A stretch of 64,000 nt of DNA from Bdellovibrionales bacterium. Lineage in GTDB: Bacteria > Bdellovibrionota > Bdellovibrionia > Bdellovibrionales > UBA1609. The stretch lies in the NCBI GenBank assembly GCA_965203095.1, contig OZ241877.1, forward strand, positions 1,504,001 to 1,568,000. The letters run 5' to 3'. The notes beneath the pieces were generated by a model. That model had not been told where the DNA came from, did not search any database, and saw nothing but the letters and a program-made list of their open reading frames with translations. The position numbers and the translations under genes were made by a program. Of the stretch, positions 1-64,000 are shown in pieces. Within the stretch, counting starts at the first letter, position 1, and each line of letters opens with the position of its first letter.

Positions 1-143
1 ATGGCTATTCAGCTCATCAGTAAAATGAAACTTAAGTTTAAATCTCAATCTCATTTGAGCTGAAGTCTTTTTCATAAAACTTACTGTTCTCACAAAGCTC
101 AAAGTCATTTTTCTATTCAGCTTGGCTATCGCGAACACATACA

Positions 144-247
144 ATTCCTTTGAGAGCGGGAATCCAGAAAAGCTTGTCCTTCTGCAAAGCTTATTAAAAA
201 GCTTGCCCAAAAGCCTTTACAAGTTGTTCCCGTGACAGCGGGAATCC
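144..247. repeat. Two dispersed REP-like palindromes
   Basis: ATTCCTTTGAGAGCGGGAATCCA (144-166) and GTTCCCGTGACAGCGGGAATCC (226-247). Confidence 0.7.
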
Positions 248-372
248 TAAAAATCCTTGTTTTTTAAAAAAAATCAGTTTTTTTAGCTTTAAAGCTCAAT
301 TTCCTCAAAAAAATTCCGATAATAAGGACAGGTAAAAGAATATAAATGGATTTTCTATAAGGAGTTTAATCT

Positions 373-813
373 ATGTCTAAATTTAAAAACAATGCCAATT
401 TCAATGGGCGGACAGAAAAAGCCAAAATCATTTTTGTAGGCAGAAACAAGTTTCAAATGAAAAAGGCTCAAAGGTTGGCCAGAGAGAACCAGTGTGATTT
501 TTTGGTTTATTCTGAGGAAGAGTGGGCCACCTTAGAGGAAATTGACCAATACATTCAAGAAGAAGAACTTTCAGAAAGGCTCATTAAACTGCCTATGGGT
601 AGAAAAACAGGTTTAGCTTTAGATGAGATAGAAGAGGAGACCATCAAAAGAGCAGTTAAAAACTCTAATGGGAATATTTTGCAAGCCGCTAATGCCCTCA
701 AAATAGCCAGAGCCACACTTTACAGGAAGATGGAGCGATACGGCTTGAGTTTAAAAAAGCAAAGGGAAGAACAAATTAAAAAACAAAAAAAGATTCTTAA
801 AAGAGTAGCTTAA
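373..813 (+). CDS. Fis-type HTH (HTH_8) DNA-binding protein without an AAA+ domain
   Basis: C-terminal 'LDEIEEETIKRAVKNSNGNILQAANALKIARATLYRKMERY' matches the Fis/NtrC HTH pattern; AAGGAG RBS upstream. Confidence 0.75.
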   Translation: MSKFKNNANFNGRTEKAKIIFVGRNKFQMKKAQRLARENQCDFLVYSEEEWATLEEIDQYIQEEELSERLIKLPMGRKTGLALDEIEEETIKRAVKNSNGNILQAANALKIARATLYRKMERYGLSLKKQREEQIKKQKKILKRVA

Positions 814-823
814 AACTTTTTAT

Positions 824-2095
824 TCATGAGGAGGTGGCTTTCTTCTCCTCTTTTTTTTGTTTGGCCTCTTCATAGCATTGCCGTATGCCTTTTTGAAACT
901 TCAAAACCAAATCTGGCTTTTGTCTACTTCTTAAAGTCCTACCGGCCAGCCGGAATTCCTTTAAAAACCTCCCCTCACTCAGTTGGCAGGCTTTTAAAAA
1001 CCGATTGTATGATTTTTCTTCCTGTTTGTTGTCAAAAAAGAAGTGAGCCATAAGTTGATTGAGTTTTATATTGTCTGGCTGAATGGATAGGGCGGAGTCA
1101 AAAAGAGTAGCCGCTATTTTGCTGTCCTTTTTCATAAAATGAAGGGCGGTTTTGTATTGGATAAAAAAAGATTCTTTAAATTTTTTAGCTATTTTCAATA
1201 ACCATTTGTCAGTATCTTTAGGATGAATTAAAGCCAGAATATAATGGCTTAAAGGGTCTTTTGGATTGTTTTTGACTGCTCGAACACAGGCCCTCCGGCT
1301 CTGTTTTAAAAAGTTGTTGTCGTAGTAGGCTTTGCACAGATGAATGTAATACTCCTTCTTTTTCAAAATTTTCATCATATCTCTAACTACAGATAAAGAC
1401 TCCTTTGTGTGTATATCTTCATCAGTTTTAGGGTCTTTAATCATAAGCTGGTTCATCAAAGCCTCATAAGCCAGAGTGTATTTGGGATTTTTCTTTAAGG
1501 CTTTGTTGAGGCTTTCAATAGCCTGTTTTTTGAACATTTCTTTTTTAAAGGGAAGATGGCGACAAAGTTTTTTCCATTTTTCCTTAGCTTTTTTTTTGCA
1601 TTTTTTCTCTTTTTTGCTTTCCTTTTCGTTTAAATAAAGACTGTGATAACTTAAAGCCAAGAGATAAAAAGATTCAGGATTATTAGGATGATTGGCAGAA
1701 AGGATCTTTAAAACATTGATTTGGTTTTGGAGGTCGTTTTTCTCACCATAGACTTTAGATAAAAGCTTTAAAGTGTCAAAATTGGCCTCATTATAAAGGG
1801 AATTTTCTAAAAACTTTACCGCTTTGGCATATTCTTCAGATTCTAAAGGTTCTGTTTCTAAAATTTCCAAAAAATCTTCAAAAACATCCTTAATTTTCTT
1901 TTGAATAGTGCTTAATTTTTCTGGTTTTGTGGGTTTTATGGAATCAGGAGAGGATTTTGAGGGCTTTTTTAGAAGATCTGAGGGGGATTCATCTTTCAGC
2001 CCTTGTGAGGGGGCTATGCTGGCCTTTTCCTCTTGTTTGGCCTCAGAAAAAGCGGACGAGGAGGGGAAACATAAAAGAAATAAAAGGATTTTCAT
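824..2095 (-). CDS. Exported TPR-repeat protein
   Basis: Signal-peptide-like N-terminus; TPR-like helices (NPESFYLLALSY, KALKKNPKYTLAY, AVKNNPKDPLSHYILA). Confidence 0.65.
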   Translation of the reverse strand: MKILLFLLCFPSSSAFSEAKQEEKASIAPSQGLKDESPSDLLKKPSKSSPDSIKPTKPEKLSTIQKKIKDVFEDFLEILETEPLESEEYAKAVKFLENSLYNEANFDTLKLLSKVYGEKNDLQNQINVLKILSANHPNNPESFYLLALSYHSLYLNEKESKKEKKCKKKAKEKWKKLCRHLPFKKEMFKKQAIESLNKALKKNPKYTLAYEALMNQLMIKDPKTDEDIHTKESLSVVRDMMKILKKKEYYIHLCKAYYDNNFLKQSRRACVRAVKNNPKDPLSHYILALIHPKDTDKWLLKIAKKFKESFFIQYKTALHFMKKDSKIAATLFDSALSIQPDNIKLNQLMAHFFFDNKQEEKSYNRFLKACQLSEGRFLKEFRLAGRTLRSRQKPDLVLKFQKGIRQCYEEAKQKKEEKKATSS

Positions 2096-2327
2096 ACAGC
2101 TCGTCCCTCATTTTAGGATTTTTTTATAAAAAAGCAAAAAAAAATTTTAGTTTTGGGCTAAAAAAGCCGATTTTTATATATAAGCCAAGACATTGTGGAA
2201 GGCTTGCCATTTTTGCCGGTTTTTTTGGCTTTTGAAGGGCTATAAAACACCAGCAGGAGGGGCTTAAAGGACAGGGCTTTTTTCTAACAGGAGGATAAGG
2301 ATTGTCCTAAATCTCAAGTGAGGGATT

Positions 2328-2852
2328 ATGAGTAAAAAGAACCAGGTGATATCCTTAGTGAATTATCGCAAAAAAAAACAGCTATCTCAAAGGACAAGCA
2401 AAGCCGCTTCAGATAATGAGTTTTTTGTCTTAGACGAAAAACCCTCAGCTCCTACTACCTCCTCTGTCTATTATATGTCCAACTATTTGAAAACAAAAGA
2501 AAAACCTTTTTTAAATAAAGAAAGAGGGAAAATTTTAGATTTTTCAGCTCATAAATCAGAAGGAGCATCTCATCCCTCTCGTTTTAATATGAATGCTGAG
2601 GAGCCTATCTCTTTAAATGATTACCGTAAATCCAAGGAAGAGAAAACAAAACAACAGGTTTCCAGCCGGTCCCAGAGTTGGGCTCAATCCGCTCTGTCTG
2701 TATCGGCTGTGGCTGTTTTAGCTATGTTTTTGGCCTTTGGTGTTCTGTTTCAAAAACAGAAAGAGGGGGGGCTGGATAGGGCTCCCGCGTCCCCAGGTAA
2801 ACCTTTGATGATTCCCGGAGAAAAACCTTCAGAAAAATATAAGGGCTATTAG
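2328..2852 (+). CDS. Hypothetical single-pass membrane protein with repeated short N-terminal motifs and a RAPAS motif
   Basis: 174-aa ORF, GAGGG RBS, one hydrophobic helix (SVSAVAVLAMFLAFGVLF). Confidence 0.55.
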   Translation: MSKKNQVISLVNYRKKKQLSQRTSKAASDNEFFVLDEKPSAPTTSSVYYMSNYLKTKEKPFLNKERGKILDFSAHKSEGASHPSRFNMNAEEPISLNDYRKSKEEKTKQQVSSRSQSWAQSALSVSAVAVLAMFLAFGVLFQKQKEGGLDRAPASPGKPLMIPGEKPSEKYKGY

Positions 2853-2865
2853 TTAGAGGTGTTTT

Positions 2866-3522
2866 ATGTTTTTGCACAAAAAAGGTTTTAGTTTGGTTGA
2901 GCTTTTAACTACAGTGTCCGTAGTGGGGACTTTATCTGTTGTGGGGATTAGGTCTCAGCAGGCTCAAGTCCATAAAGCCCGTAGTGTTGAGGCCAAACAC
3001 TCCTTATCTTATGTTTATAATGCGGAAAAGGGCTTTTATGAAACATGGAACACCTATCACGAAAATTTAGTAGCGGTGGGGGCCACCCCTTCCGGAATTT
3101 ATTATTATGATGTGGGTTTTGGAAATATTGCCTCAACAATTATAAAAAAAGATGAAGGGAATCTAAAGCAAAACCCTTTAGCCGATAGTTTAAATGTTGT
3201 TGAATGCACCAATTTTGATCGTATTTGCAAGGGCACAGCTACAGGTTCTTGTGCCGCGGCGATTCGAGCTGTTACGACAATCACCACAACATATTCTTCT
3301 TATTTTAGTGGTGTAAATTGCGAAATTAAAGGGGGACTTACTTCTGTAGCGGCGGCGACTGATATAGGCACAGTCATCACAGGCTCTACTGAGGGTGTCG
3401 ATAAATTAGGAGCTAAAGATAATAAATTTTTAGCCGTGGCCACTGCTAAGCTAAAAAGTAATGATGTTTGGACTATCAATAATGAGCAAAAAATCAAACA
3501 TGTAGTGGACGGCACAGAGTAA
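2866..3522 (+). CDS. Type IV pilin / prepilin-type N-terminal cleavage-methylation protein
   Basis: KKG|FSLVELL prepilin motif; C-terminal 'DVWTINNEQK' typical of deltaproteobacterial-type pilins. Confidence 0.85.
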   Translation: MFLHKKGFSLVELLTTVSVVGTLSVVGIRSQQAQVHKARSVEAKHSLSYVYNAEKGFYETWNTYHENLVAVGATPSGIYYYDVGFGNIASTIIKKDEGNLKQNPLADSLNVVECTNFDRICKGTATGSCAAAIRAVTTITTTYSSYFSGVNCEIKGGLTSVAAATDIGTVITGSTEGVDKLGAKDNKFLAVATAKLKSNDVWTINNEQKIKHVVDGTE

Positions 3523-3625
3523 GCCTCTTTTCTCTTGCTTTTCTTACAAACAAAATCAAAACTTATCTAATAACTACTCTATTTTTGACTTTTCTTCATC
3601 CACACAGAATTTGCTAAAAAACCTA

Positions 3626-5260
3626 TTATCTCTGTCCAGTGGAAGAGTTATCGGGTTCAAGCTCTTCTCCCTCTAAAGTGTTTTCCGGTAAAATCTCTAT
3701 CGGTTTCTTATGGACTTTAAGAGTGCATTTGTTTTTACGACACTTGCTGGAATAAGTGAAAGAAGTATTATTTTTCGTCTTTGTAATTCTCTTTTTACCA
3801 GGACCACAACCACACTTTAGACGATCTCCACACATATTCCTCGTGCATTCTGTGGCATAATACATGTTTTTCGATTCCTGAGATATCGCTATAAACTGGT
3901 CCGGATTCTGACAATCAGAAACCAAAACACAATCCGCATCTCTTTTACAAAACTTGTCCCATTTATTACCTTTCCCCTCTAAAAGAGCTTTATAAGTCTT
4001 CTCCACTGCTTGACTGGCTGATAAAAAACCGTTGGATTTATAAATACAAGCCAAGTAAGCCCACAAATCCTTATCATTGGCTTGCAAAAGGGCCGATTGC
4101 CTCAATTTTTTAAAGACTGAAGCTTTATCTTGACAGGTGTTTTGATTAATTTCATCACAAGAAAAAAATCTACACTCCGGAAAAGCACTTTCTATCTCTT
4201 CTTCTAACCCAGGCTCTTTAGGAAAATCGTAAGTTTTAGGATCTTTAATCCTTTGCTTAAAACAAGAAAGATTTTTCCCACAAAGTTTTTTTAATTTTTG
4301 CCCCACCATTCCTAATTTGTAGGCATTGAGCATTCCGGCACCGTTTCTTCTGGGGAGATCATTAGAATATTTTGTGGGGACAGCAGTTTTTTCCAAAAGA
4401 AGTTTAGCTTCTTCAGCTTTAGGATGATAGCCGGATAGCCATTCAAAAGCTCCAAGACTTCCCGTCACCAATGGGGCTGAGGCACTGGTGCCACCAAATT
4501 TTATAGGCTGGCCTTTAGAATTGGCAGAGTAGATATTTTCTCCAGCTGGTGCCAGGATAACCAGTTCTTCATCTTCTTGGGAAAAGGAACTTTTGTCCCC
4601 ATTAGGATCCATACTTCCTACAAGAATAGTTCCTAACTCCTTAGAGGCTTGGGCCTCTATGGGCCAGATGGATCTTTCTCCATAATTCCCAGAGGCTAAA
4701 ATGACAATACTATGGGGAGCCAGGCTTTTAAAAACCTCATAATCTGTATCCTTTAAAACATGTTTTGCATTATCTATTTTTTCTCTTATTTTCTGTTTTT
4801 CCTGTTGTGAGAGTTTTCCATCTTCAAAAAAAGGGCAAACCTTTGCAATATAAGACCACCAAAAGTTTGTTTTGCAATCCTTCGTGCTTTTTGGAGGATT
4901 TTTTAAAAGCCTTTCTAAAGACTGTATTATTTGCTGGTTGTGTTTTCGCCAACTTGGTTTTGGTCCTGTCATTATCCGAGAGTAATTGATAAATGAGGGA
5001 AAAATACTGTTGCAGTCAAGATTTTGGCATTCCTTACTTAAGGGGAAGTTTTTGCATTTACGGGCAAAGGATTCGCAAGCTCTTTTTGCCAAAAGCCATT
5101 CATTTCTTTGTGATCGGATATTGTCTACATGATAAAAATTTACCCCTATAGGTGGGAGAACCGCTTGCTGGCCGGGGGCACTTATCAGATTTGTAGTGCA
5201 CATGCCATGGCTATCAAAACAATTCCCCATATCATCATAGCCTCTATCAAAAGCTGTCAC
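3626..5260 (-). CDS. S8 (subtilisin-like) serine peptidase, catalytic and Cys-rich C-terminal part; probably the 3' part of a frameshifted gene
   Basis: VTAFD (Asp), SHG (His), ASGN (oxyanion Asn), FGGTSASAPLVTG (Ser). Confidence 0.8.
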   Translation of the reverse strand: MTAFDRGYDDMGNCFDSHGMCTTNLISAPGQQAVLPPIGVNFYHVDNIRSQRNEWLLAKRACESFARKCKNFPLSKECQNLDCNSIFPSFINYSRIMTGPKPSWRKHNQQIIQSLERLLKNPPKSTKDCKTNFWWSYIAKVCPFFEDGKLSQQEKQKIREKIDNAKHVLKDTDYEVFKSLAPHSIVILASGNYGERSIWPIEAQASKELGTILVGSMDPNGDKSSFSQEDEELVILAPAGENIYSANSKGQPIKFGGTSASAPLVTGSLGAFEWLSGYHPKAEEAKLLLEKTAVPTKYSNDLPRRNGAGMLNAYKLGMVGQKLKKLCGKNLSCFKQRIKDPKTYDFPKEPGLEEEIESAFPECRFFSCDEINQNTCQDKASVFKKLRQSALLQANDKDLWAYLACIYKSNGFLSASQAVEKTYKALLEGKGNKWDKFCKRDADCVLVSDCQNPDQFIAISQESKNMYYATECTRNMCGDRLKCGCGPGKKRITKTKNNTSFTYSSKCRKNKCTLKVHKKPIEILPENTLEGEELEPDNSSTGQR

Positions 5261-5889
5261 TAAATTTTGATTTTTTTTTTATTAGGCAAGATCTCTTTTA
5301 GCAGATCGACGCCAATCATATCCTGTGCCCAATATTGCCCAGGAAGACCATAAAATTTTGGAACTATTTTACATTGGTTCGACTTTTGGCTGAATTGTGG
5401 CCTTCGAGGAGGAGGTAGTAAAGGAATATTTTCAGCCCACAGTAAAGGCTTTTGAGCTTGATAGGAGGAAGAGACCATTTCCCTTCCTTTAGGACGAGAA
5501 GGGTTATTCATAACACAATGTTTTACAGAGGGAAACTGAGACCGAGGAAAATCAATGCAAATTAACATAGCAGTCATTGGATCTGTTGTCTTACGGCCTT
5601 CCCACCTAAAAGACCAAATTTGAGCTAAATAGAACTCTCTTGCCTTTATTAAAGATTTTTCTTTCATATACCGGATAATTCTTTCTTTCTCTTCCGGTTT
5701 TGGCCATTTATGAAATTCAAGGCTCACTCCCGAAGTTCGAAATTCGAGATGGTTTAAAACACTCTCCTTTTTATGGGGTGGAAGGGGTGGAATTTTTGAG
5801 GACCGCATAGACTTTGGATCTCTGGATTTGGCCTCTATAAAAGGGGCTGGAATTAAAATTAAGATAAAAAAAGCAATCCTAAAACTCAT
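5260..5889 (-). CDS. Signal peptide and prodomain of the S8 peptidase, terminated just after an A10 tract
   Basis: N-terminal signal peptide; 'YWAQDMIGVDLLKE' resembles the pre-catalytic segment of subtilases; stop overlaps the next frame. Confidence 0.65.
   Translation of the reverse strand: MSFRIAFFILILIPAPFIEAKSRDPKSMRSSKIPPLPPHKKESVLNHLEFRTSGVSLEFHKWPKPEEKERIIRYMKEKSLIKAREFYLAQIWSFRWEGRKTTDPMTAMLICIDFPRSQFPSVKHCVMNNPSRPKGREMVSSSYQAQKPLLWAENIPLLPPPRRPQFSQKSNQCKIVPKFYGLPGQYWAQDMIGVDLLKEILPNKKKIKI
5271..5280 (-). repeat. Homopolymer tract (A10 on the coding strand) at the subtilase frameshift
   Basis: Ten consecutive T on the + strand; adding one A fuses the two ORFs. Confidence 0.85.
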
Positions 5890-5952
5890 CCTTAACTCCT
5901 AATTTTATGTAATTTTTAGATTAAAAAATCATTATGAACAGATTTTTTCAAT

Positions 5953-6070
5953 ATGTCAAGATTTTATTAACAACTCGTGAGCTTGTGAAAAACCTTTTGT
6001 TTTTTATCGCAATGTCAAGATTTTATTAACAACTCGTGAGCTTGTGAAAAACCTTTTGTTTTTTATCGCA
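5953..6070. repeat. Perfect 59-bp tandem duplication (2 copies)
   Basis: ATGTCAAGATTTTATTAACAACTCGTGAGCTTGTGAAAAACCTTTTGTTTTTTATCGCA at 5953-6011 and 6012-6070. Confidence 0.9.
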
Positions 6071-6086
6071 TAAGCAAAAGCCACAG

Positions 6087-6194
6087 CATGAGGGGCTAAG
6101 GTATTGTTCCCGTGAACAAGCTTTTCTGGATTCCCGTTTTCACGGGAGTTAAAAAGCCCAGTGGGCTTTTTAACAAGCTTTTTCACGGAGGAAT
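6087..6194. mobile_element. Composite MITE/REP-like element (right part)
   Basis: GAGGGGCTAAGGTATT motif, reversed REP (GGATTCCCGTTTTCACGGGA), hairpin AAAAAGCCCAGTGGGCTTTTT and right end TTTTTCACGGAGGAATA; shared with copies near 22.4, 42.2 and 44.3 kb. Confidence 0.6.
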
Positions 6195-6256
6195 AAGTAG
6201 AGTTTTTTTCTTCCCTTGCAAAAGCGGACCGCAGTTGTTAAAGAAAGCCCTAAGTT

Positions 6257-7984
6257 ATGATTCAAAAACTCATTTACAGTTTTTTATTTTTTGTTTTGCT
6301 ATCCTGCCAAAGCCCGCCTGCTCATAAGGAGCTCTCCGAGGCCCAAAGGCTTTGGTCGGTTCTCCCCCTGCAAGACAGCGGGCGAGTTAAGCCTTTTGAC
6401 AGCTTGGCTCGTGAAGTCTTGAGAGAGATTTATGGTAAAGAGAGCTACAAAGGGCGATCGGCTGTAGAGATCATTTTGTCTTGGCTTTTGGCCCCCGATC
6501 TTTGGGAAGAAACAGAGCTGATAAAAGTGGAGACAGCTATAAAAAAATCTCTCAAACTCCCTTTAAAACCTCAACATTTCCCACCCGCAATATTAAAAAG
6601 CCACCCCCGGTTGGCCCTTCAACTCACTGAATTAAAAAACTTAAGGCAAAGGGAAGAGCCTTTAGAGCCTTATTTTCAAAAATTGGAAAAGTTAGAGAGA
6701 AGGCTTATTCTTTATTCTGCCATTTTGTCCGGTGCTCTCATCCGTTTACAGGCTGAAAAAGAGGCCTGGCGAAGTCTTCCGGAAATGAGCCCCCCGGTGG
6801 AAGAGCAATTTAAAAAACTGCTTTCTGCCTACAGCCGGCTGGTTGTTCAAGCGGTTTCACATACTCTTTCAGATAAAAACTGGCCAAAACAAAAAATTCC
6901 CGAAGAACCGTCGGTTTCACTAATAGCCGGAGGAAAAAAGCCTTCCCCTCTTTTGTTGTCCTTTAAAAAAGAGATGGAGCATTTTCAAAAAATAAGCCTT
7001 AAGGGGCAAAGCTTTTCCCATAAAATTTCAGCAGAGTTATTTTATAATCGCTTTGATCCTTTTAAAAAGGCTTGGATATTTTATCTTCTTTTTTTGCTGA
7101 CTTTACCAGTGCTTTTGATTTTCCAGCGGATGGATCTTTTTAAATGGACTCTCCCTTTAACAGCTATAGGCTTTGCCTCTCACAGTGGGGGCCTGATCCT
7201 TCGCTCTTATATTATGTCTCGCCCTCCCGTTTCCAATATGTATGAGACGGTGGTTTGGGTGCCTTGGGTGGCTTTTCTTGCCGGTGCTCTGTTTTATTTA
7301 AGAGGGGCAAGACTTCCTTTTATTGCTGGATCTTTTCTGGCCTTTTTTTGCCTTTTCCTCACTCATCTGTCTCCAGAAATTTTAGATGAAAGCCTGCAAC
7401 CCTTAGAGGCTGTTTTGCGATCTTCTTTTTGGTTGGCGACTCATGTTTTAGTAATTACTATGAGCTATTCCTTCTTTTTTCTGGCTTTTGTTTTAGGGGA
7501 TATGGTTTTAATATCTTCCCTTTTTAAAAATCAGCCCGATTGGTCTCAAAAAATATTTCCCTCCATTTATCGCTCTATCCAGTGGGGGGTGGTTTTTTTA
7601 GCTGGTGGGACTGTTCTGGGAGGGATATGGGCGGATTACTCCTGGGGGCGTTTTTGGGGCTGGGATCCTAAAGAATCTTGGGCTTTGGTCAGCCTTTTAT
7701 CTTATTTGAGCCTACTCCATGGGAGGTTGGTGGCTTGGATAGGCCCTTTTGGTATGGCTGTGGGTGCGGTAATGATGTTTTTTACAGTGATTATGGCTTG
7801 GTATGGGGTGAACTTTGTTTTAGGGGCAGGTTTGCACTCTTACGGCTTTGGTTCTGGAGGGCTGGAATGGGTTGCGGGTTTTCTTGTTTTGCACTTGCTT
7901 TTATGCGGAACGGCTGTTTTAAAAAAATCCGGGATAGGGAGTTTTATGCAAAGCTTCAAGTCTTTTAAAAAGAATTTTTTATGA
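6257..7984 (+). CDS. ccsA: Cytochrome c biogenesis protein CcsA/ResC (system II) with N-terminal periplasmic domain
   Basis: WWD motif 'WADYSWGRFWGWDPKE', 'GLHSYG', 'PVSNMYET', multiple TM helices. Confidence 0.9.
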   Translation: MIQKLIYSFLFFVLLSCQSPPAHKELSEAQRLWSVLPLQDSGRVKPFDSLAREVLREIYGKESYKGRSAVEIILSWLLAPDLWEETELIKVETAIKKSLKLPLKPQHFPPAILKSHPRLALQLTELKNLRQREEPLEPYFQKLEKLERRLILYSAILSGALIRLQAEKEAWRSLPEMSPPVEEQFKKLLSAYSRLVVQAVSHTLSDKNWPKQKIPEEPSVSLIAGGKKPSPLLLSFKKEMEHFQKISLKGQSFSHKISAELFYNRFDPFKKAWIFYLLFLLTLPVLLIFQRMDLFKWTLPLTAIGFASHSGGLILRSYIMSRPPVSNMYETVVWVPWVAFLAGALFYLRGARLPFIAGSFLAFFCLFLTHLSPEILDESLQPLEAVLRSSFWLATHVLVITMSYSFFFLAFVLGDMVLISSLFKNQPDWSQKIFPSIYRSIQWGVVFLAGGTVLGGIWADYSWGRFWGWDPKESWALVSLLSYLSLLHGRLVAWIGPFGMAVGAVMMFFTVIMAWYGVNFVLGAGLHSYGFGSGGLEWVAGFLVLHLLLCGTAVLKKSGIGSFMQSFKSFKKNFL

Positions 7985-7997
7985 TACAAGGTTTTTT

Positions 7998-10817
7998 ATG
8001 CAATGGTTTAAATTTTCCCCAATAACTTTTCCCTCTGTTTCTTACCGGTCTATGGCCTATTTGGCCACAGTTTTAACTGGCCTGGCCTCCCTTTGTGCTC
8101 AAGTGGTTTGGCAAAAATATTTGACTATTTTAGTGGGAAGTGACACCCTCTCCATAAGCCTTGTGATTGCTGTTTTTTTATTGGGTTTGGCTGTGGGCTA
8201 CTATGTGTTTGGGAAAATTACGGAAAAGCCATGGACCCGCCATCGCCTTTTAAAAGTTTATGGTTTTTTAGAATTAGTCACTGCTCTTTATATTTCTGTT
8301 TTTTATATCTATTTTGAACCTTTAAAAAGTTTGAGCTTTCATTCCCCCCCTCATCTTTTAATGGATGTTTTTGTATCCTTTTTGGCTTTGTTTTTGCCTA
8401 CATTTCTTATGGGGGCTTCTCTCCCGGTTTTAACAGCCACTTTGCCGGGGAAACATGAGGAGATCAATCCCACTCATGTTCAAATCTATGGTTGGAACAG
8501 TTTGGGGGCTTTTCTTGGAGTCCTGCTTTCGGGTTTTTTCCTTCTTCCCCTCATAGGTTTGGAGTTGACTTTAATTTTCTCTGGAGGGATCAACCTGATC
8601 GCCAGTTTGATATTTATGGCCAACAATTTGAAGGGGCCGGTGCTCAGGCAAAAAATTTCTTCCCTTCCTTCACGGATCCCCAACTGGTTTTATATTTTCT
8701 TTGGTTTTGCTTGTGGGGCTATTGTTATCTCTTTTGAGCTTTTGTTTGTCCGTTTATTGAACTTGAGTGGTGGGCCGGGGGTTTATAATTTCCCCATTAT
8801 TTTGTCTCTGTTTGTGGGGGGCTTGGCCCTTGGAAGTTTAACGGTCAAAAGTCATAAAATTTCAACAAGTTTTTTTATAAGGCAAATTTTAATCAGCTTG
8901 GTTCTCTTGGGTTTGACTTATGTTTTTTCTCCTTACTGGTCAATATGGATCAGCCATATTCGGGTGAGTTTGCTCTCTATCCCTTCTAACTATTTTGTTT
9001 TTAAGGTTTTTCTTTATCTCTTTTCGGCTTTAGCCCTTTTTCCGGCCATTTTTTTTATGGGGCGACTTCTCCCTTTATGCTATGCTCTGTTAAAAAAGGA
9101 TGAGCGAACTTTTGGTTCGATTTGTGGTTTCTTGTATTTTTCCAACACATTAGGGACTGTTTTTGGAACGATTGGCATTGGTTATTTGGCTTTTTATATT
9201 TTTGATTTAGACGATCTGTTTAAAATCAATCTTGTTTTTTTGTCAGCTTTAGCTTTGTTCTCTGCTCTTTACGAAAAAAGACTATGGGCTGGTGGTCTTG
9301 CTTTTATTTTGGCCATCTCTTTTCTTTTACTTCCGGGCTGGGATCGCTCAGGCCATGAGTTAGGCTATTTTAGGATCAGAAGTCCTATGAATTTTCATTT
9401 CAAAAAACTTTTTTCCCTTCCAAGTAATCATCAAAGCTCTGTTCTTTATTTTAATGATGGGCCTAATGTTTCCGTCACTTTGTTGGGGCGAAAAAATGAA
9501 AAAACTCGTCCGGAGTTAAAAGCTCTTTTCCCCTCATCAGAGTATAGCGGGGCTTCTTATGTGGTGAATGGGAAAGCCATTGCCGACACTGTGGGAGATT
9601 TTTCTACCATGTTTTTGCTGGCTGGTTTGGGCTACCTTTATGCACCGGAAAGGGCGGAGGGGCTTTCCTCAGCTGTGATTGGTTTGGGCACAGGGGGAAC
9701 AGCAGGAGTTTTGGCTCACTTAGAGGATAGCCGGGATGTGACTGTTTTAGAGATTGCTCCTGAAGTGGTAGACAATGTGCGACGCGAGCCTTCCTATAGT
9801 TTTGGCCTGTTGGAAAATCCTAAAGCCAAAGTTATAGCACAGGATGGTTTTAAGTATTTTACAAAAACCAGAAAAAAGTTTGATCTGATCGTTTCAGAAC
9901 CTTCTAATCCTTGGGTGATTGGTGTGGAAAATGTATTTTCTCTGGAATTTTATGAGCTGGTAAAAAACTCTTTGGCTGAAGATGGGGTGTTGGTCCAGTG
10001 GGCCCAACTTTACAGTATTGATATAGACACTTTACGAATTATGATAGATACCCTTAACAAAGTATTTCCTCATGCTCGGCTTTACAGGATAGGAGGGCAG
10101 GATCTGGCTATTGTCGCAAGCCTTTCCCCCTTGCCACAAAGTTTTTTAGAGAAAAGATTTTTTAATTCTTTTCTCCAGCCTTATTTTAAGGCTTTGGGTT
10201 TTCATCATTTAGAGGATATAGATATGATTCAGATCTTTTCTGAAAAAATGATGTCCAAAATTGCCAAAACCAATCAGTTAGGGCCTCACACTCTCACTTT
10301 GCCTAAGTTGGCTTATAGGGGGGATAAAACTTTTTTCCTTGGTAGTATAATGACTCCTGAAAACTTAGCCCCAAATTATTTGTTTGAAACAGGAAAAAAG
10401 AGTCGAGTGTTTAAAAAATATTCTGGATTTTCTGATAAAAAACTCAAAGAAACCTGCATTCCAGAAGTTGGCTTTTTTTGCAATATTCTTAATCGGGCTA
10501 TCCAAAACAAAACGGCTTTTGAAAATAAAAAAGATAAAGCCTCTTTTCGCCTCAATAGTTATGTTTTTTTGAGGAGTCATGGTTTGATAGAGCATTCGGC
10601 TTCATTCCTAAAGGAACTGAGGGAAGATATTGTGGAAAATAAAATTCAAAGTGATAGCCTAATTCATATTTATTTAAATCATATTTTAAGCCAAAAGCTG
10701 TATGAGCAAGCCCGGAAGGACTTAGCTCTTTTTCAGGAAAAAGACATTTTAAAAGAAGATTCAAAAAAACGAATGATGGATTACATTGAGACAGTTAAAA
10801 AAGAGCAATCTTTATAA
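7998..10817 (+). CDS. Fused multi-pass membrane (MFS-like)/spermidine synthase-like methyltransferase
   Basis: ~13 TM helices followed by 'VIGLGTGGT', 'LEIAPEV', 'QDG', 'FDLIVSEPSNPW'. Confidence 0.85.
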   Translation: MQWFKFSPITFPSVSYRSMAYLATVLTGLASLCAQVVWQKYLTILVGSDTLSISLVIAVFLLGLAVGYYVFGKITEKPWTRHRLLKVYGFLELVTALYISVFYIYFEPLKSLSFHSPPHLLMDVFVSFLALFLPTFLMGASLPVLTATLPGKHEEINPTHVQIYGWNSLGAFLGVLLSGFFLLPLIGLELTLIFSGGINLIASLIFMANNLKGPVLRQKISSLPSRIPNWFYIFFGFACGAIVISFELLFVRLLNLSGGPGVYNFPIILSLFVGGLALGSLTVKSHKISTSFFIRQILISLVLLGLTYVFSPYWSIWISHIRVSLLSIPSNYFVFKVFLYLFSALALFPAIFFMGRLLPLCYALLKKDERTFGSICGFLYFSNTLGTVFGTIGIGYLAFYIFDLDDLFKINLVFLSALALFSALYEKRLWAGGLAFILAISFLLLPGWDRSGHELGYFRIRSPMNFHFKKLFSLPSNHQSSVLYFNDGPNVSVTLLGRKNEKTRPELKALFPSSEYSGASYVVNGKAIADTVGDFSTMFLLAGLGYLYAPERAEGLSSAVIGLGTGGTAGVLAHLEDSRDVTVLEIAPEVVDNVRREPSYSFGLLENPKAKVIAQDGFKYFTKTRKKFDLIVSEPSNPWVIGVENVFSLEFYELVKNSLAEDGVLVQWAQLYSIDIDTLRIMIDTLNKVFPHARLYRIGGQDLAIVASLSPLPQSFLEKRFFNSFLQPYFKALGFHHLEDIDMIQIFSEKMMSKIAKTNQLGPHTLTLPKLAYRGDKTFFLGSIMTPENLAPNYLFETGKKSRVFKKYSGFSDKKLKETCIPEVGFFCNILNRAIQNKTAFENKKDKASFRLNSYVFLRSHGLIEHSASFLKELREDIVENKIQSDSLIHIYLNHILSQKLYEQARKDLALFQEKDILKEDSKKRMMDYIETVKKEQSL

Positions 10818-10996
10818 AAAAGGGGGCCATGTTTTTTAGCTCCTGCCAACTTTTTCCGGTTGCTTCCCGGCAAGCCTCAATCCTCTAAAACAAGCCCTTC
10901 CCATGAAACCAGTCCTCTCATAAAAACAGAGGTTCTTTTCATAAATCTTGTTAAAAAACACATATAGACTTTGCCCAAAAGCCCCCCAAGCTTTTG

Positions 10997-11020
10997 GGCT
11001 CTCGTGAAAACGGGAATCCA
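10997..11020. repeat. Dispersed REP-like palindrome
   Basis: GGCTCTCGTGAAAACGGGAATCCA. Confidence 0.7.
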
Positions 11021-11393
11021 GGAAAATTTTTCTCCCTGAAAACAAGGATTCTTTTCAAAAAAACTTATTAAAAAGCACTTTTCTTTAGTTTTTTTGCGGA
11101 ACTATAGGCTGAGATTTAAAGTAAAGAGATAACTCAAAACCAATCCACACAACAAAAGAACCGTGGCCAGCAAAGATCCAATATAACCTTGCTCATTAAA
11201 AACTTTACTGCAATAAAATTTTTCTAAAATAAGTTTATAGTAAAGTTTTACTAAGTAAAGCAAAAAACTTTTTGTAGTAAAATCTTATTTACTTAACAAA
11301 GTTTCATTTACTTAAGTAAAAGCAAAAAAATAAAAAGTTTTAATTTTCAAAAAAAAGGTTTTTTTTACACATGCTCATGGTTCATAAGGGGGT

Positions 11394-11543
11394 ATGACTT
11401 TTTTTGTTTCATTTTTTAAAACTCCTTTTTTTCTAATTTATGTTCTGTTTTTAGTGGTGATTTGGGGGCTGATTATTGTTCTCTTTTTAGCTTTTGGATT
11501 TGTTGTCTTTTTTTTTGCAATGAGATTTATAAAAAGACTTTAG
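11394..11543 (+). CDS. 49-aa highly hydrophobic small membrane protein (not in the ORF track)
   Basis: MTFFVSFFKTPFFLIYVLFLVVIWGLIIVLFLAFGFVVFFFAMRFIKRL; AAGGGGG immediately upstream. Confidence 0.4.
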   Translation: MTFFVSFFKTPFFLIYVLFLVVIWGLIIVLFLAFGFVVFFFAMRFIKRL

Positions 11544-11573
11544 TTTCTTGGCCAATCAGCTGATAAGAACAAT

Positions 11574-11762
11574 ATAAAACTGCTGATTTTAATCCTTTTA
11601 TGTTTCTCAACCCCTGCATGGGCAAATACAAAAGCTTTGATTGAAAGGCAACGAGTCTTAGTTGAAAAATCCAGCCAAGCTCTTAAAGATTTGACGGATA
11701 TAACTTTGGAATTACTTTTTCCCCAACCTCCAAATAAGCCTCAAAAACCCTATTCTGGCTGA
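11574..11762 (+). pseudogene. Small secreted-protein gene with ATA in place of ATG (pseudogene or non-canonical start)
   Basis: (I)KLLILILLCFSTPAWA-NTKALIERQRVLVEKSSQALKDLTD...: Sec-type signal peptide ending in AxA. Confidence 0.35.
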
Positions 11763-11821
11763 ATATTTGGGCATTTTCACGAAAAGCTTGACATTCAACC
11801 CGGTGTTCATATAATGGGGGT

Positions 11822-12094
11822 ATGGCAAACTTTTTATCGGTTTTAGTTTCTTTAGGTTTTAGTGTTGAGAGCATTCTCTTATTTGGTGTTTTGTTTTTCT
11901 TTTTTATAAGGTTTGGCCATAAGTTTGAGCTTTTAAATAAAGAGATAAGTCACATAAAAGAGACTTTAGGTAAAGACATAGGTCACATAAAAGAGACTTT
12001 AAGCAATCATATAACAGATACAAACAAAAAGATTGATCAGCTGAATAGCAAGTTTGACAAAGTTATGGACTATCTTTTAAAGAAAAAATCCTAA
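11822..12094 (+). CDS. Small membrane-anchored coiled-coil protein with an internal HIKETL repeat
   Basis: N-terminal TM helix, duplicated GTCACATAAAAGAGACTTTA, coiled-coil tail. Confidence 0.55.
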   Translation: MANFLSVLVSLGFSVESILLFGVLFFFFIRFGHKFELLNKEISHIKETLGKDIGHIKETLSNHITDTNKKIDQLNSKFDKVMDYLLKKKS

Positions 12095-12165
12095 TACAGT
12101 TTCTATTGAGATCAACTCAGGAGAAGTGACTGATTCCAAACTTTTAGAAGTTCAGCTAATAAAAT

Positions 12166-13923
12166 TCAGTAGGAGGACTGTTCGTTGGCTTTTAAAAAGA
12201 GTAAAGATTTATGGTAAGGGTATTGGTTTAACGCTCGCTTGCTGAATATATCTGCTGTGGATTTATCCTTCAGTTTATAACTGCAAATAGCCACTCCAGC
12301 CAAGCCTGACAAATGATCTGGGAAGAGGGCAAGCAGTTCCCGCCATGTGGCCAAAGCTCTCAGCCAATCCTCTTTTTGCTCAAAAAGATGAGCCTTTAAA
12401 ATCAAAGGCAAGCTTTGTGTTTGATCCAAACTGTCATAATCTATGAGGGAAAAAACCTGTTCCGCCTGCAAGCTCTTTTCTTGCAAAATCAAAAGATAAG
12501 CATAAAGAGAAAGAAACAGAGCTGTCGGCCTCCTGTTTTTTGCCTGTTCAATGTATTTGGCCCCTCGCTCAAAATGACCAGTTTTTAAATAACAAAAACC
12601 ATTTAAAGCATTGAGCTGGCTGTTTTGTGGATCCCAATTAAAAAGGCTTTGGCAATAGGGGTAAAGCTCCTGCCAAGCCAAACTTTTAATAGCTGTAAAA
12701 GAGCTGTATTTATACTCCCTCTCAAAAAAAGGATCTTCATTTAAAAGGCTATGAATGGCTCGCCCCATATCCTCCTGCCTTTGCTCTCTCATATAGGAAT
12801 AGGCCAAAATGAGATAAAGCTCCTGCGTATACTCACTGAGTATTTTCACACTTTGGCCTAAAAGCAAGCTATCATTGATATAGGAAATCAAAGCTTGAGT
12901 TTGATTTTGTTGGAGGAGATTCAATGCCTTAAGATAAAAAACAATAGATCTTTCATAACCTGTGCTCATTAAAAGTTCTAAATAAGAAAGAGACCTGGAG
13001 CTGTTTTCCCTCTTCAACTCCAACACAGATAAATTGAGCAAAGCCAAAGGATCTTTCATCTTATCCCAAGCTATCTGAAAATGCTTTTCTGCCAAAGAAA
13101 AATCAGATTGGAAAAAGGCCAACAAACCCCTCAGTAAAAAACCTTCAGAGCGATCAGTTAAAACAGTTTCTGAAATTTCATTAGCCATCAAAGTGGCTTT
13201 TTGCAGTTGGCCATCTTGAAGCAATAGGCTGGAAAGAATGATCTTTTCCTCATCTGTCAAAATGTCTTCAGAGTGAGCTTTCTCAAAGTAAGGCAAGGCT
13301 TTTTTATAATCCCCCGCAGAATAAAAACTTAAGCCTTTGGATTTAAAATCTTCTCTAATAGTTTGTTTTTCTCGTAAAGGAGAGAGAAATTCTTTATAGG
13401 CAATATAAGCTGTTAAAGACAAAGCTAAAAATATAATGATTTTCCAGCTGATTTTGACAATAGCTCTTACTTTTTTCCTGACAATTAGCTCCCCCTGTTC
13501 CGATGGTTGATAAGGGGAGTCACCAGTTAGCAGATCCTTATTTGTGGCCTGCACTTCATACACAACTTTTTGGGCCGATTGCCTTTCTTCTATAGAAAGC
13601 TCCTTTTTCCCACCTTCAGTAGTTTCTCCTATCTTTGCTGTATCAGTTTTTGTTCTGCTTTTTTGTGTTTGAGAAAAGGTTTGGATCCGCCGGGCGGTTT
13701 TAGTAATAAAATTGGTCAGTCGGTCAGAAACATCCATAGAGCGAATGGCCTCTTTAAAATCAGAATGATCTCGCAAATAGTGATAAATGCTGAAAGGTTC
13801 TGCCACTTCACTAAAAGTGGAGATCTGGCCATTTTTGATGAGCCGAATCACTTCCTCTTTGTCAAAAGGTCCTAAAATTTGCCCATCGGAGCGGATAAGA
13901 AAAAGTTTTTTTGATTCAGACAT
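12166..13923 (-). CDS. Membrane-anchored TPR protein with N-terminal GYF_2-like domain
   Basis: 'LIRSDGQILGPFDKEEVIRLIKNGQIS' N-terminus, one TM helix, then TPR-like repeats. Confidence 0.65.
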   Translation of the reverse strand: MSESKKLFLIRSDGQILGPFDKEEVIRLIKNGQISTFSEVAEPFSIYHYLRDHSDFKEAIRSMDVSDRLTNFITKTARRIQTFSQTQKSRTKTDTAKIGETTEGGKKELSIEERQSAQKVVYEVQATNKDLLTGDSPYQPSEQGELIVRKKVRAIVKISWKIIIFLALSLTAYIAYKEFLSPLREKQTIREDFKSKGLSFYSAGDYKKALPYFEKAHSEDILTDEEKIILSSLLLQDGQLQKATLMANEISETVLTDRSEGFLLRGLLAFFQSDFSLAEKHFQIAWDKMKDPLALLNLSVLELKRENSSRSLSYLELLMSTGYERSIVFYLKALNLLQQNQTQALISYINDSLLLGQSVKILSEYTQELYLILAYSYMREQRQEDMGRAIHSLLNEDPFFEREYKYSSFTAIKSLAWQELYPYCQSLFNWDPQNSQLNALNGFCYLKTGHFERGAKYIEQAKNRRPTALFLSLYAYLLILQEKSLQAEQVFSLIDYDSLDQTQSLPLILKAHLFEQKEDWLRALATWRELLALFPDHLSGLAGVAICSYKLKDKSTADIFSKRALNQYPYHKSLLFLKANEQSSY

Positions 13924-13986
13924 ATCCTTCTCTCTTTCCTGTTGGAATTTTCAAACCACAAAAAACTCCTCGGCAGGAATTAACAT

Positions 13987-15528
13987 TTAATGCTTAAAAT
14001 GCCTCTGGCCTGTTAAAACCATATTAATATTCCACTCCTTTGCTTTTTTTAAAACCTCTTTATCTCGAAGAGAACCTCCTGGCTGGATGATCCAAGACAG
14101 CCCCCCTTGGCCTGCCAAATCTATAGAATCGGGAAAAGGGAAAAAACCATCACTGGCCAAAGTCAGATCTTCTGCTCTGCCAGGGTGAAACTCCTTTAAA
14201 TTTTGAAGTGCTAAACGCACAGCCGAAACACGGCTCACCTGCCCCATACCTAAACCTAAGGACTGCCCTCCCTTCACAATGGCAATGGCATTGCTTTTTA
14301 AATGGGCAGAAATTTTCCAAGCCAAAAGCAAATCTTTTTTTTGCTCTTCCGATGGCGGATTCCCTATCAACTTCCAATTTTCAGACCAAGAGTAGGGCAC
14401 AAAATCCCTTGTTTGACTTAAAAATCCCCCCATGATTTCAGTAAAAGAGTTTTTATCCCCGGAGAAAGAAAACATCTCTGGCCATTTTAACACTATCAGC
14501 TTTTTTTTGTTTTTTAAATTTTCCAAAGCGGATGAGGAAAAGTCCGGAGCTATTAAACCCTCTAAGAAAACCTTAGAGAGCTTTTCGACAGCTAAAAGAT
14601 CCAAAGGGCGGTTAAAAGCCAAAATGCCTCCAAAAACACTTAGAGGGTCGGCTTTTAAAACTTGCTCTACAGCCATAGAAATAGAATGAGATAAGGCCAT
14701 TCCACAAGGATTGTTGTGCTTGACTGCCACAGCACAAGGCTCTTTAAAACCTTTAATTGATGAAACAGCAGTTTGAAAGTCCAAAAGATTGTTATAAGAT
14801 AGATCTTTCCCCATAAGCTGGATAGCGGAATGAAGGCCCTGCTGAGAGCGAGTAAACCAATGAGCCTGTTGATGAGGGTTTTCCCCATATCTTAAACTTT
14901 TGAAAAAACTTCCCTTAATGGTTATAGAAGCTGGTGGGGCCTCTATAGCGGGATCTCTTTTTTGATAGAGTTCTTTTTGTTTGAGCCGATTTGCAATAGT
15001 GGCGTCATAACGGGAAAGCCTTTCAAAAACTTTACTGGCTAAAAGCTTTCTCCCTTGCAAATCTGTTCCTTTTTGAGCTTTAGAATAATCCTCTGGACAG
15101 CAAAGCACTGTGACACTGAAATAATTTTTAGCCGCCGCTCTCAAAAAGGCCGGCCCGCCCACATCAATCCATTCTGCAAGCTCTTTTTCATCTTGATAAG
15201 GATCTTGCTCTTCAAAGGGATAAACCTGCCCCACAACCAAATCAAAAGGCTCCAGGCCATACTGTTTTAAAAGATCCTGATCCTCTTTTTTCCAATGGCG
15301 GGCTAAAAGGCAAATATGAATATGAGGATGAAGGCTTTTGACTCGCCCTGAGAGAACTTCTGGAAAACCCGTCAAGCCCTCAACATCCTGAACAGCAAAA
15401 CCCTTTGATTTTAAAAACTGCCCTGTGCCACCTGTAGAAACTATCTTTAAACCTTGCTGAACGAGAGGTTTTAAAAATTCCTTTAGTCCTCTCTTGTTAG
15501 AAACACTGATTAGAGCTTTTTTATACAT
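13987..15528 (-). CDS. purH: Bifunctional AICAR transformylase/IMP cyclohydrolase
   Basis: ALISVSNK, STGGT, GRVKSLHP, LRYGENPHQ, KHNNPCG, KSNAI, ASDGFFPF, RHFKH. Confidence 0.97.
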   Translation of the reverse strand: MYKKALISVSNKRGLKEFLKPLVQQGLKIVSTGGTGQFLKSKGFAVQDVEGLTGFPEVLSGRVKSLHPHIHICLLARHWKKEDQDLLKQYGLEPFDLVVGQVYPFEEQDPYQDEKELAEWIDVGGPAFLRAAAKNYFSVTVLCCPEDYSKAQKGTDLQGRKLLASKVFERLSRYDATIANRLKQKELYQKRDPAIEAPPASITIKGSFFKSLRYGENPHQQAHWFTRSQQGLHSAIQLMGKDLSYNNLLDFQTAVSSIKGFKEPCAVAVKHNNPCGMALSHSISMAVEQVLKADPLSVFGGILAFNRPLDLLAVEKLSKVFLEGLIAPDFSSSALENLKNKKKLIVLKWPEMFSFSGDKNSFTEIMGGFLSQTRDFVPYSWSENWKLIGNPPSEEQKKDLLLAWKISAHLKSNAIAIVKGGQSLGLGMGQVSRVSAVRLALQNLKEFHPGRAEDLTLASDGFFPFPDSIDLAGQGGLSWIIQPGGSLRDKEVLKKAKEWNINMVLTGQRHFKH

Positions 15529-15669
15529 CCCACACCGCCTAAGGCTTATTTTAACAAAAGACCTCTCGCCTTCATAAAAGAGAAAAGTCGGTCTGCTTTC
15601 CTGATTCTAACATATTTTAACAAAAACAACAGGGACTAATATGAATTTCAAGCCAAACAAAGGTTATAT

Positions 15670-16803
15670 TTATCCATTTTTGTAGATTCGCTCAACCCTT
15701 GGGCCGATCCGGCACAACAGCTCATAAGGGATTGTGCCCAAAACTTCAGCCTGTTTTTCCAGGGACAAAACTTGTTTTTTTTGCCGTCCAAAAATAACCA
15801 CCTCTTCGCCCAACTTTACCGGAGGGCCTTTGCAATCCGTCAGATCCATCATAAAAAAATCCATACAAATAGCTCCTCTCACCGGCCTTTTTTCCCCTCT
15901 AAACAGGACTTTTTTTACTGTTCCCGCATTTCTTATAAAACCGTCCCCATAGCCTACAGACACTGTGGCTATTTGTGAGGGGCGGGTGGCTCTCCAAGTC
16001 TCTCCGTAAGAGACCACAGCCCCCTTCCGGACAGTCCGTAGGGCCACAACATAGCTTTTCCAACAGGATACAGGAGAAAGTGAGAGATCTTTCCATCTTT
16101 TTTCTGCTTTTTCGTTTTGGAAAGAAATTTTTGGCTTCAACCCATACAAACTGAGCCCCGGACGAGCCCCCCCCATTTTTAAGTTATGAGCATAAGAGGC
16201 TATCAAAGCCGAACTGTTTAAAAAGTGAATGTTAGACTCAGAAAATTTTTTTTGCAAAAGGGAAAATGGCAGAGTTTGATTAAAAGAACAGTTTTTTTTA
16301 TCCCCTAAGTCCTCACCGGAAGAGAGTTGCCCCGCCAAGCCCTCTAACTGAATTTGCGGGTGTTTTTTTAAAAAATCCTTAATTTTTTCTTTTTCATTCC
16401 AATTAAAGCCCAAACGGGAAAAGCCGGTGTCAAATTTCAAGTGGATGCGGGATGGCTTTTTTATCTGAGAAAGGCCCTTTAAATCTTGCCAGTTGTTGCA
16501 AACCAAAACCAGCCCTTCCTCTACAATCCAATGCAATTCCTCTACCTCTAAAACCGGCCCGAAAATCAAAATGTCCATCTCTTCCACAAACTCTCTGATG
16601 GACCATGCCTCACTAACGCTAATCACCCCCACTTGTTGAACCCCTGCTTGTAAAAGGGCTTGAGCCACTTTTACTGAGCCATGTCCATAGCCATCGGCTT
16701 TCAGCATGGGGCAAAAAAAAGCCCCTTCAGTTAAGCTCTTTAACAACAAACTATTCTGCTGGAGAAGATTCAAATGGATTTCTAAAACCGATCGATTTTT
16801 CAT
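15670..16803 (-). CDS. alr: Alanine racemase
   Basis: 'KADGYGHG' PLP lysine, 'HLKFDTGFSRLG', 'GYGDG', 'CMD', 'TIPYELL'. Confidence 0.95.
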   Translation of the reverse strand: MKNRSVLEIHLNLLQQNSLLLKSLTEGAFFCPMLKADGYGHGSVKVAQALLQAGVQQVGVISVSEAWSIREFVEEMDILIFGPVLEVEELHWIVEEGLVLVCNNWQDLKGLSQIKKPSRIHLKFDTGFSRLGFNWNEKEKIKDFLKKHPQIQLEGLAGQLSSGEDLGDKKNCSFNQTLPFSLLQKKFSESNIHFLNSSALIASYAHNLKMGGARPGLSLYGLKPKISFQNEKAEKRWKDLSLSPVSCWKSYVVALRTVRKGAVVSYGETWRATRPSQIATVSVGYGDGFIRNAGTVKKVLFRGEKRPVRGAICMDFFMMDLTDCKGPPVKLGEEVVIFGRQKKQVLSLEKQAEVLGTIPYELLCRIGPRVERIYKNG

Positions 16804-16818
16804 TTTGATCCTTTCCTT

Positions 16819-18369
16819 TTAATAGCGATTTTTTAAAAATCCCTTCAAAGGCAAACGAAAGCCTATTTTTAAACCCCCTCCTTCAGGGGAGGAGAAAAAG
16901 ATCTCCCCCTCATTGGCTTGAATAAGGGACTGGGCCAAATTTAAACCCGTGCCCACTTGATTTTTTGTAGAGTAATAGAGGCGAAAAAGCTTATCATAAT
17001 CCCCATCAGGAACCCCCCTACCATAATCTCTAACAGAAAACAGCACATGCTCTCCATCCTTTTTAAGGGAGAGGTCGATTTTTGGCCTTTCCATCCCTCC
17101 CATAGCCTCTATGGCGTTTTTGAGCAATTCACGAATAATGAGTCGCAAAAACTTTTCAAAACCAAAAAGTTTTATATCAAAATCAAAATCTTCTTTAGAT
17201 TCTATTTGAGGGAACTTAAGCTTGAGCCGATCCCACTCTCGCTGGATCAGATCCTGAAAGCTCAAATCATCCCTATTGACATCTGCCTCAGCCTCTACTT
17301 TTAAAAAGGGCCGGCGATTGTTGTAAAAATAAAGCCAGGGGTTTTTTAGGGACTGTGCAGAGGGAAATATTCTTTCAGAACTGAAAGACAAAAAAGCTTT
17401 TTTTAAAAACTGATAAGCTGACACTAATGGGAAAAGCTTAAAACAAGAAAGAACCAGGGACAGACAAACCAGAGCAAAACAGATAAAAAAAGCCTTAAAG
17501 GCCCGCCTCTCTTCTAACCACAATATTGAGGGAGCTTGCTTTTTGACCACTAAAAACAAGTTCCCCTCTTCCCATTTTTTCAGCTGGTGCAGGTCCCCTG
17601 TTTTTTTCGAAAACAAATAGAGCCGGCCATTTGAAGAGCTTTTTTTGGAGTTCGGCTTTAAATAATCCCTCAAAGGAGATTTTTTGGGAATTATTTTAAA
17701 AATTTGAGAGCTATTGCTATGGAAAAGGTATTGCCCCTTGGCATTAATAGCGGAAAAACCTTTGGGAAGAACAAAAAAACTTTTGTCCGGCCTGAGGAAG
17801 GCCATTTTAAGTTCTCCCTCACTTATAGAATAGGCAAAAAAAGCTATGGGAGCTTTTAACTCCTCCCTTTTAATTGTTCCAAAATAAAATGGAAAGTCCG
17901 GCGGAGGGCTCTCAGTTAAAGAATCAAGATGGTTTTGAGAAACAAAAGCACGAGTTTTCTGGATTAAAAAAGCCTTTCTTTTCTTAAGCTTTTTTGCTCT
18001 CCTTTTAGAATTTTTCATTTTTTGAGAGGCTTTTTCCTCTATCTGTTCTGGAAAATGCGAAGGCCAAAAATCTCCTGCTATATAGGCTCGCTCTTTTCGT
18101 GAAGAGTGAGATATCAAGAGGGCAAAAAAGGGGCTGTTTTTGCCTATCTTTCTTTCTTTTTGGATTTTTTGTGCTTCAGCTATTAAAAAATTTTTCTTTT
18201 TATTTAACAAAATGGAGAGGGAAAGACTTTGAGATTTAACAGATTGTTTTAATAGGGAGTGCTGTAGACGGGCCTTCTCAGGTTTTGCCAAAAAAAAGCC
18301 GGCAAAAAACATCGAGAACAAGCCGATCCCGGTGAAAACAAAAAAGGGGAAATAAAACCGCCACCTCAT
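16819..18369 (-). CDS. Membrane protein with C-terminal HATPase_c (sensor-kinase-like) domain; no clear H-box
   Basis: Two TM helices; N box (ELLKNAIEA), G1 (DYGRGV), F box (YSTK), G2 (GTGLNL). Confidence 0.7.
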   Translation of the reverse strand: MRWRFYFPFFVFTGIGLFSMFFAGFFLAKPEKARLQHSLLKQSVKSQSLSLSILLNKKKNFLIAEAQKIQKERKIGKNSPFFALLISHSSRKERAYIAGDFWPSHFPEQIEEKASQKMKNSKRRAKKLKKRKAFLIQKTRAFVSQNHLDSLTESPPPDFPFYFGTIKREELKAPIAFFAYSISEGELKMAFLRPDKSFFVLPKGFSAINAKGQYLFHSNSSQIFKIIPKKSPLRDYLKPNSKKSSSNGRLYLFSKKTGDLHQLKKWEEGNLFLVVKKQAPSILWLEERRAFKAFFICFALVCLSLVLSCFKLFPLVSAYQFLKKAFLSFSSERIFPSAQSLKNPWLYFYNNRRPFLKVEAEADVNRDDLSFQDLIQREWDRLKLKFPQIESKEDFDFDIKLFGFEKFLRLIIRELLKNAIEAMGGMERPKIDLSLKKDGEHVLFSVRDYGRGVPDGDYDKLFRLYYSTKNQVGTGLNLAQSLIQANEGEIFFSSPEGGGLKIGFRLPLKGFLKNRY

Positions 18370-18477
18370 AGAACTTACTGAATAGAGGAGTTTTTAATTA
18401 CTCACCTGTAAAAAAGCCTTAGACTTTTTCGGCTGGATCCCGGCAAGTTGCCAAATATGTCATAAATTACAAAGCTT

Positions 18478-19965
18478 TTACTTCTCATAGGATTGAGCCA
18501 ATTCCACAAAGGTTCTCACCATCACCCCTCCAGCCATTTTGTTGGAGCAGTATTCTAAGCGGTTATGAACATTCCAAGCGGTTCCCGCAATATCAAAATG
18601 GGCCCAAGGGATATCCTTGTCCACAAAATGCTCTAAAAAAGCCGCCGCTGTAGAGCTGGACGCCCCTTTGTGGGAGGAAATGTTGGCCACATCCGCAAAA
18701 TGGCTTTTCATATCTTTGGCATGTTCTTTAGTTAAAGGAAGTTGCCAAAGCCTCTCTCCTGATTTTTGGCCCGCCTGATGGATCTTCTTCACTAACTTTT
18801 CATTTTTGGTAAAAAAACCTGTAAAAATATTCCCCAAACTGACAATAATGGCACCGGTTAAAGTGGCTGTATCAAAAATAGCCAGAGGCTTTTGCTCACT
18901 GGCATAACTTAAGGCATCAGCTAAAATGAGCCGGCCTTCAGCATCTGTATTTAAAACCTCCATACTTTTGCCATTTCTGGCTGTCAGTATGTCCCCGGGT
19001 TTGTTGGCATTCCCCCCCGGCATATTTTCAGAAGAGGGAACAAGGCCCATAACATTCACTTTTAAAGAGAGCTTTTCAATAGCCAGCAAAGCCCCTATTA
19101 CAGCGGAGGCCCCACACATATCAAATTTCATTTCATCCATAGAGAGTGAGGGTTTAAGGCTGATCCCTCCAGAGTCAAAAGTCAGGCCCTTACCCACAAA
19201 AATCACTGGAGGCTGGGCCTCTCCGGCCCCTTTATATTCCATAATGATAAATCGAGGTTCTTCTGGACTTCCTAAGGAGACACCTAAAAGCCCTCCCATT
19301 TTTTCCTTTTTGATTCTTTCCCTATTCCAAATACTGAGCTTGATTTTAGTATTTTGAACTTGCTTTTGAACTGAGCGAGCCAAAATGGAAGGGGTCATTA
19401 AGTTCCCCGGTGTATTGGCAAGCTCTTTGGCACAGTTGGTGGCTCTTCCTAAAATGGTTCCCCTTTTCAAACCCTTCTCCAACATAGGGAGGGCCTCTTT
19501 TTTAGGTAGGCAGAGAAAACACTCCTTCAGTTCCCGTTTTTCCTTTTTCGGCTTTTTCTTAAATTTATCACACTTATAGCTGGTAAGGATCAAGCCTTCA
19601 GTGAGGGCCTGCCCAGCTCGTTCCCAGTCCTTTGTTTGGGCTGTGATCAGGCTTTCAACTAAAATATCTGCTGTAATTTGGGAGTGGGCTTTTAAGCCTT
19701 TATAAGCCTTGGCCCCGGCCTGCCGGATACCCTCATAGTCAAAATCTTTCTCCTCTCCAAGGCCCACAAGCAAAAGATATTTTTTATTTGGTAAAGGGAG
19801 AAAAAAGCTGGTTCTGGATTCGGCCTTAAAAATGCCATCTTTTAAAAGAGGCTGAATGGAATCCTCATACAAACTCAAACTTTTTGGAACTGAGCCTTTG
19901 GATTTAAAAATAAAGGCCACCGCCATTGCCCCGGCTTTATCGCTTTTTTTGATGGAAATCTTCAT
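18478..19965 (-). CDS. pepA: Leucyl aminopeptidase (M17)
   Basis: VGKGLTFDSGG, MKFDMCG, NTDAEGRL, ATLTGA, WAHFDIAG. Confidence 0.96.
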   Translation of the reverse strand: MKISIKKSDKAGAMAVAFIFKSKGSVPKSLSLYEDSIQPLLKDGIFKAESRTSFFLPLPNKKYLLLVGLGEEKDFDYEGIRQAGAKAYKGLKAHSQITADILVESLITAQTKDWERAGQALTEGLILTSYKCDKFKKKPKKEKRELKECFLCLPKKEALPMLEKGLKRGTILGRATNCAKELANTPGNLMTPSILARSVQKQVQNTKIKLSIWNRERIKKEKMGGLLGVSLGSPEEPRFIIMEYKGAGEAQPPVIFVGKGLTFDSGGISLKPSLSMDEMKFDMCGASAVIGALLAIEKLSLKVNVMGLVPSSENMPGGNANKPGDILTARNGKSMEVLNTDAEGRLILADALSYASEQKPLAIFDTATLTGAIIVSLGNIFTGFFTKNEKLVKKIHQAGQKSGERLWQLPLTKEHAKDMKSHFADVANISSHKGASSSTAAAFLEHFVDKDIPWAHFDIAGTAWNVHNRLEYCSNKMAGGVMVRTFVELAQSYEK

Positions 19966-20104
19966 ATTGGCTTCTTATAAACTGGTATTTTTAAAAAAGC
20001 AAATATTTTTTTCTGTTTATTTTCCCGCGAAAAACCTTAGCCTGCCTTTTCCCCTTCCTGCTTTTTCAGAGGTAAGTTTGTGGAAAACTATTCTTTTAAC
20101 TTCT

Positions 20105-20172
20105 TTTGCCTAAAGCTTGTCCCATGAGGGTCCAAGTATTGCCGTCCCGAAATGGGACAAGCTTTAGGCAAA
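20105..20172. repeat. 21-bp perfect stem with a 26-nt loop that is conserved elsewhere
   Basis: TTTGCCTAAAGCTTGTCCCAT / ATGGGACAAGCTTTAGGCAAA around GAGGGTCCAAGTATTGCCGTCCCGAA; loop recurs at ~22427-22450. Confidence 0.8.
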
Positions 20173-20226
20173 GAAACTTAAATAGTCGTCCCTTTCACAG
20201 AGGTTAGCTGAGCGGGAACAGCTAAC

Positions 20227-20859
20227 TTAAAGCTTTTGGAAAAATAAAGGATCTTTTTCCCTTAACCAGCCCTTTAATGCTGGAAAAAATATTTTTTTAG
20301 AAAACTTTCCTTGAGATAGTTTTTTAAGTTCTGCTTGTATTTGCCTTTGTCCCTTAGCTTTGATGTGGATACGGTGCAAAGCTTGGTTTTTGTATTCCCA
20401 AAAAACTTGAAAAGGCCCGGTTTGGCAAAATATAATCCTTTTCTTTTCTGTCTGACAGCTCCCCGGTTTTAAGGCTTGCCCTCTCAAAATAGCTATCAGA
20501 TACTCCATTGAGAAAGAGGGAAAATCAGGAAAAAAAATTTGAGAGCTGAACTCTCCCACATAATATCGCCTTTTTAAAGGCTCTTGCAGGAGCATCCTCT
20601 TATCCCTCAAAATCAAGCGAAACACAGAGCCTATAAGAGCTTTATTGAGATCCATCCTCAACAGCTGATCTTCTCTGAGGAAAATTAAAGAAAAAAAAGA
20701 GTGAGTTCTCTCTCCCTTAGAGGATAGTAAAGTCCACTTGATATTGTATATTAAATCCTTTGAATGGAGGGGCACTGGTTTTGAAAGGGAAGCACAAGAT
20801 AAAAAAAAGAAAAAGCAAAAGGCAAAAGCCAGAAGGCGGGTGAGGGGATTTTCTTTCAT
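20227..20859 (-). CDS. Putative lipoprotein (LolB/DUF4292-like fold is a guess)
   Basis: Likely start MKENP... at 20859 overlapping the gpsA stop (TAATG); lipobox FLSC. Confidence 0.55.
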   Translation of the reverse strand: MKENPLTRLLAFAFCFFFFLSCASLSKPVPLHSKDLIYNIKWTLLSSKGERTHSFFSLIFLREDQLLRMDLNKALIGSVFRLILRDKRMLLQEPLKRRYYVGEFSSQIFFPDFPSFSMEYLIAILRGQALKPGSCQTEKKRIIFCQTGPFQVFWEYKNQALHRIHIKAKGQRQIQAELKKLSQGKFSKKIFFPALKGWLREKDPLFFQKL

Positions 20860-22109
20860 TATCTGTCTTGAGTGTTCCATAAAAACGGTTGATGGGCAAA
20901 AGACCAATGGGATTGGTGATTTGTCTCTACCCTGGTTTTTTGAAAAACAGAGAGCAGGGGATTCCTCTGCCTGTTAGGAAGGGAGTTCTCATCTTCTATA
21001 AGGGAGAGCAAAATTTGAGGCTTGGCCCCCTCGTATAAAATCCGATAAAGGTTCTCAATAAAAACGAAATTTTTGCCCTTTAGATAAAGATAAAGGGCTT
21101 TGAGTGTGGAAAGGCCCTCTACAGTTTTAGTATTTTCCCGAAGATAATCGTTTAGGTTTTGGCCTTTGCCAATAAATAAACCCATCCGGAAATTTCTGGA
21201 ATTTTCATCTAAGGAAAGAAGTATATCTCCAAGGTAAGAGAGATCTAAAAAAGTGGCCGGATCAGCCCCTAAATCAATTCCTATTTGAACCAGCTCTTTG
21301 CTCAGTGCCACTAACAGGGCTGATCGAGTGTTAGGCCCTACACTTAAGCCTTTCAAAATTCCGCCAGAGATAGCCAGTAAATTTTTAACCGCCCCAGTAA
21401 AAGCCAGCCCTCTCATATCTTTGCTGAGCGAGAGCTTAAAACTCTCTGTGGAAAGCAGTTTCTTTAATTTTTGAAGATTTTTATACCCTGCAAGATTGAC
21501 CACTGTCTTTTCCCCAAGAGCCATTTCCCTGGCAAAGGAGGGGCCACTGATAAGGTAAATATTGCTTTTTTTTAACTGAGGCCAATTTTTAAGCAAAAAA
21601 TCTTCAACAAATAAAAGCCTCCCTTCTTCAAAATAAAGACCTTTAGAAAGAGAGAGCAGGGCTAAGCCTCTGTTTTTTTTTATTAACTCGGATAAAAACA
21701 AAGAATTTTCCCGAACGAAATGCACTATATCCCCTACGGGTAAAGCCAAAACCATTATATCTAAAGGCTGAACCAAAAGAGGCTCAAGTGAGAGGGTTGG
21801 CTGAATATTAGAAGACAGCTCAACATCTGGGAGAGAAGAGCTTTTCCCTTGGCGGATCTGATGGGCTACAGACTCATTTCTCACAAAAACATGGATATGT
21901 CGAAAATTGTTAGAGAGCACTTGGGCAAAAGAGAGGCCAAAAGCCCCAGCCCCTACAATCAAAACCTTTTTGGGCCTGTTATTATTTTTGGGCAAAAATA
22001 GAGCCTTGCAGAGGTCAGCGGGGGAATAAAGCGGTGCTATAAGCAACAAGACACAAAAGGCAAAACCCTTTGGCCAAAATCTAAACAAAAAAGAGGATAA
22101 TTTTAGCAT
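20859..22109 (-). CDS. gpsA: NAD(P)H-dependent glycerol-3-phosphate dehydrogenase with N-terminal extension
   Basis: IVGAGAFG Rossmann motif, SKGL, SGPSFA, GAVKN, GD, SRN, VEG. Confidence 0.85.
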   Translation of the reverse strand: MLKLSSFLFRFWPKGFAFCVLLLIAPLYSPADLCKALFLPKNNNRPKKVLIVGAGAFGLSFAQVLSNNFRHIHVFVRNESVAHQIRQGKSSSLPDVELSSNIQPTLSLEPLLVQPLDIMVLALPVGDIVHFVRENSLFLSELIKKNRGLALLSLSKGLYFEEGRLLFVEDFLLKNWPQLKKSNIYLISGPSFAREMALGEKTVVNLAGYKNLQKLKKLLSTESFKLSLSKDMRGLAFTGAVKNLLAISGGILKGLSVGPNTRSALLVALSKELVQIGIDLGADPATFLDLSYLGDILLSLDENSRNFRMGLFIGKGQNLNDYLRENTKTVEGLSTLKALYLYLKGKNFVFIENLYRILYEGAKPQILLSLIEDENSLPNRQRNPLLSVFQKTRVETNHQSHWSFAHQPFLWNTQDR

Positions 22110-22351
22110 AAGCTTTTCTCTAACTTAAGATCAAAATTTTGTCCAATCAAAATATTATTTTTTTAAAAAAACTTATGATGGAAAAATTATTTTTCTTTTT
22201 TTCTCTTTTTTGCTAAAAAACCCAAGCTTATTCGTGTAAAAAAACCTTGGCCCCTTCCAACAGAGAGGTTTTGCTTATGCCATAAAAGTTATTCTTTATA
22301 TATTGACATGGCTAAGGCAAAATTTTATCTTTCAGCAGGAAGTTTTGTATT

Positions 22352-22509
22352 TAGTCGTCTGTGAAAAAGCTGGACAAAAAACCTCGTCCTCTTTTTCCTG
22401 CTTTTGTCCAAAGGCCATTCGGTGATGGTCCAAGGTATTGCCGTCCCGAAATGGAATGGTCCTTTGGACAAAAAAAGTTAAAAAACAAGAGGTTTTTCAC
22501 GGACGACTA
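22352..22509. mobile_element. MITE-like element, 158 bp, with 17-bp terminal inverted repeats that begin and end in TA
   Basis: TAGTCGTCTGTGAAAAA ... TTTTTCACGGACGACTA (1 mismatch); internal long hairpin with the conserved loop. Confidence 0.7.
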
Positions 22510-22534
22510 TTTTAAAACAGAATAGAAGGAAAAC

Positions 22535-24619
22535 ATGAATCAAGATTTAAAAAAACAACTTCTTCCACCTAAGGCTAAAAAGAAAAACCATTTTCATACC
22601 AAGTTTAATGATTCTATCCCCGACCCCTACCATTGGTTATCTCGCCGGGACTCATTAGAGGTTTTAAGCTATCTTAAGGAGGAAAATCAATATGCTGAAA
22701 AAAAATTAGAGCCTTTACAAGCCCTTAGAAAAGAGCTTTTTTTAGAGATGAAAAGTCGCTTTCCTGAGAGAGAAAATCAAGAGCCAGTTCCTAAAGGGGA
22801 TTACTTGTATTATAGGGCATGGGAACAACAAAAGCCTTACCCTGTGCATAAAAGGCGAAAAAAGCTTAAAGGCTCAGAGGAGGAAGTTCTTTTAGACGAA
22901 AACTCTATAAAAACAGATAGTGGCTATAAAAGTGTGGCCGGGGTTTTAACAGCTCCTAATCATAATTTTTTGGCTTATGCCTTAGATAATTGCGGTAGAG
23001 AATTTTATAACATTTACTTTAAAGATCTAAAAACAGGTCGGCAAAAAAGCCATTTCATTTCATCAGCCACTTCTGATTTTGTTTGGGCTAATGACAACCG
23101 GACAGTGTTTTATGTTCAGCAAGATCCTAAAACTTTAAGGGCCTTTCAAGTTTATCGTTTTGATATTGAGACAGGCAAAAAGGATCTGATGTTTGAGGAG
23201 AGCGATTTAAAATTCTCTGTTTTTTTAAGTAAAAGCCTTTGCGAGAGTTGGATTTTTATTGTTTCGAGTAGCCCTCTCACTACAGAATATCACTGCCTGC
23301 CCGCTCATCAGCCGGCCAGGGATTTTGCTTTGTTTTGTGCGAGAGAGCTGGGGCATGAGTATTACTTGGGCTATGGTGATGGTTTGTTTTATATTTTGAG
23401 CAATAAAGATCAAGCATTTAATTTTAAACTTTTGCAGGCAAAGGCTTTACAGCCTTCTCATCATCAAGAGCTTTGCCCTCAATCAATGTGGCAGGAAGTC
23501 ATCCCCCATCGTCCAGAAGTTTGTATTGAGGATTTAGAAGTTTTTAAAAAATTTATTGCTTTGCAGATTCGCCGTCAAGGTCGCCCAGGAATAGAAGTTT
23601 TTGATCGGGAAAGCCAAAAGCTTTCCGTTGTGGATTTTCCTGAAAAAATTTGTTCTGTCTATTTTAGTGATAATAAAGAATACAAGAGTCGTTTTATTCG
23701 TATAAAATTTCAATCCCCCACACAGCCGGAAACTGTTTATGATTATGAGCTATATAAAAATAAACTTCATTTTAAAAATCAGGAAAAGATCAAAGGCGGA
23801 TTTAAGCCTCAAAATTATGTTTCCCAAGAGGAACTGGCCCTGGCGGAAGACGGCCGGGAGATCCCCATTTCCGTTGTTTACAAAAAGGGATTAAAATTGA
23901 GCCATGCCAGCCCTCTTTTGCTTTACGCTTATGGTTCTTATGGGAGGAGTATGGATATGGGTTTTAGCTCTATAAAGCTTTCTCTTTTAGATAGAGGTTT
24001 TGTTTATGCTGTGGCTCATGTTCGTGGAGGGGGTGAAAAGGGGAGGCAGTGGCATGATGAGGGACGGCTTTTAAATAAGAAAAACACTTTTTCAGATTTT
24101 ATTGCTTGTGCAGAAGGGCTCATTAAAAAATCCTATAGCTCCCCCTCTCACCTTTATATTATGGGGGGAAGTGCTGGAGGTCTGCTTATAGGCAATGTTT
24201 TAAATGAACGGCCGGAGCTATTTCGTTCGGCTATAGCCTCTGTCCCCTTTGTGGATTGCTTGACCACTATGTTGGATGAAAATATCCCTCTCTCAACTCA
24301 AGAGTATGAGGAGTGGGGGAATCCCAATGAAAAGCCTTATTATGATTACATCAAATCCTACTCCCCTTATTATAATGTGAAAAGGGCGAACTACCCACAC
24401 ATTTTAATAGAGACAGGCTACCATGACCCCAGAGTGCAATATTGGGAACCGGCAAAATGGACAGCTCGACTGAGAGATTGCAAAAAAGATGATAATTTGC
24501 TGATTTTGCTAACCAATATGAAAAGTGGCCATTTTGGTTCCACAGGGAGGTTGGAGTTTTTAAAGCTCTTTTCCCTTTACTATGCTTTTTTTATAGGTAT
24601 GGAACATTCTTTGTTATAA
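22535..24619 (+). CDS. ptrB: Oligopeptidase B (S9A prolyl oligopeptidase family)
   Basis: DPYHWL, YAYGSYG, HVRGGG, GGSAGG (Ser), HDPRV (Asp), SGHFG (His). Confidence 0.93.
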   Translation: MNQDLKKQLLPPKAKKKNHFHTKFNDSIPDPYHWLSRRDSLEVLSYLKEENQYAEKKLEPLQALRKELFLEMKSRFPERENQEPVPKGDYLYYRAWEQQKPYPVHKRRKKLKGSEEEVLLDENSIKTDSGYKSVAGVLTAPNHNFLAYALDNCGREFYNIYFKDLKTGRQKSHFISSATSDFVWANDNRTVFYVQQDPKTLRAFQVYRFDIETGKKDLMFEESDLKFSVFLSKSLCESWIFIVSSSPLTTEYHCLPAHQPARDFALFCARELGHEYYLGYGDGLFYILSNKDQAFNFKLLQAKALQPSHHQELCPQSMWQEVIPHRPEVCIEDLEVFKKFIALQIRRQGRPGIEVFDRESQKLSVVDFPEKICSVYFSDNKEYKSRFIRIKFQSPTQPETVYDYELYKNKLHFKNQEKIKGGFKPQNYVSQEELALAEDGREIPISVVYKKGLKLSHASPLLLYAYGSYGRSMDMGFSSIKLSLLDRGFVYAVAHVRGGGEKGRQWHDEGRLLNKKNTFSDFIACAEGLIKKSYSSPSHLYIMGGSAGGLLIGNVLNERPELFRSAIASVPFVDCLTTMLDENIPLSTQEYEEWGNPNEKPYYDYIKSYSPYYNVKRANYPHILIETGYHDPRVQYWEPAKWTARLRDCKKDDNLLILLTNMKSGHFGSTGRLEFLKLFSLYYAFFIGMEHSLL

Positions 24620-24651
24620 AGGTTCCAGGTATTTTCCCCAAACAGAGGGTA

Positions 24652-27597
24652 TTACTCCTCTAAAAAAATCTCTGGAGCAAAACCCTTTCTCATACTGTTT
24701 TCTGTGACAATTTTTTTATGCAAAAACTGTTGGAGATAATCTGGACCTCCGGCCTTACTTCCTAAGCCCGATCTTTTTCTTCCGCCAAAGGGATGTCTCT
24801 CCACCACTGCTCCTGTGCAAGATCTGTTAATGTAGACATTCCCGGCCTCTGATAAAAGTTTAAACTCTTCTATATGCCCCGGATGGCGAGAGTAAAGGGC
24901 CATTGTCAAACCAAAACAGCTCTCATTGGCCTGCCGGATGGCTGAATTCCAATCCTTTGCTGTAGACAAAGCGAGCACAGGGGCAAAAAGCTCTTTTTGC
25001 ATAAGGGCAGATGAGCCTTTTGTGTTAGATAAATACACCGTGGGAGGGCAAAACCAAGGGCCATTTTTAGAAAAACCTTCCACAAGCTTTTGGCTTTTTT
25101 CCCTTTGTTTAAAATTTTGAATCTTTTCAAAAGATTCTTTATCAATCAGAGGGCCTAAGCTAAAACGGGGATCTTCCGGCGGACCTACTTCCAAACTCTT
25201 TACTGCTGGCACAAACCTTTTCATAAAGCTTTCATAAATACTCTCTAACACAATCAGACGGCTACAGGCAGAGCATTTTTGCCCCTGAAATCCAAAGGCA
25301 GAAATCAAAACCCCACTGATGGCCGAATCCAAATCGGCTGAGCTATCAATTACAATGGCGTTTTTCCCCCCCATTTCTACAATACATTTTTTAAATTCTA
25401 TTTGCTCATCCCTTATGTGCCCTCCAGCTTTTATAATTTGTGCCCCCACTTCAAAAGAACCAGTGAAAGACACAATGGGCACTTTAGAATGTTGAGCTAA
25501 ATATTGTCCCACTTCCTCCCCCCTTCCCGGAAGAAAAGCAAAACTCTGCTTAGGGAAGCCACTTTTTATTAAAAGTTGGCTCAGCTCAAAAGCGGTTAGA
25601 GCACTTTGTTCTGCCGGCTTGATTAAAACCGTGTTCCCGCAAAGCAAAGGGGCTACAGTCATACCGGTTAAAATGGCCAAAGGGAAATTCCAAGGGGCAA
25701 TCACCACTGTGGGGCCAATAGGCTCAAAACGAGACCAGCTATCCTCTCCGGAGACTTCTGCTGTTTTTTTGCTATTCATCATTTGCTCATAACGAAAGGC
25801 ATAATAATTGCAAAAATCAATAGCTTCAGCCACATCCGCCTGAGCCTCTCCCCAAGTTTTACCTACCTCAAAAACCTGAAGGCCAGCCAGCTCAAACTCC
25901 TTTTCCTGCAAAAGCTGAGCCAACCTTCTCAAACAGGACACACGCTTTTGAGCCGGGCTGAGCCTCCACTCTGAAAAAAAAGAACTGGCTATTTGAACCG
26001 CTTTTTCCGCCTGTTCTGTTGAAACTAAAAAGCTCCGGCTAATGATCTGTTGAGGATGACTGGGGTTTTCCCTATTAAAAACTTGAGAGGAGGATAATTG
26101 CTCTCCCTCTATTATTGAGGGAACTTCTATTGGGAACTTCCTTTTCCAACCCTCAAGGGCTTTTTTAAAACGACTGATATTTTCCTTTTGGCTAAAATCT
26201 AAAAGAGGGTGATTTTTAAATTTAACATTTTTAAAAGAATCCGTTTTTAAGTGATCTCTCTTATCTTCCTGAGCTTGAGGTGGGGATAAAAGCTCTTTTG
26301 CGGATTTATTATGAACAAAAAAATTTAAAACAAAAGATTGGCTGTTGCTGTTTTCTAAAAGCCGCCTCACAAGGTAGGACATCCCCGGAATAAGCTCTCC
26401 CATGCCACAGTAAAGGCGGACCCGTTGCCCCTCATCCCTTAAGCTTTGAGCTAAGCCCTCCCCCATGCCATAAAGGGTTTGAAACTCCAAAGGCATTTCC
26501 GGACAGAGTTTATGCCATGCCAGAGCACAGGCAACCGATCGAATATTATGAGAACCTATAGCCAACTTTATTTTTGAGGGATTTTCAAAAAGCCATTGGA
26601 GGCATTTTTCAAAATTGGCCTCTGTCTCTTCTTTTTTGAGATAAACCGGAATGGGCCAGTTTTTTTGCCGGGCCAACAAAACCTCTGTGTCCCAATAAGC
26701 CCCTTTAACCAAACGCACAGTCAAGGGGGTGTTCCTGCTTTCTGCAAAGCGGGAAAGCTTTTGTAAATCCTCAAAACTTTCCTTTAAGTAAGCCTGAATC
26801 ACAATGCCAAAATGAGGATAATGCTTTAAGTCCTCCTCCATAGTCAGTTCTTTAAAAATTTCCAAAAAAAGATCTTTGTAATGGTATTGCTCCATATCCA
26901 TATAAATAAAAACAAAATTTTTAACTGCTTTTTGAAAAAGAGGGCGAAGTCGGCTTTTGATTCGCTCTTTAGAATATTCCCATGCCTCTGTTTTGATTTG
27001 AGAAAAAAGAGAGCTGGCCTTAACAGAAATATTTATTGAGGGAATTGGCCCCTGAGAGTCTTTTTGAAGAAGATCTCTTTTTGGCCAATTTTTTTGAGCG
27101 GAAATAAGGCTATCCATTAACTGAAGATACTGTTGGAGATAGCCTTCTGCCTCCTCTTCTGACAAAGCCACCTCTCCTAAAATATCTATAGAAAAAGCCA
27201 AATCCTGCTCCCAATTTTTAGAGATAATTTTTAAAGCCTCTTCTATGTTGGAGCCGATGATAAACATTTTAGCTACTTGGCGGATCTGTTTTTTTATATT
27301 TTTGACCATTAAAGAAGGGGCCAGCCGGCCCAAACCAGAAGAGATAAAGCCTATTTCCTGATCTTTAAAATATTCCTTAAAGTGAGACAAAAATTGCTGG
27401 TTGCCTGACAGGCTGGGTAAAACATCAATAAAACGCAAAAGTTGGGTTTTGAGTTTTTTGTCCCTCATGGCCCAGGACAACATTTTTTTATACCACCAGT
27501 TTTTCTTTAAAAAAGCAGAATTATGGCTTTGGCTTTTTGTTAAAAGCTCAGAGCCTTTTTGAAAAATGAGATTTTCTAATTTTTGATTATCTTTCAT
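24652..27597 (-). CDS. putA: Bifunctional proline dehydrogenase / P5C dehydrogenase (short PutA without RHH domain)
   Basis: DILGE, DME, VRLVKGAYWD, YLVRRLLEN; ALDH motifs PWNFP, FTGS, EMGGKN, GQKCSAC. Confidence 0.95.
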   Translation of the reverse strand: MKDNQKLENLIFQKGSELLTKSQSHNSAFLKKNWWYKKMLSWAMRDKKLKTQLLRFIDVLPSLSGNQQFLSHFKEYFKDQEIGFISSGLGRLAPSLMVKNIKKQIRQVAKMFIIGSNIEEALKIISKNWEQDLAFSIDILGEVALSEEEAEGYLQQYLQLMDSLISAQKNWPKRDLLQKDSQGPIPSINISVKASSLFSQIKTEAWEYSKERIKSRLRPLFQKAVKNFVFIYMDMEQYHYKDLFLEIFKELTMEEDLKHYPHFGIVIQAYLKESFEDLQKLSRFAESRNTPLTVRLVKGAYWDTEVLLARQKNWPIPVYLKKEETEANFEKCLQWLFENPSKIKLAIGSHNIRSVACALAWHKLCPEMPLEFQTLYGMGEGLAQSLRDEGQRVRLYCGMGELIPGMSYLVRRLLENSNSQSFVLNFFVHNKSAKELLSPPQAQEDKRDHLKTDSFKNVKFKNHPLLDFSQKENISRFKKALEGWKRKFPIEVPSIIEGEQLSSSQVFNRENPSHPQQIISRSFLVSTEQAEKAVQIASSFFSEWRLSPAQKRVSCLRRLAQLLQEKEFELAGLQVFEVGKTWGEAQADVAEAIDFCNYYAFRYEQMMNSKKTAEVSGEDSWSRFEPIGPTVVIAPWNFPLAILTGMTVAPLLCGNTVLIKPAEQSALTAFELSQLLIKSGFPKQSFAFLPGRGEEVGQYLAQHSKVPIVSFTGSFEVGAQIIKAGGHIRDEQIEFKKCIVEMGGKNAIVIDSSADLDSAISGVLISAFGFQGQKCSACSRLIVLESIYESFMKRFVPAVKSLEVGPPEDPRFSLGPLIDKESFEKIQNFKQREKSQKLVEGFSKNGPWFCPPTVYLSNTKGSSALMQKELFAPVLALSTAKDWNSAIRQANESCFGLTMALYSRHPGHIEEFKLLSEAGNVYINRSCTGAVVERHPFGGRKRSGLGSKAGGPDYLQQFLHKKIVTENSMRKGFAPEIFLEE

Positions 27598-27798
27598 GTT
27601 TTGTGCTCAAAATTAAAAAGCCTTTGGTTTATAGTATTGTAAAGGGTCTTTTCTTTAATATTTTTAGTTCATAACCCATTTTTTATTTTTTTAGTATGAC
27701 TGGTCTCACTTAAGGATTCAATCTTGAATCTGTTTTTTTTGCTTGAATAAATAGCTTAAAGTTTGTAATTTTATGAATAGACAAGGATTTTAAAAAAC

Positions 27799-29904
27799 AT
27801 GCTTTGCCGTATTCACTTGCCTGATGATTCTGTTAAGGAGTTTTCCTCTCCTCCCAATGGTTTGGACTTGGCCCAAAGTATTGGCCCGGGTCTTGCAAAA
27901 GGGGCTGTGGGGCTTTTGCTTAATAAAGAACCTTATGTTCAAGATCTGCGATCCATTTTAAAAAATGGGGATCGGGCGGAAATTGTGGCCATCCCCTCAG
28001 ATAAAGCCTTAGAGGTGATCCGGCACTCTTCAGCTCATGTAATGGCTCAGGCCGTTCAAAACCTTTGGCCGGAAGTTAAAGTCAGCATAGGCCCTGTAAT
28101 AGAAGATGGCTTTTACTATGATTTTGACACCGATCGATCCTTCAGCCCCGAAGATCTGGAGCGGATTGAAGAGGAGATGCACTCCATTTTGAAAAAAAAA
28201 TATAAGCTTGAAAAAGAGCTGTGGCCCAAGGCCAAAGCTATCTCCCACTTTGAACAAAAAGGGGAGTTGTTAAAAAAAGAAATTATAGAGGAGATAGAAG
28301 GGGATATTAGCATTTACAGGCAAGGCTCTTGGTTGGACTTGTGCAAAGGGCCTCATGTTCAGCATCTTGGTCAAATTGGAGCGGTCAAAGTTTTGTCTCA
28401 ATCAGGAGCTTATTGGCGAGGGGATCCTTCCAAAAAACAACTTACCAGGATTTACGGGACGGCTTTTCACACTAAAAAGCAACTCCAGCTTTTTTTGAAA
28501 AAACAAGAAGAGGCTAAAGAAAATGACCATCGGCAAATAGGAAAGAGGTTGGATTTATTTTGGTTTAGTGATCTCTCTCCCGGAAATCCTTTTTTTACCC
28601 CTTCAGGAACAGTGGTTTATCAAAAAATTCAGGAATTTTTGCGGGAAAAGTATAAAGAGTATGGCTATGAAGAGGTGATTAGCCCCCAGGTTTATCACTC
28701 TGATCTTTTTGAACGGTCGGGGCACTTAAAGCATTTTTCTGAAAACATGTATCCCGTTTTAGAAAAACCAAACCAATGGGCAGAAAGCTCTCTTGCTCAT
28801 TTTTTGGGAGCAGGAAAACCACCGGATAAGGAAAAAACTAAAAAGCTTGCCCCTGCCTTATATAATGACAAAAATGTTTTTCCTAAAAACTTTTCTCCTA
28901 AGGAAATGGGTATGATAAGGGGATATGCCTTCCTCAAGCCCATGAACTGCCCTGGCCATTGCCTCTTGTTTAAGAGGAACCGATGGTCTTATAAAAACCT
29001 ACCTTGGAGGGTGGCGGATTTTGGGCGATTACATCGCCGGGAACCGGCCGGTGCTCTTCAGGGGCTAACTCGAGTCAAAAGTTTTTGTCAAGATGACGCC
29101 CATGTTTTTTGCCGTTTGGACCAACTCTCCCAAGAAATTCAAAAAGGGGTAAAAATGTTGCAAGACATTTACCAAGTTTTTGGCCTCAGCCGTTATAATA
29201 TCCAACTTTCCACCCGGCCTAAGGATCGCATGGGGGGAGAATTTCTTTGGGATCAGGCAGAATCCGCCTTAAGTCAGGCTCTGCATGATTTAAAAATTCC
29301 CTTTGAATATCAGTTTGGGGAAGGGGCTTTTTATGGTCCTAAATTAGACATCACTGTTCGGGACAGCTTTGGCCGCAACTGGCAGTTAGGGACTTTTCAA
29401 TGTGATTTTAACTTGCCCCAATCTTTTAATCTGAGTTATGTGAGCCGGGAAGATAAAGAGGAAAGGCCCGTCCTGCTCCACAGGGCTATTTTGGGTTCTT
29501 TAGAAAGGTTTATAGGCATTTATTTAGAGCATTCTAAGGGGCGACTGCCCACTTGGCTCTCTCCGATTCAGGTAAAAATTTTGCCTTTGACAGAAAAGGA
29601 AAAAGTTTTTTCTCTCCATATCCAAAAAAAGCTTGAACAAAAAAAAATCATTTGTAAAATAGACAATAGAAATGAACAGTTGTCTTATAAAATTCGAGAG
29701 GCTCAAACTCAACAAATCCCCTATATGTTAGTTGTCGGCCCTAAAGAAGTGCAATCCGAAAGCCTTTCCGTTCGTTTGAGAACTGGCGAGTTGTTTTCAA
29801 AATGGAATCTTGAAGAGTTTGCCAATAAACTCTTTGAGGAGATCCAAAATCGGGACTCCAAAGCCTTCCTGCTCAAAAATCAGTCTAAAGGTATCTGCCA
29901 TTAA
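27799..29904 (+). CDS. thrS: Threonyl-tRNA synthetase
   Basis: TGS domain, RHSSAH, DLCKGPH, DHRQIG, KPMNCPGH, GAFYGPK, HRAILGSLERF. Confidence 0.98.
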   Translation: MLCRIHLPDDSVKEFSSPPNGLDLAQSIGPGLAKGAVGLLLNKEPYVQDLRSILKNGDRAEIVAIPSDKALEVIRHSSAHVMAQAVQNLWPEVKVSIGPVIEDGFYYDFDTDRSFSPEDLERIEEEMHSILKKKYKLEKELWPKAKAISHFEQKGELLKKEIIEEIEGDISIYRQGSWLDLCKGPHVQHLGQIGAVKVLSQSGAYWRGDPSKKQLTRIYGTAFHTKKQLQLFLKKQEEAKENDHRQIGKRLDLFWFSDLSPGNPFFTPSGTVVYQKIQEFLREKYKEYGYEEVISPQVYHSDLFERSGHLKHFSENMYPVLEKPNQWAESSLAHFLGAGKPPDKEKTKKLAPALYNDKNVFPKNFSPKEMGMIRGYAFLKPMNCPGHCLLFKRNRWSYKNLPWRVADFGRLHRREPAGALQGLTRVKSFCQDDAHVFCRLDQLSQEIQKGVKMLQDIYQVFGLSRYNIQLSTRPKDRMGGEFLWDQAESALSQALHDLKIPFEYQFGEGAFYGPKLDITVRDSFGRNWQLGTFQCDFNLPQSFNLSYVSREDKEERPVLLHRAILGSLERFIGIYLEHSKGRLPTWLSPIQVKILPLTEKEKVFSLHIQKKLEQKKIICKIDNRNEQLSYKIREAQTQQIPYMLVVGPKEVQSESLSVRLRTGELFSKWNLEEFANKLFEEIQNRDSKAFLLKNQSKGICH

Positions 29905-30601
29905 ATCCAAAAGACATTTTCGTGGCCGTTTTAAACGGGAGGAGAAACACCGCCGGAATGAAAGGGTGAAAGCTCCTGAAGTCCGCCTTATTGATGAAAA
30001 TGGGCAACTTGTGGGGTTAATGTCCTCTTCTTCTGCATTGCAGAAAGCACGAGAGAAGGGGCTGGATCTGGTGGAAATTCACGATAAATCACAACCTCCG
30101 ATATGCAAAATTATGGATTATGGGAAGTGGAGGTTTGAGACTAAAAAAAAGGAGAAACAAAACAGAAAAAAACAAAACAAAATTTTAGTTAAGGAAATAC
30201 AACTAAGACCCCGCACCGATGAGGGCGATATTCGTATTAAACTGGAAAAAGCCAAAGAGTTTTTAAACCAAGGCCATAAGGTGAAAGTGAATTTAAGATT
30301 TTTTGGCCGAGAAATGGCTCATAAGGAATTAGGATTCAACTTGTTAAAAAAAGTGGAGAAGCGACTTTCTGATCTGGCGATTCCGGAAATGCCAGCCAAA
30401 ATGGAAAGGCGAGCCTTGTTTGTCATTTTAGCCCCGCAAAGCCACTTTAGTAAAAAAAGCTCAAAAGCCTCTGCTCGTTCAGGAGCAAAGCTCAAAACTG
30501 TATCAGAATCTTCTAACAGCCCACCCACCGCTGAGCAAAAAGCTTCTTCTTCCTCTGTTATTGTGGAAAAGCAATTCATAAAAAACATCAATAACAGGTA
30601 G
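29900..30601 (+). CDS. infC: Translation initiation factor IF-3, probable ATT start
   Basis: NERVKAPEVRLI, CKIMDYGKWRFE, KVKVNLRFFGRE; in-frame ATT at 29900 overlapping the thrS stop. Confidence 0.92.
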   Translation: MKSKRHFRGRFKREEKHRRNERVKAPEVRLIDENGQLVGLMSSSSALQKAREKGLDLVEIHDKSQPPICKIMDYGKWRFETKKKEKQNRKKQNKILVKEIQLRPRTDEGDIRIKLEKAKEFLNQGHKVKVNLRFFGREMAHKELGFNLLKKVEKRLSDLAIPEMPAKMERRALFVILAPQSHFSKKSSKASARSGAKLKTVSESSNSPPTAEQKASSSSVIVEKQFIKNINNR

Positions 30602-30734
30602 TTAGTCCTGAAAAAGCTTACTAAAAAACCTATTTTTTAAAGTTTTTTTGGGAAAAAATCTCATTATGTGATTGAGTTTAGTCCAGCATGGAATCTTTTT
30701 TGCTACACAAAAAAGGCAAAGGAGGAATTGAACT

Positions 30735-30944
30735 ATGGACAAAAATAATCCTGAAAACATCCGATCGGTCCAAAAGAAAGACCAAAAAAAGGAATTTCTC
30801 TCCGGTCAAAATGAGTGCTATCTTTGTGGCCAGCCTTTAAGCACTCATATTGAGTATTTGCCACAAACTCATTTAGTGGTAGAGAGAGCCCAGTGCCATA
30901 GCTGTATGACAGTGGTTAGGGTAAAAAATCACTCTTTGCATTAG
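30735..30944 (+). CDS. Small zinc-ribbon-like protein
   Basis: CYLC ... CHSC; strong AAGGAGG RBS. Confidence 0.65.
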   Translation: MDKNNPENIRSVQKKDQKKEFLSGQNECYLCGQPLSTHIEYLPQTHLVVERAQCHSCMTVVRVKNHSLH

Positions 30945-31007
30945 AAGGTTTTACTTTTTTTGGCTGGACCCTTGGCAAATTTTCTAAAAAGCTCTTCAGG
31001 CTTTTTA

Positions 31008-31030
31008 GTTCCCGCGAGAGCGGGAATCCA
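31008..31030. repeat. Dispersed REP-like palindrome
   Basis: GTTCCCGCGAGAGCGGGAATCCA. Confidence 0.75.
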
Positions 31031-31372
31031 TATCTGTTGAAAACAAGAATCCAGATTTTCTATAAAATTTGCTAAAGGAGGGGGTATTCCTTTCTCAACA
31101 CGAAAAACAGGCACAAAAAGCCCGTATTTTAAGGCTAAATGGGTGGAATAATCCTGTTGTCATGAAAAAATCTTAAAAAATAAAAACTAAGTGATAGGAT
31201 AAGATTAAATAATGAAAACTTGACATTTTGTCATTTTTTTGACAAAAAACAACAAAAAAAGGCATTTACACAGTGCAACATAAAGTTTATTTGGCTTTAT
31301 CCGGTTTTTTACTGCTATTCTATTGGAGGAAAAGTATTAGTTCAGTTGTTTCCCACAGGAAAGGAGGTTTTA

Positions 31373-31672
31373 ATGTTAGATAACTTTCAGTTTAATGGCT
31401 TTGTGCCCAATCAAAGCATAAAGAGGCAGAGCCGTTTTTTTTACAACCTTATTGAAAAGCGTGCTCCCAGTGATTCCAAAAAAACGGCGTCTTTAACTAA
31501 GAGGGGAAAGCTCTATGAGGCTCGCCTGAGGATCTCATCTGCCGGGGCCTGTTCTTTTGAGATTTTTTCCAGGGAAAATAGCATCTCAGGCTCTATGAAT
31601 AGCCTTCGAAAACAGTTTTTTGACAAAATCATCAGATGGAACAAACAAAGAGATCAAAAAGTAGCTCTCTAA
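31373..31672 (+). CDS. Hypothetical protein (99 aa; start reassigned)
   Basis: AAGGAGG RBS just before ATG 31373, in frame with ORF 31220..31672. Confidence 0.55.
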   Translation: MLDNFQFNGFVPNQSIKRQSRFFYNLIEKRAPSDSKKTASLTKRGKLYEARLRISSAGACSFEIFSRENSISGSMNSLRKQFFDKIIRWNKQRDQKVAL

Positions 31673-31780
31673 AGCCAGCTCAACCTTTTATCATAGTTTA
31701 AAAGCTCTATTACGGCTATCTTCCCTCACTTCATCTTGAAAACTCAAACAAAATGAGTGTAAAAACTAAGGGGAGTCATA

Positions 31781-33196
31781 ATGCCCTGTAGGATAGATCT
31801 TGAATTTTTATTAAAAGCCATCCCCCATTCCTCTTGCTTGCAAAAGGCTGAAAGTATTTTTGATGGCCTCTCCACAGATTCTCGACAAGATCTTAAAGGC
31901 AAAGTGTTTTTTGCCCTTAAAGGGCCTCATTTTGATGGGCAGGATTTTTTGCAGGAGGCTATGGATAAAGGGGCTATAGCCTTTGTTGTGAGTGATAAAA
32001 ACAAAGTCAGTAAATTTTTAAAAAATAAAAGGCTGACTGTTATCCATGTCCCGGACACTTTAAAGGCACTTCAAAAATTAGCCTATTTATGGAATCAGCG
32101 GATGAAAACAAAAGTTGTGGCCATCACTGGGAGCAATGGCAAAACCACCACTCGGTATTTTGCTCAAACTTTATTCCTCAGTGAAAAGCCTTTTTTTAGC
32201 CCAAAAAGCCATAATAATTTTGTAGGCGTCCCTCTCTCTCTTTTGCAAGTGAATCGTGAAGGGGCTTTCCTCATTCAAGAGATAGGGACCAACTCTCCTG
32301 GGGAGGTGGCTTTTCTCACTTCGCTTTGCCGGCCAGTGATTTCTACTGTGACAATGGTTGGGCCTTCTCACTTAGAGGGCTTAGGCTCAGAAGAGGCTGT
32401 AGCAAGGGAAAAACAACAAGTTTATTCCCACAGTGCTTCTTCAGCCCTTTGGATTTTTAACAGAGACAATTTTTGGACTGAAAACATGTTTCAAAAATCC
32501 TCTCGCTCGCAAAAATTGGTTTTGACTTTTTCTTCTATAAAACAAAATACTGATGTTTGTTTAAATTTTGTTGAAGAAAAAGCCATGTCCTCTTTAATCC
32601 AAGGGCGGATAGGCTCAGTTAAGGGGCAAAGTTTAGTTTTATTTTCCGGAAGTCCTCATTTAGAAAATCTTATGTGTGCCTGCTGTTTGGCCTTAGGGGC
32701 TGGAATTGACCCTAAAACTATATGGAATCAAATTTCTCAATGCCGTTTACCTCCGGGGAGGCAGGAGTTATTGCATATTAAAGACAAAAATATTTCTATC
32801 TTTTTTGACGGTTATAATGCCAATCCCTCCAGCATGAATTTTTTTCTTGATTTTATTGGAAGATTTTCAACCCCTCAGCAAAGGTTGTTAGCCCTTGGGG
32901 ACATGAAAGAATTGGGCCCGGCCTCTTCCCACTTTCATAAGCAGTTGGCCACTCACTCGGCACTTTTAGAATCTCGCTTTATAATTTTTATGGGTCAGCA
33001 TGGCCTTTTGTTGGAGGAGGAGCTAAAAAAACAGGGTTTTAAAGGGAGTTTTATTTGTTCTGACATATACAATTCAAAAATACTTTCTGTTTTAAGGGAA
33101 GAATTAAAACCGGGGGATTTTTTAGCTGTTAAAGCTTCACGAAGTTTCCGGCTGGAAAGGTTAGTGCGTGATTTGACCGGAAAAAAAATTTTTTAA
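31781..33196 (+). CDS. murF: UDP-MurNAc-tripeptide--D-Ala-D-Ala ligase
   Basis: STDSR, FFALKGPHFDG, ITGSNGKTTT, NNFVGVP, DGYNANPSSM, LGDMKELG, VKASR. Confidence 0.93.
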   Translation: MPCRIDLEFLLKAIPHSSCLQKAESIFDGLSTDSRQDLKGKVFFALKGPHFDGQDFLQEAMDKGAIAFVVSDKNKVSKFLKNKRLTVIHVPDTLKALQKLAYLWNQRMKTKVVAITGSNGKTTTRYFAQTLFLSEKPFFSPKSHNNFVGVPLSLLQVNREGAFLIQEIGTNSPGEVAFLTSLCRPVISTVTMVGPSHLEGLGSEEAVAREKQQVYSHSASSALWIFNRDNFWTENMFQKSSRSQKLVLTFSSIKQNTDVCLNFVEEKAMSSLIQGRIGSVKGQSLVLFSGSPHLENLMCACCLALGAGIDPKTIWNQISQCRLPPGRQELLHIKDKNISIFFDGYNANPSSMNFFLDFIGRFSTPQQRLLALGDMKELGPASSHFHKQLATHSALLESRFIIFMGQHGLLLEEELKKQGFKGSFICSDIYNSKILSVLREELKPGDFLAVKASRSFRLERLVRDLTGKKIF

Positions 33197-33303
33197 AAAA
33201 AGTGGACAAGCTCTTTACTAATAAATATAATGGCTTTATTAAAATTTTTAACTTAAAGAGGGTATAAATCATGGGAGTGTTTTATATTTTTTTAAAAAAG
33301 GCT

Positions 33304-33711
33304 ATGGGTAAAAGGGGCTTGAGCCTGATTGAAATGCTTGTAGTGGTAGGCATTTTGGCTTTTGTTATGTCTGTTGTGGCACGCTCTGTCTCTCAAAGGA
33401 AGAAAAAAAGCCAAGTCAGCCAAACTAAAATTTTAATTGGGGTGATTGAGCAGGCTATGGAGGAGTTTAATTATGATTGTGGGTATTACCCGGAGTCTTT
33501 GCAAGATCTGGTATCCTCACCGGGGGATTGTGAAGAGTGGGGGCCTCAGCCCTACTTAAAAAACGGGAAAATTCCAAAAGATCCTTGGGGTAAGGATTTT
33601 ATTTATGAGTATGATGAAAGCAGTGGGAGCTTTGCCATTGTGAGTTGGGGGGCTGACAGGAAACCCGGTGGCAGTGGGCAATTCAATAAAGACATTTCCT
33701 CTTTAGATTGA
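33304..33711 (+). CDS. gspG: Type II secretion major pseudopilin
   Basis: RG|LSLIEML prepilin motif, 'WGPQPYL', 'PKDPWG', 'SWGADRKPGG...DI'. Confidence 0.88.
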   Translation: MGKRGLSLIEMLVVVGILAFVMSVVARSVSQRKKKSQVSQTKILIGVIEQAMEEFNYDCGYYPESLQDLVSSPGDCEEWGPQPYLKNGKIPKDPWGKDFIYEYDESSGSFAIVSWGADRKPGGSGQFNKDISSLD

Positions 33712-33830
33712 TGCCAGATTGTTGATATTTTTTAGAGCTTTTTATTTTTGCCTTTCTCTTAAGTTTTAAGGAAGGTTCTGCCCGGTGCAATAGAGGGCGT
33801 TTATGTTAGAGAAACAGCCTCAATAAAAAT

Positions 33831-34415
33831 ATGATTTTTGCAAAATGGGCTTTTCCCTTTAGCAAAACACAGTCAAAAGCTTTTTCACTTATAGAGCTAT
33901 TACTGGTTTTATTTATTTTGGTTTTTGTGTTTGCCTTTGTTTCCAAAAGATTTTTCCGTAAGGAGGAAAAAGTCAGAACCGCTTTTGATAAACTGGCTCG
34001 CCTTAATCGCCGGTTGGTTTTGCAATCTCAGATGAATAATCAAACTTATCGTTGGGTTATTGATCTCAAAAGTGATGGGCCGGAACAATATTGGGTGGAA
34101 AAACAACAGATAAAATCTCCACAGGCAACTGAAGATGAGGAAAAGCCCTCTTCAGGTTTTGTTGTGGATCGTAGGTTTTTCCCTGAGCCGGAGATCATTA
34201 CTCCTCTTTTAGATATTTCTCGTGTGGAAAGCACTTTATTAGAGGAGGCTCAAACTGAAGGGCAGGTTTACATTTATTATTATCCTAAGGGTTTAGCTCA
34301 AGAGACGGCTCTTCATTTTTATCGCCCGGACAATCAAGCTGTTTGGACTTTACATTTAAATCCGGCAACCAAAAGCCTTGAGCTATTTAAAGGTGAAAAA
34401 AATATTTCTCAATAA
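33831..34415 (+). CDS. Minor pseudopilin (GspH-like)
   Basis: KA|FSLIELL prepilin motif; follows gspG; 'IYYYPKG'. Confidence 0.7.
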   Translation: MIFAKWAFPFSKTQSKAFSLIELLLVLFILVFVFAFVSKRFFRKEEKVRTAFDKLARLNRRLVLQSQMNNQTYRWVIDLKSDGPEQYWVEKQQIKSPQATEDEEKPSSGFVVDRRFFPEPEIITPLLDISRVESTLLEEAQTEGQVYIYYYPKGLAQETALHFYRPDNQAVWTLHLNPATKSLELFKGEKNISQ

Positions 34416-34431
34416 AAATAAAAATTGCACG

Positions 34432-34473
34432 GATTTTGTTTGAAAATGCCTGCTTTCTGGACTCTGCTTTGAC
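34432..34473 (+). repeat. Left copy of an imperfect 42-bp direct repeat flanking hsdRMS
   Basis: GATTTTGTTTGAAAATGCCTGCTTTCTGGACTCTGCTTTGAC vs 40115-40156 (6 mismatches by eye). Confidence 0.6.
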
Positions 34474-34556
34474 CAGGATTTTCAACTATTATCAATATAA
34501 GCCATTTTCTTACTTGAAAAAACTTGGACAATACCTGAAAATAAAAAATACATTTT

Positions 34557-36845
34557 ATGAATAAAAAAGATCTAACAGAACGAGATATTTGCACAAAATA
34601 TATTACTCCTGCTATAGAACAGGCGGGTTGGGATAAAATTTTTCAAATAAGGGAAGAGCTTTACTTTACGGACGGAAGGATCCAAGTCCAGGGGCAAAAA
34701 AGCAAGAGGTTGAAGGGCAGGAAGGCAGACTATATTCTTTATAAAAATGACAAGCAAATTGCAGTTATTGAGGCTAAAGATAACAATCACTCTATATCTT
34801 CAGGTATACAACAGGCTTTAGAGTATGCGGATATTTTAGACATTCCCTTTGCTTTTTCCTCAAACGGCGATGGTTTTTTATTCCATGATAAAACATCCGG
34901 TAGAGAAACAGAGTTGCAACTACAAGACTTCCCCTCCCCCGGAAAACTTTGGTCCATTTATAAAAAACATAAAAACCTCAATGAGGAGCAGGAAAAAATC
35001 ATTTTAGAGCCTTACCACAGTGGGGCTGAGGTAAAAGAGCCAAGATATTACCAAAGAATAGCCATTAACAGGGTGGTTGAGGCTATTTCTAAAGGTCAAA
35101 ACAGACTTCTTTTAGTTATGGCCACGGGAACAGGAAAAACCTACACAGCTTTTCAAATCATGTGGAAACTTTGGAAAGCCAAAAAGAAAAAACGAATTTT
35201 ATTTTTAGCAGACAGAAACATTTTAGTTGACCAAAGCCGAAACAATGACTTTGCCCCTTTTAGACATGTAATGACAAAAATCAAAGGGAGAGTGGCGGAT
35301 CCCGCTTACGAAGTTTTTTTATCTTTGTATCAGGCCATTACTGGGGAAGAAGAGAGTAAGAAAATTTTTAAAAAATTCTCTAAGGATTTTTTTGATTTGA
35401 TTGTGATTGATGAATGCCACAGAGGAAGTGCTAAAGAGGACTCCTCTTGGCGGGAAATTTTAGAGTATTTTAACTCTGCAACTCAAATCGGTTTGACAGC
35501 TACTCCAAGAGAGACCAAATATACTTCCAACATTCGTTATTTTGGTGATCCTGTTTATACTTATTCTTTAAAGCAGGGTATAGAAGACGGCTTTTTAGCT
35601 CCCTACAAGGTAATAAGAATTGACATAGATAAAGACATTTATGGCTGGAGGCCGAAAAAGGGCCAGATGGACAAATACGGCCAGCTTATTGAAGACAGAG
35701 AATTTAAACAAAAAGATATGGACAAAAGCCTTGTTCTTGAAAAAAGAACAGAGCTTGTAGCTGAGAAAGTGACTGAGTTTTTAGAGCAAACAGACCTTTT
35801 TCAAAAAACAATTGTTTTTTGTGATGACATAGATCATGCAGAAAGAATGAGGTTGGAGCTTATCCATCAAAACTCTCAAGAAGTTAAAAAAAACAATAAA
35901 TACATTATGAAAATAACAGGTGATGATAAGATAGGAAAAGACGAGCTTGAAAATTTTATCAACCCCGAAAAAAGATATCCTGTAATCGTCACAAGCTCAA
36001 AACTGCTTACAACAGGAGTAGATGCAAGAACATGCAAGTTGATTGTTTTGGACAAAACCATCAACTCCATGTCTGAGTTTAAGCAAATTATAGGGAGAGG
36101 GACTCGTGTGGAAGAGGATTTTGGTAAAATGTTTTTTACAATTATGGACTTCAAGGGAGCTACAAGGCTTTTTAATGATCCTGATTTTGACGGTGAGCCG
36201 GTGGAATTTTACGAGTCAAGACCAGGGAAGCCTATCGTTCCTTCAGGGAATGAAGATAAGCCAGCAGAAAACCCGGATGATTTTGAACCAAGAAAAAAAT
36301 ATTATGTTAAAAACCAGCCTGTTGAAATTATAGGTGAGGAGATAAGATATATCGGAGCTAAGGGCCAACTTATCACTGAGTCTTTTATAGATTACACCAA
36401 AAAAATTGTTTGCAAAAAATATCCCACTTTAAATAAATTCATTACTCATTGGAAGGAGTCAAACAATAAAAAAAAGCTTATAGATGAATTACAGGAAGAG
36501 GGTTTATTGACAATCCCTCTTAAAGAAAAGATCAATCAAAATATAGATGTTTTTGATTTAATAAATTATTTTGTTTTTGGGAAAGAGTTTTTAACAAAAG
36601 AGCAGAGGATAGAAAAAGCTAAAAACTCTTCTGCCTTCTCCCTTTTAGAGATGGATTGCCGGAAAATAATAAGTGAGCTTTTAAAAAAATATTCTCATAA
36701 TGGAGTGGATAGCTTAGAGAATTTGGAAATTCTAAAAACTCCCTCTATGGGCAAATTTGGAACTGCTATGGAAATACTTAATAAATTTAACGGAACAGAA
36801 AAATACATAGAGACCATAAGACAAATACTTAATGAGCTTTATTAA
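34557..36845 (+). CDS. hsdR: Type I restriction enzyme R subunit (EcoAI/EcoEI-like)
   Basis: LTERDICTKYITPA, ADY...VIEAK nuclease motif, MATGTGKT, DECHRG, GLTATP, QIIGRGTR. Confidence 0.95.
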   Translation: MNKKDLTERDICTKYITPAIEQAGWDKIFQIREELYFTDGRIQVQGQKSKRLKGRKADYILYKNDKQIAVIEAKDNNHSISSGIQQALEYADILDIPFAFSSNGDGFLFHDKTSGRETELQLQDFPSPGKLWSIYKKHKNLNEEQEKIILEPYHSGAEVKEPRYYQRIAINRVVEAISKGQNRLLLVMATGTGKTYTAFQIMWKLWKAKKKKRILFLADRNILVDQSRNNDFAPFRHVMTKIKGRVADPAYEVFLSLYQAITGEEESKKIFKKFSKDFFDLIVIDECHRGSAKEDSSWREILEYFNSATQIGLTATPRETKYTSNIRYFGDPVYTYSLKQGIEDGFLAPYKVIRIDIDKDIYGWRPKKGQMDKYGQLIEDREFKQKDMDKSLVLEKRTELVAEKVTEFLEQTDLFQKTIVFCDDIDHAERMRLELIHQNSQEVKKNNKYIMKITGDDKIGKDELENFINPEKRYPVIVTSSKLLTTGVDARTCKLIVLDKTINSMSEFKQIIGRGTRVEEDFGKMFFTIMDFKGATRLFNDPDFDGEPVEFYESRPGKPIVPSGNEDKPAENPDDFEPRKKYYVKNQPVEIIGEEIRYIGAKGQLITESFIDYTKKIVCKKYPTLNKFITHWKESNNKKKLIDELQEEGLLTIPLKEKINQNIDVFDLINYFVFGKEFLTKEQRIEKAKNSSAFSLLEMDCRKIISELLKKYSHNGVDSLENLEILKTPSMGKFGTAMEILNKFNGTEKYIETIRQILNELY

Positions 36846-36870
36846 ACTAAGTAATAAACAGAGTAAAAAT

Positions 36871-38310
36871 ATGTCACTACAAAACCTTGTAAAATCCATA
36901 CAAAACATTATGAGAAAAGATGCAGGAGTTAATGGGGACGCTCAAAGGATTGAGCAGTTGGGTTGGATTTTTTTCTTAAAGATATTTAGTGATAAAGAGA
37001 TTGAAAGCCAAACTCTAAAAAAAAACTATCGTCCCTCTATTCCAAAAAAATACTTATGGCAAAGTTGGGCCAGCAATCCTGAAGGCCGGACAGGAGATGA
37101 GTTATTGAGTTTTATCAATAATGATTTGTTTCCGCGGTTAAAAAACATGTCTTTGAATATTCAGACAAATCCAAAAGGGCTTATCATTAAGGAGGTTTTT
37201 CAGGATTCAAATAATTATATGAAAAACGGCACACTTTTAAGGCAAGTCATTAACAAAGTGAATGGAATTGATTTTAATAAAAAAGAGGATTTGCATATTT
37301 TTGGGGATATTTACGAAAATTTTTTAAAGGACTTACAAGGTGCTGGGAATGCGGGAGAATTTTACACACCAAGACCAGTCACTCAATTTATGACAGAAAT
37401 GATTAGCCCTCAGTTAGGGGAAAAAGTTTTAGATCCTGCTTGCGGGACAGGAGGTTTTTTATCCTGTGCCACCCAATATATCAGAAAACATTATGTGGAG
37501 ACAGTGAGAGACAGAAAAACACTTCAAAAACAAATTCATGGAGTTGAGAAAAAGCCTCTTCCTCATCTTCTTTGTATGACCAATATGCTTTTGCATGAGA
37601 TTGAAATTCCAACACAGATTATCAGGGGGAATAAACTGGCAAAAAGGGTTACAGAATATAAAGTTAAGGACAGGGTGGATGTTATTTTAACAAATCCTCC
37701 TTTTGGCGGAAGTGAAGAGGAGGGGATTAAGGCTAATTTTCCAAAACCTTTTCAAACCAGCGAGACAGCGGATTTGTTTCTTGTATTGATTATAAATTTG
37801 CTAAAAGAAGGAGGCCGAGCGGGTGTTGTTTTGCCTAATGGTTGTTTATCTCAAGCAGGAGTCACGGCAAGAATTAGGCAAGAGCTTTTAGAGACTTGCA
37901 ATCTTCATACAATAGTGAGACTGCCTCAGGGGGTTTTTAGCCCTTACTCTTCTATCCATACCAATCTTTTGTTTTTTAATAAAGGTCCTATCACAAAAAA
38001 AATATGGTATTATGAATTGCCTTTGCCTCAAGGTTTAAAATCATACAACAAAGGGAATCCCATTCAGCATAAAGAGTTTGAGCCAGTTAAAGAGTGGTTT
38101 AAATACAGAAAAGCCAACAAACATGCTTGGCAGGTTTCCATAGAGGAAATAAAGAAAAACGGTTATATTCTGGATATTAAAAACCCTATTATGGATAAAG
38201 AGGAATATGCCGACCCCGCAGTTCTTGAAAAAGAATATTTGCTTTTAAAAAAGAAAAACAAAAAACTGCTGAATGAAATAAAACAAAAAATAGAAAAAGC
38301 CTTACTTTGA
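36871..38310 (+). CDS. hsdM: Type I R-M methyltransferase (N6-adenine) M subunit
   Basis: RKDAGVNGDAQRIEQ, GEFYTPR, DPACGTGGFL, TNPPFGG; start may be 36832 or 36871. Confidence 0.95.
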   Translation: MSLQNLVKSIQNIMRKDAGVNGDAQRIEQLGWIFFLKIFSDKEIESQTLKKNYRPSIPKKYLWQSWASNPEGRTGDELLSFINNDLFPRLKNMSLNIQTNPKGLIIKEVFQDSNNYMKNGTLLRQVINKVNGIDFNKKEDLHIFGDIYENFLKDLQGAGNAGEFYTPRPVTQFMTEMISPQLGEKVLDPACGTGGFLSCATQYIRKHYVETVRDRKTLQKQIHGVEKKPLPHLLCMTNMLLHEIEIPTQIIRGNKLAKRVTEYKVKDRVDVILTNPPFGGSEEEGIKANFPKPFQTSETADLFLVLIINLLKEGGRAGVVLPNGCLSQAGVTARIRQELLETCNLHTIVRLPQGVFSPYSSIHTNLLFFNKGPITKKIWYYELPLPQGLKSYNKGNPIQHKEFEPVKEWFKYRKANKHAWQVSIEEIKKNGYILDIKNPIMDKEEYADPAVLEKEYLLLKKKNKKLLNEIKQKIEKALL

Positions 38311-38539
38311 ACTAAAAAACGGCTAAAAAACTTTATTTTTTCCATTTTTAAGACAAAAAATCCTGTTTTTTTCTATTTTTACAAAAAAACCCAATGGACT
38401 TTGTTGGGTTTTTATATTAAAATCATCTTATGGATAAAATCAGCATTAAAAAACTGCAACAATATGCAAAAAAACAGCATATTAACATTACTCCTTATAT
38501 TTTGGCACTTACAACATGAATAAACAGGCTTGAAAAATA

Positions 38540-40099
38540 GTGAGAATGCAATCAAGTAATGATATTTTATTTAGGAACTTTGATGTTTTTTCTCATTCAG
38601 AAAAAAATCTAAATAATTTTAAGTCTTTAATTTTTAAATTAGCCCTTCAGGGAAAGCTGAATTTTCAAAAACTATCAGAAGGCCGTATTAAAAAACCTTT
38701 ACAAGCTCTTGTTGAGGAGCAAAAAGCTTATCTCAAAAGACAAGGCATCCTTTTTGAAGAACAACCAAACAGCCCCTGGCCTATAGTAGAGTTAGGAAAA
38801 TTATTAGACTATGAACAACCCACAAATTATATTGTTAATTCTACTAATTATAAAGATGAATATAAAACCCCTGTTTTGACTGCTGGGAAAAGTTTTTTAC
38901 TGGGTTGGACAAATGAAAAAACAGGCATTTTTCCAAAAGAAAAATTGCCAGTAATAATTTTTGATGATTTTACAACGGCGACAAAATTTGTGGATTTTCT
39001 GTTTAAAGTCAAATCTTCAGCTATGAAAATTTTGCATTTATCCAATATTTACAATTCTCATGAATCAAGTCATTCCCGCGAAAGCGGGAATCCACAGAAC
39101 ATAACAAAAGAAGATAAAAATACTTATATAAAATTTATTTTCTATATCATGCAAAGTATTGAATTTGATACTAAAACACATAAACGATATTGGATTTCTC
39201 AATACTCAAAAATAAAAATCCCACTTCCTCCATTAGCAATTCAAAAAGAAATTGTCGCTCTTATGGAGAAATGCACTTTGTTAGAAACTCAGATAAAGGA
39301 AAAATCCCAAAAGCAAAAGGAGTTTTCCAAATCCTCCATGCATTTCATTACTCAGGCTCAAGATAAAAAAGAGACAGCTTATCATTGGGAATTTTTGAAA
39401 AACAATTTTAAAGATATTTTATATTCTGAAAGCGGAGCAAAGCAGTTTAAGGCTATGGCCTTCCAGCTTTGCCTTAAAGGAAAGCTGAATTTTCAAAAAC
39501 TATCAACAGGTCGTATCCAACAGCCCTTACAAACTCTTGTTGAGGAGCAAAAACAGTATCTCAAAAAACAAGGCAGACCTTTTGACAAACAGTTAGACAG
39601 CCCCTGGCCTATAGTGGAATTAGGCGAAAGCTTAGAAAAGATAAAGTATACAAATAAAATTAAAAAATCTAACTTTTTAAAAAAAGGAGTATTTCCAATT
39701 ATCGACCAATCAGAGAACTTTATTTCTGGATATTGGAATAATCAAAAAGATGTGTTTAAAGTAAATAGTCCAATTATTATTTTTGGAGATCATACTTGTT
39801 GTTTTAAATATATTGATTTTGATTTTGTTCTTGGAGCTGACGGTGTAAAAATTATTCAACCTAAAAAACATTTTTTTCCATTTTTTTTATATTATTTATT
39901 ATTGAATACTAAACTAACAAATTTAGGTTATTCAAGGCATTTTAAATCTTTAAAAAAAATAAAAATCCCACTTCCTCCTTTGGCAATTCAAAAAGAAATT
40001 GTCTCTCTTATGGAATATGCAGAAAACATAGAAAAGCAAATCCAAAAAGAAAAAAACCTAAGCCTTCAACTATCTCAATCTTTATCTTATCATCTATGA
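38540..40099 (+). CDS. hsdS: Type I R-M specificity subunit with two TRDs
   Basis: Duplicated conserved regions (GKLNFQKLS...SPWPIVELG; KIKIPLPPLAIQKEIV) flanking two TRDs. Confidence 0.9.
   Translation: MRMQSSNDILFRNFDVFSHSEKNLNNFKSLIFKLALQGKLNFQKLSEGRIKKPLQALVEEQKAYLKRQGILFEEQPNSPWPIVELGKLLDYEQPTNYIVNSTNYKDEYKTPVLTAGKSFLLGWTNEKTGIFPKEKLPVIIFDDFTTATKFVDFLFKVKSSAMKILHLSNIYNSHESSHSRESGNPQNITKEDKNTYIKFIFYIMQSIEFDTKTHKRYWISQYSKIKIPLPPLAIQKEIVALMEKCTLLETQIKEKSQKQKEFSKSSMHFITQAQDKKETAYHWEFLKNNFKDILYSESGAKQFKAMAFQLCLKGKLNFQKLSTGRIQQPLQTLVEEQKQYLKKQGRPFDKQLDSPWPIVELGESLEKIKYTNKIKKSNFLKKGVFPIIDQSENFISGYWNNQKDVFKVNSPIIIFGDHTCCFKYIDFDFVLGADGVKIIQPKKHFFPFFLYYLLLNTKLTNLGYSRHFKSLKKIKIPLPPLAIQKEIVSLMEYAENIEKQIQKEKNLSLQLSQSLSYHL
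39069..39094. repeat. dRS3/REP-like palindrome in frame within hsdS
   Basis: GTCATTCCCGCGAAAGCGGGAATCCA, translated as SHSRESGNP. Confidence 0.85.
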
Positions 40100-40114
40100 A
40101 AAAGATTTTATACT

Positions 40115-40156
40115 GATTCTTTTTGAAAATTCCTGCTTTCTCTACTCTGTTTTGAC
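40115..40156 (+). repeat. Right copy of the imperfect 42-bp direct repeat flanking hsdRMS
   Basis: GATTCTTTTTGAAAATTCCTGCTTTCTCTACTCTGTTTTGAC. Confidence 0.6.
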
Positions 40157-40291
40157 TGGAAATCAGAGGATTGTTTAAGAGTTTCTCTATATCTGTTTAA
40201 GTTTAGCGGATGATATTTAAAGAGAGGCTTGACACAACTTATCTGACAATTTTAAACTGATCTTAAATATCCACTTTTAGGGAGGTAATTC

Positions 40292-41992
40292 ATGTCTTTG
40301 GAAACGATATTAAAAAATTTAGATCCATCTCTATTTCAAAGTGTCATCTTAGGAATATTGGCGATTTTTATTCCTTTTTCAATAGTTTTTTTAATGGACA
40401 TTTTAGATCCCAAAAAACAAAGAAATGAGTTTGAAAAAATGGTTTTAGTTGAACAAGTTTTGAGTGTTAGAATGGTATTTTGGCTTTCAGTATTGGGACT
40501 TGGTTTTCTGGCTTTTTTTTCTGGCAAAAATGTATCAGATATCACAAAGTTAATTGTTGTTTTTATTTCAGCAGTTCTTATATTTTATCTTTGGATACCA
40601 TTCAAAAGAGTCTTGAAATTCTCTGAAGGTTATAAGACAGAATTTGAAATTAAATTTTTAAAAGGATTACAATTATTTAAAATATTGCCCTTTTCTAATA
40701 GACAAAAAATAGAAAAAATACATAGGTCATGGAAGTCTCTATGGGCAGAAAAATCAAAAGATTACTCAATCCACAGTGAAAAAGAATTTACAAAGTTATT
40801 TATCCGTCATATTGATAATTTGATAGATCATGAACAGTGGAATGAGATTATTTCTCTAATTGATGCATATATAAAAAATCTTGATAAAAGGAGTATATTT
40901 TCAGTTAAATATGATATATTCCCAAAGCTTTTTGAATGGGATAGAAATTTTTTAATATTACAAAAAAAGCTTCAAAAAAAGAATAATATTAAAGAAAGGA
41001 TTGAAAAATCAATTTCAAAAAAATATTTTCCTACATTAAAAAAATACACTTTAAGAATTCTTGAAAAATTTGTTATTAAATCTAACTCTTTTTATAGTGG
41101 AAAATATTTTCGTTTCAAGCTCTTTCCTGAATTGGTAAAATTCTTATTGTATAATCAATTTTTATCTCATCAATTATTTGAAGGTTTTAAAAATTTTATT
41201 GACAAAATTGAAGAAAAATTAGAAAAATGTAAAAATAAAATTAAAAAAAATAAACTAAAAAAAGATATGGAAAGTTGGTTTTCTAATTTTTGCCCTGTAT
41301 TGTTTGAAAATATTTATAAATCACCTAATAAAGAGACCATTTGGAGTCTTAATTTTCCTAAAGAATGGAAAATAACACTTGAAAATTCAAATGCGAAGGT
41401 CCCACGAATTATTTTAAAATGTTTTTTGAAATGGACTCAGAATCGCAATATTTTTAAAACAGAATATTTAAAAGATAATGATGAAGCTCTAAATGAAGTC
41501 ATAAAAGGCATTTTTCCAAATTATCATACAGAGACTTTTTTATCATTTTTGATGCTTCTCTTCTCTTATGAGATTAAAGATGCAATTCAGAAAATACCAA
41601 GATTTTCTATTATAAAAGTTGATCTTGTTTCTTCCTCTGGTGAAAAAAGTTGGGAGGAAATTTCTCACTTAATTGAATTGAAAGCAGAAGAGAAAAAGAG
41701 AGAAACAGTTGATCTGATTTTTACATATTTTAAAAATTTCCGACCTTTTAGAGTATATAAATCTGATCTTACAGAGGAACAATTAAAAAATTGGGGGGAG
41801 CATTCTGAAAATCAAAAAAATAAAATTCTTAACAAGCAGAGAAAAACAAAATTAGAAAATATTTTAAATGAATTAAATAGCAAAGATATAATAGATTTTT
41901 GTAAAAACTCTGAATATCGTAAAGTTCAAAGAAAGTATTTTATTGAATTGATTAAATTGTTTCTTGAGTCAATTCATAAACATTTTCCTTAA
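40292..41992 (+). CDS. Hypothetical protein with three N-terminal TM helices and a large helical soluble region
   Basis: 566-aa ORF, GGAGG RBS, very AT-rich. Confidence 0.7.
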   Translation: MSLETILKNLDPSLFQSVILGILAIFIPFSIVFLMDILDPKKQRNEFEKMVLVEQVLSVRMVFWLSVLGLGFLAFFSGKNVSDITKLIVVFISAVLIFYLWIPFKRVLKFSEGYKTEFEIKFLKGLQLFKILPFSNRQKIEKIHRSWKSLWAEKSKDYSIHSEKEFTKLFIRHIDNLIDHEQWNEIISLIDAYIKNLDKRSIFSVKYDIFPKLFEWDRNFLILQKKLQKKNNIKERIEKSISKKYFPTLKKYTLRILEKFVIKSNSFYSGKYFRFKLFPELVKFLLYNQFLSHQLFEGFKNFIDKIEEKLEKCKNKIKKNKLKKDMESWFSNFCPVLFENIYKSPNKETIWSLNFPKEWKITLENSNAKVPRIILKCFLKWTQNRNIFKTEYLKDNDEALNEVIKGIFPNYHTETFLSFLMLLFSYEIKDAIQKIPRFSIIKVDLVSSSGEKSWEEISHLIELKAEEKKRETVDLIFTYFKNFRPFRVYKSDLTEEQLKNWGEHSENQKNKILNKQRKTKLENILNELNSKDIIDFCKNSEYRKVQRKYFIELIKLFLESIHKHFP

Positions 41993-42150
41993 AGTGGCAT
42001 AATGGCGAGAAAGCGGGCGAAAGTTGAGGTGTGTTTTCAGCTTTTTTCAAACTCTGGAGGGTTTTTATAGCCCAAAATGGAATGGAGGCAGGGTATAGAG
42101 CACTTGAAGAGGGACTGTTGTATTTGTTTGTCTGCAAGATCTTAAGTGGT

Positions 42151-42230
42151 GAGAGTTCAAGGTATTTTATCAGGAACAAGTTTTTCTGGATTCCCGCTTT
42201 CGCGAGAGCTAAAAAGCCCAGTGGAGTCCT
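42151..42230. mobile_element. Partial composite MITE/REP element
   Basis: CAAGGTATT...GAACAAGTTTTTCTGGATTCCCGCTTTCGCGAGAGCTAAAAAGCCCAGTGG, closely similar to 6090-6165. Confidence 0.6.
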
Positions 42231-42343
42231 AATAATATTTTAGGTTGCACATTATTTTGGTATTTATAACAAAAAAGATATTGACAAAGCTTAAATTTTC
42301 TTTCAATCTATCTTGGGAATAAAGCAAGAGGAAGTTTATCCAC

Positions 42344-43957
42344 ATGACAGGCAAACAAATCAAAAATCTTATCTTAACAGGTGAAGGCTATCACATAGAA
42401 TTTAAACAAGCTTTAGATAAAAGCCTTATTGATACGGTGTGTGCTTTTGCCAACTCTTCCGGTGGTTATATTTTAATGGGTGTTGCTGATGACAAAACTA
42501 TCAAAGGCATTGACACCAGCAATCGCTTTCGCTCCAAAATTCAAGACCTATTGGGCCAGCTACAACCCAAATTGGATATATCCGTTGAGGTTAAAAAAAA
42601 CCTTATGGTTATTCATGTTCCTGAAGGGCAGGAAAAGCCTTATGCTGGCTCCAGAGGATTTTTTATGAGAATAGGGGCAAATTCTCAAAAAATGACAAGG
42701 AATGAGATTATCAGTTTTTTTAAAAAAGAGGGACGAGTGAATTTTGAGGAGCTAATCAATGAGAAAGCTAATTTTGAAAAGGACTTTGATCCAAAAGCTT
42801 TTAAACATTTTTTAAAGCTTTCAGGTATTAGTCCAACTATTAAACGAGAAACACTTTTGCAGAATTTAGATTGCTTGAGCTATGATAAAAAACTTACAAA
42901 TTTAGGGGTTTTATTTTTTGCTAAAGATATAGATTTTATTATGAACTATGCTCTTGTAGATTGTGTTTTATTTAGAGGAACAGAGAAAGTTAAAATTTTG
43001 GACAGAAAACAATACAAAGGCCATCTTATTGAAAATATTGAAAGTGCTTTGGCTTTTGTTCAAAGGCATACCAATACAGAATATGTAATTACCGGCCAAC
43101 CTCGAAGAGAAGAAATCCCTGATTATCCTGAAACTGCTTTGCGGGAAGCGATTGTCAATGCCGTTTGCCATAGGGATTATTTTGAAAAACGATGCCATGT
43201 TGTTGTGGAGGTATTTGCTAACAGGGTGGAAATTTATAACCCCGGTGGTTTGCCTAATGGGCTTGATCCAAAAAAGTTTGGAACAAAAAGCGTGCCCCGC
43301 AATCTCTTAATTGCCTCAATGCTACATAGAGCAAATTACATAGAGCAAGCTGGGACAGGGATTAACCGTATTAAAGAAGCCTTAGCCAAACATAAAAAAC
43401 AGCTGGATCTGGAAATCCAATACAGCGATGATAGTCTTTTTTACAGTGTTATTTTTAGGAAAAAAGACATGGCAAAAGCCACTTACAGGGGATTGGTAAA
43501 AAACCCTAACAAGAGGTTGGTAAAAATTACCCAGAAAACAACTCAGAAAAGGGGTCAAGATACTACCCAGAAAGTCTTGATTGGAACTTCCATAAATAGG
43601 GTAAAAATCCCTAAAAACAGGATAAAATCTGCTAAAAAAAACATAATCATTAGGAACACTACTCAGAGAACCACTCAAAAAAGTAAGTTTCGGTCTATTT
43701 TCGGTGTAAATGCCAATAAGTTTCGGTCTATTTTCGGTGTAAATGCCAGCAATTTTCAATCTATTTTCGGTGTAAATACTCTCAACACAGCTTGGTTAAT
43801 TCATAAAAATCCAAATATAACAGCTAAAGAAATCTCAGAGAAATTATCTGTCACTAAACGAACTGCCGAAAATTATCTTTCTAAATTAAAAATGGCTAAA
43901 CATATTGTAAGGCTTGGTTCTGATAAAACAGGGCATTGGGAGATTATAAAAAAATAA
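42344..43957 (+). CDS. AlbA_2 (Schlafen-like) + HATPase_c_4 + C-terminal HTH protein (RecG-C-like ATP-dependent regulator)
   Basis: GEGYHIEFK, VCAFANSSGG..LMGVAD, REAIVNAVCHRDY, NPGGL, RN, GTGI, RLGSDKTGHWEI. Confidence 0.85.
   Translation: MTGKQIKNLILTGEGYHIEFKQALDKSLIDTVCAFANSSGGYILMGVADDKTIKGIDTSNRFRSKIQDLLGQLQPKLDISVEVKKNLMVIHVPEGQEKPYAGSRGFFMRIGANSQKMTRNEIISFFKKEGRVNFEELINEKANFEKDFDPKAFKHFLKLSGISPTIKRETLLQNLDCLSYDKKLTNLGVLFFAKDIDFIMNYALVDCVLFRGTEKVKILDRKQYKGHLIENIESALAFVQRHTNTEYVITGQPRREEIPDYPETALREAIVNAVCHRDYFEKRCHVVVEVFANRVEIYNPGGLPNGLDPKKFGTKSVPRNLLIASMLHRANYIEQAGTGINRIKEALAKHKKQLDLEIQYSDDSLFYSVIFRKKDMAKATYRGLVKNPNKRLVKITQKTTQKRGQDTTQKVLIGTSINRVKIPKNRIKSAKKNIIIRNTTQRTTQKSKFRSIFGVNANKFRSIFGVNASNFQSIFGVNTLNTAWLIHKNPNITAKEISEKLSVTKRTAENYLSKLKMAKHIVRLGSDKTGHWEIIKK
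43685..43777 (+). repeat. 33-bp in-frame tandem repeat, 3 copies (KFRSIFGVNAN)
   Basis: AAGTTTCGGTCTATTTTCGGTGTAAATGCCAAT and two variants. Confidence 0.85.
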
Positions 43958-43963
43958 AAACCA

Positions 43964-44008
43964 GTCATTCCCGCCTTGAGCGGGAATCCAAACTAAAAGG
44001 AGGAAAAA
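43964..44008 (+). promoter_or_regulatory. Cassette leader 1: REP palindrome (CCTTGAG loop variant) + RBS
   Basis: GTCATTCCCGCCTTGAGCGGGAATCCA-AACTAA-AAGGAGGAAAAA-ATG. Confidence 0.7.
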
Positions 44009-44254
44009 ATGACAGTTAAAGAATTTAAGGAACAATTAAAAAAATATCCCGATAATATGCGAGTTGTAGTTAGCGGATATGAATCCGGTTGGGACGATAT
44101 AAAGATAGACAGTTTATCCATAAGAACAGTTTTTTTAAACTATGGAAAAAAGGATTATGAGGGACAGCATGAAGACGCAGACGGCTTTACCAAAAAGAAA
44201 GCTGGAAAATTAAAAACAGCCAAAGTTTTAGCCATTCCTCGATCTTCTAATTAG
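44009..44254 (+). CDS. Small hypothetical protein (phage-like, MTVKE... type)
   Basis: 81-aa ORF with strong RBS; stop codon coincides with the left end of the MITE. Confidence 0.65.
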   Translation: MTVKEFKEQLKKYPDNMRVVVSGYESGWDDIKIDSLSIRTVFLNYGKKDYEGQHEDADGFTKKKAGKLKTAKVLAIPRSSN

Positions 44255-44387
44255 TTTTTCGTGAAACAGTATCCTCTTAGCTTTCTATCCAAAGGCTGTT
44301 CCATGAGGGGCCAAGGCATTTTTCCGCGAACAAGTTTTTATGGATTTCCGCTTTCGCGAAAATGACTTGCTTTTTCACGGAGGACTA
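44252..44387. mobile_element. MITE-like element, 136 bp, TA ends, degenerate TIR, containing a reversed REP
   Basis: TAGTTTTTCGTGAAACA ... TTTTTCACGGAGGACTA; internal CCATGAGGGGCCAAGGCATT and GGATTTCCGCTTTCGCGAAAATGAC. Confidence 0.6.
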
Positions 44388-44430
44388 ATTAAACTGGAAA
44401 TGGTTTTTAAACAAAAGGAGGAAAATAAAA

Positions 44431-45486
44431 ATGTCAGATCAAAAAAATAATCATGAAGTATTCCCTTGTTGCCCTATATGGTGGTCAGAACTTAAATCAC
44501 AAAGGCATATTCAAGGAGGTTTAGACCCTATATATGAGCTTGACAGTCCTCGAGCTGGCGGAAAATATACTGTTTTGTCTTCTTTTTCACAACTTCGTGA
44601 GACTAATAAATATAAAGAACTTTTTAATGACAAAGAAAAGATTGTTTTGTCAGCTTGGATAGCCAGAGAAAACTTAAAGGGCAATGTCCCTGATCTAACA
44701 TCCATGATAGGAGATAATAGAAGAGATGCGGAGGATTATTTTTTAAATAGATTGCCCTCCAAACCCAATCCAACAGAGAGAGCTTATTTACTTTTAGAGG
44801 GACTTGTAAAAAAAAGCACTTTTATTGGAAAAACTTTTTTAAGCCATGATATGCCATATTTAGAAGGTCCTGAAATACTTTGTTCAGATGACGGTGAAAA
44901 ATATGCTTTCTTTTATGCTCTTTCTTATTGTGATGATAATAAAGAAATGAATTATCTTTTAGATTACTTAAGGAAGGAGGAGTTCATCCATAATATAGGA
45001 AAATCTAAAGATTTTCAAGTCACAGTCAAAGGCTTTGAGCAAATCAATACAGTTTCAAATACCAACTCTAAAACCGCTTTTATTGCCATGTGGATTCACT
45101 CTTCTATGGACAAGCTTTATAGAAGTATTGAAACAGCAGTCAAACAGGCAGGATATAAATCTTTGAGAATTGACAAAAAAGAGCATATCCAGAAAATTGA
45201 TGATGAGGTTTTAGCAGAAATCAAAAAAGCCCGATTTGTTATTTGTGATCTCACTTCAGAAGAGGGCAAACCCAGAGGAAGTGTTTATTTTGAGGCTGGC
45301 TATGCTTTAGGAAAAGACATTTCCATTATATGGACTTGTAAGGAAAGCCTAAAAGAAGAGTTAGCTTTTGACATTCGCCAATATAACTGTTTATTTTGGG
45401 AAGAGAATAAAATGGACGATTTTGTTAAAAAACTTCAACAAAGGATTGAGAATGCCATAGGCAAAGGGCCTTTAAAACAAAAATAA
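44431..45486 (+). CDS. Protein with C-terminal nucleoside 2-deoxyribosyltransferase-like (NDT/TIR-like) domain
   Basis: AFIAMW, 'RIDKKEH', 'FVICDLT...RGSVYFEAGYALG', 'AFDIRQYN'. Confidence 0.7.
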   Translation: MSDQKNNHEVFPCCPIWWSELKSQRHIQGGLDPIYELDSPRAGGKYTVLSSFSQLRETNKYKELFNDKEKIVLSAWIARENLKGNVPDLTSMIGDNRRDAEDYFLNRLPSKPNPTERAYLLLEGLVKKSTFIGKTFLSHDMPYLEGPEILCSDDGEKYAFFYALSYCDDNKEMNYLLDYLRKEEFIHNIGKSKDFQVTVKGFEQINTVSNTNSKTAFIAMWIHSSMDKLYRSIETAVKQAGYKSLRIDKKEHIQKIDDEVLAEIKKARFVICDLTSEEGKPRGSVYFEAGYALGKDISIIWTCKESLKEELAFDIRQYNCLFWEENKMDDFVKKLQQRIENAIGKGPLKQK

Positions 45487-45493
45487 CAAACAA

Positions 45494-45542
45494 TCATTCC
45501 CGCCTTGAGCGGGAATCCAGAACAAACCAGAAGGAGGAAAAA
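45494..45542 (+). promoter_or_regulatory. Cassette leader 3: REP palindrome (CCTTGAG loop variant) + RBS
   Basis: TCATTCCCGCCTTGAGCGGGAATCCA-GAACAAACCAG-AAGGAGGAAAAA-ATG. Confidence 0.7.
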
Positions 45543-45971
45543 ATGAATCAAAAACAAGAAAAAATAACAGCAAAAGAAAAATGTCGTCAGAGGCTTTTAA
45601 GCCTTGAAAATGCTCTGGAATCTTTTAAAGAAGCTCATTCTTTTTACTTAAAAGATCCTGAAAATAAAATTTACAGTATGGCTTTAATCCAAAGTTTTGA
45701 GTTTTCTTTTGAGTTAAGCTGGGTGGCTTTAAAATATTTTATACAATATAAAGACCTTGCTACATTCAAATACGCAACGGATATTATTAAACAAGCTTTT
45801 AATAAGGATATAATTAAAGATGATAATCTTTGGATGGATATGTTAGAGTGTCGAAATAAATTATCTCATGTTTATGACGAGCAAATAGCTCGAAAATTTG
45901 TTAAAGAAATATCAAATAAGTATATAAAAGAGATAGATAATATTTATCATTTTTTAAAAAAGGAGCTTTAA
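45543..45971 (+). CDS. HEPN / nucleotidyltransferase substrate-binding protein (HI0074-like toxin)
   Basis: 'LIQSFEFSFELSWVALK', 'WMDMLECRNKLSHVYDE' (RxxxxH). Confidence 0.88.
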   Translation: MNQKQEKITAKEKCRQRLLSLENALESFKEAHSFYLKDPENKIYSMALIQSFEFSFELSWVALKYFIQYKDLATFKYATDIIKQAFNKDIIKDDNLWMDMLECRNKLSHVYDEQIARKFVKEISNKYIKEIDNIYHFLKKEL

Positions 45972-46372
45972 TGCCTTTTGGTCTTACTAAAAAAACTGTT
46001 AAACAGTTAAAAGATCTGTTTAAAAAATATCCTGAAATAAGCCAAGTAAAAATCTATGGTTCCAGGGCGAGAGGCGATTATAAAAGAGGTTCAGATATTG
46101 ATTTGGTTTTTTTTTCTGAATCCACAAAGGAGCTGTCATTAAGGTTGTCATGGGAGTTAAAAGCACTTAACACACTTTATTTGTTTGATATTGTAAACTA
46201 TAAAACCCTTAGCAATAACTATCTAAAAAAAGAAATAGATAAATATGGAAAAGTCTTTTATTTAAGAAATTCTAAAAATTCTATCTCACAAAAAACTCGC
46301 CATTCTCACCTTGAGCGGGAATCCAAAACAAACCAGAAGGAGGAAAATAAAAATGTCAGATCAAAAAAATAA
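45971..46372 (+). CDS. Minimal nucleotidyltransferase (MNT, HI0073-like antitoxin) with a read-through tail
   Basis: YGSRARGDYKRGSDIDL (GSX10DXD); translationally coupled to the HEPN gene (TAATG). Confidence 0.88.
   Translation: MPFGLTKKTVKQLKDLFKKYPEISQVKIYGSRARGDYKRGSDIDLVFFSESTKELSLRLSWELKALNTLYLFDIVNYKTLSNNYLKKEIDKYGKVFYLRNSKNSISQKTRHSHLERESKTNQKEENKNVRSKK
46301..46352 (+). promoter_or_regulatory. Cassette leader 4: degenerate REP (CCTTGAG loop variant) + RBS
   Basis: CATTCTCACCTTGAGCGGGAATCCA-AAACAAACCAG-AAGGAGGAAAATAAAA-ATG. Confidence 0.7.
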
Positions 46373-47120
46373 GAAGAATATTGAATCCAACCAAAAATAT
46401 ACTCCCCCTGAGTATAAAAAAAAGGCTTTTCACTGCCCACATTGTGAAGTGTATGCGAATCAGAATTGGAAAAATATTGTTTCAGAGGACCGAGAGTATG
46501 TGTATATGAATATGGATGATTGGTTATTGAGAACAGCCAGAAGATACAATCTAAATACAATGAATGAGTCGATTTTACAAAAAATTATAAAGGTATATAG
46601 TTCGCTTTTTATTGGAGGAATTGAACTTGCCCTTTGTGCTCGCTGTAAAAAATATTCTATATGGGTAGATGGGCAAATGGTTTATCCCAATATGCTCACA
46701 GCTCCTTTACCTATTGAGGAGATGCCGGAATCTGTAAAAAAGCTTTATAATGAGGCCAGAGAAATTTCTGGCAAGTCACCAAGGGGAGCTTGTGCCTTGT
46801 TAAGGCTGGCAGTTCAGCAACTTGTTAAAGAGTTAGGCGAAGATGAAAATAATTTAAGTAAAGCCATTGGCAATTTAGTCCAAAAAGGTTTACCAAAGAG
46901 AATACAAGAAGCTTTGGATTCTGTTAGAGTTATTGGCAACAATGCTGTTCATCCCGGCAAGATAAATATAGAAGATAAACCAGAGATAACAGATACTCTT
47001 TTTATGCTTATCAATTTTATTTCAGAAAAAATGTTTAAAGATGAGCAAAAAGTTGAGAAAATTTTTAGCTCTTTGCCTAAAAATTCTAAAAAAGCAACAG
47101 AACAAAGAGATCAAAAATGA
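46353..47120 (+). CDS. DUF4145-like HEPN protein with N-terminal Zn ribbon (start reassigned to 46353)
   Basis: CPHC...CARC; 'LYNEAR..SPRGACALLRLAVQ', 'LDSVRVIGNNAVHPG'. Confidence 0.8.
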   Translation: MSDQKNKKNIESNQKYTPPEYKKKAFHCPHCEVYANQNWKNIVSEDREYVYMNMDDWLLRTARRYNLNTMNESILQKIIKVYSSLFIGGIELALCARCKKYSIWVDGQMVYPNMLTAPLPIEEMPESVKKLYNEAREISGKSPRGACALLRLAVQQLVKELGEDENNLSKAIGNLVQKGLPKRIQEALDSVRVIGNNAVHPGKINIEDKPEITDTLFMLINFISEKMFKDEQKVEKIFSSLPKNSKKATEQRDQK

Positions 47121-47251
47121 ATCCAAAAAATCAGTTATTTAAAAAACAAAAAATCACTATTGAAGGTTTTTTTAAGACTATGCTAAATAAACTAATGACC
47201 GGAAAAATCCGAGTCCATAAACTGGGTATGAATACAAAACCTATGGAATAA
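47117..47251 (+). pseudogene. Orphan C-terminal fragment of a type I HsdS-like subunit (44 aa)
   Basis: MNPKNQLFKKQKITIEGFFKTMLNKLMTGKIRVHKL...; LMTGKIRV is the typical HsdS C-terminus. Confidence 0.55.
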
Positions 47252-47257
47252 TAAAAA

Positions 47258-49081
47258 ATGGAACAAGCTATACTTAAAGAATTATATAATATTTTAGATC
47301 AATACAAGAAGCCGAGTTTCTTAATAGAAAGAAAAATCCATAGATGCATAGAAAGCTTTATCAAAGAAAAATTTAAAGACAGTAAATTATCGGCAAATTC
47401 TCCATTAAACTATGAAACAAGAGCTTTTGCTTTTGGGGAAAGGGATAATTGCCCGGAGGAATGGGGAAATGTATCATATAGCCCGCTCATAGGGAATATA
47501 GATCCTATTACAAAAAAATATCAAACATCTTATCCAGGCATAAGTCAAATTACTCCTGAAGTATTAAATTATTGGGAAGAACGATCTTCTGAAGTAAGCA
47601 ATCCTATTTTACAATGTCGTTATGCCGGGCTTGTATGGGATTTTTCGCCAAAAATAAGAGGTAAAAAAGCAGATATATTTATAGCTTATAAGTTTATTGA
47701 TTCCATAATCAAAATGGCTGAGCTTGGAGGAGATAGGTTTTTAAAATATAAACTGGAAAGGGCTTTAAGGCTTGCTGTTTCCATCAACAACAGGGACAGA
47801 ATTTCATCTCTAAAAGACACTATTATAAACTATGAGGACACTCACTCTGAAGATAATAAGTCAGGAACATGGGGTTATTCTTTTGACTTATTGATCGGTG
47901 ATAAAGATTTATATAAAAAAATTGAATTAAAAAAAGAGCAAGAAAATAAAATCATAAAAAATCTTGAAAAAAGGCTGACATTGCTTTCTGACAAAGATTC
48001 GGATGTTTTTAGCCCGTATAATGTTGAACATATTATTTCAAAACTGGTTCCTTATTATAATAATAGAAATGATAAGAAAAATATGAAAAGGGTTTTATTG
48101 ATATATCGGGATTCTTTTTTATCTATTCTTGAAAAAGGAATTGGAATACCAGGAAGCGTTTGGCTGGAAAAAGTCAGAAAAATTTTATTTCAATATGGTT
48201 TATCTCAAGAGGCAAAAGATATAGAAGAAAATCTAAGAAAAGCCCAAAAAGAAGATTTAAAACTTCTTAAAAAACATAAAATTCCTATTAACATCCCAGG
48301 AGAAAAAGTTGATGATTATATTAAAGGGCTTGATGAGCAAACCCTCTTTGAAGCATTGAATACAATAGCTATATCTTTTATCCCTGACAAAGATCAAAGT
48401 AAAGAGATAGTTCATGAAATTGCTCAGAAACATCCTCTCCAATTTATAATATCATCAAGCAATATTATGGATCATACTGGGAGAAAAGTTGCTGAAGTTG
48501 GACCTTTACAAGAGGATTTAGACGGTCGCATTATTTATCAAATGAAACAATCACTTCTATTAACTTGTTATATGATTGAATTGGGCTTAAATCACCTTGA
48601 GAAGACAAAACTTCTTAATGCGGACACACTTGCAAAGCATTTATTTGAGTCGCCATTTTTTTTAAAAGAGCAGTATCAAATAATAAAAGAAGGTTTGATT
48701 GCTTATTTCAATAAGAATTATATTGCAAGTTGCTCTGTGCTGATTCCTCAAGTTGAATCCGTCATTAGAGAAATTATGGTTGTTGCTGGAGGGGTGATAT
48801 ATCAACCCTCAAGATCATCAAATGAAAAAGGATTAAATTTAAGACCTTTAGGTTCTTTGTTGAGAGATGAGGTATTTATTAACATTTTTGAAGAATTTAA
48901 TAAAAATATTCCTATTTATTTTCAGATTCTTTTAATTGATCCAATAGGTTTTAATTTTAGAAACAATATTTGTCATGGTCATTTTCCTGCTGATCATTTT
49001 AATAAAACCGTTGCAAATTATATTATTCACATATTATTGATTTTGTCCATATTCAAAAAAAGCGAAGAGAAAAAAGCTTAA
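47258..49081 (+). CDS. DUF4209-like protein with C-terminal HEPN-type motif
   Basis: 'LIPQVESVIR', 'LIDPIGFNFRNNICHG' (RxxxxH). Confidence 0.7.
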   Translation: MEQAILKELYNILDQYKKPSFLIERKIHRCIESFIKEKFKDSKLSANSPLNYETRAFAFGERDNCPEEWGNVSYSPLIGNIDPITKKYQTSYPGISQITPEVLNYWEERSSEVSNPILQCRYAGLVWDFSPKIRGKKADIFIAYKFIDSIIKMAELGGDRFLKYKLERALRLAVSINNRDRISSLKDTIINYEDTHSEDNKSGTWGYSFDLLIGDKDLYKKIELKKEQENKIIKNLEKRLTLLSDKDSDVFSPYNVEHIISKLVPYYNNRNDKKNMKRVLLIYRDSFLSILEKGIGIPGSVWLEKVRKILFQYGLSQEAKDIEENLRKAQKEDLKLLKKHKIPINIPGEKVDDYIKGLDEQTLFEALNTIAISFIPDKDQSKEIVHEIAQKHPLQFIISSSNIMDHTGRKVAEVGPLQEDLDGRIIYQMKQSLLLTCYMIELGLNHLEKTKLLNADTLAKHLFESPFFLKEQYQIIKEGLIAYFNKNYIASCSVLIPQVESVIREIMVVAGGVIYQPSRSSNEKGLNLRPLGSLLRDEVFINIFEEFNKNIPIYFQILLIDPIGFNFRNNICHGHFPADHFNKTVANYIIHILLILSIFKKSEEKKA

Positions 49082-49154
49082 GGATAATTTTTGTTTGTGA
49101 ATTAATAAGTTTGTTTGGGTTTTTATCTTTTTGTTAAAGAAGGAGGTTTAGGGA

Positions 49155-50006
49155 ATGAATGATTTTAGGAAAAGTGATTTTGATAAAATTATGGAATTAT
49201 ATAAAAGCTGGCGAGATTGTGAACCTTTGCCGGAGGAAAACCATAGGGCTTTATGGCAATGGATCCGTATGCGGTTTAATCATCTGTCCAATAAGTTTGA
49301 GGGCAATACTCTCACTTATAGCGAAACTCAACTGCTTTTAATTCATGGGCGGGCTTCCGGTGATCATGAACTGAGGGAATATGAAGAGATGAAAGCTCAT
49401 GACCTGGCCTTTGAGTATATTCGCAAATTGGCTAAAGAGGCCAGGCTTATTGGTGAAGGGGATATTAGAGACCTCAATAAAATTTGCCTTAAAGAAACTT
49501 TTTATAAAGTGACTAAAACTCCAACTGGTGAGCTGAGTAGAAAAAAAATCATTCCGGGAAAATATAAAACTCAGCCCAACCATGTTTTAACAAAAACAGG
49601 GCAGATTTTTCAGTTTGCCTTGCCGGAGGAAACTCCTGCTCTTATGGCAGATTTGTCTATAAGGATTCAAAACTGGTTAAAGCAAAGCACAGAGGACAAA
49701 CATAAAAATCTTGTCTCTTTTTTAGCAGATCTTCATAAAAGGTTTATCCTTATTCATCCTTTTGATGATGGCAATGGGCGGGTGGTTCGTCTTCTTCTGA
49801 ATTATATCCTTATCCGCTTAGATTTTTTGCCTATGGTTTTAGACAATCGGGAGGAATATATTAAGTCCATTCAGTTTGCAGATACTGGCGATATAAGTAA
49901 GCTTGAAAAATTATTTGCTGACAATATAAGCCTTATGCTTGAAAGAGGCATTTATGCGAAAAACAACAAGCTGGATTTGTCTACATTCCCATTTTCAAAG
50001 GATTGA
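49155..50006 (+). CDS. Fic-domain protein (AMPylase family)
   Basis: HPFDDGNGRVVR catalytic motif; SNKFEGNTLT; AAGGAGG RBS. Confidence 0.92.
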   Translation: MNDFRKSDFDKIMELYKSWRDCEPLPEENHRALWQWIRMRFNHLSNKFEGNTLTYSETQLLLIHGRASGDHELREYEEMKAHDLAFEYIRKLAKEARLIGEGDIRDLNKICLKETFYKVTKTPTGELSRKKIIPGKYKTQPNHVLTKTGQIFQFALPEETPALMADLSIRIQNWLKQSTEDKHKNLVSFLADLHKRFILIHPFDDGNGRVVRLLLNYILIRLDFLPMVLDNREEYIKSIQFADTGDISKLEKLFADNISLMLERGIYAKNNKLDLSTFPFSKD

Positions 50007-50169
50007 GGTTTGCCGAGGGCAAGCCAAAAGCTTTGAGGGATCAAAAAACTTATCTAATAACAAATGGATAAGCCCAGGGCTTTAATTTTGTTAAGGTGAG
50101 ATTTTTTTGGATTTTGGTTTGCATGAAAAGGGCGGGGAGTATATAAAGAGGAAAAATGCAGGAGGCACT

Positions 50170-51298
50170 ATGCCTTTGGAATCAGAATTTATGGAGATAA
50201 AAGAGAGCTTGCTGAGGCTCAACCAAAAAGCGGGAGAGCTGAGGAGGTGTCTTTGACTTAGACGGTCAACAGGAAAAGCTATTGAGCATTAACAAGCAAA
50301 TAGAAAAGCCTCATATTTGGAAAGATTTAGAAAAAGCCCGTTCTCTTCAAAAGGAAAAATCTCATATTGAAAAAAGCTTAAGGGAATGGAAGCAGTTAGA
50401 AACCCGCTTGCAAGATAGCACCTTACTTTGTCAGTTAGCTAAAGATGAAAAAGATGAAAAAGCTTTTGCTCAAGTTAAAGAGGATGTAAAAACCATTTCC
50501 CTTAGTTTGAAGGAAAAGGAGATCCAAAGCCTGTTAAGTGAAGAAAGCGATATCAATGATTCTTATCTCTCTATTCACGCGGGAGCTGGAGGGACAGAGG
50601 CCGCAGATTGGGCACAAATTCTTTATAGAATGTATCTTCGCTGGGCGGAAAAGCAAAACTTCCAGCAAGAGCTTCTATCTTTGCATGAGGGGGAAGAGGC
50701 GGGCCTCAAATCGGTTTCTTTTTTAGTGAAAGGTTTTTATAGTTATGGCCTACTGAAGGGGGAATCCGGCGTGCACCGTTTAGTCCGCATTTCTCCTTTT
50801 GACTCCAATGCCAGAAGGCACACCAGCTTTGCCTCTGTTTTTGCCTGGCCATCGGTGGATCAAAAAATAGATCTAAAAATTAAACTCGATGACTTAAAAA
50901 TAGATACTTATCGCTCCAGAGGGGCAGGAGGGCAACATGTCAACACCACAGATTCTGCTGTTCGGATAAAACATCTTCCCACAGGCATAACTGTTCAATG
51001 CCAAAACCAAAGAAGCCAGCATGCCAACAAAGACAAAGCTATGAAAATGCTCTCCTCCGCCCTTTACAAAAAAGAGTTGGAAAGGCAGAAGAGAGAAAAA
51101 GGCCAGAGGGAATCTTCTAAAAAAGCTAATGAATGGGGCAGTCAGATTCGATCTTATGTTTTGCATCCCTATCAGATGGTGAAGGATCACAGAACAGGCT
51201 TAGAGTTGGCCCGCCCTCAAGAAGTTTTAGATGGCCATATTCAGCCTTTTATAGAGTCTTTTTTGCAGTATTCTCTTCCCGACAGGGCGAGGGGCTAA
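50170..51298 (+). CDS. prfB: Peptide chain release factor 2 with programmed +1 frameshift
   Basis: ATG at 50170, then AGGAGG-TGT-CTT-TGA-C at 50242-50257; +1 frame contains SPF and GGQ motifs. Confidence 0.96.
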
Positions 51299-51308
51299 GG
51301 GGTTTTTA

Positions 51309-52502
51309 ATGAGTTTTTACTGGCTTTGGTTGAAGAGGGTTTTGTTTTCCCGCAAAACGGTCTTTCAATTTCATTTTTTATTTAGTTTATTGGCTTTAAT
51401 CTTGTCCATAGCCTCTCTCACTGTGGCCATTATGGCTGTAAATAGTTTTTCTTCTGGTTTGGAAAAAACCCTCATCGATAAACAAGGCCATCTTCGTCTT
51501 CAAACTCAGACTCCTGTCTCAAGTGGAAAACTTCAGCAAGATCTATTGCCTTACCAAGATTTTTTAGTTCATCAAGCTCTGCTTTTGTCTTTTGAGGCTT
51601 TAATTTTGAAAGATGGCCAATTTAAAGGTGTTTTTTTTGAGGCCATTCAAGATGACAAACTAAGGCAAAGTTCTTTTTTAAAAAATAGAATAGTGAAAGG
51701 AGATTTAAAATCTGCAAAGCCTTTTATAATTGTAGGCTTAAGTTTAGCTGAAGAGCTGGATCTATCTCCCGGAGATAAGGCCACAGTGATTGTTCCTCAG
51801 CCAGAGGAGGGCCGATTTTCCCGCCGGCCCGCTCATTTTAAAGTGGGGGCTTTAGTGGATTTTGGCCAATACTCATTCAATTCCTCTTTGGCTATTATGC
51901 CACTATCTTTTACAAAGATTTTTGGGCAAGACTATGTCTCCGGTGCGGGCTTATGGCTTAAAAAAAAGGCTCAGGTCTCTTTTTTAAAGCAAAAAATGGA
52001 AGATGAAATGGAGGATATTTATAGCATCAGCTCATGGAAAGATATGGACAGAGCTTTTTTTGAGGTGATCGAGTCCGATAAGAAGATTATTTTTCTTGTC
52101 TTACTGATTTTAATTATCTCTTCGGGGTTTAATATCTCCAGCTCTCTTTTTATTCAGGTTTTTAAAAAAACAAAAGAGATCAGTATTTTAAAAGCTATGG
52201 GGGCTAAAAAAGGCTTAGTGAGAAATCTTTTTCTTTTACAGGGATTGTTTTTGGCCCTTGTAGGCTCAGTTATCGGCGTTTTGATTGGTCTTTTATTATG
52301 TCGTTTTTTAATTTTTGCTCAAAATCAATGGCATTTTATTCCTGTTAGTGTGTATAAAGTTAATGAGTTGGCTTGGGCTACTGACCCATCTGATCTTTTA
52401 CTGATTTTTGTTGCCAGCTGGATTATTGTGATTTTATCTTCTCTTCTACCAGCTAAAAGGGCTTATCAGATGAATGTTCAAGCTGGCCTCGCAAATGATT
52501 GA
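51309..52502 (+). CDS. lolE: Lipoprotein-releasing ABC transporter permease (LolC/E)
   Basis: MacB/FtsX topology, 'KTKEISILKAMGA', 'LPAKRA'; precedes lolD and bamA. Confidence 0.85.
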   Translation: MSFYWLWLKRVLFSRKTVFQFHFLFSLLALILSIASLTVAIMAVNSFSSGLEKTLIDKQGHLRLQTQTPVSSGKLQQDLLPYQDFLVHQALLLSFEALILKDGQFKGVFFEAIQDDKLRQSSFLKNRIVKGDLKSAKPFIIVGLSLAEELDLSPGDKATVIVPQPEEGRFSRRPAHFKVGALVDFGQYSFNSSLAIMPLSFTKIFGQDYVSGAGLWLKKKAQVSFLKQKMEDEMEDIYSISSWKDMDRAFFEVIESDKKIIFLVLLILIISSGFNISSSLFIQVFKKTKEISILKAMGAKKGLVRNLFLLQGLFLALVGSVIGVLIGLLLCRFLIFAQNQWHFIPVSVYKVNELAWATDPSDLLLIFVASWIIVILSSLLPAKRAYQMNVQAGLAND

Positions 52503-52514
52503 TGAAGGGTGACA

Positions 52515-53192
52515 ATGAGCGAAGATCTGGTTTATGAAATAAAAAACCTGTCAAAAACTTATCAAACAGGTTCTCAAACCCTGCATATTTTACGGGGTTT
52601 GAACCTCAATATTCAAAGAGGTTCTGCTTTTTGTGTGACAGGGCCTTCTGGTTCTGGCAAAAGCACCCTTTTAAATATTATGGGGGCTTTGGATCGCCCC
52701 ACATCCGGAAAAATTTTGTATTACAAAAGGGAGCTTAGCCAATGGACAGATGAGCAGTTGGCTTTTTTCCGGAGGGACAAAGTGGGATTTGTGTTTCAAT
52801 TCCACCACTTATTGAAGGAGTTTACCGTTTTGGAAAACATTGCCCTTCCCGGCCTTATCGCTAAACAGCCCAAAAAGACTTGTCAGGAAAGAGCTGGTTT
52901 TTTAGCTGAAAGCCTGGGCCTAAAAGAGAGGTTATCCCATTATCCCTCACAACTCAGTGGGGGAGAGCGAGGGAGAACAGCCGTTGCACGAGCCTTAATG
53001 AATGAGCCAGAGATCATTTTAGCCGATGAGCCTGTGGGCAATTTAGACAAAAAAAACAGCTCAATTATTAGAGATCTGTTTTTCGAATTGCATGAAAAAT
53101 TCCAGCTCACTTTAATTGCTGTAAGCCATTCCTCTGTTTTTGCCTCTGCCTTTCCCAAAGTGGGGAGGCTGGAAGACGGGAAAATTACATAA
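52515..53192 (+). CDS. lolD: Lipoprotein-releasing ABC transporter ATPase
   Basis: GPSGSGKST, GFVFQFHHLL, LSGGE, ILADEP. Confidence 0.9.
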   Translation: MSEDLVYEIKNLSKTYQTGSQTLHILRGLNLNIQRGSAFCVTGPSGSGKSTLLNIMGALDRPTSGKILYYKRELSQWTDEQLAFFRRDKVGFVFQFHHLLKEFTVLENIALPGLIAKQPKKTCQERAGFLAESLGLKERLSHYPSQLSGGERGRTAVARALMNEPEIILADEPVGNLDKKNSSIIRDLFFELHEKFQLTLIAVSHSSVFASAFPKVGRLEDGKIT

Positions 53193-53231
53193 AATTTCAC
53201 TTAGGCCAATAAAATCCAAAAAGCTTGAAAA

Positions 53232-56006
53232 GTGAGACAAAATGAGTATAAGACTGGCGGTTTGCGGGAAACAGCGGAGGCCCTTTTGACGAAAAATAAA
53301 AAATCCACCTTAAGCCTTACATTTAATAGAGTGGGCTTGGTTCTTTTTTCGGCCCTTATGTGGCCTTCTTTGTCATATTCTTCAAAAGTTTATCGTATTT
53401 CCATCCAAGGGAATAAAATTATAGAAAAAGGCTTGATTCAATCTCATATCCGCTTAAAGGAGGCTCACTCTTACAATTCTGCTGTGATTCAAAAAGATGT
53501 CCGCCGGCTTTTTGCTTTGGGTTTTTTTGATGATATTGAAGTTCATCGTTTTTACAGTAAAAAAGGCTGGAAAGTGCTTTATCGTGTGAAAGAGTCTGTT
53601 CCTGTCTCCGTTGTGGAGTTTGAGGGGAATGACAGCCTAAAAACAGAAGACTTAAAAGAGCTTTTGCTTATTGAGGAAAACAGTTTTTTAAATTTTGACC
53701 GTTTAAAAAAAACAATCTCAGCCATAAAGGAGAAGTATAGGGAAAAAGGTTATTACTTGGCAGAGGTATCTTACAAAACAAAAAAACAACCTGAAGATAA
53801 AAATCCCCGATTAATCATTAGCATAAAGGAAAACACAAAACTTCTTATCAGGGAAATTCATTTTATTGGGAATCGGAACATTTCTTCTGAAAAACTAAAA
53901 TCTATTTTGTTAACTAAGGAAAAAGATATTTTAAGTTTTTTAAGCTCTTCTGGGATCTTTCAACCCCGGCATATAGAAAGGGATTTGCGGTTTATTGAAT
54001 ATTATTATCGTGATAAGGGCTATTTGAATGCTCGTGCTCATCCCCCGGAGATCACTATCACTCCAGATCAAAAATTTTTACAAATTTATTTTCCTGTTTC
54101 TGAAGGGGCCCGGTTTAAAGTGGGTCAAGTTGTTTTTCGTGGAGATGAAGTGGTTTTAGCTGATCAGGTAAAGGATCTTTTTGAAAGCCAAGAAGATGAA
54201 TATTTTTCCCTTAGCCACTTGCAAAAAGACATTCAGACAGTTTCCCTTTTATATAAAAATAAGGGTTATGCTTTAGCTGAAGTGCATCCCCAGTTTTTTC
54301 CCGATCCTACAGAGGAGAATAAAGTCCACATTTTGTTTAAAGTAAAAAAAGGTTCTATTTACAAATTAGGAAGAGTTCACTTGTTGGGGAATAAAAACGC
54401 GAGGGATAAAGTGATTTTGCGTCGTCTTCGCCTTCAAGAGGGCCAAATTTACAATGAGAGCCGGAAAGAGCTGAGTCGCCAGCTGATTCAACAGTTAGGC
54501 TATTTTGAGAATGTGGAGATCCAGCCCCGTCCTTCGCAAGAGAACGAAGATGAATTGGATCTCATCGTTCGTGTTAAAGAGAGGGAAAATACTGGAGAGG
54601 CCCATTTTGCTGGAGGTTATAGGGGGGAGACTCGTTTGTTTATCCAAGGAGGACTTAAAAAACAAAACTTTTTAGGTTTGGATCAGAGTATAGCTGGCAA
54701 TGTTATTTTTAATAAATATCAGGAGTTTTTTAATTTTAACTATCAAAGCCCTTATTTTTTGGATACCAACTGGAATTTTGCCTTTGATATTTTTAACATG
54801 AGCCACAGTGTATGGAATCAATCTCGCTCCGGCACCTTCCCTTTTTTCGGCTCTTCACAGGATTATTTTTCTTATTTTCAGCTGAACACCGGCTTTTCTA
54901 TATCCTTAGGTCGTCATCTAACGGATTTTTCCACCTTGTTTTTAAAATACAGCTTGCAAAATCAAATCCTTAGAGACCGGCCCATTTATTTTTTAAGAAA
55001 TCTTCCGGTGCTGTCCTCTGTATTTAGTTTTTTGTTTGGTGACAAGGATACGGGGCAAACAAGCACTGTCTTTAGTGATATTTACAATTTGGATTCAGCC
55101 AGTGGTTTAAACAGCTCTTTGTCCCTTATATGGGAGTATGACGGGAGAGATGATCGCTACTATGCCTCTAAGGGGATCTTCTCCCGCCTGTCAGCTAACT
55201 GGTCGGGTTTGGGTGGGGATTTTAATTACACTAAACTACAGTTAAATTTTCGTCATTATTACTCTCCTTTTTGGAAGTTAGTTATAAAAAACCGTTGGCT
55301 TTTAGGATGGGTGTTCTCTAACGACAATCGCCCCCCTCCTTTTACAGAGCTTTTTTTAATGGGAGGCTCTTATGATTTAAGAGGTTTTCCCATAAACTCT
55401 CAAGGCCCGCGAAAACGATCTCAAAAGGCTTTTGAATATGCCGAATCACAAGAACAATTTATAGAGGCCAGCCAAAAACTTTTGCAAAATATTGAAAACC
55501 AAAAAGAAGAGTCTCAAAAGGCTCAAGTTATCCGAGTTTTTTTGCAAAATAATAAAGACCGGTCCCAGGCCGTCCAAAAAATTCAAGAAGAGATATCTTC
55601 TAAAGATCAAAAAATCGATTCGCAAACCATAAAAGATCTTCAAGAACATTTACAGGAGGTTGTAGACTCTGCCAACTTGCCAGAGGCTCAGTTATTAAAT
55701 AATAAAGAGCTTTTTGCCCAAAGGCCCTACGGAGGCCAGCAGATGTTGTTATATAGTTTAGAGCTTGAGTTTCCCATTTTAGAAAGAGCTGAGCTGAGAG
55801 GGGCTTTTTTTGTGGATATAGGGGAGGCTAATGATCGCTTAAGCTTTAATTTGGATGAGCAGTTGAGGATGAATGCTGGGGCTGGCATCCGTTGGAAATC
55901 TCCTTTTGGGCCTTTGAGTTTGGATTGGGCTTTCCCTTACCGCCCTCGGAAGGAATGGGGTGAAAGTGACTGGGAGTTTCAGTTCAATATGGGGGCAGAG
56001 CTTTAA
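53232..56006 (+). CDS. bamA: Outer-membrane protein assembly factor BamA
   Basis: Five POTRA-like domains, LRGF lid motif, C-terminal 'GIRWKSPFGPLSLDWA...FQFNMG'; true start uncertain. Confidence 0.93.
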   Translation: MRQNEYKTGGLRETAEALLTKNKKSTLSLTFNRVGLVLFSALMWPSLSYSSKVYRISIQGNKIIEKGLIQSHIRLKEAHSYNSAVIQKDVRRLFALGFFDDIEVHRFYSKKGWKVLYRVKESVPVSVVEFEGNDSLKTEDLKELLLIEENSFLNFDRLKKTISAIKEKYREKGYYLAEVSYKTKKQPEDKNPRLIISIKENTKLLIREIHFIGNRNISSEKLKSILLTKEKDILSFLSSSGIFQPRHIERDLRFIEYYYRDKGYLNARAHPPEITITPDQKFLQIYFPVSEGARFKVGQVVFRGDEVVLADQVKDLFESQEDEYFSLSHLQKDIQTVSLLYKNKGYALAEVHPQFFPDPTEENKVHILFKVKKGSIYKLGRVHLLGNKNARDKVILRRLRLQEGQIYNESRKELSRQLIQQLGYFENVEIQPRPSQENEDELDLIVRVKERENTGEAHFAGGYRGETRLFIQGGLKKQNFLGLDQSIAGNVIFNKYQEFFNFNYQSPYFLDTNWNFAFDIFNMSHSVWNQSRSGTFPFFGSSQDYFSYFQLNTGFSISLGRHLTDFSTLFLKYSLQNQILRDRPIYFLRNLPVLSSVFSFLFGDKDTGQTSTVFSDIYNLDSASGLNSSLSLIWEYDGRDDRYYASKGIFSRLSANWSGLGGDFNYTKLQLNFRHYYSPFWKLVIKNRWLLGWVFSNDNRPPPFTELFLMGGSYDLRGFPINSQGPRKRSQKAFEYAESQEQFIEASQKLLQNIENQKEESQKAQVIRVFLQNNKDRSQAVQKIQEEISSKDQKIDSQTIKDLQEHLQEVVDSANLPEAQLLNNKELFAQRPYGGQQMLLYSLELEFPILERAELRGAFFVDIGEANDRLSFNLDEQLRMNAGAGIRWKSPFGPLSLDWAFPYRPRKEWGESDWEFQFNMGAEL

Positions 56007-56062
56007 TTTCAGACTCCATAAAGTAGACTTTCTGGTTCCCACAAACCAAGTTATTCCTGTAA

Positions 56063-57142
56063 ATGTTCAGTATTTCGCTGACAGAATCATTTTTCAATTT
56101 CCCGCCGAACCTTGCCAGAAATCCCTCCAGCTTTCTGGCTCCCGTGAAAACGGAAATCCACCGTCGTTCCCGCGAAAGCGGGAATCCACCGTCGTTCCCG
56201 CGAAAGCGGGAATCCACCGTCGTTCCCGCGAAAACGGGAATCCACCGTCGTTCCTGCAAAAGCGGGAATCCACCGTCGTTCCTGCAAAAGCGGGAATCCA
56301 TAAATTACTTCTGGACTGGGGGGTATTTATCCTATTCTGGTTGGGGTTTTCTTGGAGGGATTACCTTTGTCCGGGAGGATCAGGTGGATCGAGGGGTTTT
56401 AAGCCATGAGTTGGCTCATCTTTTAGGCCAGCGGAAGGATTTTTATGATCAAGAGGGAAAGCAACAGCAAAAGTGCCGTAGGTTTTCCGGGGATGAGTTG
56501 ATCCCTTGTGCAGGTTATAAAATTCCAAGGGCTTTAGATTCCTGGGTTGAAAATGGGCAAAGGCATTGGAATTTTGTCCAAGATAGATACAGTATTATGG
56601 ACAACAAAAATGAACCTGATATTGAAGAGAATATTTTAGAAGAATTATGGATAGATCGGGAGAGCCATCAGAGGGTATTTTCACCTTACGCCAAAGTCAG
56701 TTCTGTTTTTGATCATCTTCAAAACAAAATCCATTTATCTGAAAAGAAGATTAAACCAAAGAAATTATTAGTTTCTGGTTTTTACGATAAGAAGAGGAAT
56801 CGGTTTTTATCTCCTCAGTTAAGGGTTTTAGAGACGGACGGGGTCACTCCTTCTTTATCTAAGGACTGGGATGTAAAGGAAGTGCCTTTAGTTTCATTTC
56901 ATGTAAAAAACAGGGAGGGATCTCCTTTGCAGACGATTCGTCGTCCTGCTTTTGATGTGGAGTCTCGATTTCTTTATGAGGGGGGAAAGAGTAGAGAATG
57001 TGGTTCCAAGTCTTTTGGTTTATCGATGGTTTCAGCTATTTTTAATTTATCGGAGTTGAGGACAAGTCCAAAGGATATTAAACTTTCTGTTTTTGGCCCG
57101 GAGGGGGAGGAAATTTTTTCCTCCTTATTACCTGAGGATTGA
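56063..57142 (+). CDS. Zinc metallopeptidase-like ORF or fragment whose N-terminus runs through the REP array
   Basis: HELAH motif ('VLSHELAHLLG'), 'SIMD' Met-turn-like; sequence looks protein-like after 56300. Confidence 0.5.
   Translation: MFSISLTESFFNFPPNLARNPSSFLAPVKTEIHRRSRESGNPPSFPRKRESTVVPAKTGIHRRSCKSGNPPSFLQKRESINYFWTGGYLSYSGWGFLGGITFVREDQVDRGVLSHELAHLLGQRKDFYDQEGKQQQKCRRFSGDELIPCAGYKIPRALDSWVENGQRHWNFVQDRYSIMDNKNEPDIEENILEELWIDRESHQRVFSPYAKVSSVFDHLQNKIHLSEKKIKPKKLLVSGFYDKKRNRFLSPQLRVLETDGVTPSLSKDWDVKEVPLVSFHVKNREGSPLQTIRRPAFDVESRFLYEGGKSRECGSKSFGLSMVSAIFNLSELRTSPKDIKLSVFGPEGEEIFSSLLPED
56137..56300. repeat. Tandem array of 28-bp REP-like palindromes (5 full units + 1 degenerate), no spacers
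   Basis: CCGTCGTTCCCGCGAAAGCGGGAATCCA units at 56161, 56189, 56217, 56245, 56273. Confidence 0.92.
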
Positions 57143-57175
57143 CAAAATTCCATAAAAATTATAGGTTTTAACATT

Positions 57176-57775
57176 ATGAAGTTATTTTTTGTTTTCTATT
57201 TATTGTTTTTGTCTTCAAATGCTACGGCTTGGACGGGGTATTGGGAGAGAGCCACTCGTGGTCCTCTTCGTCAGATTGTGTTTTATGGTTATTACTATGC
57301 TGAAGATGAAAAGGAGTTCGAGAAGTCGGAGGAGTATTACCGTAGAAGAGGCTACTTAGAAGAAGGAGAATCTTTTAAGGAAAGCTCACTTTATGGAGGA
57401 GAAGGAAAAGAGCGCTATGGGGGGGGGGGTAGATATTATTGTCACAAAGAGACAGATCCTGAGGATGAGGGCTATACGGTGATTTTTAATCCTAATTTAA
57501 GGGCAAGACTTTATGATGAGGAATGGAACCTTTTAACAGAGGATTATTTGAGGAGTTTTCAGCCGGAAACGGATATTCCATTTAAGTGGAGAGTTAGATC
57601 TTATGTTCCCTACCATCCGGAGGCTTATTATTTAAGGGTTGTAAGGCTTGTTGAAGACAAGGAGGTTGCTGTTCTTTTAGAGAAAAGAGTTGGCAATTTA
57701 GAGCGATTGAAAAGTAGAGGTAGTAGCTACTGGTATGATAAATATTTAGGTTGTTATCGTATCTACCACATCTAA
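57176..57775 (+). CDS. Exported hypothetical protein
   Basis: Signal peptide (MKLFFVFYLLFLSSNATA); Tyr/Glu-rich. Confidence 0.65.
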   Translation: MKLFFVFYLLFLSSNATAWTGYWERATRGPLRQIVFYGYYYAEDEKEFEKSEEYYRRRGYLEEGESFKESSLYGGEGKERYGGGGRYYCHKETDPEDEGYTVIFNPNLRARLYDEEWNLLTEDYLRSFQPETDIPFKWRVRSYVPYHPEAYYLRVVRLVEDKEVAVLLEKRVGNLERLKSRGSSYWYDKYLGCYRIYHI

Positions 57776-58023
57776 CTCTCCTTTTTACTCCTAAAAAATT
57801 GTAGGTTTTAACATTATGAAGTTAGCCATAATCCTTCCTAAACGACTCCAACACCTCTGACTTTTTAACAAACTTTGTCCGAAAGAGAGGTTTTTTCAAA
57901 TATAAAAGCAGAGAAATGGATTTTTTTCTTGTTTTCTGCTTTTTTTTGGGATAAAAACTATTTTGTTTGAAAACTTTAAGAATATTCAAACAGGAATATT
58001 ATAAATAAAAAGGAGGCTCTATT

Positions 58024-58521
58024 ATGAAATGGTTTTTTATAGGAACTGTTATATTTTTCTCTTTTCAATCTTTAGCTAAAACAGGCTATGTCAATTTAAT
58101 GTCGGCTTTTGAAAATACCCATCAAGGGCGTAGGGTGAAAAACCGGATAGAAAAATCAGCAGAAAAAGCGAAAGAGGAGTTTAAAGCGATAGAGCGTAAA
58201 ATTCAAAAGGAAGAGGCAAAGTTAAAAAAAGAGGCCCCACTTTTGTCGGAATCGGCCCGATCGCAAAAAATTCAGCAACTTCAGCAAAAAATTTTAGACT
58301 TTCAAAAATCAGCTAAAGATAAAGATTTAGAATTGCAAAATCTCCAAAATCAGTTGATGAATCCAGTGATTGACAGGCTAAAAACAGTGATTGGGGAAGT
58401 GGCTCGAAAGGAATCTTACCTTGTGATTGAAAATATAGGTAACGATATTTTATGGGTGTCGCCACAGCTGGACCTGACAAAAAAAGTTTGGACTGCTTTC
58501 AATAAAAAATATAAAAAGTAG
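58024..58521 (+). CDS. skp: OmpH/Skp periplasmic chaperone
   Basis: Signal peptide, 'KTGYVNL', long coiled coil, 'DLTKKV'; near bamA. Confidence 0.85.
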   Translation: MKWFFIGTVIFFSFQSLAKTGYVNLMSAFENTHQGRRVKNRIEKSAEKAKEEFKAIERKIQKEEAKLKKEAPLLSESARSQKIQQLQQKILDFQKSAKDKDLELQNLQNQLMNPVIDRLKTVIGEVARKESYLVIENIGNDILWVSPQLDLTKKVWTAFNKKYKK

Positions 58522-58551
58522 ATCCCTCTCCTGATCTCTTTATAAGATCTA

Positions 58552-59481
58552 TTGAAAACACAAATTATAGATTTTGATCAGTCCTCTTTGTCTCCTAAGG
58601 GATCTGTTTTGAGCTTAGGTGGCTTTGACGGGATCCATTTGGGCCATCAGGCTTTAATTGAGAGGCTATTGGCTGAGGCCAAAAAAAGGAAGGCCCCCTC
58701 CTGCCTGTGTCTGTTTGACCCATTGCCTTTTCAATTCCTCAGCGGGAAAAGGCCATTTAAAAGGCTTTTTACTATAGAGGAGACTCAAGAATTTTTAGAG
58801 CCTTTTGGTATTGATTTTTTTTGTATAATCCCTTTCACTCGCTCCTTTTCAAAACTCCGTCCGGAAGAGTTTATTCAATCCTTTATTGTCCGGCATTTTG
58901 ACCCTCTTTTATTAGTGGTGGGCTATGACTTTTCCTTTGCACATCAAAGAGAGGGGAATTTCTCTGTTTTACAAAAATTAGCCCTCCGGTGGGGTTTTTC
59001 TACAAAAAGAATAGAGCCTTGCTTGTTAAAAAAACAACCGATCTCCAGTTCTCGCATCCGGCAATGCCTGTCTTTAGCTCAGATGAATGAGCTGAAGGTC
59101 CTTTTGGGTCGGCCTTTTTCTATTAAGGGCATTGTGGAGCGAGGGGCCGGACGGGGGAGGAAGATAGGCTTTCCCACAGCCAACCTTAAATTGAACCAAA
59201 AGGAACTTCCCCCCATGGGAGTTTATGGAGGAAGGGCACAAATTGCTGGCTCATGGTATAAGTCAGCTATTAATATTGGCCAATGCCCCACTTTTGCCTC
59301 TAAAAAGGGGGGAGGGGCAGTGGTTGTGGAGGTTCATCTTATCCCTTCACCTTTGTTTAGCCTCTATAATCGGCCTATCCGAGTGGAATTGGATTTTTTT
59401 ATCCGGCCGGAAAGGGCCTTCCCTAACACTGAAGAGTTAAAAACAGCCATAAAAGAGGATATTCAAAGGCTGTTTTTATAA
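58552..59481 (+). CDS. ribF: Bifunctional riboflavin kinase / FAD synthetase
   Basis: GGFDGIHLGHQ, VVGYDFSF, ISSSRIR, GRKIGFPTAN, GVY, NIG..PTF, EVH. Confidence 0.95.
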   Translation: MKTQIIDFDQSSLSPKGSVLSLGGFDGIHLGHQALIERLLAEAKKRKAPSCLCLFDPLPFQFLSGKRPFKRLFTIEETQEFLEPFGIDFFCIIPFTRSFSKLRPEEFIQSFIVRHFDPLLLVVGYDFSFAHQREGNFSVLQKLALRWGFSTKRIEPCLLKKQPISSSRIRQCLSLAQMNELKVLLGRPFSIKGIVERGAGRGRKIGFPTANLKLNQKELPPMGVYGGRAQIAGSWYKSAINIGQCPTFASKKGGGAVVVEVHLIPSPLFSLYNRPIRVELDFFIRPERAFPNTEELKTAIKEDIQRLFL

Positions 59482-59495
59482 AAAATTTAAGATTT

Positions 59496-61298
59496 TTGAG
59501 AGAAATAGCCGATAATTTTAATATGAGATCATCTCAAGCGACTAAAAAAGTGGTTCGGCCTAAAAAGTCGATAAAAAGTTCAGCCTTAATCCGCCGGAAG
59601 GGGCCTTCTGATCTGGTGCATACTCAATCCATGAGCCAGCAGTTTATTGAGAGTCTAAAAAATAAAAGTGTTAATCAGTCAGAAATGATGCAGGCTCTTT
59701 TAGAAAAAGGCCATATCACAGAGGAGGAGCTGGCCAATATTTTTAGCCGGGAGCTGGGTTTAGAGGTGATCAACAATTTAAATGAATATAAAATTTCAAA
59801 GGAAGTGTTGGATCTGATTCCACAAAAAATCTGTGAAAGAAACCTCATTCTCCCTTTAGTCAAAATTGACAAGACATTAGTGGTTGTTTTTTCTGATCCA
59901 TCAGATATGAACTTGAGGGACAATCTTTTCCTCATCACAGGGCATAAAATACAGCCGGTGGTGGCCACAAGAACAGCTGTCAAAAAGGCTTTCAGCAAGT
60001 ATTTTGATAACCAAGTAGTTATGGACAACTTGGTTTATGATATGTCTTTTGAATTGGCTGGTTTTGAGGAAGAACTGGCCATTGACTTAAACAAAGAAAA
60101 TGAAAATAAAGAAAAAGACCCTGTAGTGAGTTTTGTGAATTTGATGTTTTCAGACGCCATCCGCTTAAAATCCTCTGACATTCATATTGAGACTTATGAA
60201 AAGGATTTTCGTATCCGCTACCGTATTGATGGCATTCTTCAAGAAAAGCACAATTTATCTAAAGATATGTCAAGTGTGGTGATTTCCCGAATTAAAGTGA
60301 TGAGCGGTATGGACATTAGCGAAAAGAGAAAGCCCCAAGACGCTCGTTTAAAAATCCTTCTCAACGGTATGGAGCTGAATATGCGGGTGAACTCCACACC
60401 CACTGTCAATGGGGAAAAGGTAGTTTTACGAATTTTAGATAACTCCTCTCTTCAAGAGGATATGTCCAAATTAGGTATGGAAAAGTTTCAAATGGAGGCT
60501 TTTATGGAGGCATTGTTTGCCCCTCAAGGTTTGATTTTAATGACAGGCCCCACTGGCTCAGGAAAAACCACAACCATTTATTCCGGTCTGATGAAATTAA
60601 ATACTCCTCAAAGAAATATATCCACGGCAGAGGACCCTGTGGAATTTCGGATCTATGGTATCAATCAGGTGCAGATGAATCCTAAGGCGGGTTTAAATTT
60701 TTCAAGTGCCCTGAGAGCTTTTTTGCGACAAGATCCTGATGTAATACTTGTAGGGGAAATTCGAGATCTGGAAACAGCGGAAATTGCCTTCAAGGCTTCA
60801 GCCACAGGTCACTTGGTTTTAAGCACAGTGCATACCAACGACACGGCCTCCACTGTGACCCGACTGCTTTCCATGGGAGTTCCCTCTTACAGTGTGGCGG
60901 ATAACACTTCTCTGATAGTTTCTCAAAGGCTTCTCCGGCAGTTGTGTGATCAGTGTCGCACACCGGACAACAGTGAGGCTTCTTTGAACAGCCTGTTGCA
61001 ACTTGGGGTTTCTAAAAAAGATATAGATTCTTATGAAGGCAAGATCTTTAAAGAAAACCCTAAAGGTTGTGATTATTGCAACAATTTGGGCTATAAAGGC
61101 CGTGTTGCAGTTTATGAAATGATGAGTGTGACAAAAACAATTAAAAACGGTATTTTTGAAAAGCTAAGCCCTATTCAATTAAAAAAAATGGCTATAGAAA
61201 AAGACGGCTTGATCAGTTTGAGACACAGTGCCCTTCTCAAAGTGAAAGAGGGAAGGACTTCTTTAAGAGAAGTGATCCGGGGCACAGTATTTGATTAA
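59496..61298 (+). CDS. pilB: Type IV pilus assembly ATPase PilB
   Basis: MshEN-like N-domain, SDIHIE, GPTGSGKTTT, LRQDPDVILVGEIRD, tetracysteine motif; start uncertain. Confidence 0.92.
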   Translation: MREIADNFNMRSSQATKKVVRPKKSIKSSALIRRKGPSDLVHTQSMSQQFIESLKNKSVNQSEMMQALLEKGHITEEELANIFSRELGLEVINNLNEYKISKEVLDLIPQKICERNLILPLVKIDKTLVVVFSDPSDMNLRDNLFLITGHKIQPVVATRTAVKKAFSKYFDNQVVMDNLVYDMSFELAGFEEELAIDLNKENENKEKDPVVSFVNLMFSDAIRLKSSDIHIETYEKDFRIRYRIDGILQEKHNLSKDMSSVVISRIKVMSGMDISEKRKPQDARLKILLNGMELNMRVNSTPTVNGEKVVLRILDNSSLQEDMSKLGMEKFQMEAFMEALFAPQGLILMTGPTGSGKTTTIYSGLMKLNTPQRNISTAEDPVEFRIYGINQVQMNPKAGLNFSSALRAFLRQDPDVILVGEIRDLETAEIAFKASATGHLVLSTVHTNDTASTVTRLLSMGVPSYSVADNTSLIVSQRLLRQLCDQCRTPDNSEASLNSLLQLGVSKKDIDSYEGKIFKENPKGCDYCNNLGYKGRVAVYEMMSVTKTIKNGIFEKLSPIQLKKMAIEKDGLISLRHSALLKVKEGRTSLREVIRGTVFD

Positions 61299-61313
61299 GT
61301 AAGGAGTGTAAGT

Positions 61314-62384
61314 ATGATTTCCATGTTAGAAGTTTTACAGTTGGCTTACAGTAAAAAAGCTTCAGATATTCATATTACAACGGGCAGTCCTCCCATTTTG
61401 CGTGTGCACGGGCAGTTGTTTAAACTGGATTCTCAGCCATTGGACTCTGAGCAGACAAAAACAATGTGTTATTCCTTAATCTCTAATGAGCAAAAAGCTC
61501 GTTTAGAAAATGAAAAGAATCTGGATTTTAGCTTTTTTGTTAAAAACATGACTCGTTTCCGGGGCACTTTGTTTTTTCAAAGATCAGCTGTTGTGGGAAC
61601 TTTTCGTGTTTTGAATGCCATGCCCCCAGCAGTGGGGAATTTGGGCCTCCCCCCAGCAGTGGAAAACACCATTCGCTACCCTAACGGCTTAGTTTTGATT
61701 ACAGGCCCTACTGGTGCGGGAAAAAGCACTACTTTAGCCGCCATCATCAACGCCATCAATGAAACCCGGCGAGGGCATATTTTAACTCTTGAAGATCCCA
61801 TAGAGATACTTCATTCTCATAAAAATTGTATTGTCAACCAAAGGGAAATTGGGGTGGATTGTCACTCTTTTGCTGATGGGATGAAAAGTGCTTTAAGACT
61901 GGATCCCGATATATGTCTTGTGGGAGAGATGCGGGACTTGGAGACAATAGAAATGAGTCTTAAGTTAGCGGAGACAGGCCATCTGGTTTTTTCTACCCTT
62001 CATACCAATTCAGCGGCTAAAACTGTGGATCGGATTATTGGTTCTTTTCCAGCTGTAGATCGCTCTGTAATATGCACTCAGTTGAGCACTGTGCTTCAAG
62101 CGGTAATATCCCAAAAATTAGTGCGTTCAAAAACCGGAGGCAGAAAGGTGGCTGTAGAGATTATGTTTACTAATGCCGCAATTAGAAATCTTATCCGTGA
62201 AGAAAAGATTTTTCAAATTTACAGCGTAATACAAACCAACTATAGTGAGGGTATGACTACGATGAATAATAGCTTGCTTAGGCTGGTTAAAAACGGTGAA
62301 ATAGATCCTAAAGAAGCTTTCCGGGTGAGTTCTGAAAAAGAGGAGCTTTATCAACTATTAAAGAAACAAAAAATTGCCGTTTAA
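61314..62384 (+). CDS. pilT: Type IV pilus retraction ATPase PilT
   Basis: ASDIH, GPTGAGKSTT, EDPIE, LRLDPD, ETGHLVFSTLHT, AIRNLIRE. Confidence 0.95.
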   Translation: MISMLEVLQLAYSKKASDIHITTGSPPILRVHGQLFKLDSQPLDSEQTKTMCYSLISNEQKARLENEKNLDFSFFVKNMTRFRGTLFFQRSAVVGTFRVLNAMPPAVGNLGLPPAVENTIRYPNGLVLITGPTGAGKSTTLAAIINAINETRRGHILTLEDPIEILHSHKNCIVNQREIGVDCHSFADGMKSALRLDPDICLVGEMRDLETIEMSLKLAETGHLVFSTLHTNSAAKTVDRIIGSFPAVDRSVICTQLSTVLQAVISQKLVRSKTGGRKVAVEIMFTNAAIRNLIREEKIFQIYSVIQTNYSEGMTTMNNSLLRLVKNGEIDPKEAFRVSSEKEELYQLLKKQKIAV

Positions 62385-62408
62385 CTTTAAATAAATAAGG
62401 AGTTCGCT

Positions 62409-63602
62409 ATGCCTGTTTTTATATACAATGTTAAGAAAGGTGACAAGCTGATCAAAGGCGAGATCAAAGCACAAAATTTGCAAATCGCTGAAATGAAGCT
62501 CAAAGCCAGAAAAATTGACTTTGTTTATATTAAGGAAAAACCCATTATTCCTTTTTTTGCTGGTGGTGGGAAAATCAAAAGATCTGTGGTGCTTTTTTTC
62601 ACCCGTCAGCTCTCTTTTCTCTTAAGTGCAGGTGTGTCTTTAATTCAAGCTTTGGAAATGTGTATTTCTACAAGTGATAATAAAAACTTTCAATATGTTT
62701 TGCAGTCCATGTTAAGGCAGTTGGAGGGAGGTAAAAGTTTTTCCCGCAGTCTCCGCTCCCGGCCGGACATATTTGACGGCTTTTATGTCAATATGGTGGT
62801 TTGTGCTGAAGAGACCGGCCTCTTAGATCAAGTTTTAAAAGATCTGGCCAATTATATGGAAAAAGCAGAGGCCATTCGTTCCCGGGTGAAATCCGCTATG
62901 ATGTATCCCGTGATTGTTTTAGTTATTTCTTTTACCATCATTATAGGCATTATACTGTTTGTGGTCCCTCAATTTGAGGCTCTTTATACGGATGCGGGAG
63001 GACTTCCGGCCCTCACTCAAGCCTTTGTCAACTTAAGTCATTTACTGAGGAGTAGTCCTATTATTTTATTGATATTTCTTGTTGGGATCCCTACAGCTAT
63101 GTTTCAATATTCTAAAACCGAAGGAGGAAAAAAGCAGTTGAGAGCTTTAGTTAAAATGCTCCCTTTATTTGGAAAAATACAATATCAATCCGCTATGGTT
63201 CGGTTTTTCCGGTCTTTTCACTCCCTTTTAAAATCAGGTGTGAACTTTTTAGATGCTTTGGATGTGGCTTACAATATAGCGGGGCATGAGGACATTCAAA
63301 GGGGCATTTCTGTATCTAAGGATTTTGTCACAAAGGGAAAAAGCTTTTCCAAAGGTTTGGAGACCAGCAAAGTTTTCCCCCCTTTGGTTTATCACATGGC
63401 CAAAATTGGTGAGGAGAGTGGGAAGATAGAGCAAACTTTTGAAAAACTGACGGACTATTATGAAGAGCACTTGAACAATCTGATTGCGGGTTTAATCAAA
63501 ATGATTGAACCTTTAATGATTGTAATATTGGGAGGCATTATCGGTATTATGGTTTTGGCACTTTATCTTCCTGTGTTCAATATGGGATCGGTTGTGGGTT
63601 AG
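62409..63602 (+). CDS. pilC: Type IV pilus platform protein PilC (GspF family)
   Basis: FTRQLS, AEETG, SAMMYP, IGEESG, MIEP, LYLPVF. Confidence 0.93.
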   Translation: MPVFIYNVKKGDKLIKGEIKAQNLQIAEMKLKARKIDFVYIKEKPIIPFFAGGGKIKRSVVLFFTRQLSFLLSAGVSLIQALEMCISTSDNKNFQYVLQSMLRQLEGGKSFSRSLRSRPDIFDGFYVNMVVCAEETGLLDQVLKDLANYMEKAEAIRSRVKSAMMYPVIVLVISFTIIIGIILFVVPQFEALYTDAGGLPALTQAFVNLSHLLRSSPIILLIFLVGIPTAMFQYSKTEGGKKQLRALVKMLPLFGKIQYQSAMVRFFRSFHSLLKSGVNFLDALDVAYNIAGHEDIQRGISVSKDFVTKGKSFSKGLETSKVFPPLVYHMAKIGEESGKIEQTFEKLTDYYEEHLNNLIAGLIKMIEPLMIVILGGIIGIMVLALYLPVFNMGSVVG

Positions 63603-63609
63603 ATTCATT

Positions 63610-64000
63610 ATGGTCTTTTCTGCTATTTGGCCTTACAGTTATTTGTCTTTTTATCTTGCCAGAGCCTTTACCCATCTGCTTATTTTATTTAGCTTAATAG
63701 CTCATCAGCTTTTATCCTATCCTTTTGTGGACCCTTTACTCTCTGTTGGAGTTTACAGCTTGTGTGGCCTTATTTTGTTTTTTGATGGCCTGTTTTTGTT
63801 TTTTTATAAAGAGGAACAGCAAAAAGATCTTTTACTGCTTCTTCTTTTAGCAGAGGCTATTTTTTTGTCTGCTCTTATGGCTGTTTTAGGTTTTGTAGGG
63901 CTGTTTTTTATTTTGCCTTTGGTTTTTATCCAATCTCTTCCCTTGTTTTTGTCCGGAAAAACTTTTTCGGCCATATCATTTTTGCTTTATTTGGCCATTT
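63610..64000 (+). CDS. Multi-pass membrane protein, truncated by the window edge; probably the PilS sensor N-terminus
   Basis: Open frame from ATG 63610 to the end with several TM helices; position after pilC. Confidence 0.55.
   Translation, partial: MVFSAIWPYSYLSFYLARAFTHLLILFSLIAHQLLSYPFVDPLLSVGVYSLCGLILFFDGLFLFFYKEEQQKDLLLLLLLAEAIFLSALMAVLGFVGLFFILPLVFIQSLPLFLSGKTFSAISFLLYLAI

Follow-up and report, generated by a model that had tools for sequence, protein, structure and literature searches.

The window, by which the whole stretch of 64,000 nucleotides that was analysed is meant, contains a defence island of co-oriented genes downstream of a type I RM operon. Both direct reading and a repeat search found three modules in this island (43964-44011, 45494-45545 and 46300-46355), each consisting of a REP palindrome, a spacer, AAGGAGG and ATG and each lying ahead of an unrelated gene, as had been stated in the original prediction. 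The features are as follows.

34557..40099, + strand: upstream type I RM operon, with an hsdR-like gene (34557-36845, labelled from sequence and position), hsdM (36832-38310) and hsdS (38540-40099)
42344..43957, + strand: AlbA_2 / RecG C-terminal / HTH gene, cargo, with homologues in the RM loci of relatives
43952..43994, + strand: module 1, a 43-bp insert with a CGTC-type REP (43964-43990) before a pre-existing Shine-Dalgarno sequence (43997-44003), from alignment with the relative G239
44009..44254, + strand: phage-like 81-aa protein, cargo (weak PHROG match; Atlas clusters mostly viral)
44248..44387, no strand assigned: MITE-like dispersed mosaic repeat, 81% match to G000:C1:1152789-1152930 (G000 being this genome)
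44409..44450, + strand: start block copy 1, Shine-Dalgarno sequence and first codons, 95% over 42 nt and exact over 36 nt against 46331-46372
44431..45486, + strand: 351-aa protein with a TIR/NDT-like C-terminal domain, cargo (PADLOC Effector TIR, E=2e-11; Atlas)
45494..45541, + strand: module 2, REP, A/C spacer and Shine-Dalgarno sequence, the direct-repeat copy to the left of HEPN-MNT
45543..45971, + strand: HEPN-like nucleotidyltransferase substrate-binding subunit (PF08780 and TIGR01987 above cut-off)
45971..46372, + strand: MNT nucleotidyltransferase (Polbeta), domain end near residue 101, with the frame continuing through module 3
46300..46372, + strand: module 3, degenerate REP, spacer and Shine-Dalgarno sequence (46300-46347), then start block copy 2
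46353..47120, + strand: zinc-finger and DUF4145 (HEPN-like) protein, PD-T7-4/RAZR-like, predicted anti-phage, cargo (PADLOC PD-T7-4, E=1.9e-77)
47117..47251, + strand: second HsdS gene, C-terminal remnant (PADLOC Specificity_I positions 379-413 of 428)
47258..50006, + strand: DUF4209 gene (47258-49081) and Fic gene (49155-50006), cargo without a module

The cargo labels proposed earlier (HEPN-MNT, DUF4145, NDT-like and a small phage-like ORF) were borne out by domain and profile matches. The 46353 gene is predicted from its translation to encode a PD-T7-4/RAZR protein, as it has two CxxC motifs (a Cys4 zinc finger), DUF4145 and R-x7-H, in line with the cited part of the RAZR description (PMC13017515). 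The 81-aa gene is present in 5 and the 351-aa gene in 12 of 108 family genomes, and the window has no match to structured RNA families in Rfam. The HsdS remnant matches the HsdS ends of four relatives (G002, G198, G200 and G239) at 49-57%, and module 3 sits where the HsdS body appears to have been lost. Judged from sequence, this part of the window is probably the segment of embedded genes from a second type I RM operon, which has collapsed with the loss of hsdM, hsdR and most of hsdS.

The modules share more than a palindrome. Modules 1 and 2 begin 6 and 7 bp past the upstream stop codon, the distances originally given, and module 3 lies inside the MNT read-through frame, not behind a stop. 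Modules 2 and 3 are identical at 44 of 48 nt and flank HEPN-MNT, so that repeated blocks do bracket cargo as direct repeats. Shared identity among the modules starts at the 5' edge of the REP and extends only 3', and between modules 2 and 3 it continues for 21 nt beyond the REP tail. This suggests that insertion of a REP alone is insufficient and that copying is needed. The 10-nt A/C spacer was said to occur twice, and it is joined to a Shine-Dalgarno sequence in modules 2 and 3 only, a third match elsewhere with 2 mismatches being unrelated. The spacer has moderate likeness to the G200 linker (rank 4 of 221), and as part of a longer repeat it gave 3 matches of moderate similarity, in G200 only (1 of 5 genomes). 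The fourth gene of the original prediction, at 44431, also has the RBS block, lying behind a mosaic repeat that holds a reversed degenerate REP palindrome (44342-44366). An exact 36-nt RBS/start block is common to it and the non-homologous 46353 gene. The HEPN-MNT unit delimited by modules 2 and 3 measures 806 bp, and the 351aa-HEPN-MNT unit delimited by the two start blocks measures 1922 bp. At least 20 exact nt across the start codon are shared by 128 gene pairs in total, of which only 3 are non-homologous, this pair among them.

The REP family in the genome

Modules 1 and 2 fit family 2 of the CGTC REPs as set out in section 6 of Di Nocera et al. 2013 (PMC3733652), with a GTC-type tag, an 8-bp stem that is AT-first, a 5-nt loop and a CCA tail. 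Families 1 and 2 include Neisseria dRS3/NTS, and the palindrome is dRS3-like, as the original prediction held. Like the CGTC REPs, the repeats here come with no dedicated transposase and occur as dispersed copies, dimers and in-frame insertions. Unlike those REPs as described in the cited parts of that paper, three copies here share their 3' flank and Shine-Dalgarno sequence and bracket defence genes.

Genome-wide, 151 oriented REP hits were found compared to 5 in one shuffled genome, which indicates that REP abundance is not due to chance. The module loop variant (CCTTGAG) was thought to be confined to the three junctions. This is true within the window but not in the genome, where it has 24 copies among 29 matches at no more than 3 mismatches. 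The link proposed between this variant and an RBS also fails genome-wide, as 21 of the 24 copies have no RBS behind them and only the three island copies precede a Shine-Dalgarno sequence. When all REPs were considered, 2 of 151 were ahead of a Shine-Dalgarno sequence by regex, in addition to module 3, and all of these are in the island. Target site duplication was not supported as a general REP feature (flanking direct repeats at 4.8% vs 3.0% in the null, no clear enrichment). The module was rejected as a lineage-wide device, being found in 0 of 8 congeners and 0 of 104 family genomes and as 2 single matches in 300 genomes. A looser module pattern gave 5 matches, two of them overlapping, in 2 of the 5 REP-bearing g42 genomes. 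Two metagenome matches were set aside as unrelated, since they are a half-palindrome before one gene in DNA of 55-58% GC.

Separately, in-frame REPs are enriched in the RM genes of this genome (4/14 vs 14/1034, with crude ORF calls). The hsdS gene of the upstream operon carries one of the 4-nt-loop type at 39072-39091. No published report of such a bias was found.

Relatives, reads and recombinases

The idea of a variable defence-gene array was supported by the relatives, among which both content and order differ. By comparison, the family layout is hsdM, variable defence cargo, (MNT-)hsdS, further cargo and Fic. The order is 351aa-AlbA-81aa-hsdS remnant in G239, hsdM-351aa-81aa-AlbA in G198 (which also has DUF4145-DUF4209-Fic) and hsdM-351aa-HEPN-like-MNT::hsdS in G200, and in both G232 and G009 hsdM is accompanied by the 81-aa gene and a HEPN-like gene, whose order is reversed between the two. 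G002 and G200 encode MNT-HsdS fusions, and the G200 linker carries the same loop variant. Stand-alone MNT homologues in three relatives end at 101-104 aa, so a former fusion to HsdS is not required for the MNT in the window. Only 76 codons of HsdS are left in G239, and a REP lies close to the join.

Alignment with G239 showed that its AlbA-to-81-aa junction has the Shine-Dalgarno sequence and is without the 43-bp REP insert. This RBS was therefore not supplied by the repeat, contrary to the proposal that the repeat carries a ready-made translation start. Of the 19 homologous gene starts scored in relatives, just 1 has a full REP ahead of it, a conservative count, as four homologues without an in-frame ATG (one being a 351-aa homologue) were unscored and the regex also missed module 3. 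This suggests that shuffling does not need the palindrome. By eye, the DUF4145 gene of G198 has half a REP upstream. The leader is native to the DUF4145 homologues, of which two of three begin MS(D/N)QVNK, and seven homologues of the 351-aa gene start differently. In G006, which is REP-free, a 236-bp direct repeat precedes unrelated Fic and DUF4209 genes. Of 11 shared-start pairs in relatives, 8 were set aside as spurious ATGs in the REP arrays of G190 and one as a G009 repeat.

Read contigs span module 2 (X2 record 13) and module 3 (X5 record 28) with no differences, and a divergent strain (X4 record 19, 59 differences in 885 nt) retains the order 351aa-module 2-HEPN-MNT. Among the joints listed (15 of 75, and of the filled ones 12 of 20), none ran from module to module and no excision was seen, in contigs that drop rare variants. 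Two read sets have an AlbA-like gene in frame after the SD/start end of the module (joint 44014 to 42336, 85% likeness, low depth of 3.7 and 6.1), and this joint may come from another organism. A joint from 45522 to 44331 was rejected as a repeat artefact because its filler matches a mosaic repeat copy at G000:C1:869809. A loose end at 45531 was seen in run X1, which gave short low-depth pieces only, and depth differed between bins.

In the searched genome, which is 90% complete, the three PF00589 genes scored 109.8, 97.1 and 32.3 with TIGR02249 against a cut-off of 265, and have XerC, XerD and XerA-like proteins as best hits, the third being an unassigned phage-like enzyme. No matches were found to the IS110 families PF02371 and PF01548 or to the Y1/RAYT family PF01797. 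One gene with a serine-recombinase domain is present, far from the locus, and an IS110-like ORF was recognised by eye in the congener G005. An attC site consists of RYYYAAC and GTTRRRY cores with an imperfect bottom-strand hairpin. No attC core motif was found on the plus strand at any of the 7 junctions, and the stem is a perfect 8 bp.

Origin of the shared junctions

The explanation favoured here, which is probably though by no means certainly correct, is that short-homology recombination, and not an integron, copied the junction blocks while cargo was being exchanged in a variable defence island. A REP of the CGTC/dRS3 type would have inserted in A/C-rich junction DNA before an existing Shine-Dalgarno sequence, as the G239 alignment shows for module 1. 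Local copying of junction blocks (REP, spacer and Shine-Dalgarno sequence, or Shine-Dalgarno sequence and first codons) would then have accompanied the gain or swapping of cargo, probably by RecA-type or short-homology exchange between the islands of related strains or by unequal crossing-over, and each gained unit would have been left between direct repeats. In one such event the DUF4145 gene could have taken the place of the HsdS body, leaving the MNT read-through and the HsdS tail. By analogy with PeSL cassettes, the 36-48-nt repeats may serve as crossovers for further loss or exchange without a dedicated integrase. Genes for recA, dprA and a comEC-like protein are present in the genome, and 36-48 nt is short for RecA. 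A point against this explanation is that gene conversion without gene movement would yield the same shared blocks.

A much less probable account is that the REPs merely decorate the junctions, having inserted independently in A/C-rich spacers past stop codons, with gene conversion homogenising the starts and the sites never acting as crossover points. A REP directly before a Shine-Dalgarno sequence and ATG was found at 29 of 122 loci, drawn from many phyla and from phages. Nearly all are single, often within ordinary operons, and such REPs sit near the 3' ends of upstream genes in the cited parts of PMC3733652. The 7-nt direct repeat that flanks module 2 also agrees with insertion. However, only the REPs of the island precede a Shine-Dalgarno sequence in this genome, the identity past the REP requires copying, flanking repeats are not clearly enriched overall, and module 3 lies at the point from which the HsdS body appears to have been lost.

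It is more doubtful still that an Ssn-type GIY-YIG nuclease cut incoming ssDNA 5' of the REP and that the resulting fragments of REP, Shine-Dalgarno sequence and gene annealed to a resident REP, so that defence genes would be delivered together with a translation start. According to the cited parts of Chenal et al. 2025 (PMC11893778), the site at which SsnA cleaves ssDNA is a few bases 5' of the NTS/dRS3 hairpin, and the enzyme acts on transforming DNA, which would suit modules whose identity runs 3' from the REP edge, but cutting lowers integration. Of 108 family genomes, 4 have Ssn-like genes, which adjoin REPs in every case and in one belong to an RM island that holds 33 REPs within 20 kb, whereas no match to the Ssn-like protein of G190 was found in this genome (tblastn/search) or in 9 congeners. 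The hsdS REP is an exact match to the published SRM, and the genome has 31 SRM matches vs 3 in shuffles. The module variant is at least 2 bases off: modules 1 and 2 are 2 substitutions away from the SRM pattern, and for module 3 the distance exceeds 3. The absence of the module pattern from the 104 family genomes and the footprint in REP-free G006 also argue against such capture. That CGTC REPs are anchors for integrase-free capture of defence genes in the family, via the Ssn nucleases of some co-occurring relatives and recombination of REP-headed fragments into RM islands with a translation start of their own, is doubtful to the same degree; if true, it would also explain the pile-up of REPs in hsdS and the enrichment in other RM genes.

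A role in expression, where a 5' hairpin before an open Shine-Dalgarno sequence protects or insulates the cargo mRNA or ends antisense transcription, is improbable. The 8-9 bp hairpin does fold locally, leaving the Shine-Dalgarno sequence of module 2 outside the stem, and both module 1 and module 2 have terminator-like scores on the minus strand. However, terminator-like counts are near the shuffle level (10 vs 5.7 +/- 2.6), the decayed stem of module 3 with its two substitutions barely folds (DNA -2.5 vs -9.1 kcal/mol), and homologous genes in relatives mostly have no REP.

The integron-like or Piv/IS110 cassette array of the original prediction, in which the hairpin is the att site of a recombinase located elsewhere or lost, is largely refuted and very improbable: co-oriented genes with oriented hairpins between them, the listing of dRS3 among the targets of the transposase of the Neisseria Nf phage (PMC4471427, cited part), an incomplete genome and the G005 ORF would favour it, but IntI, IS110, Y1/RAYT genes and attC cores were not found, the 27-nt hairpin has no extrahelical bases, and 21 of 24 loop-variant copies are not cassette borders.

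Relation to known systems

The data are closest in kind to systems that are already described. Tandem co-oriented accessory genes delimited by short repeated sites are also the form of integrons and CALIN. SCC-like tandem defence cassettes (PMC11470126, cited part) resemble the island in that short repeated sites delimit co-oriented defence genes. Unlike in both, no IntI, attC or cognate recombinase was found for the island, and relatives without the REPs also shuffle cargo. As in the PeSL cassettes of T4-type phages (Arbiol et al. 2010, PMC2839356), a block running from stop codon to stem-loop to Shine-Dalgarno sequence and ATG stands before unrelated genes in a hyperplastic region, and the cited parts of that paper describe recombination between copies that shuffles the cargo. 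The island differs in having only 3-4 copies, a bacterial chromosome as its setting, a mobile-REP hairpin and no sigma-70 promoter in the modules (none of 40 promoter-like sites overlaps one), and no mini-circles were seen for this locus. Variable cargo co-oriented between or beside hsd genes is known from defence genes embedded in type I RM systems (Payne et al. 2024, 10.1101/2024.01.29.577857). Unlike those examples, the host operon of this island no longer has hsdM, hsdR or the greater part of hsdS, and junction repeats are not a subject of the cited part of that study.

Each part of the locus is already known, whether the CGTC REP, the RM-embedded cargo or the PeSL-like shuffling. The preference of in-frame REPs for RM genes is a testable side observation. 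Base-level documentation of how type I RM operons gain and lose genes is poor, and the nested direct repeats of this island, together with the matched empty junction in a relative, make it a tractable test of short homology driving the turnover of defence genes.

Junction modules and the repeat they contain

Three modules, each made of a REP, a short A/C spacer, AAGGAGG, an A-run and ATG, stand before the genes at 44009, 45543 and 46353 in the genome studied here (G000; 1.80 Mb, 38% GC, completeness 90%; window G000:C1:1504001-1568000), as the original prediction described. Modules 1 and 2 begin 6 bp and 7 bp after the upstream stop, also as described, and module 3 lies within the MNT reading frame. 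The stem of module 3 has two substitutions (DNA fold of -2.5 vs -9.1 kcal/mol), and modules 2 and 3 are identical at 44 of 48 nt. Because read contigs cross both modules 2 and 3 with zero differences, these are not assembly artefacts; no read piece spanned module 1 among those listed.

The geometry of the palindrome (GTC tag, 8-bp stem, 5-nt loop, CCA tail) fits the CGTC family 2 REPs as described in the available text of PMC3733652, which also places Neisseria dRS3 in the CGTC group; the proposed likeness to dRS3 holds. The wider REP family gave 151 oriented matches vs 5 in one shuffled genome, most with a 4-nt loop and often inside mosaic repeats. The loop variant had been seen in the window only at the three junctions, but 24 copies with the same loop occur in G000 among 29 genome matches (at most 3 mismatches), and only the 3 island copies are followed by a Shine-Dalgarno sequence (SD) and ATG.

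The ribosome-binding block noted at a fourth gene proved to be a 36-nt exact block, covering the SD and first codons, common to the genes at 44431 and 46353. This sharing is unusual: among 802 SD-led ORFs of G000, 128 gene pairs had at least 20 exact bases in common across the ATG, 125 of these were paralogues, leaving 3 that were not, this pair among them. The sole other non-homologous exact sharing of a start block (42 nt) links G000:C1:571996 with 184742 and 362541, the partner being a duplicated 95-aa ORF. Direct repeats of 48 nt, 806 bp apart, bracket HEPN-MNT, and 42-nt repeats with a spacing of 1922 bp bracket the 351aa-HEPN-MNT unit.

A variable cargo region and a resident start site

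Downstream (3') of the type I RM operon the cargo runs AlbA/RecG-C/HTH, 81-aa, TIR/NDT-like (351 aa), HEPN-MNT, PD-T7-4/RAZR-like (DUF4145), a 44-codon ORF, DUF4209 and Fic. The 44-codon ORF corresponds to the C terminus of an HsdS subunit. In relatives the same cargo genes lie within type I RM operons, and their order differs from genome to genome. The most plausible interpretation is that the array is cargo of a second type I RM operon, now collapsed. Type I RM systems with embedded variable defence genes have already been described (10.1101/2024.01.29.577857, available text).

Type I RM operon of the window and cargo orders in related genomes
Window, 34557-40099: type I RM operon, upstream of the cargo array
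G239: 351aa-AlbA-81aa-hsdS remnant
G198: hsdM-351aa-81aa-AlbA-MNT-hsdS; at another place DUF4145-DUF4209-Fic
G200: hsdM-351aa-HEPN-like-MNT::hsdS
G232: hsdM-81aa-HEPN-like
G009: hsdM-HEPN-like-81aa-hsdS
G006: hsdM-351aa-Fic-DUF4209
G002: hsdM-HEPN-MNT::hsdS

Two further features of the region are a 566-aa gene (40292-41992, GC 24-27%) between hsdS and the cargo array, with no match in Pfam, PADLOC or NCBIfam, and three in-frame 33-bp tandem copies in the linker region of the AlbA gene (43684-43782).

Content and order vary among relatives, and the homologous starts mostly lack the repeat: a full REP precedes 1 of 19 starts homologous to those of the four module-bearing genes (in G202), and a half REP, judged by eye, another 1 of 19. 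The AlbA-to-81-aa junction recurs in G239 with SD and start shared, and the window differs in the alignment by a single 43-bp insert containing the REP. At this junction the REP was inserted ahead of a resident SD, and the idea that the palindrome supplies a ready-made ribosome-binding site does not stand. None of 8 congeners and none of 104 family genomes contained the exact module pattern. A REP before an SD recurs, mostly singly, at 29 of 122 loci examined (GTDB and viral contigs), in unrelated phyla and often within ordinary operons; small GIY-YIG-like ORFs (labelled by eye) lie downstream of five. On one viral/phage contig (L162:2987-5760) three same-strand REPs each abut a purine-rich site and ATG, two of them before small ORFs that lie 5' of a lambda-type portal gene.

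Copying beyond the hairpin

Junction blocks were duplicated locally, and copying past the hairpin is what still needs explaining. Two of 3 DUF4145 homologues begin like the 46353 leader, which by this comparison appears native to the DUF4145 gene, and 7 homologues of the 351-aa gene have different starts; from this we infer that the DUF4145 gene was probably the source of the block and the 351-aa gene its recipient. Module 3 lies about 12 codons beyond the MNT domain, where G002 and G200 have their MNT-HsdS linker. The G200 linker has the same REP loop variant, with flanks ranking only 4 of 221 in likeness, and in G239 only 76 codons of HsdS are left, with a REP close to the join. Two read sets (two samples) place an AlbA-like gene after the SD/start end of module 1, at low depth, with an 85% threshold and the left extent not displayed; the 13 in-frame codons between resemble the DUF4145 leader, and this evidence is weak.

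The footprint also arises without REPs. In G006, which had no REP matches, two unrelated genes, Fic and DUF4209, are preceded by a 236-bp direct repeat (L024:8162-8397, 9293-9528) that contains a GIY-YIG-like mini gene of 84 aa and a shared leader. The mini gene also occurs downstream of DUF4145 in G190. In G011 an MNT gene (L033:6087-6437) opens with a leader similar to the start of HEPN in the window, as would be expected after an in-frame deletion of the HEPN body.

We consider it moderately probable that short-homology or unequal recombination left the duplications behind as cargo was exchanged, and the duplicated blocks could seed further recombination. G000 has recA, a comEC-like gene and dprA. 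The proposed shuffling is alike in manner to that of PeSLs of T4-type phages; however, the PeSL promoter described in the available text of PMC2839356 is missing, so the modules are not PeSLs. Counting against exchange, there was no module-to-module joint among the 15 joints listed out of 75, and a divergent strain (59 differences in 885 nt) retains the order across module 2.

Alternative explanations

Passive REP insertion plus gene conversion is an unlikely explanation of the modules. The boldest remaining reading, capture assisted by Ssn, is more doubtful still. According to the available text of PMC11893778, the SsnA cleavage site in single-stranded DNA lies a few bases 5' of the NTS hairpin, and module-to-module identity begins at the REP edge where the enzyme would cut. 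Of 108 family genomes, 4 have Ssn-like genes, every one beside REPs. On crude ORF calls, 4 of the 14 long RM genes contain an in-frame REP, compared with 14 of the other 1034 (Fisher p=5.5e-5; p=9e-4 when length is taken into account); among relatives, 5 of 13 HsdS ORFs do. However, no Ssn-like gene was found in G000 or its genus, the module variant does not fit the SRM pattern published there, and cutting is reported in the same text to lower integration.

RM genes of G000 with in-frame REPs
G000:C1:75758-78436
G000:C1:540509-544219
G000:C1:677783-681436
Window, 38540-40099

Two of the in-frame-REP ORFs in G000 hold 3-4 copies each, and two large ORFs at G000:C1:753871-762421 hold one and two. 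Two MNT::HsdS fusions (728 aa, L224:9891-12077; 735 aa, L226, reverse strand) have linkers enlarged by REP-derived low-complexity peptide repeats. A type I RM island in G190 (L195:4300-18400) has 33 REPs in 20 kb, hsdS and BRO-N segments duplicated between REP arrays, and an Ssn-like GIY-YIG gene flanked by REPs.

An expression role for the module is very improbable. The integron-type system originally proposed is the least credible reading: in G000 (90% complete) the best matches of the three tyrosine recombinases are XerC, XerD and an unassigned phage-like enzyme, and their scores of 109.8, 97.1 and 32.3 bits fall short of the integron-integrase cut-off (265), the IS110 and Y1/RAYT families have no matches, the one resolvase-domain gene is 570 kb distant, the attC core motif as generally defined is absent from the plus strand at 7 of 7 junctions, and Rfam has no match in the window.

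The feature is real and made of known parts, and their arrangement is mildly new.
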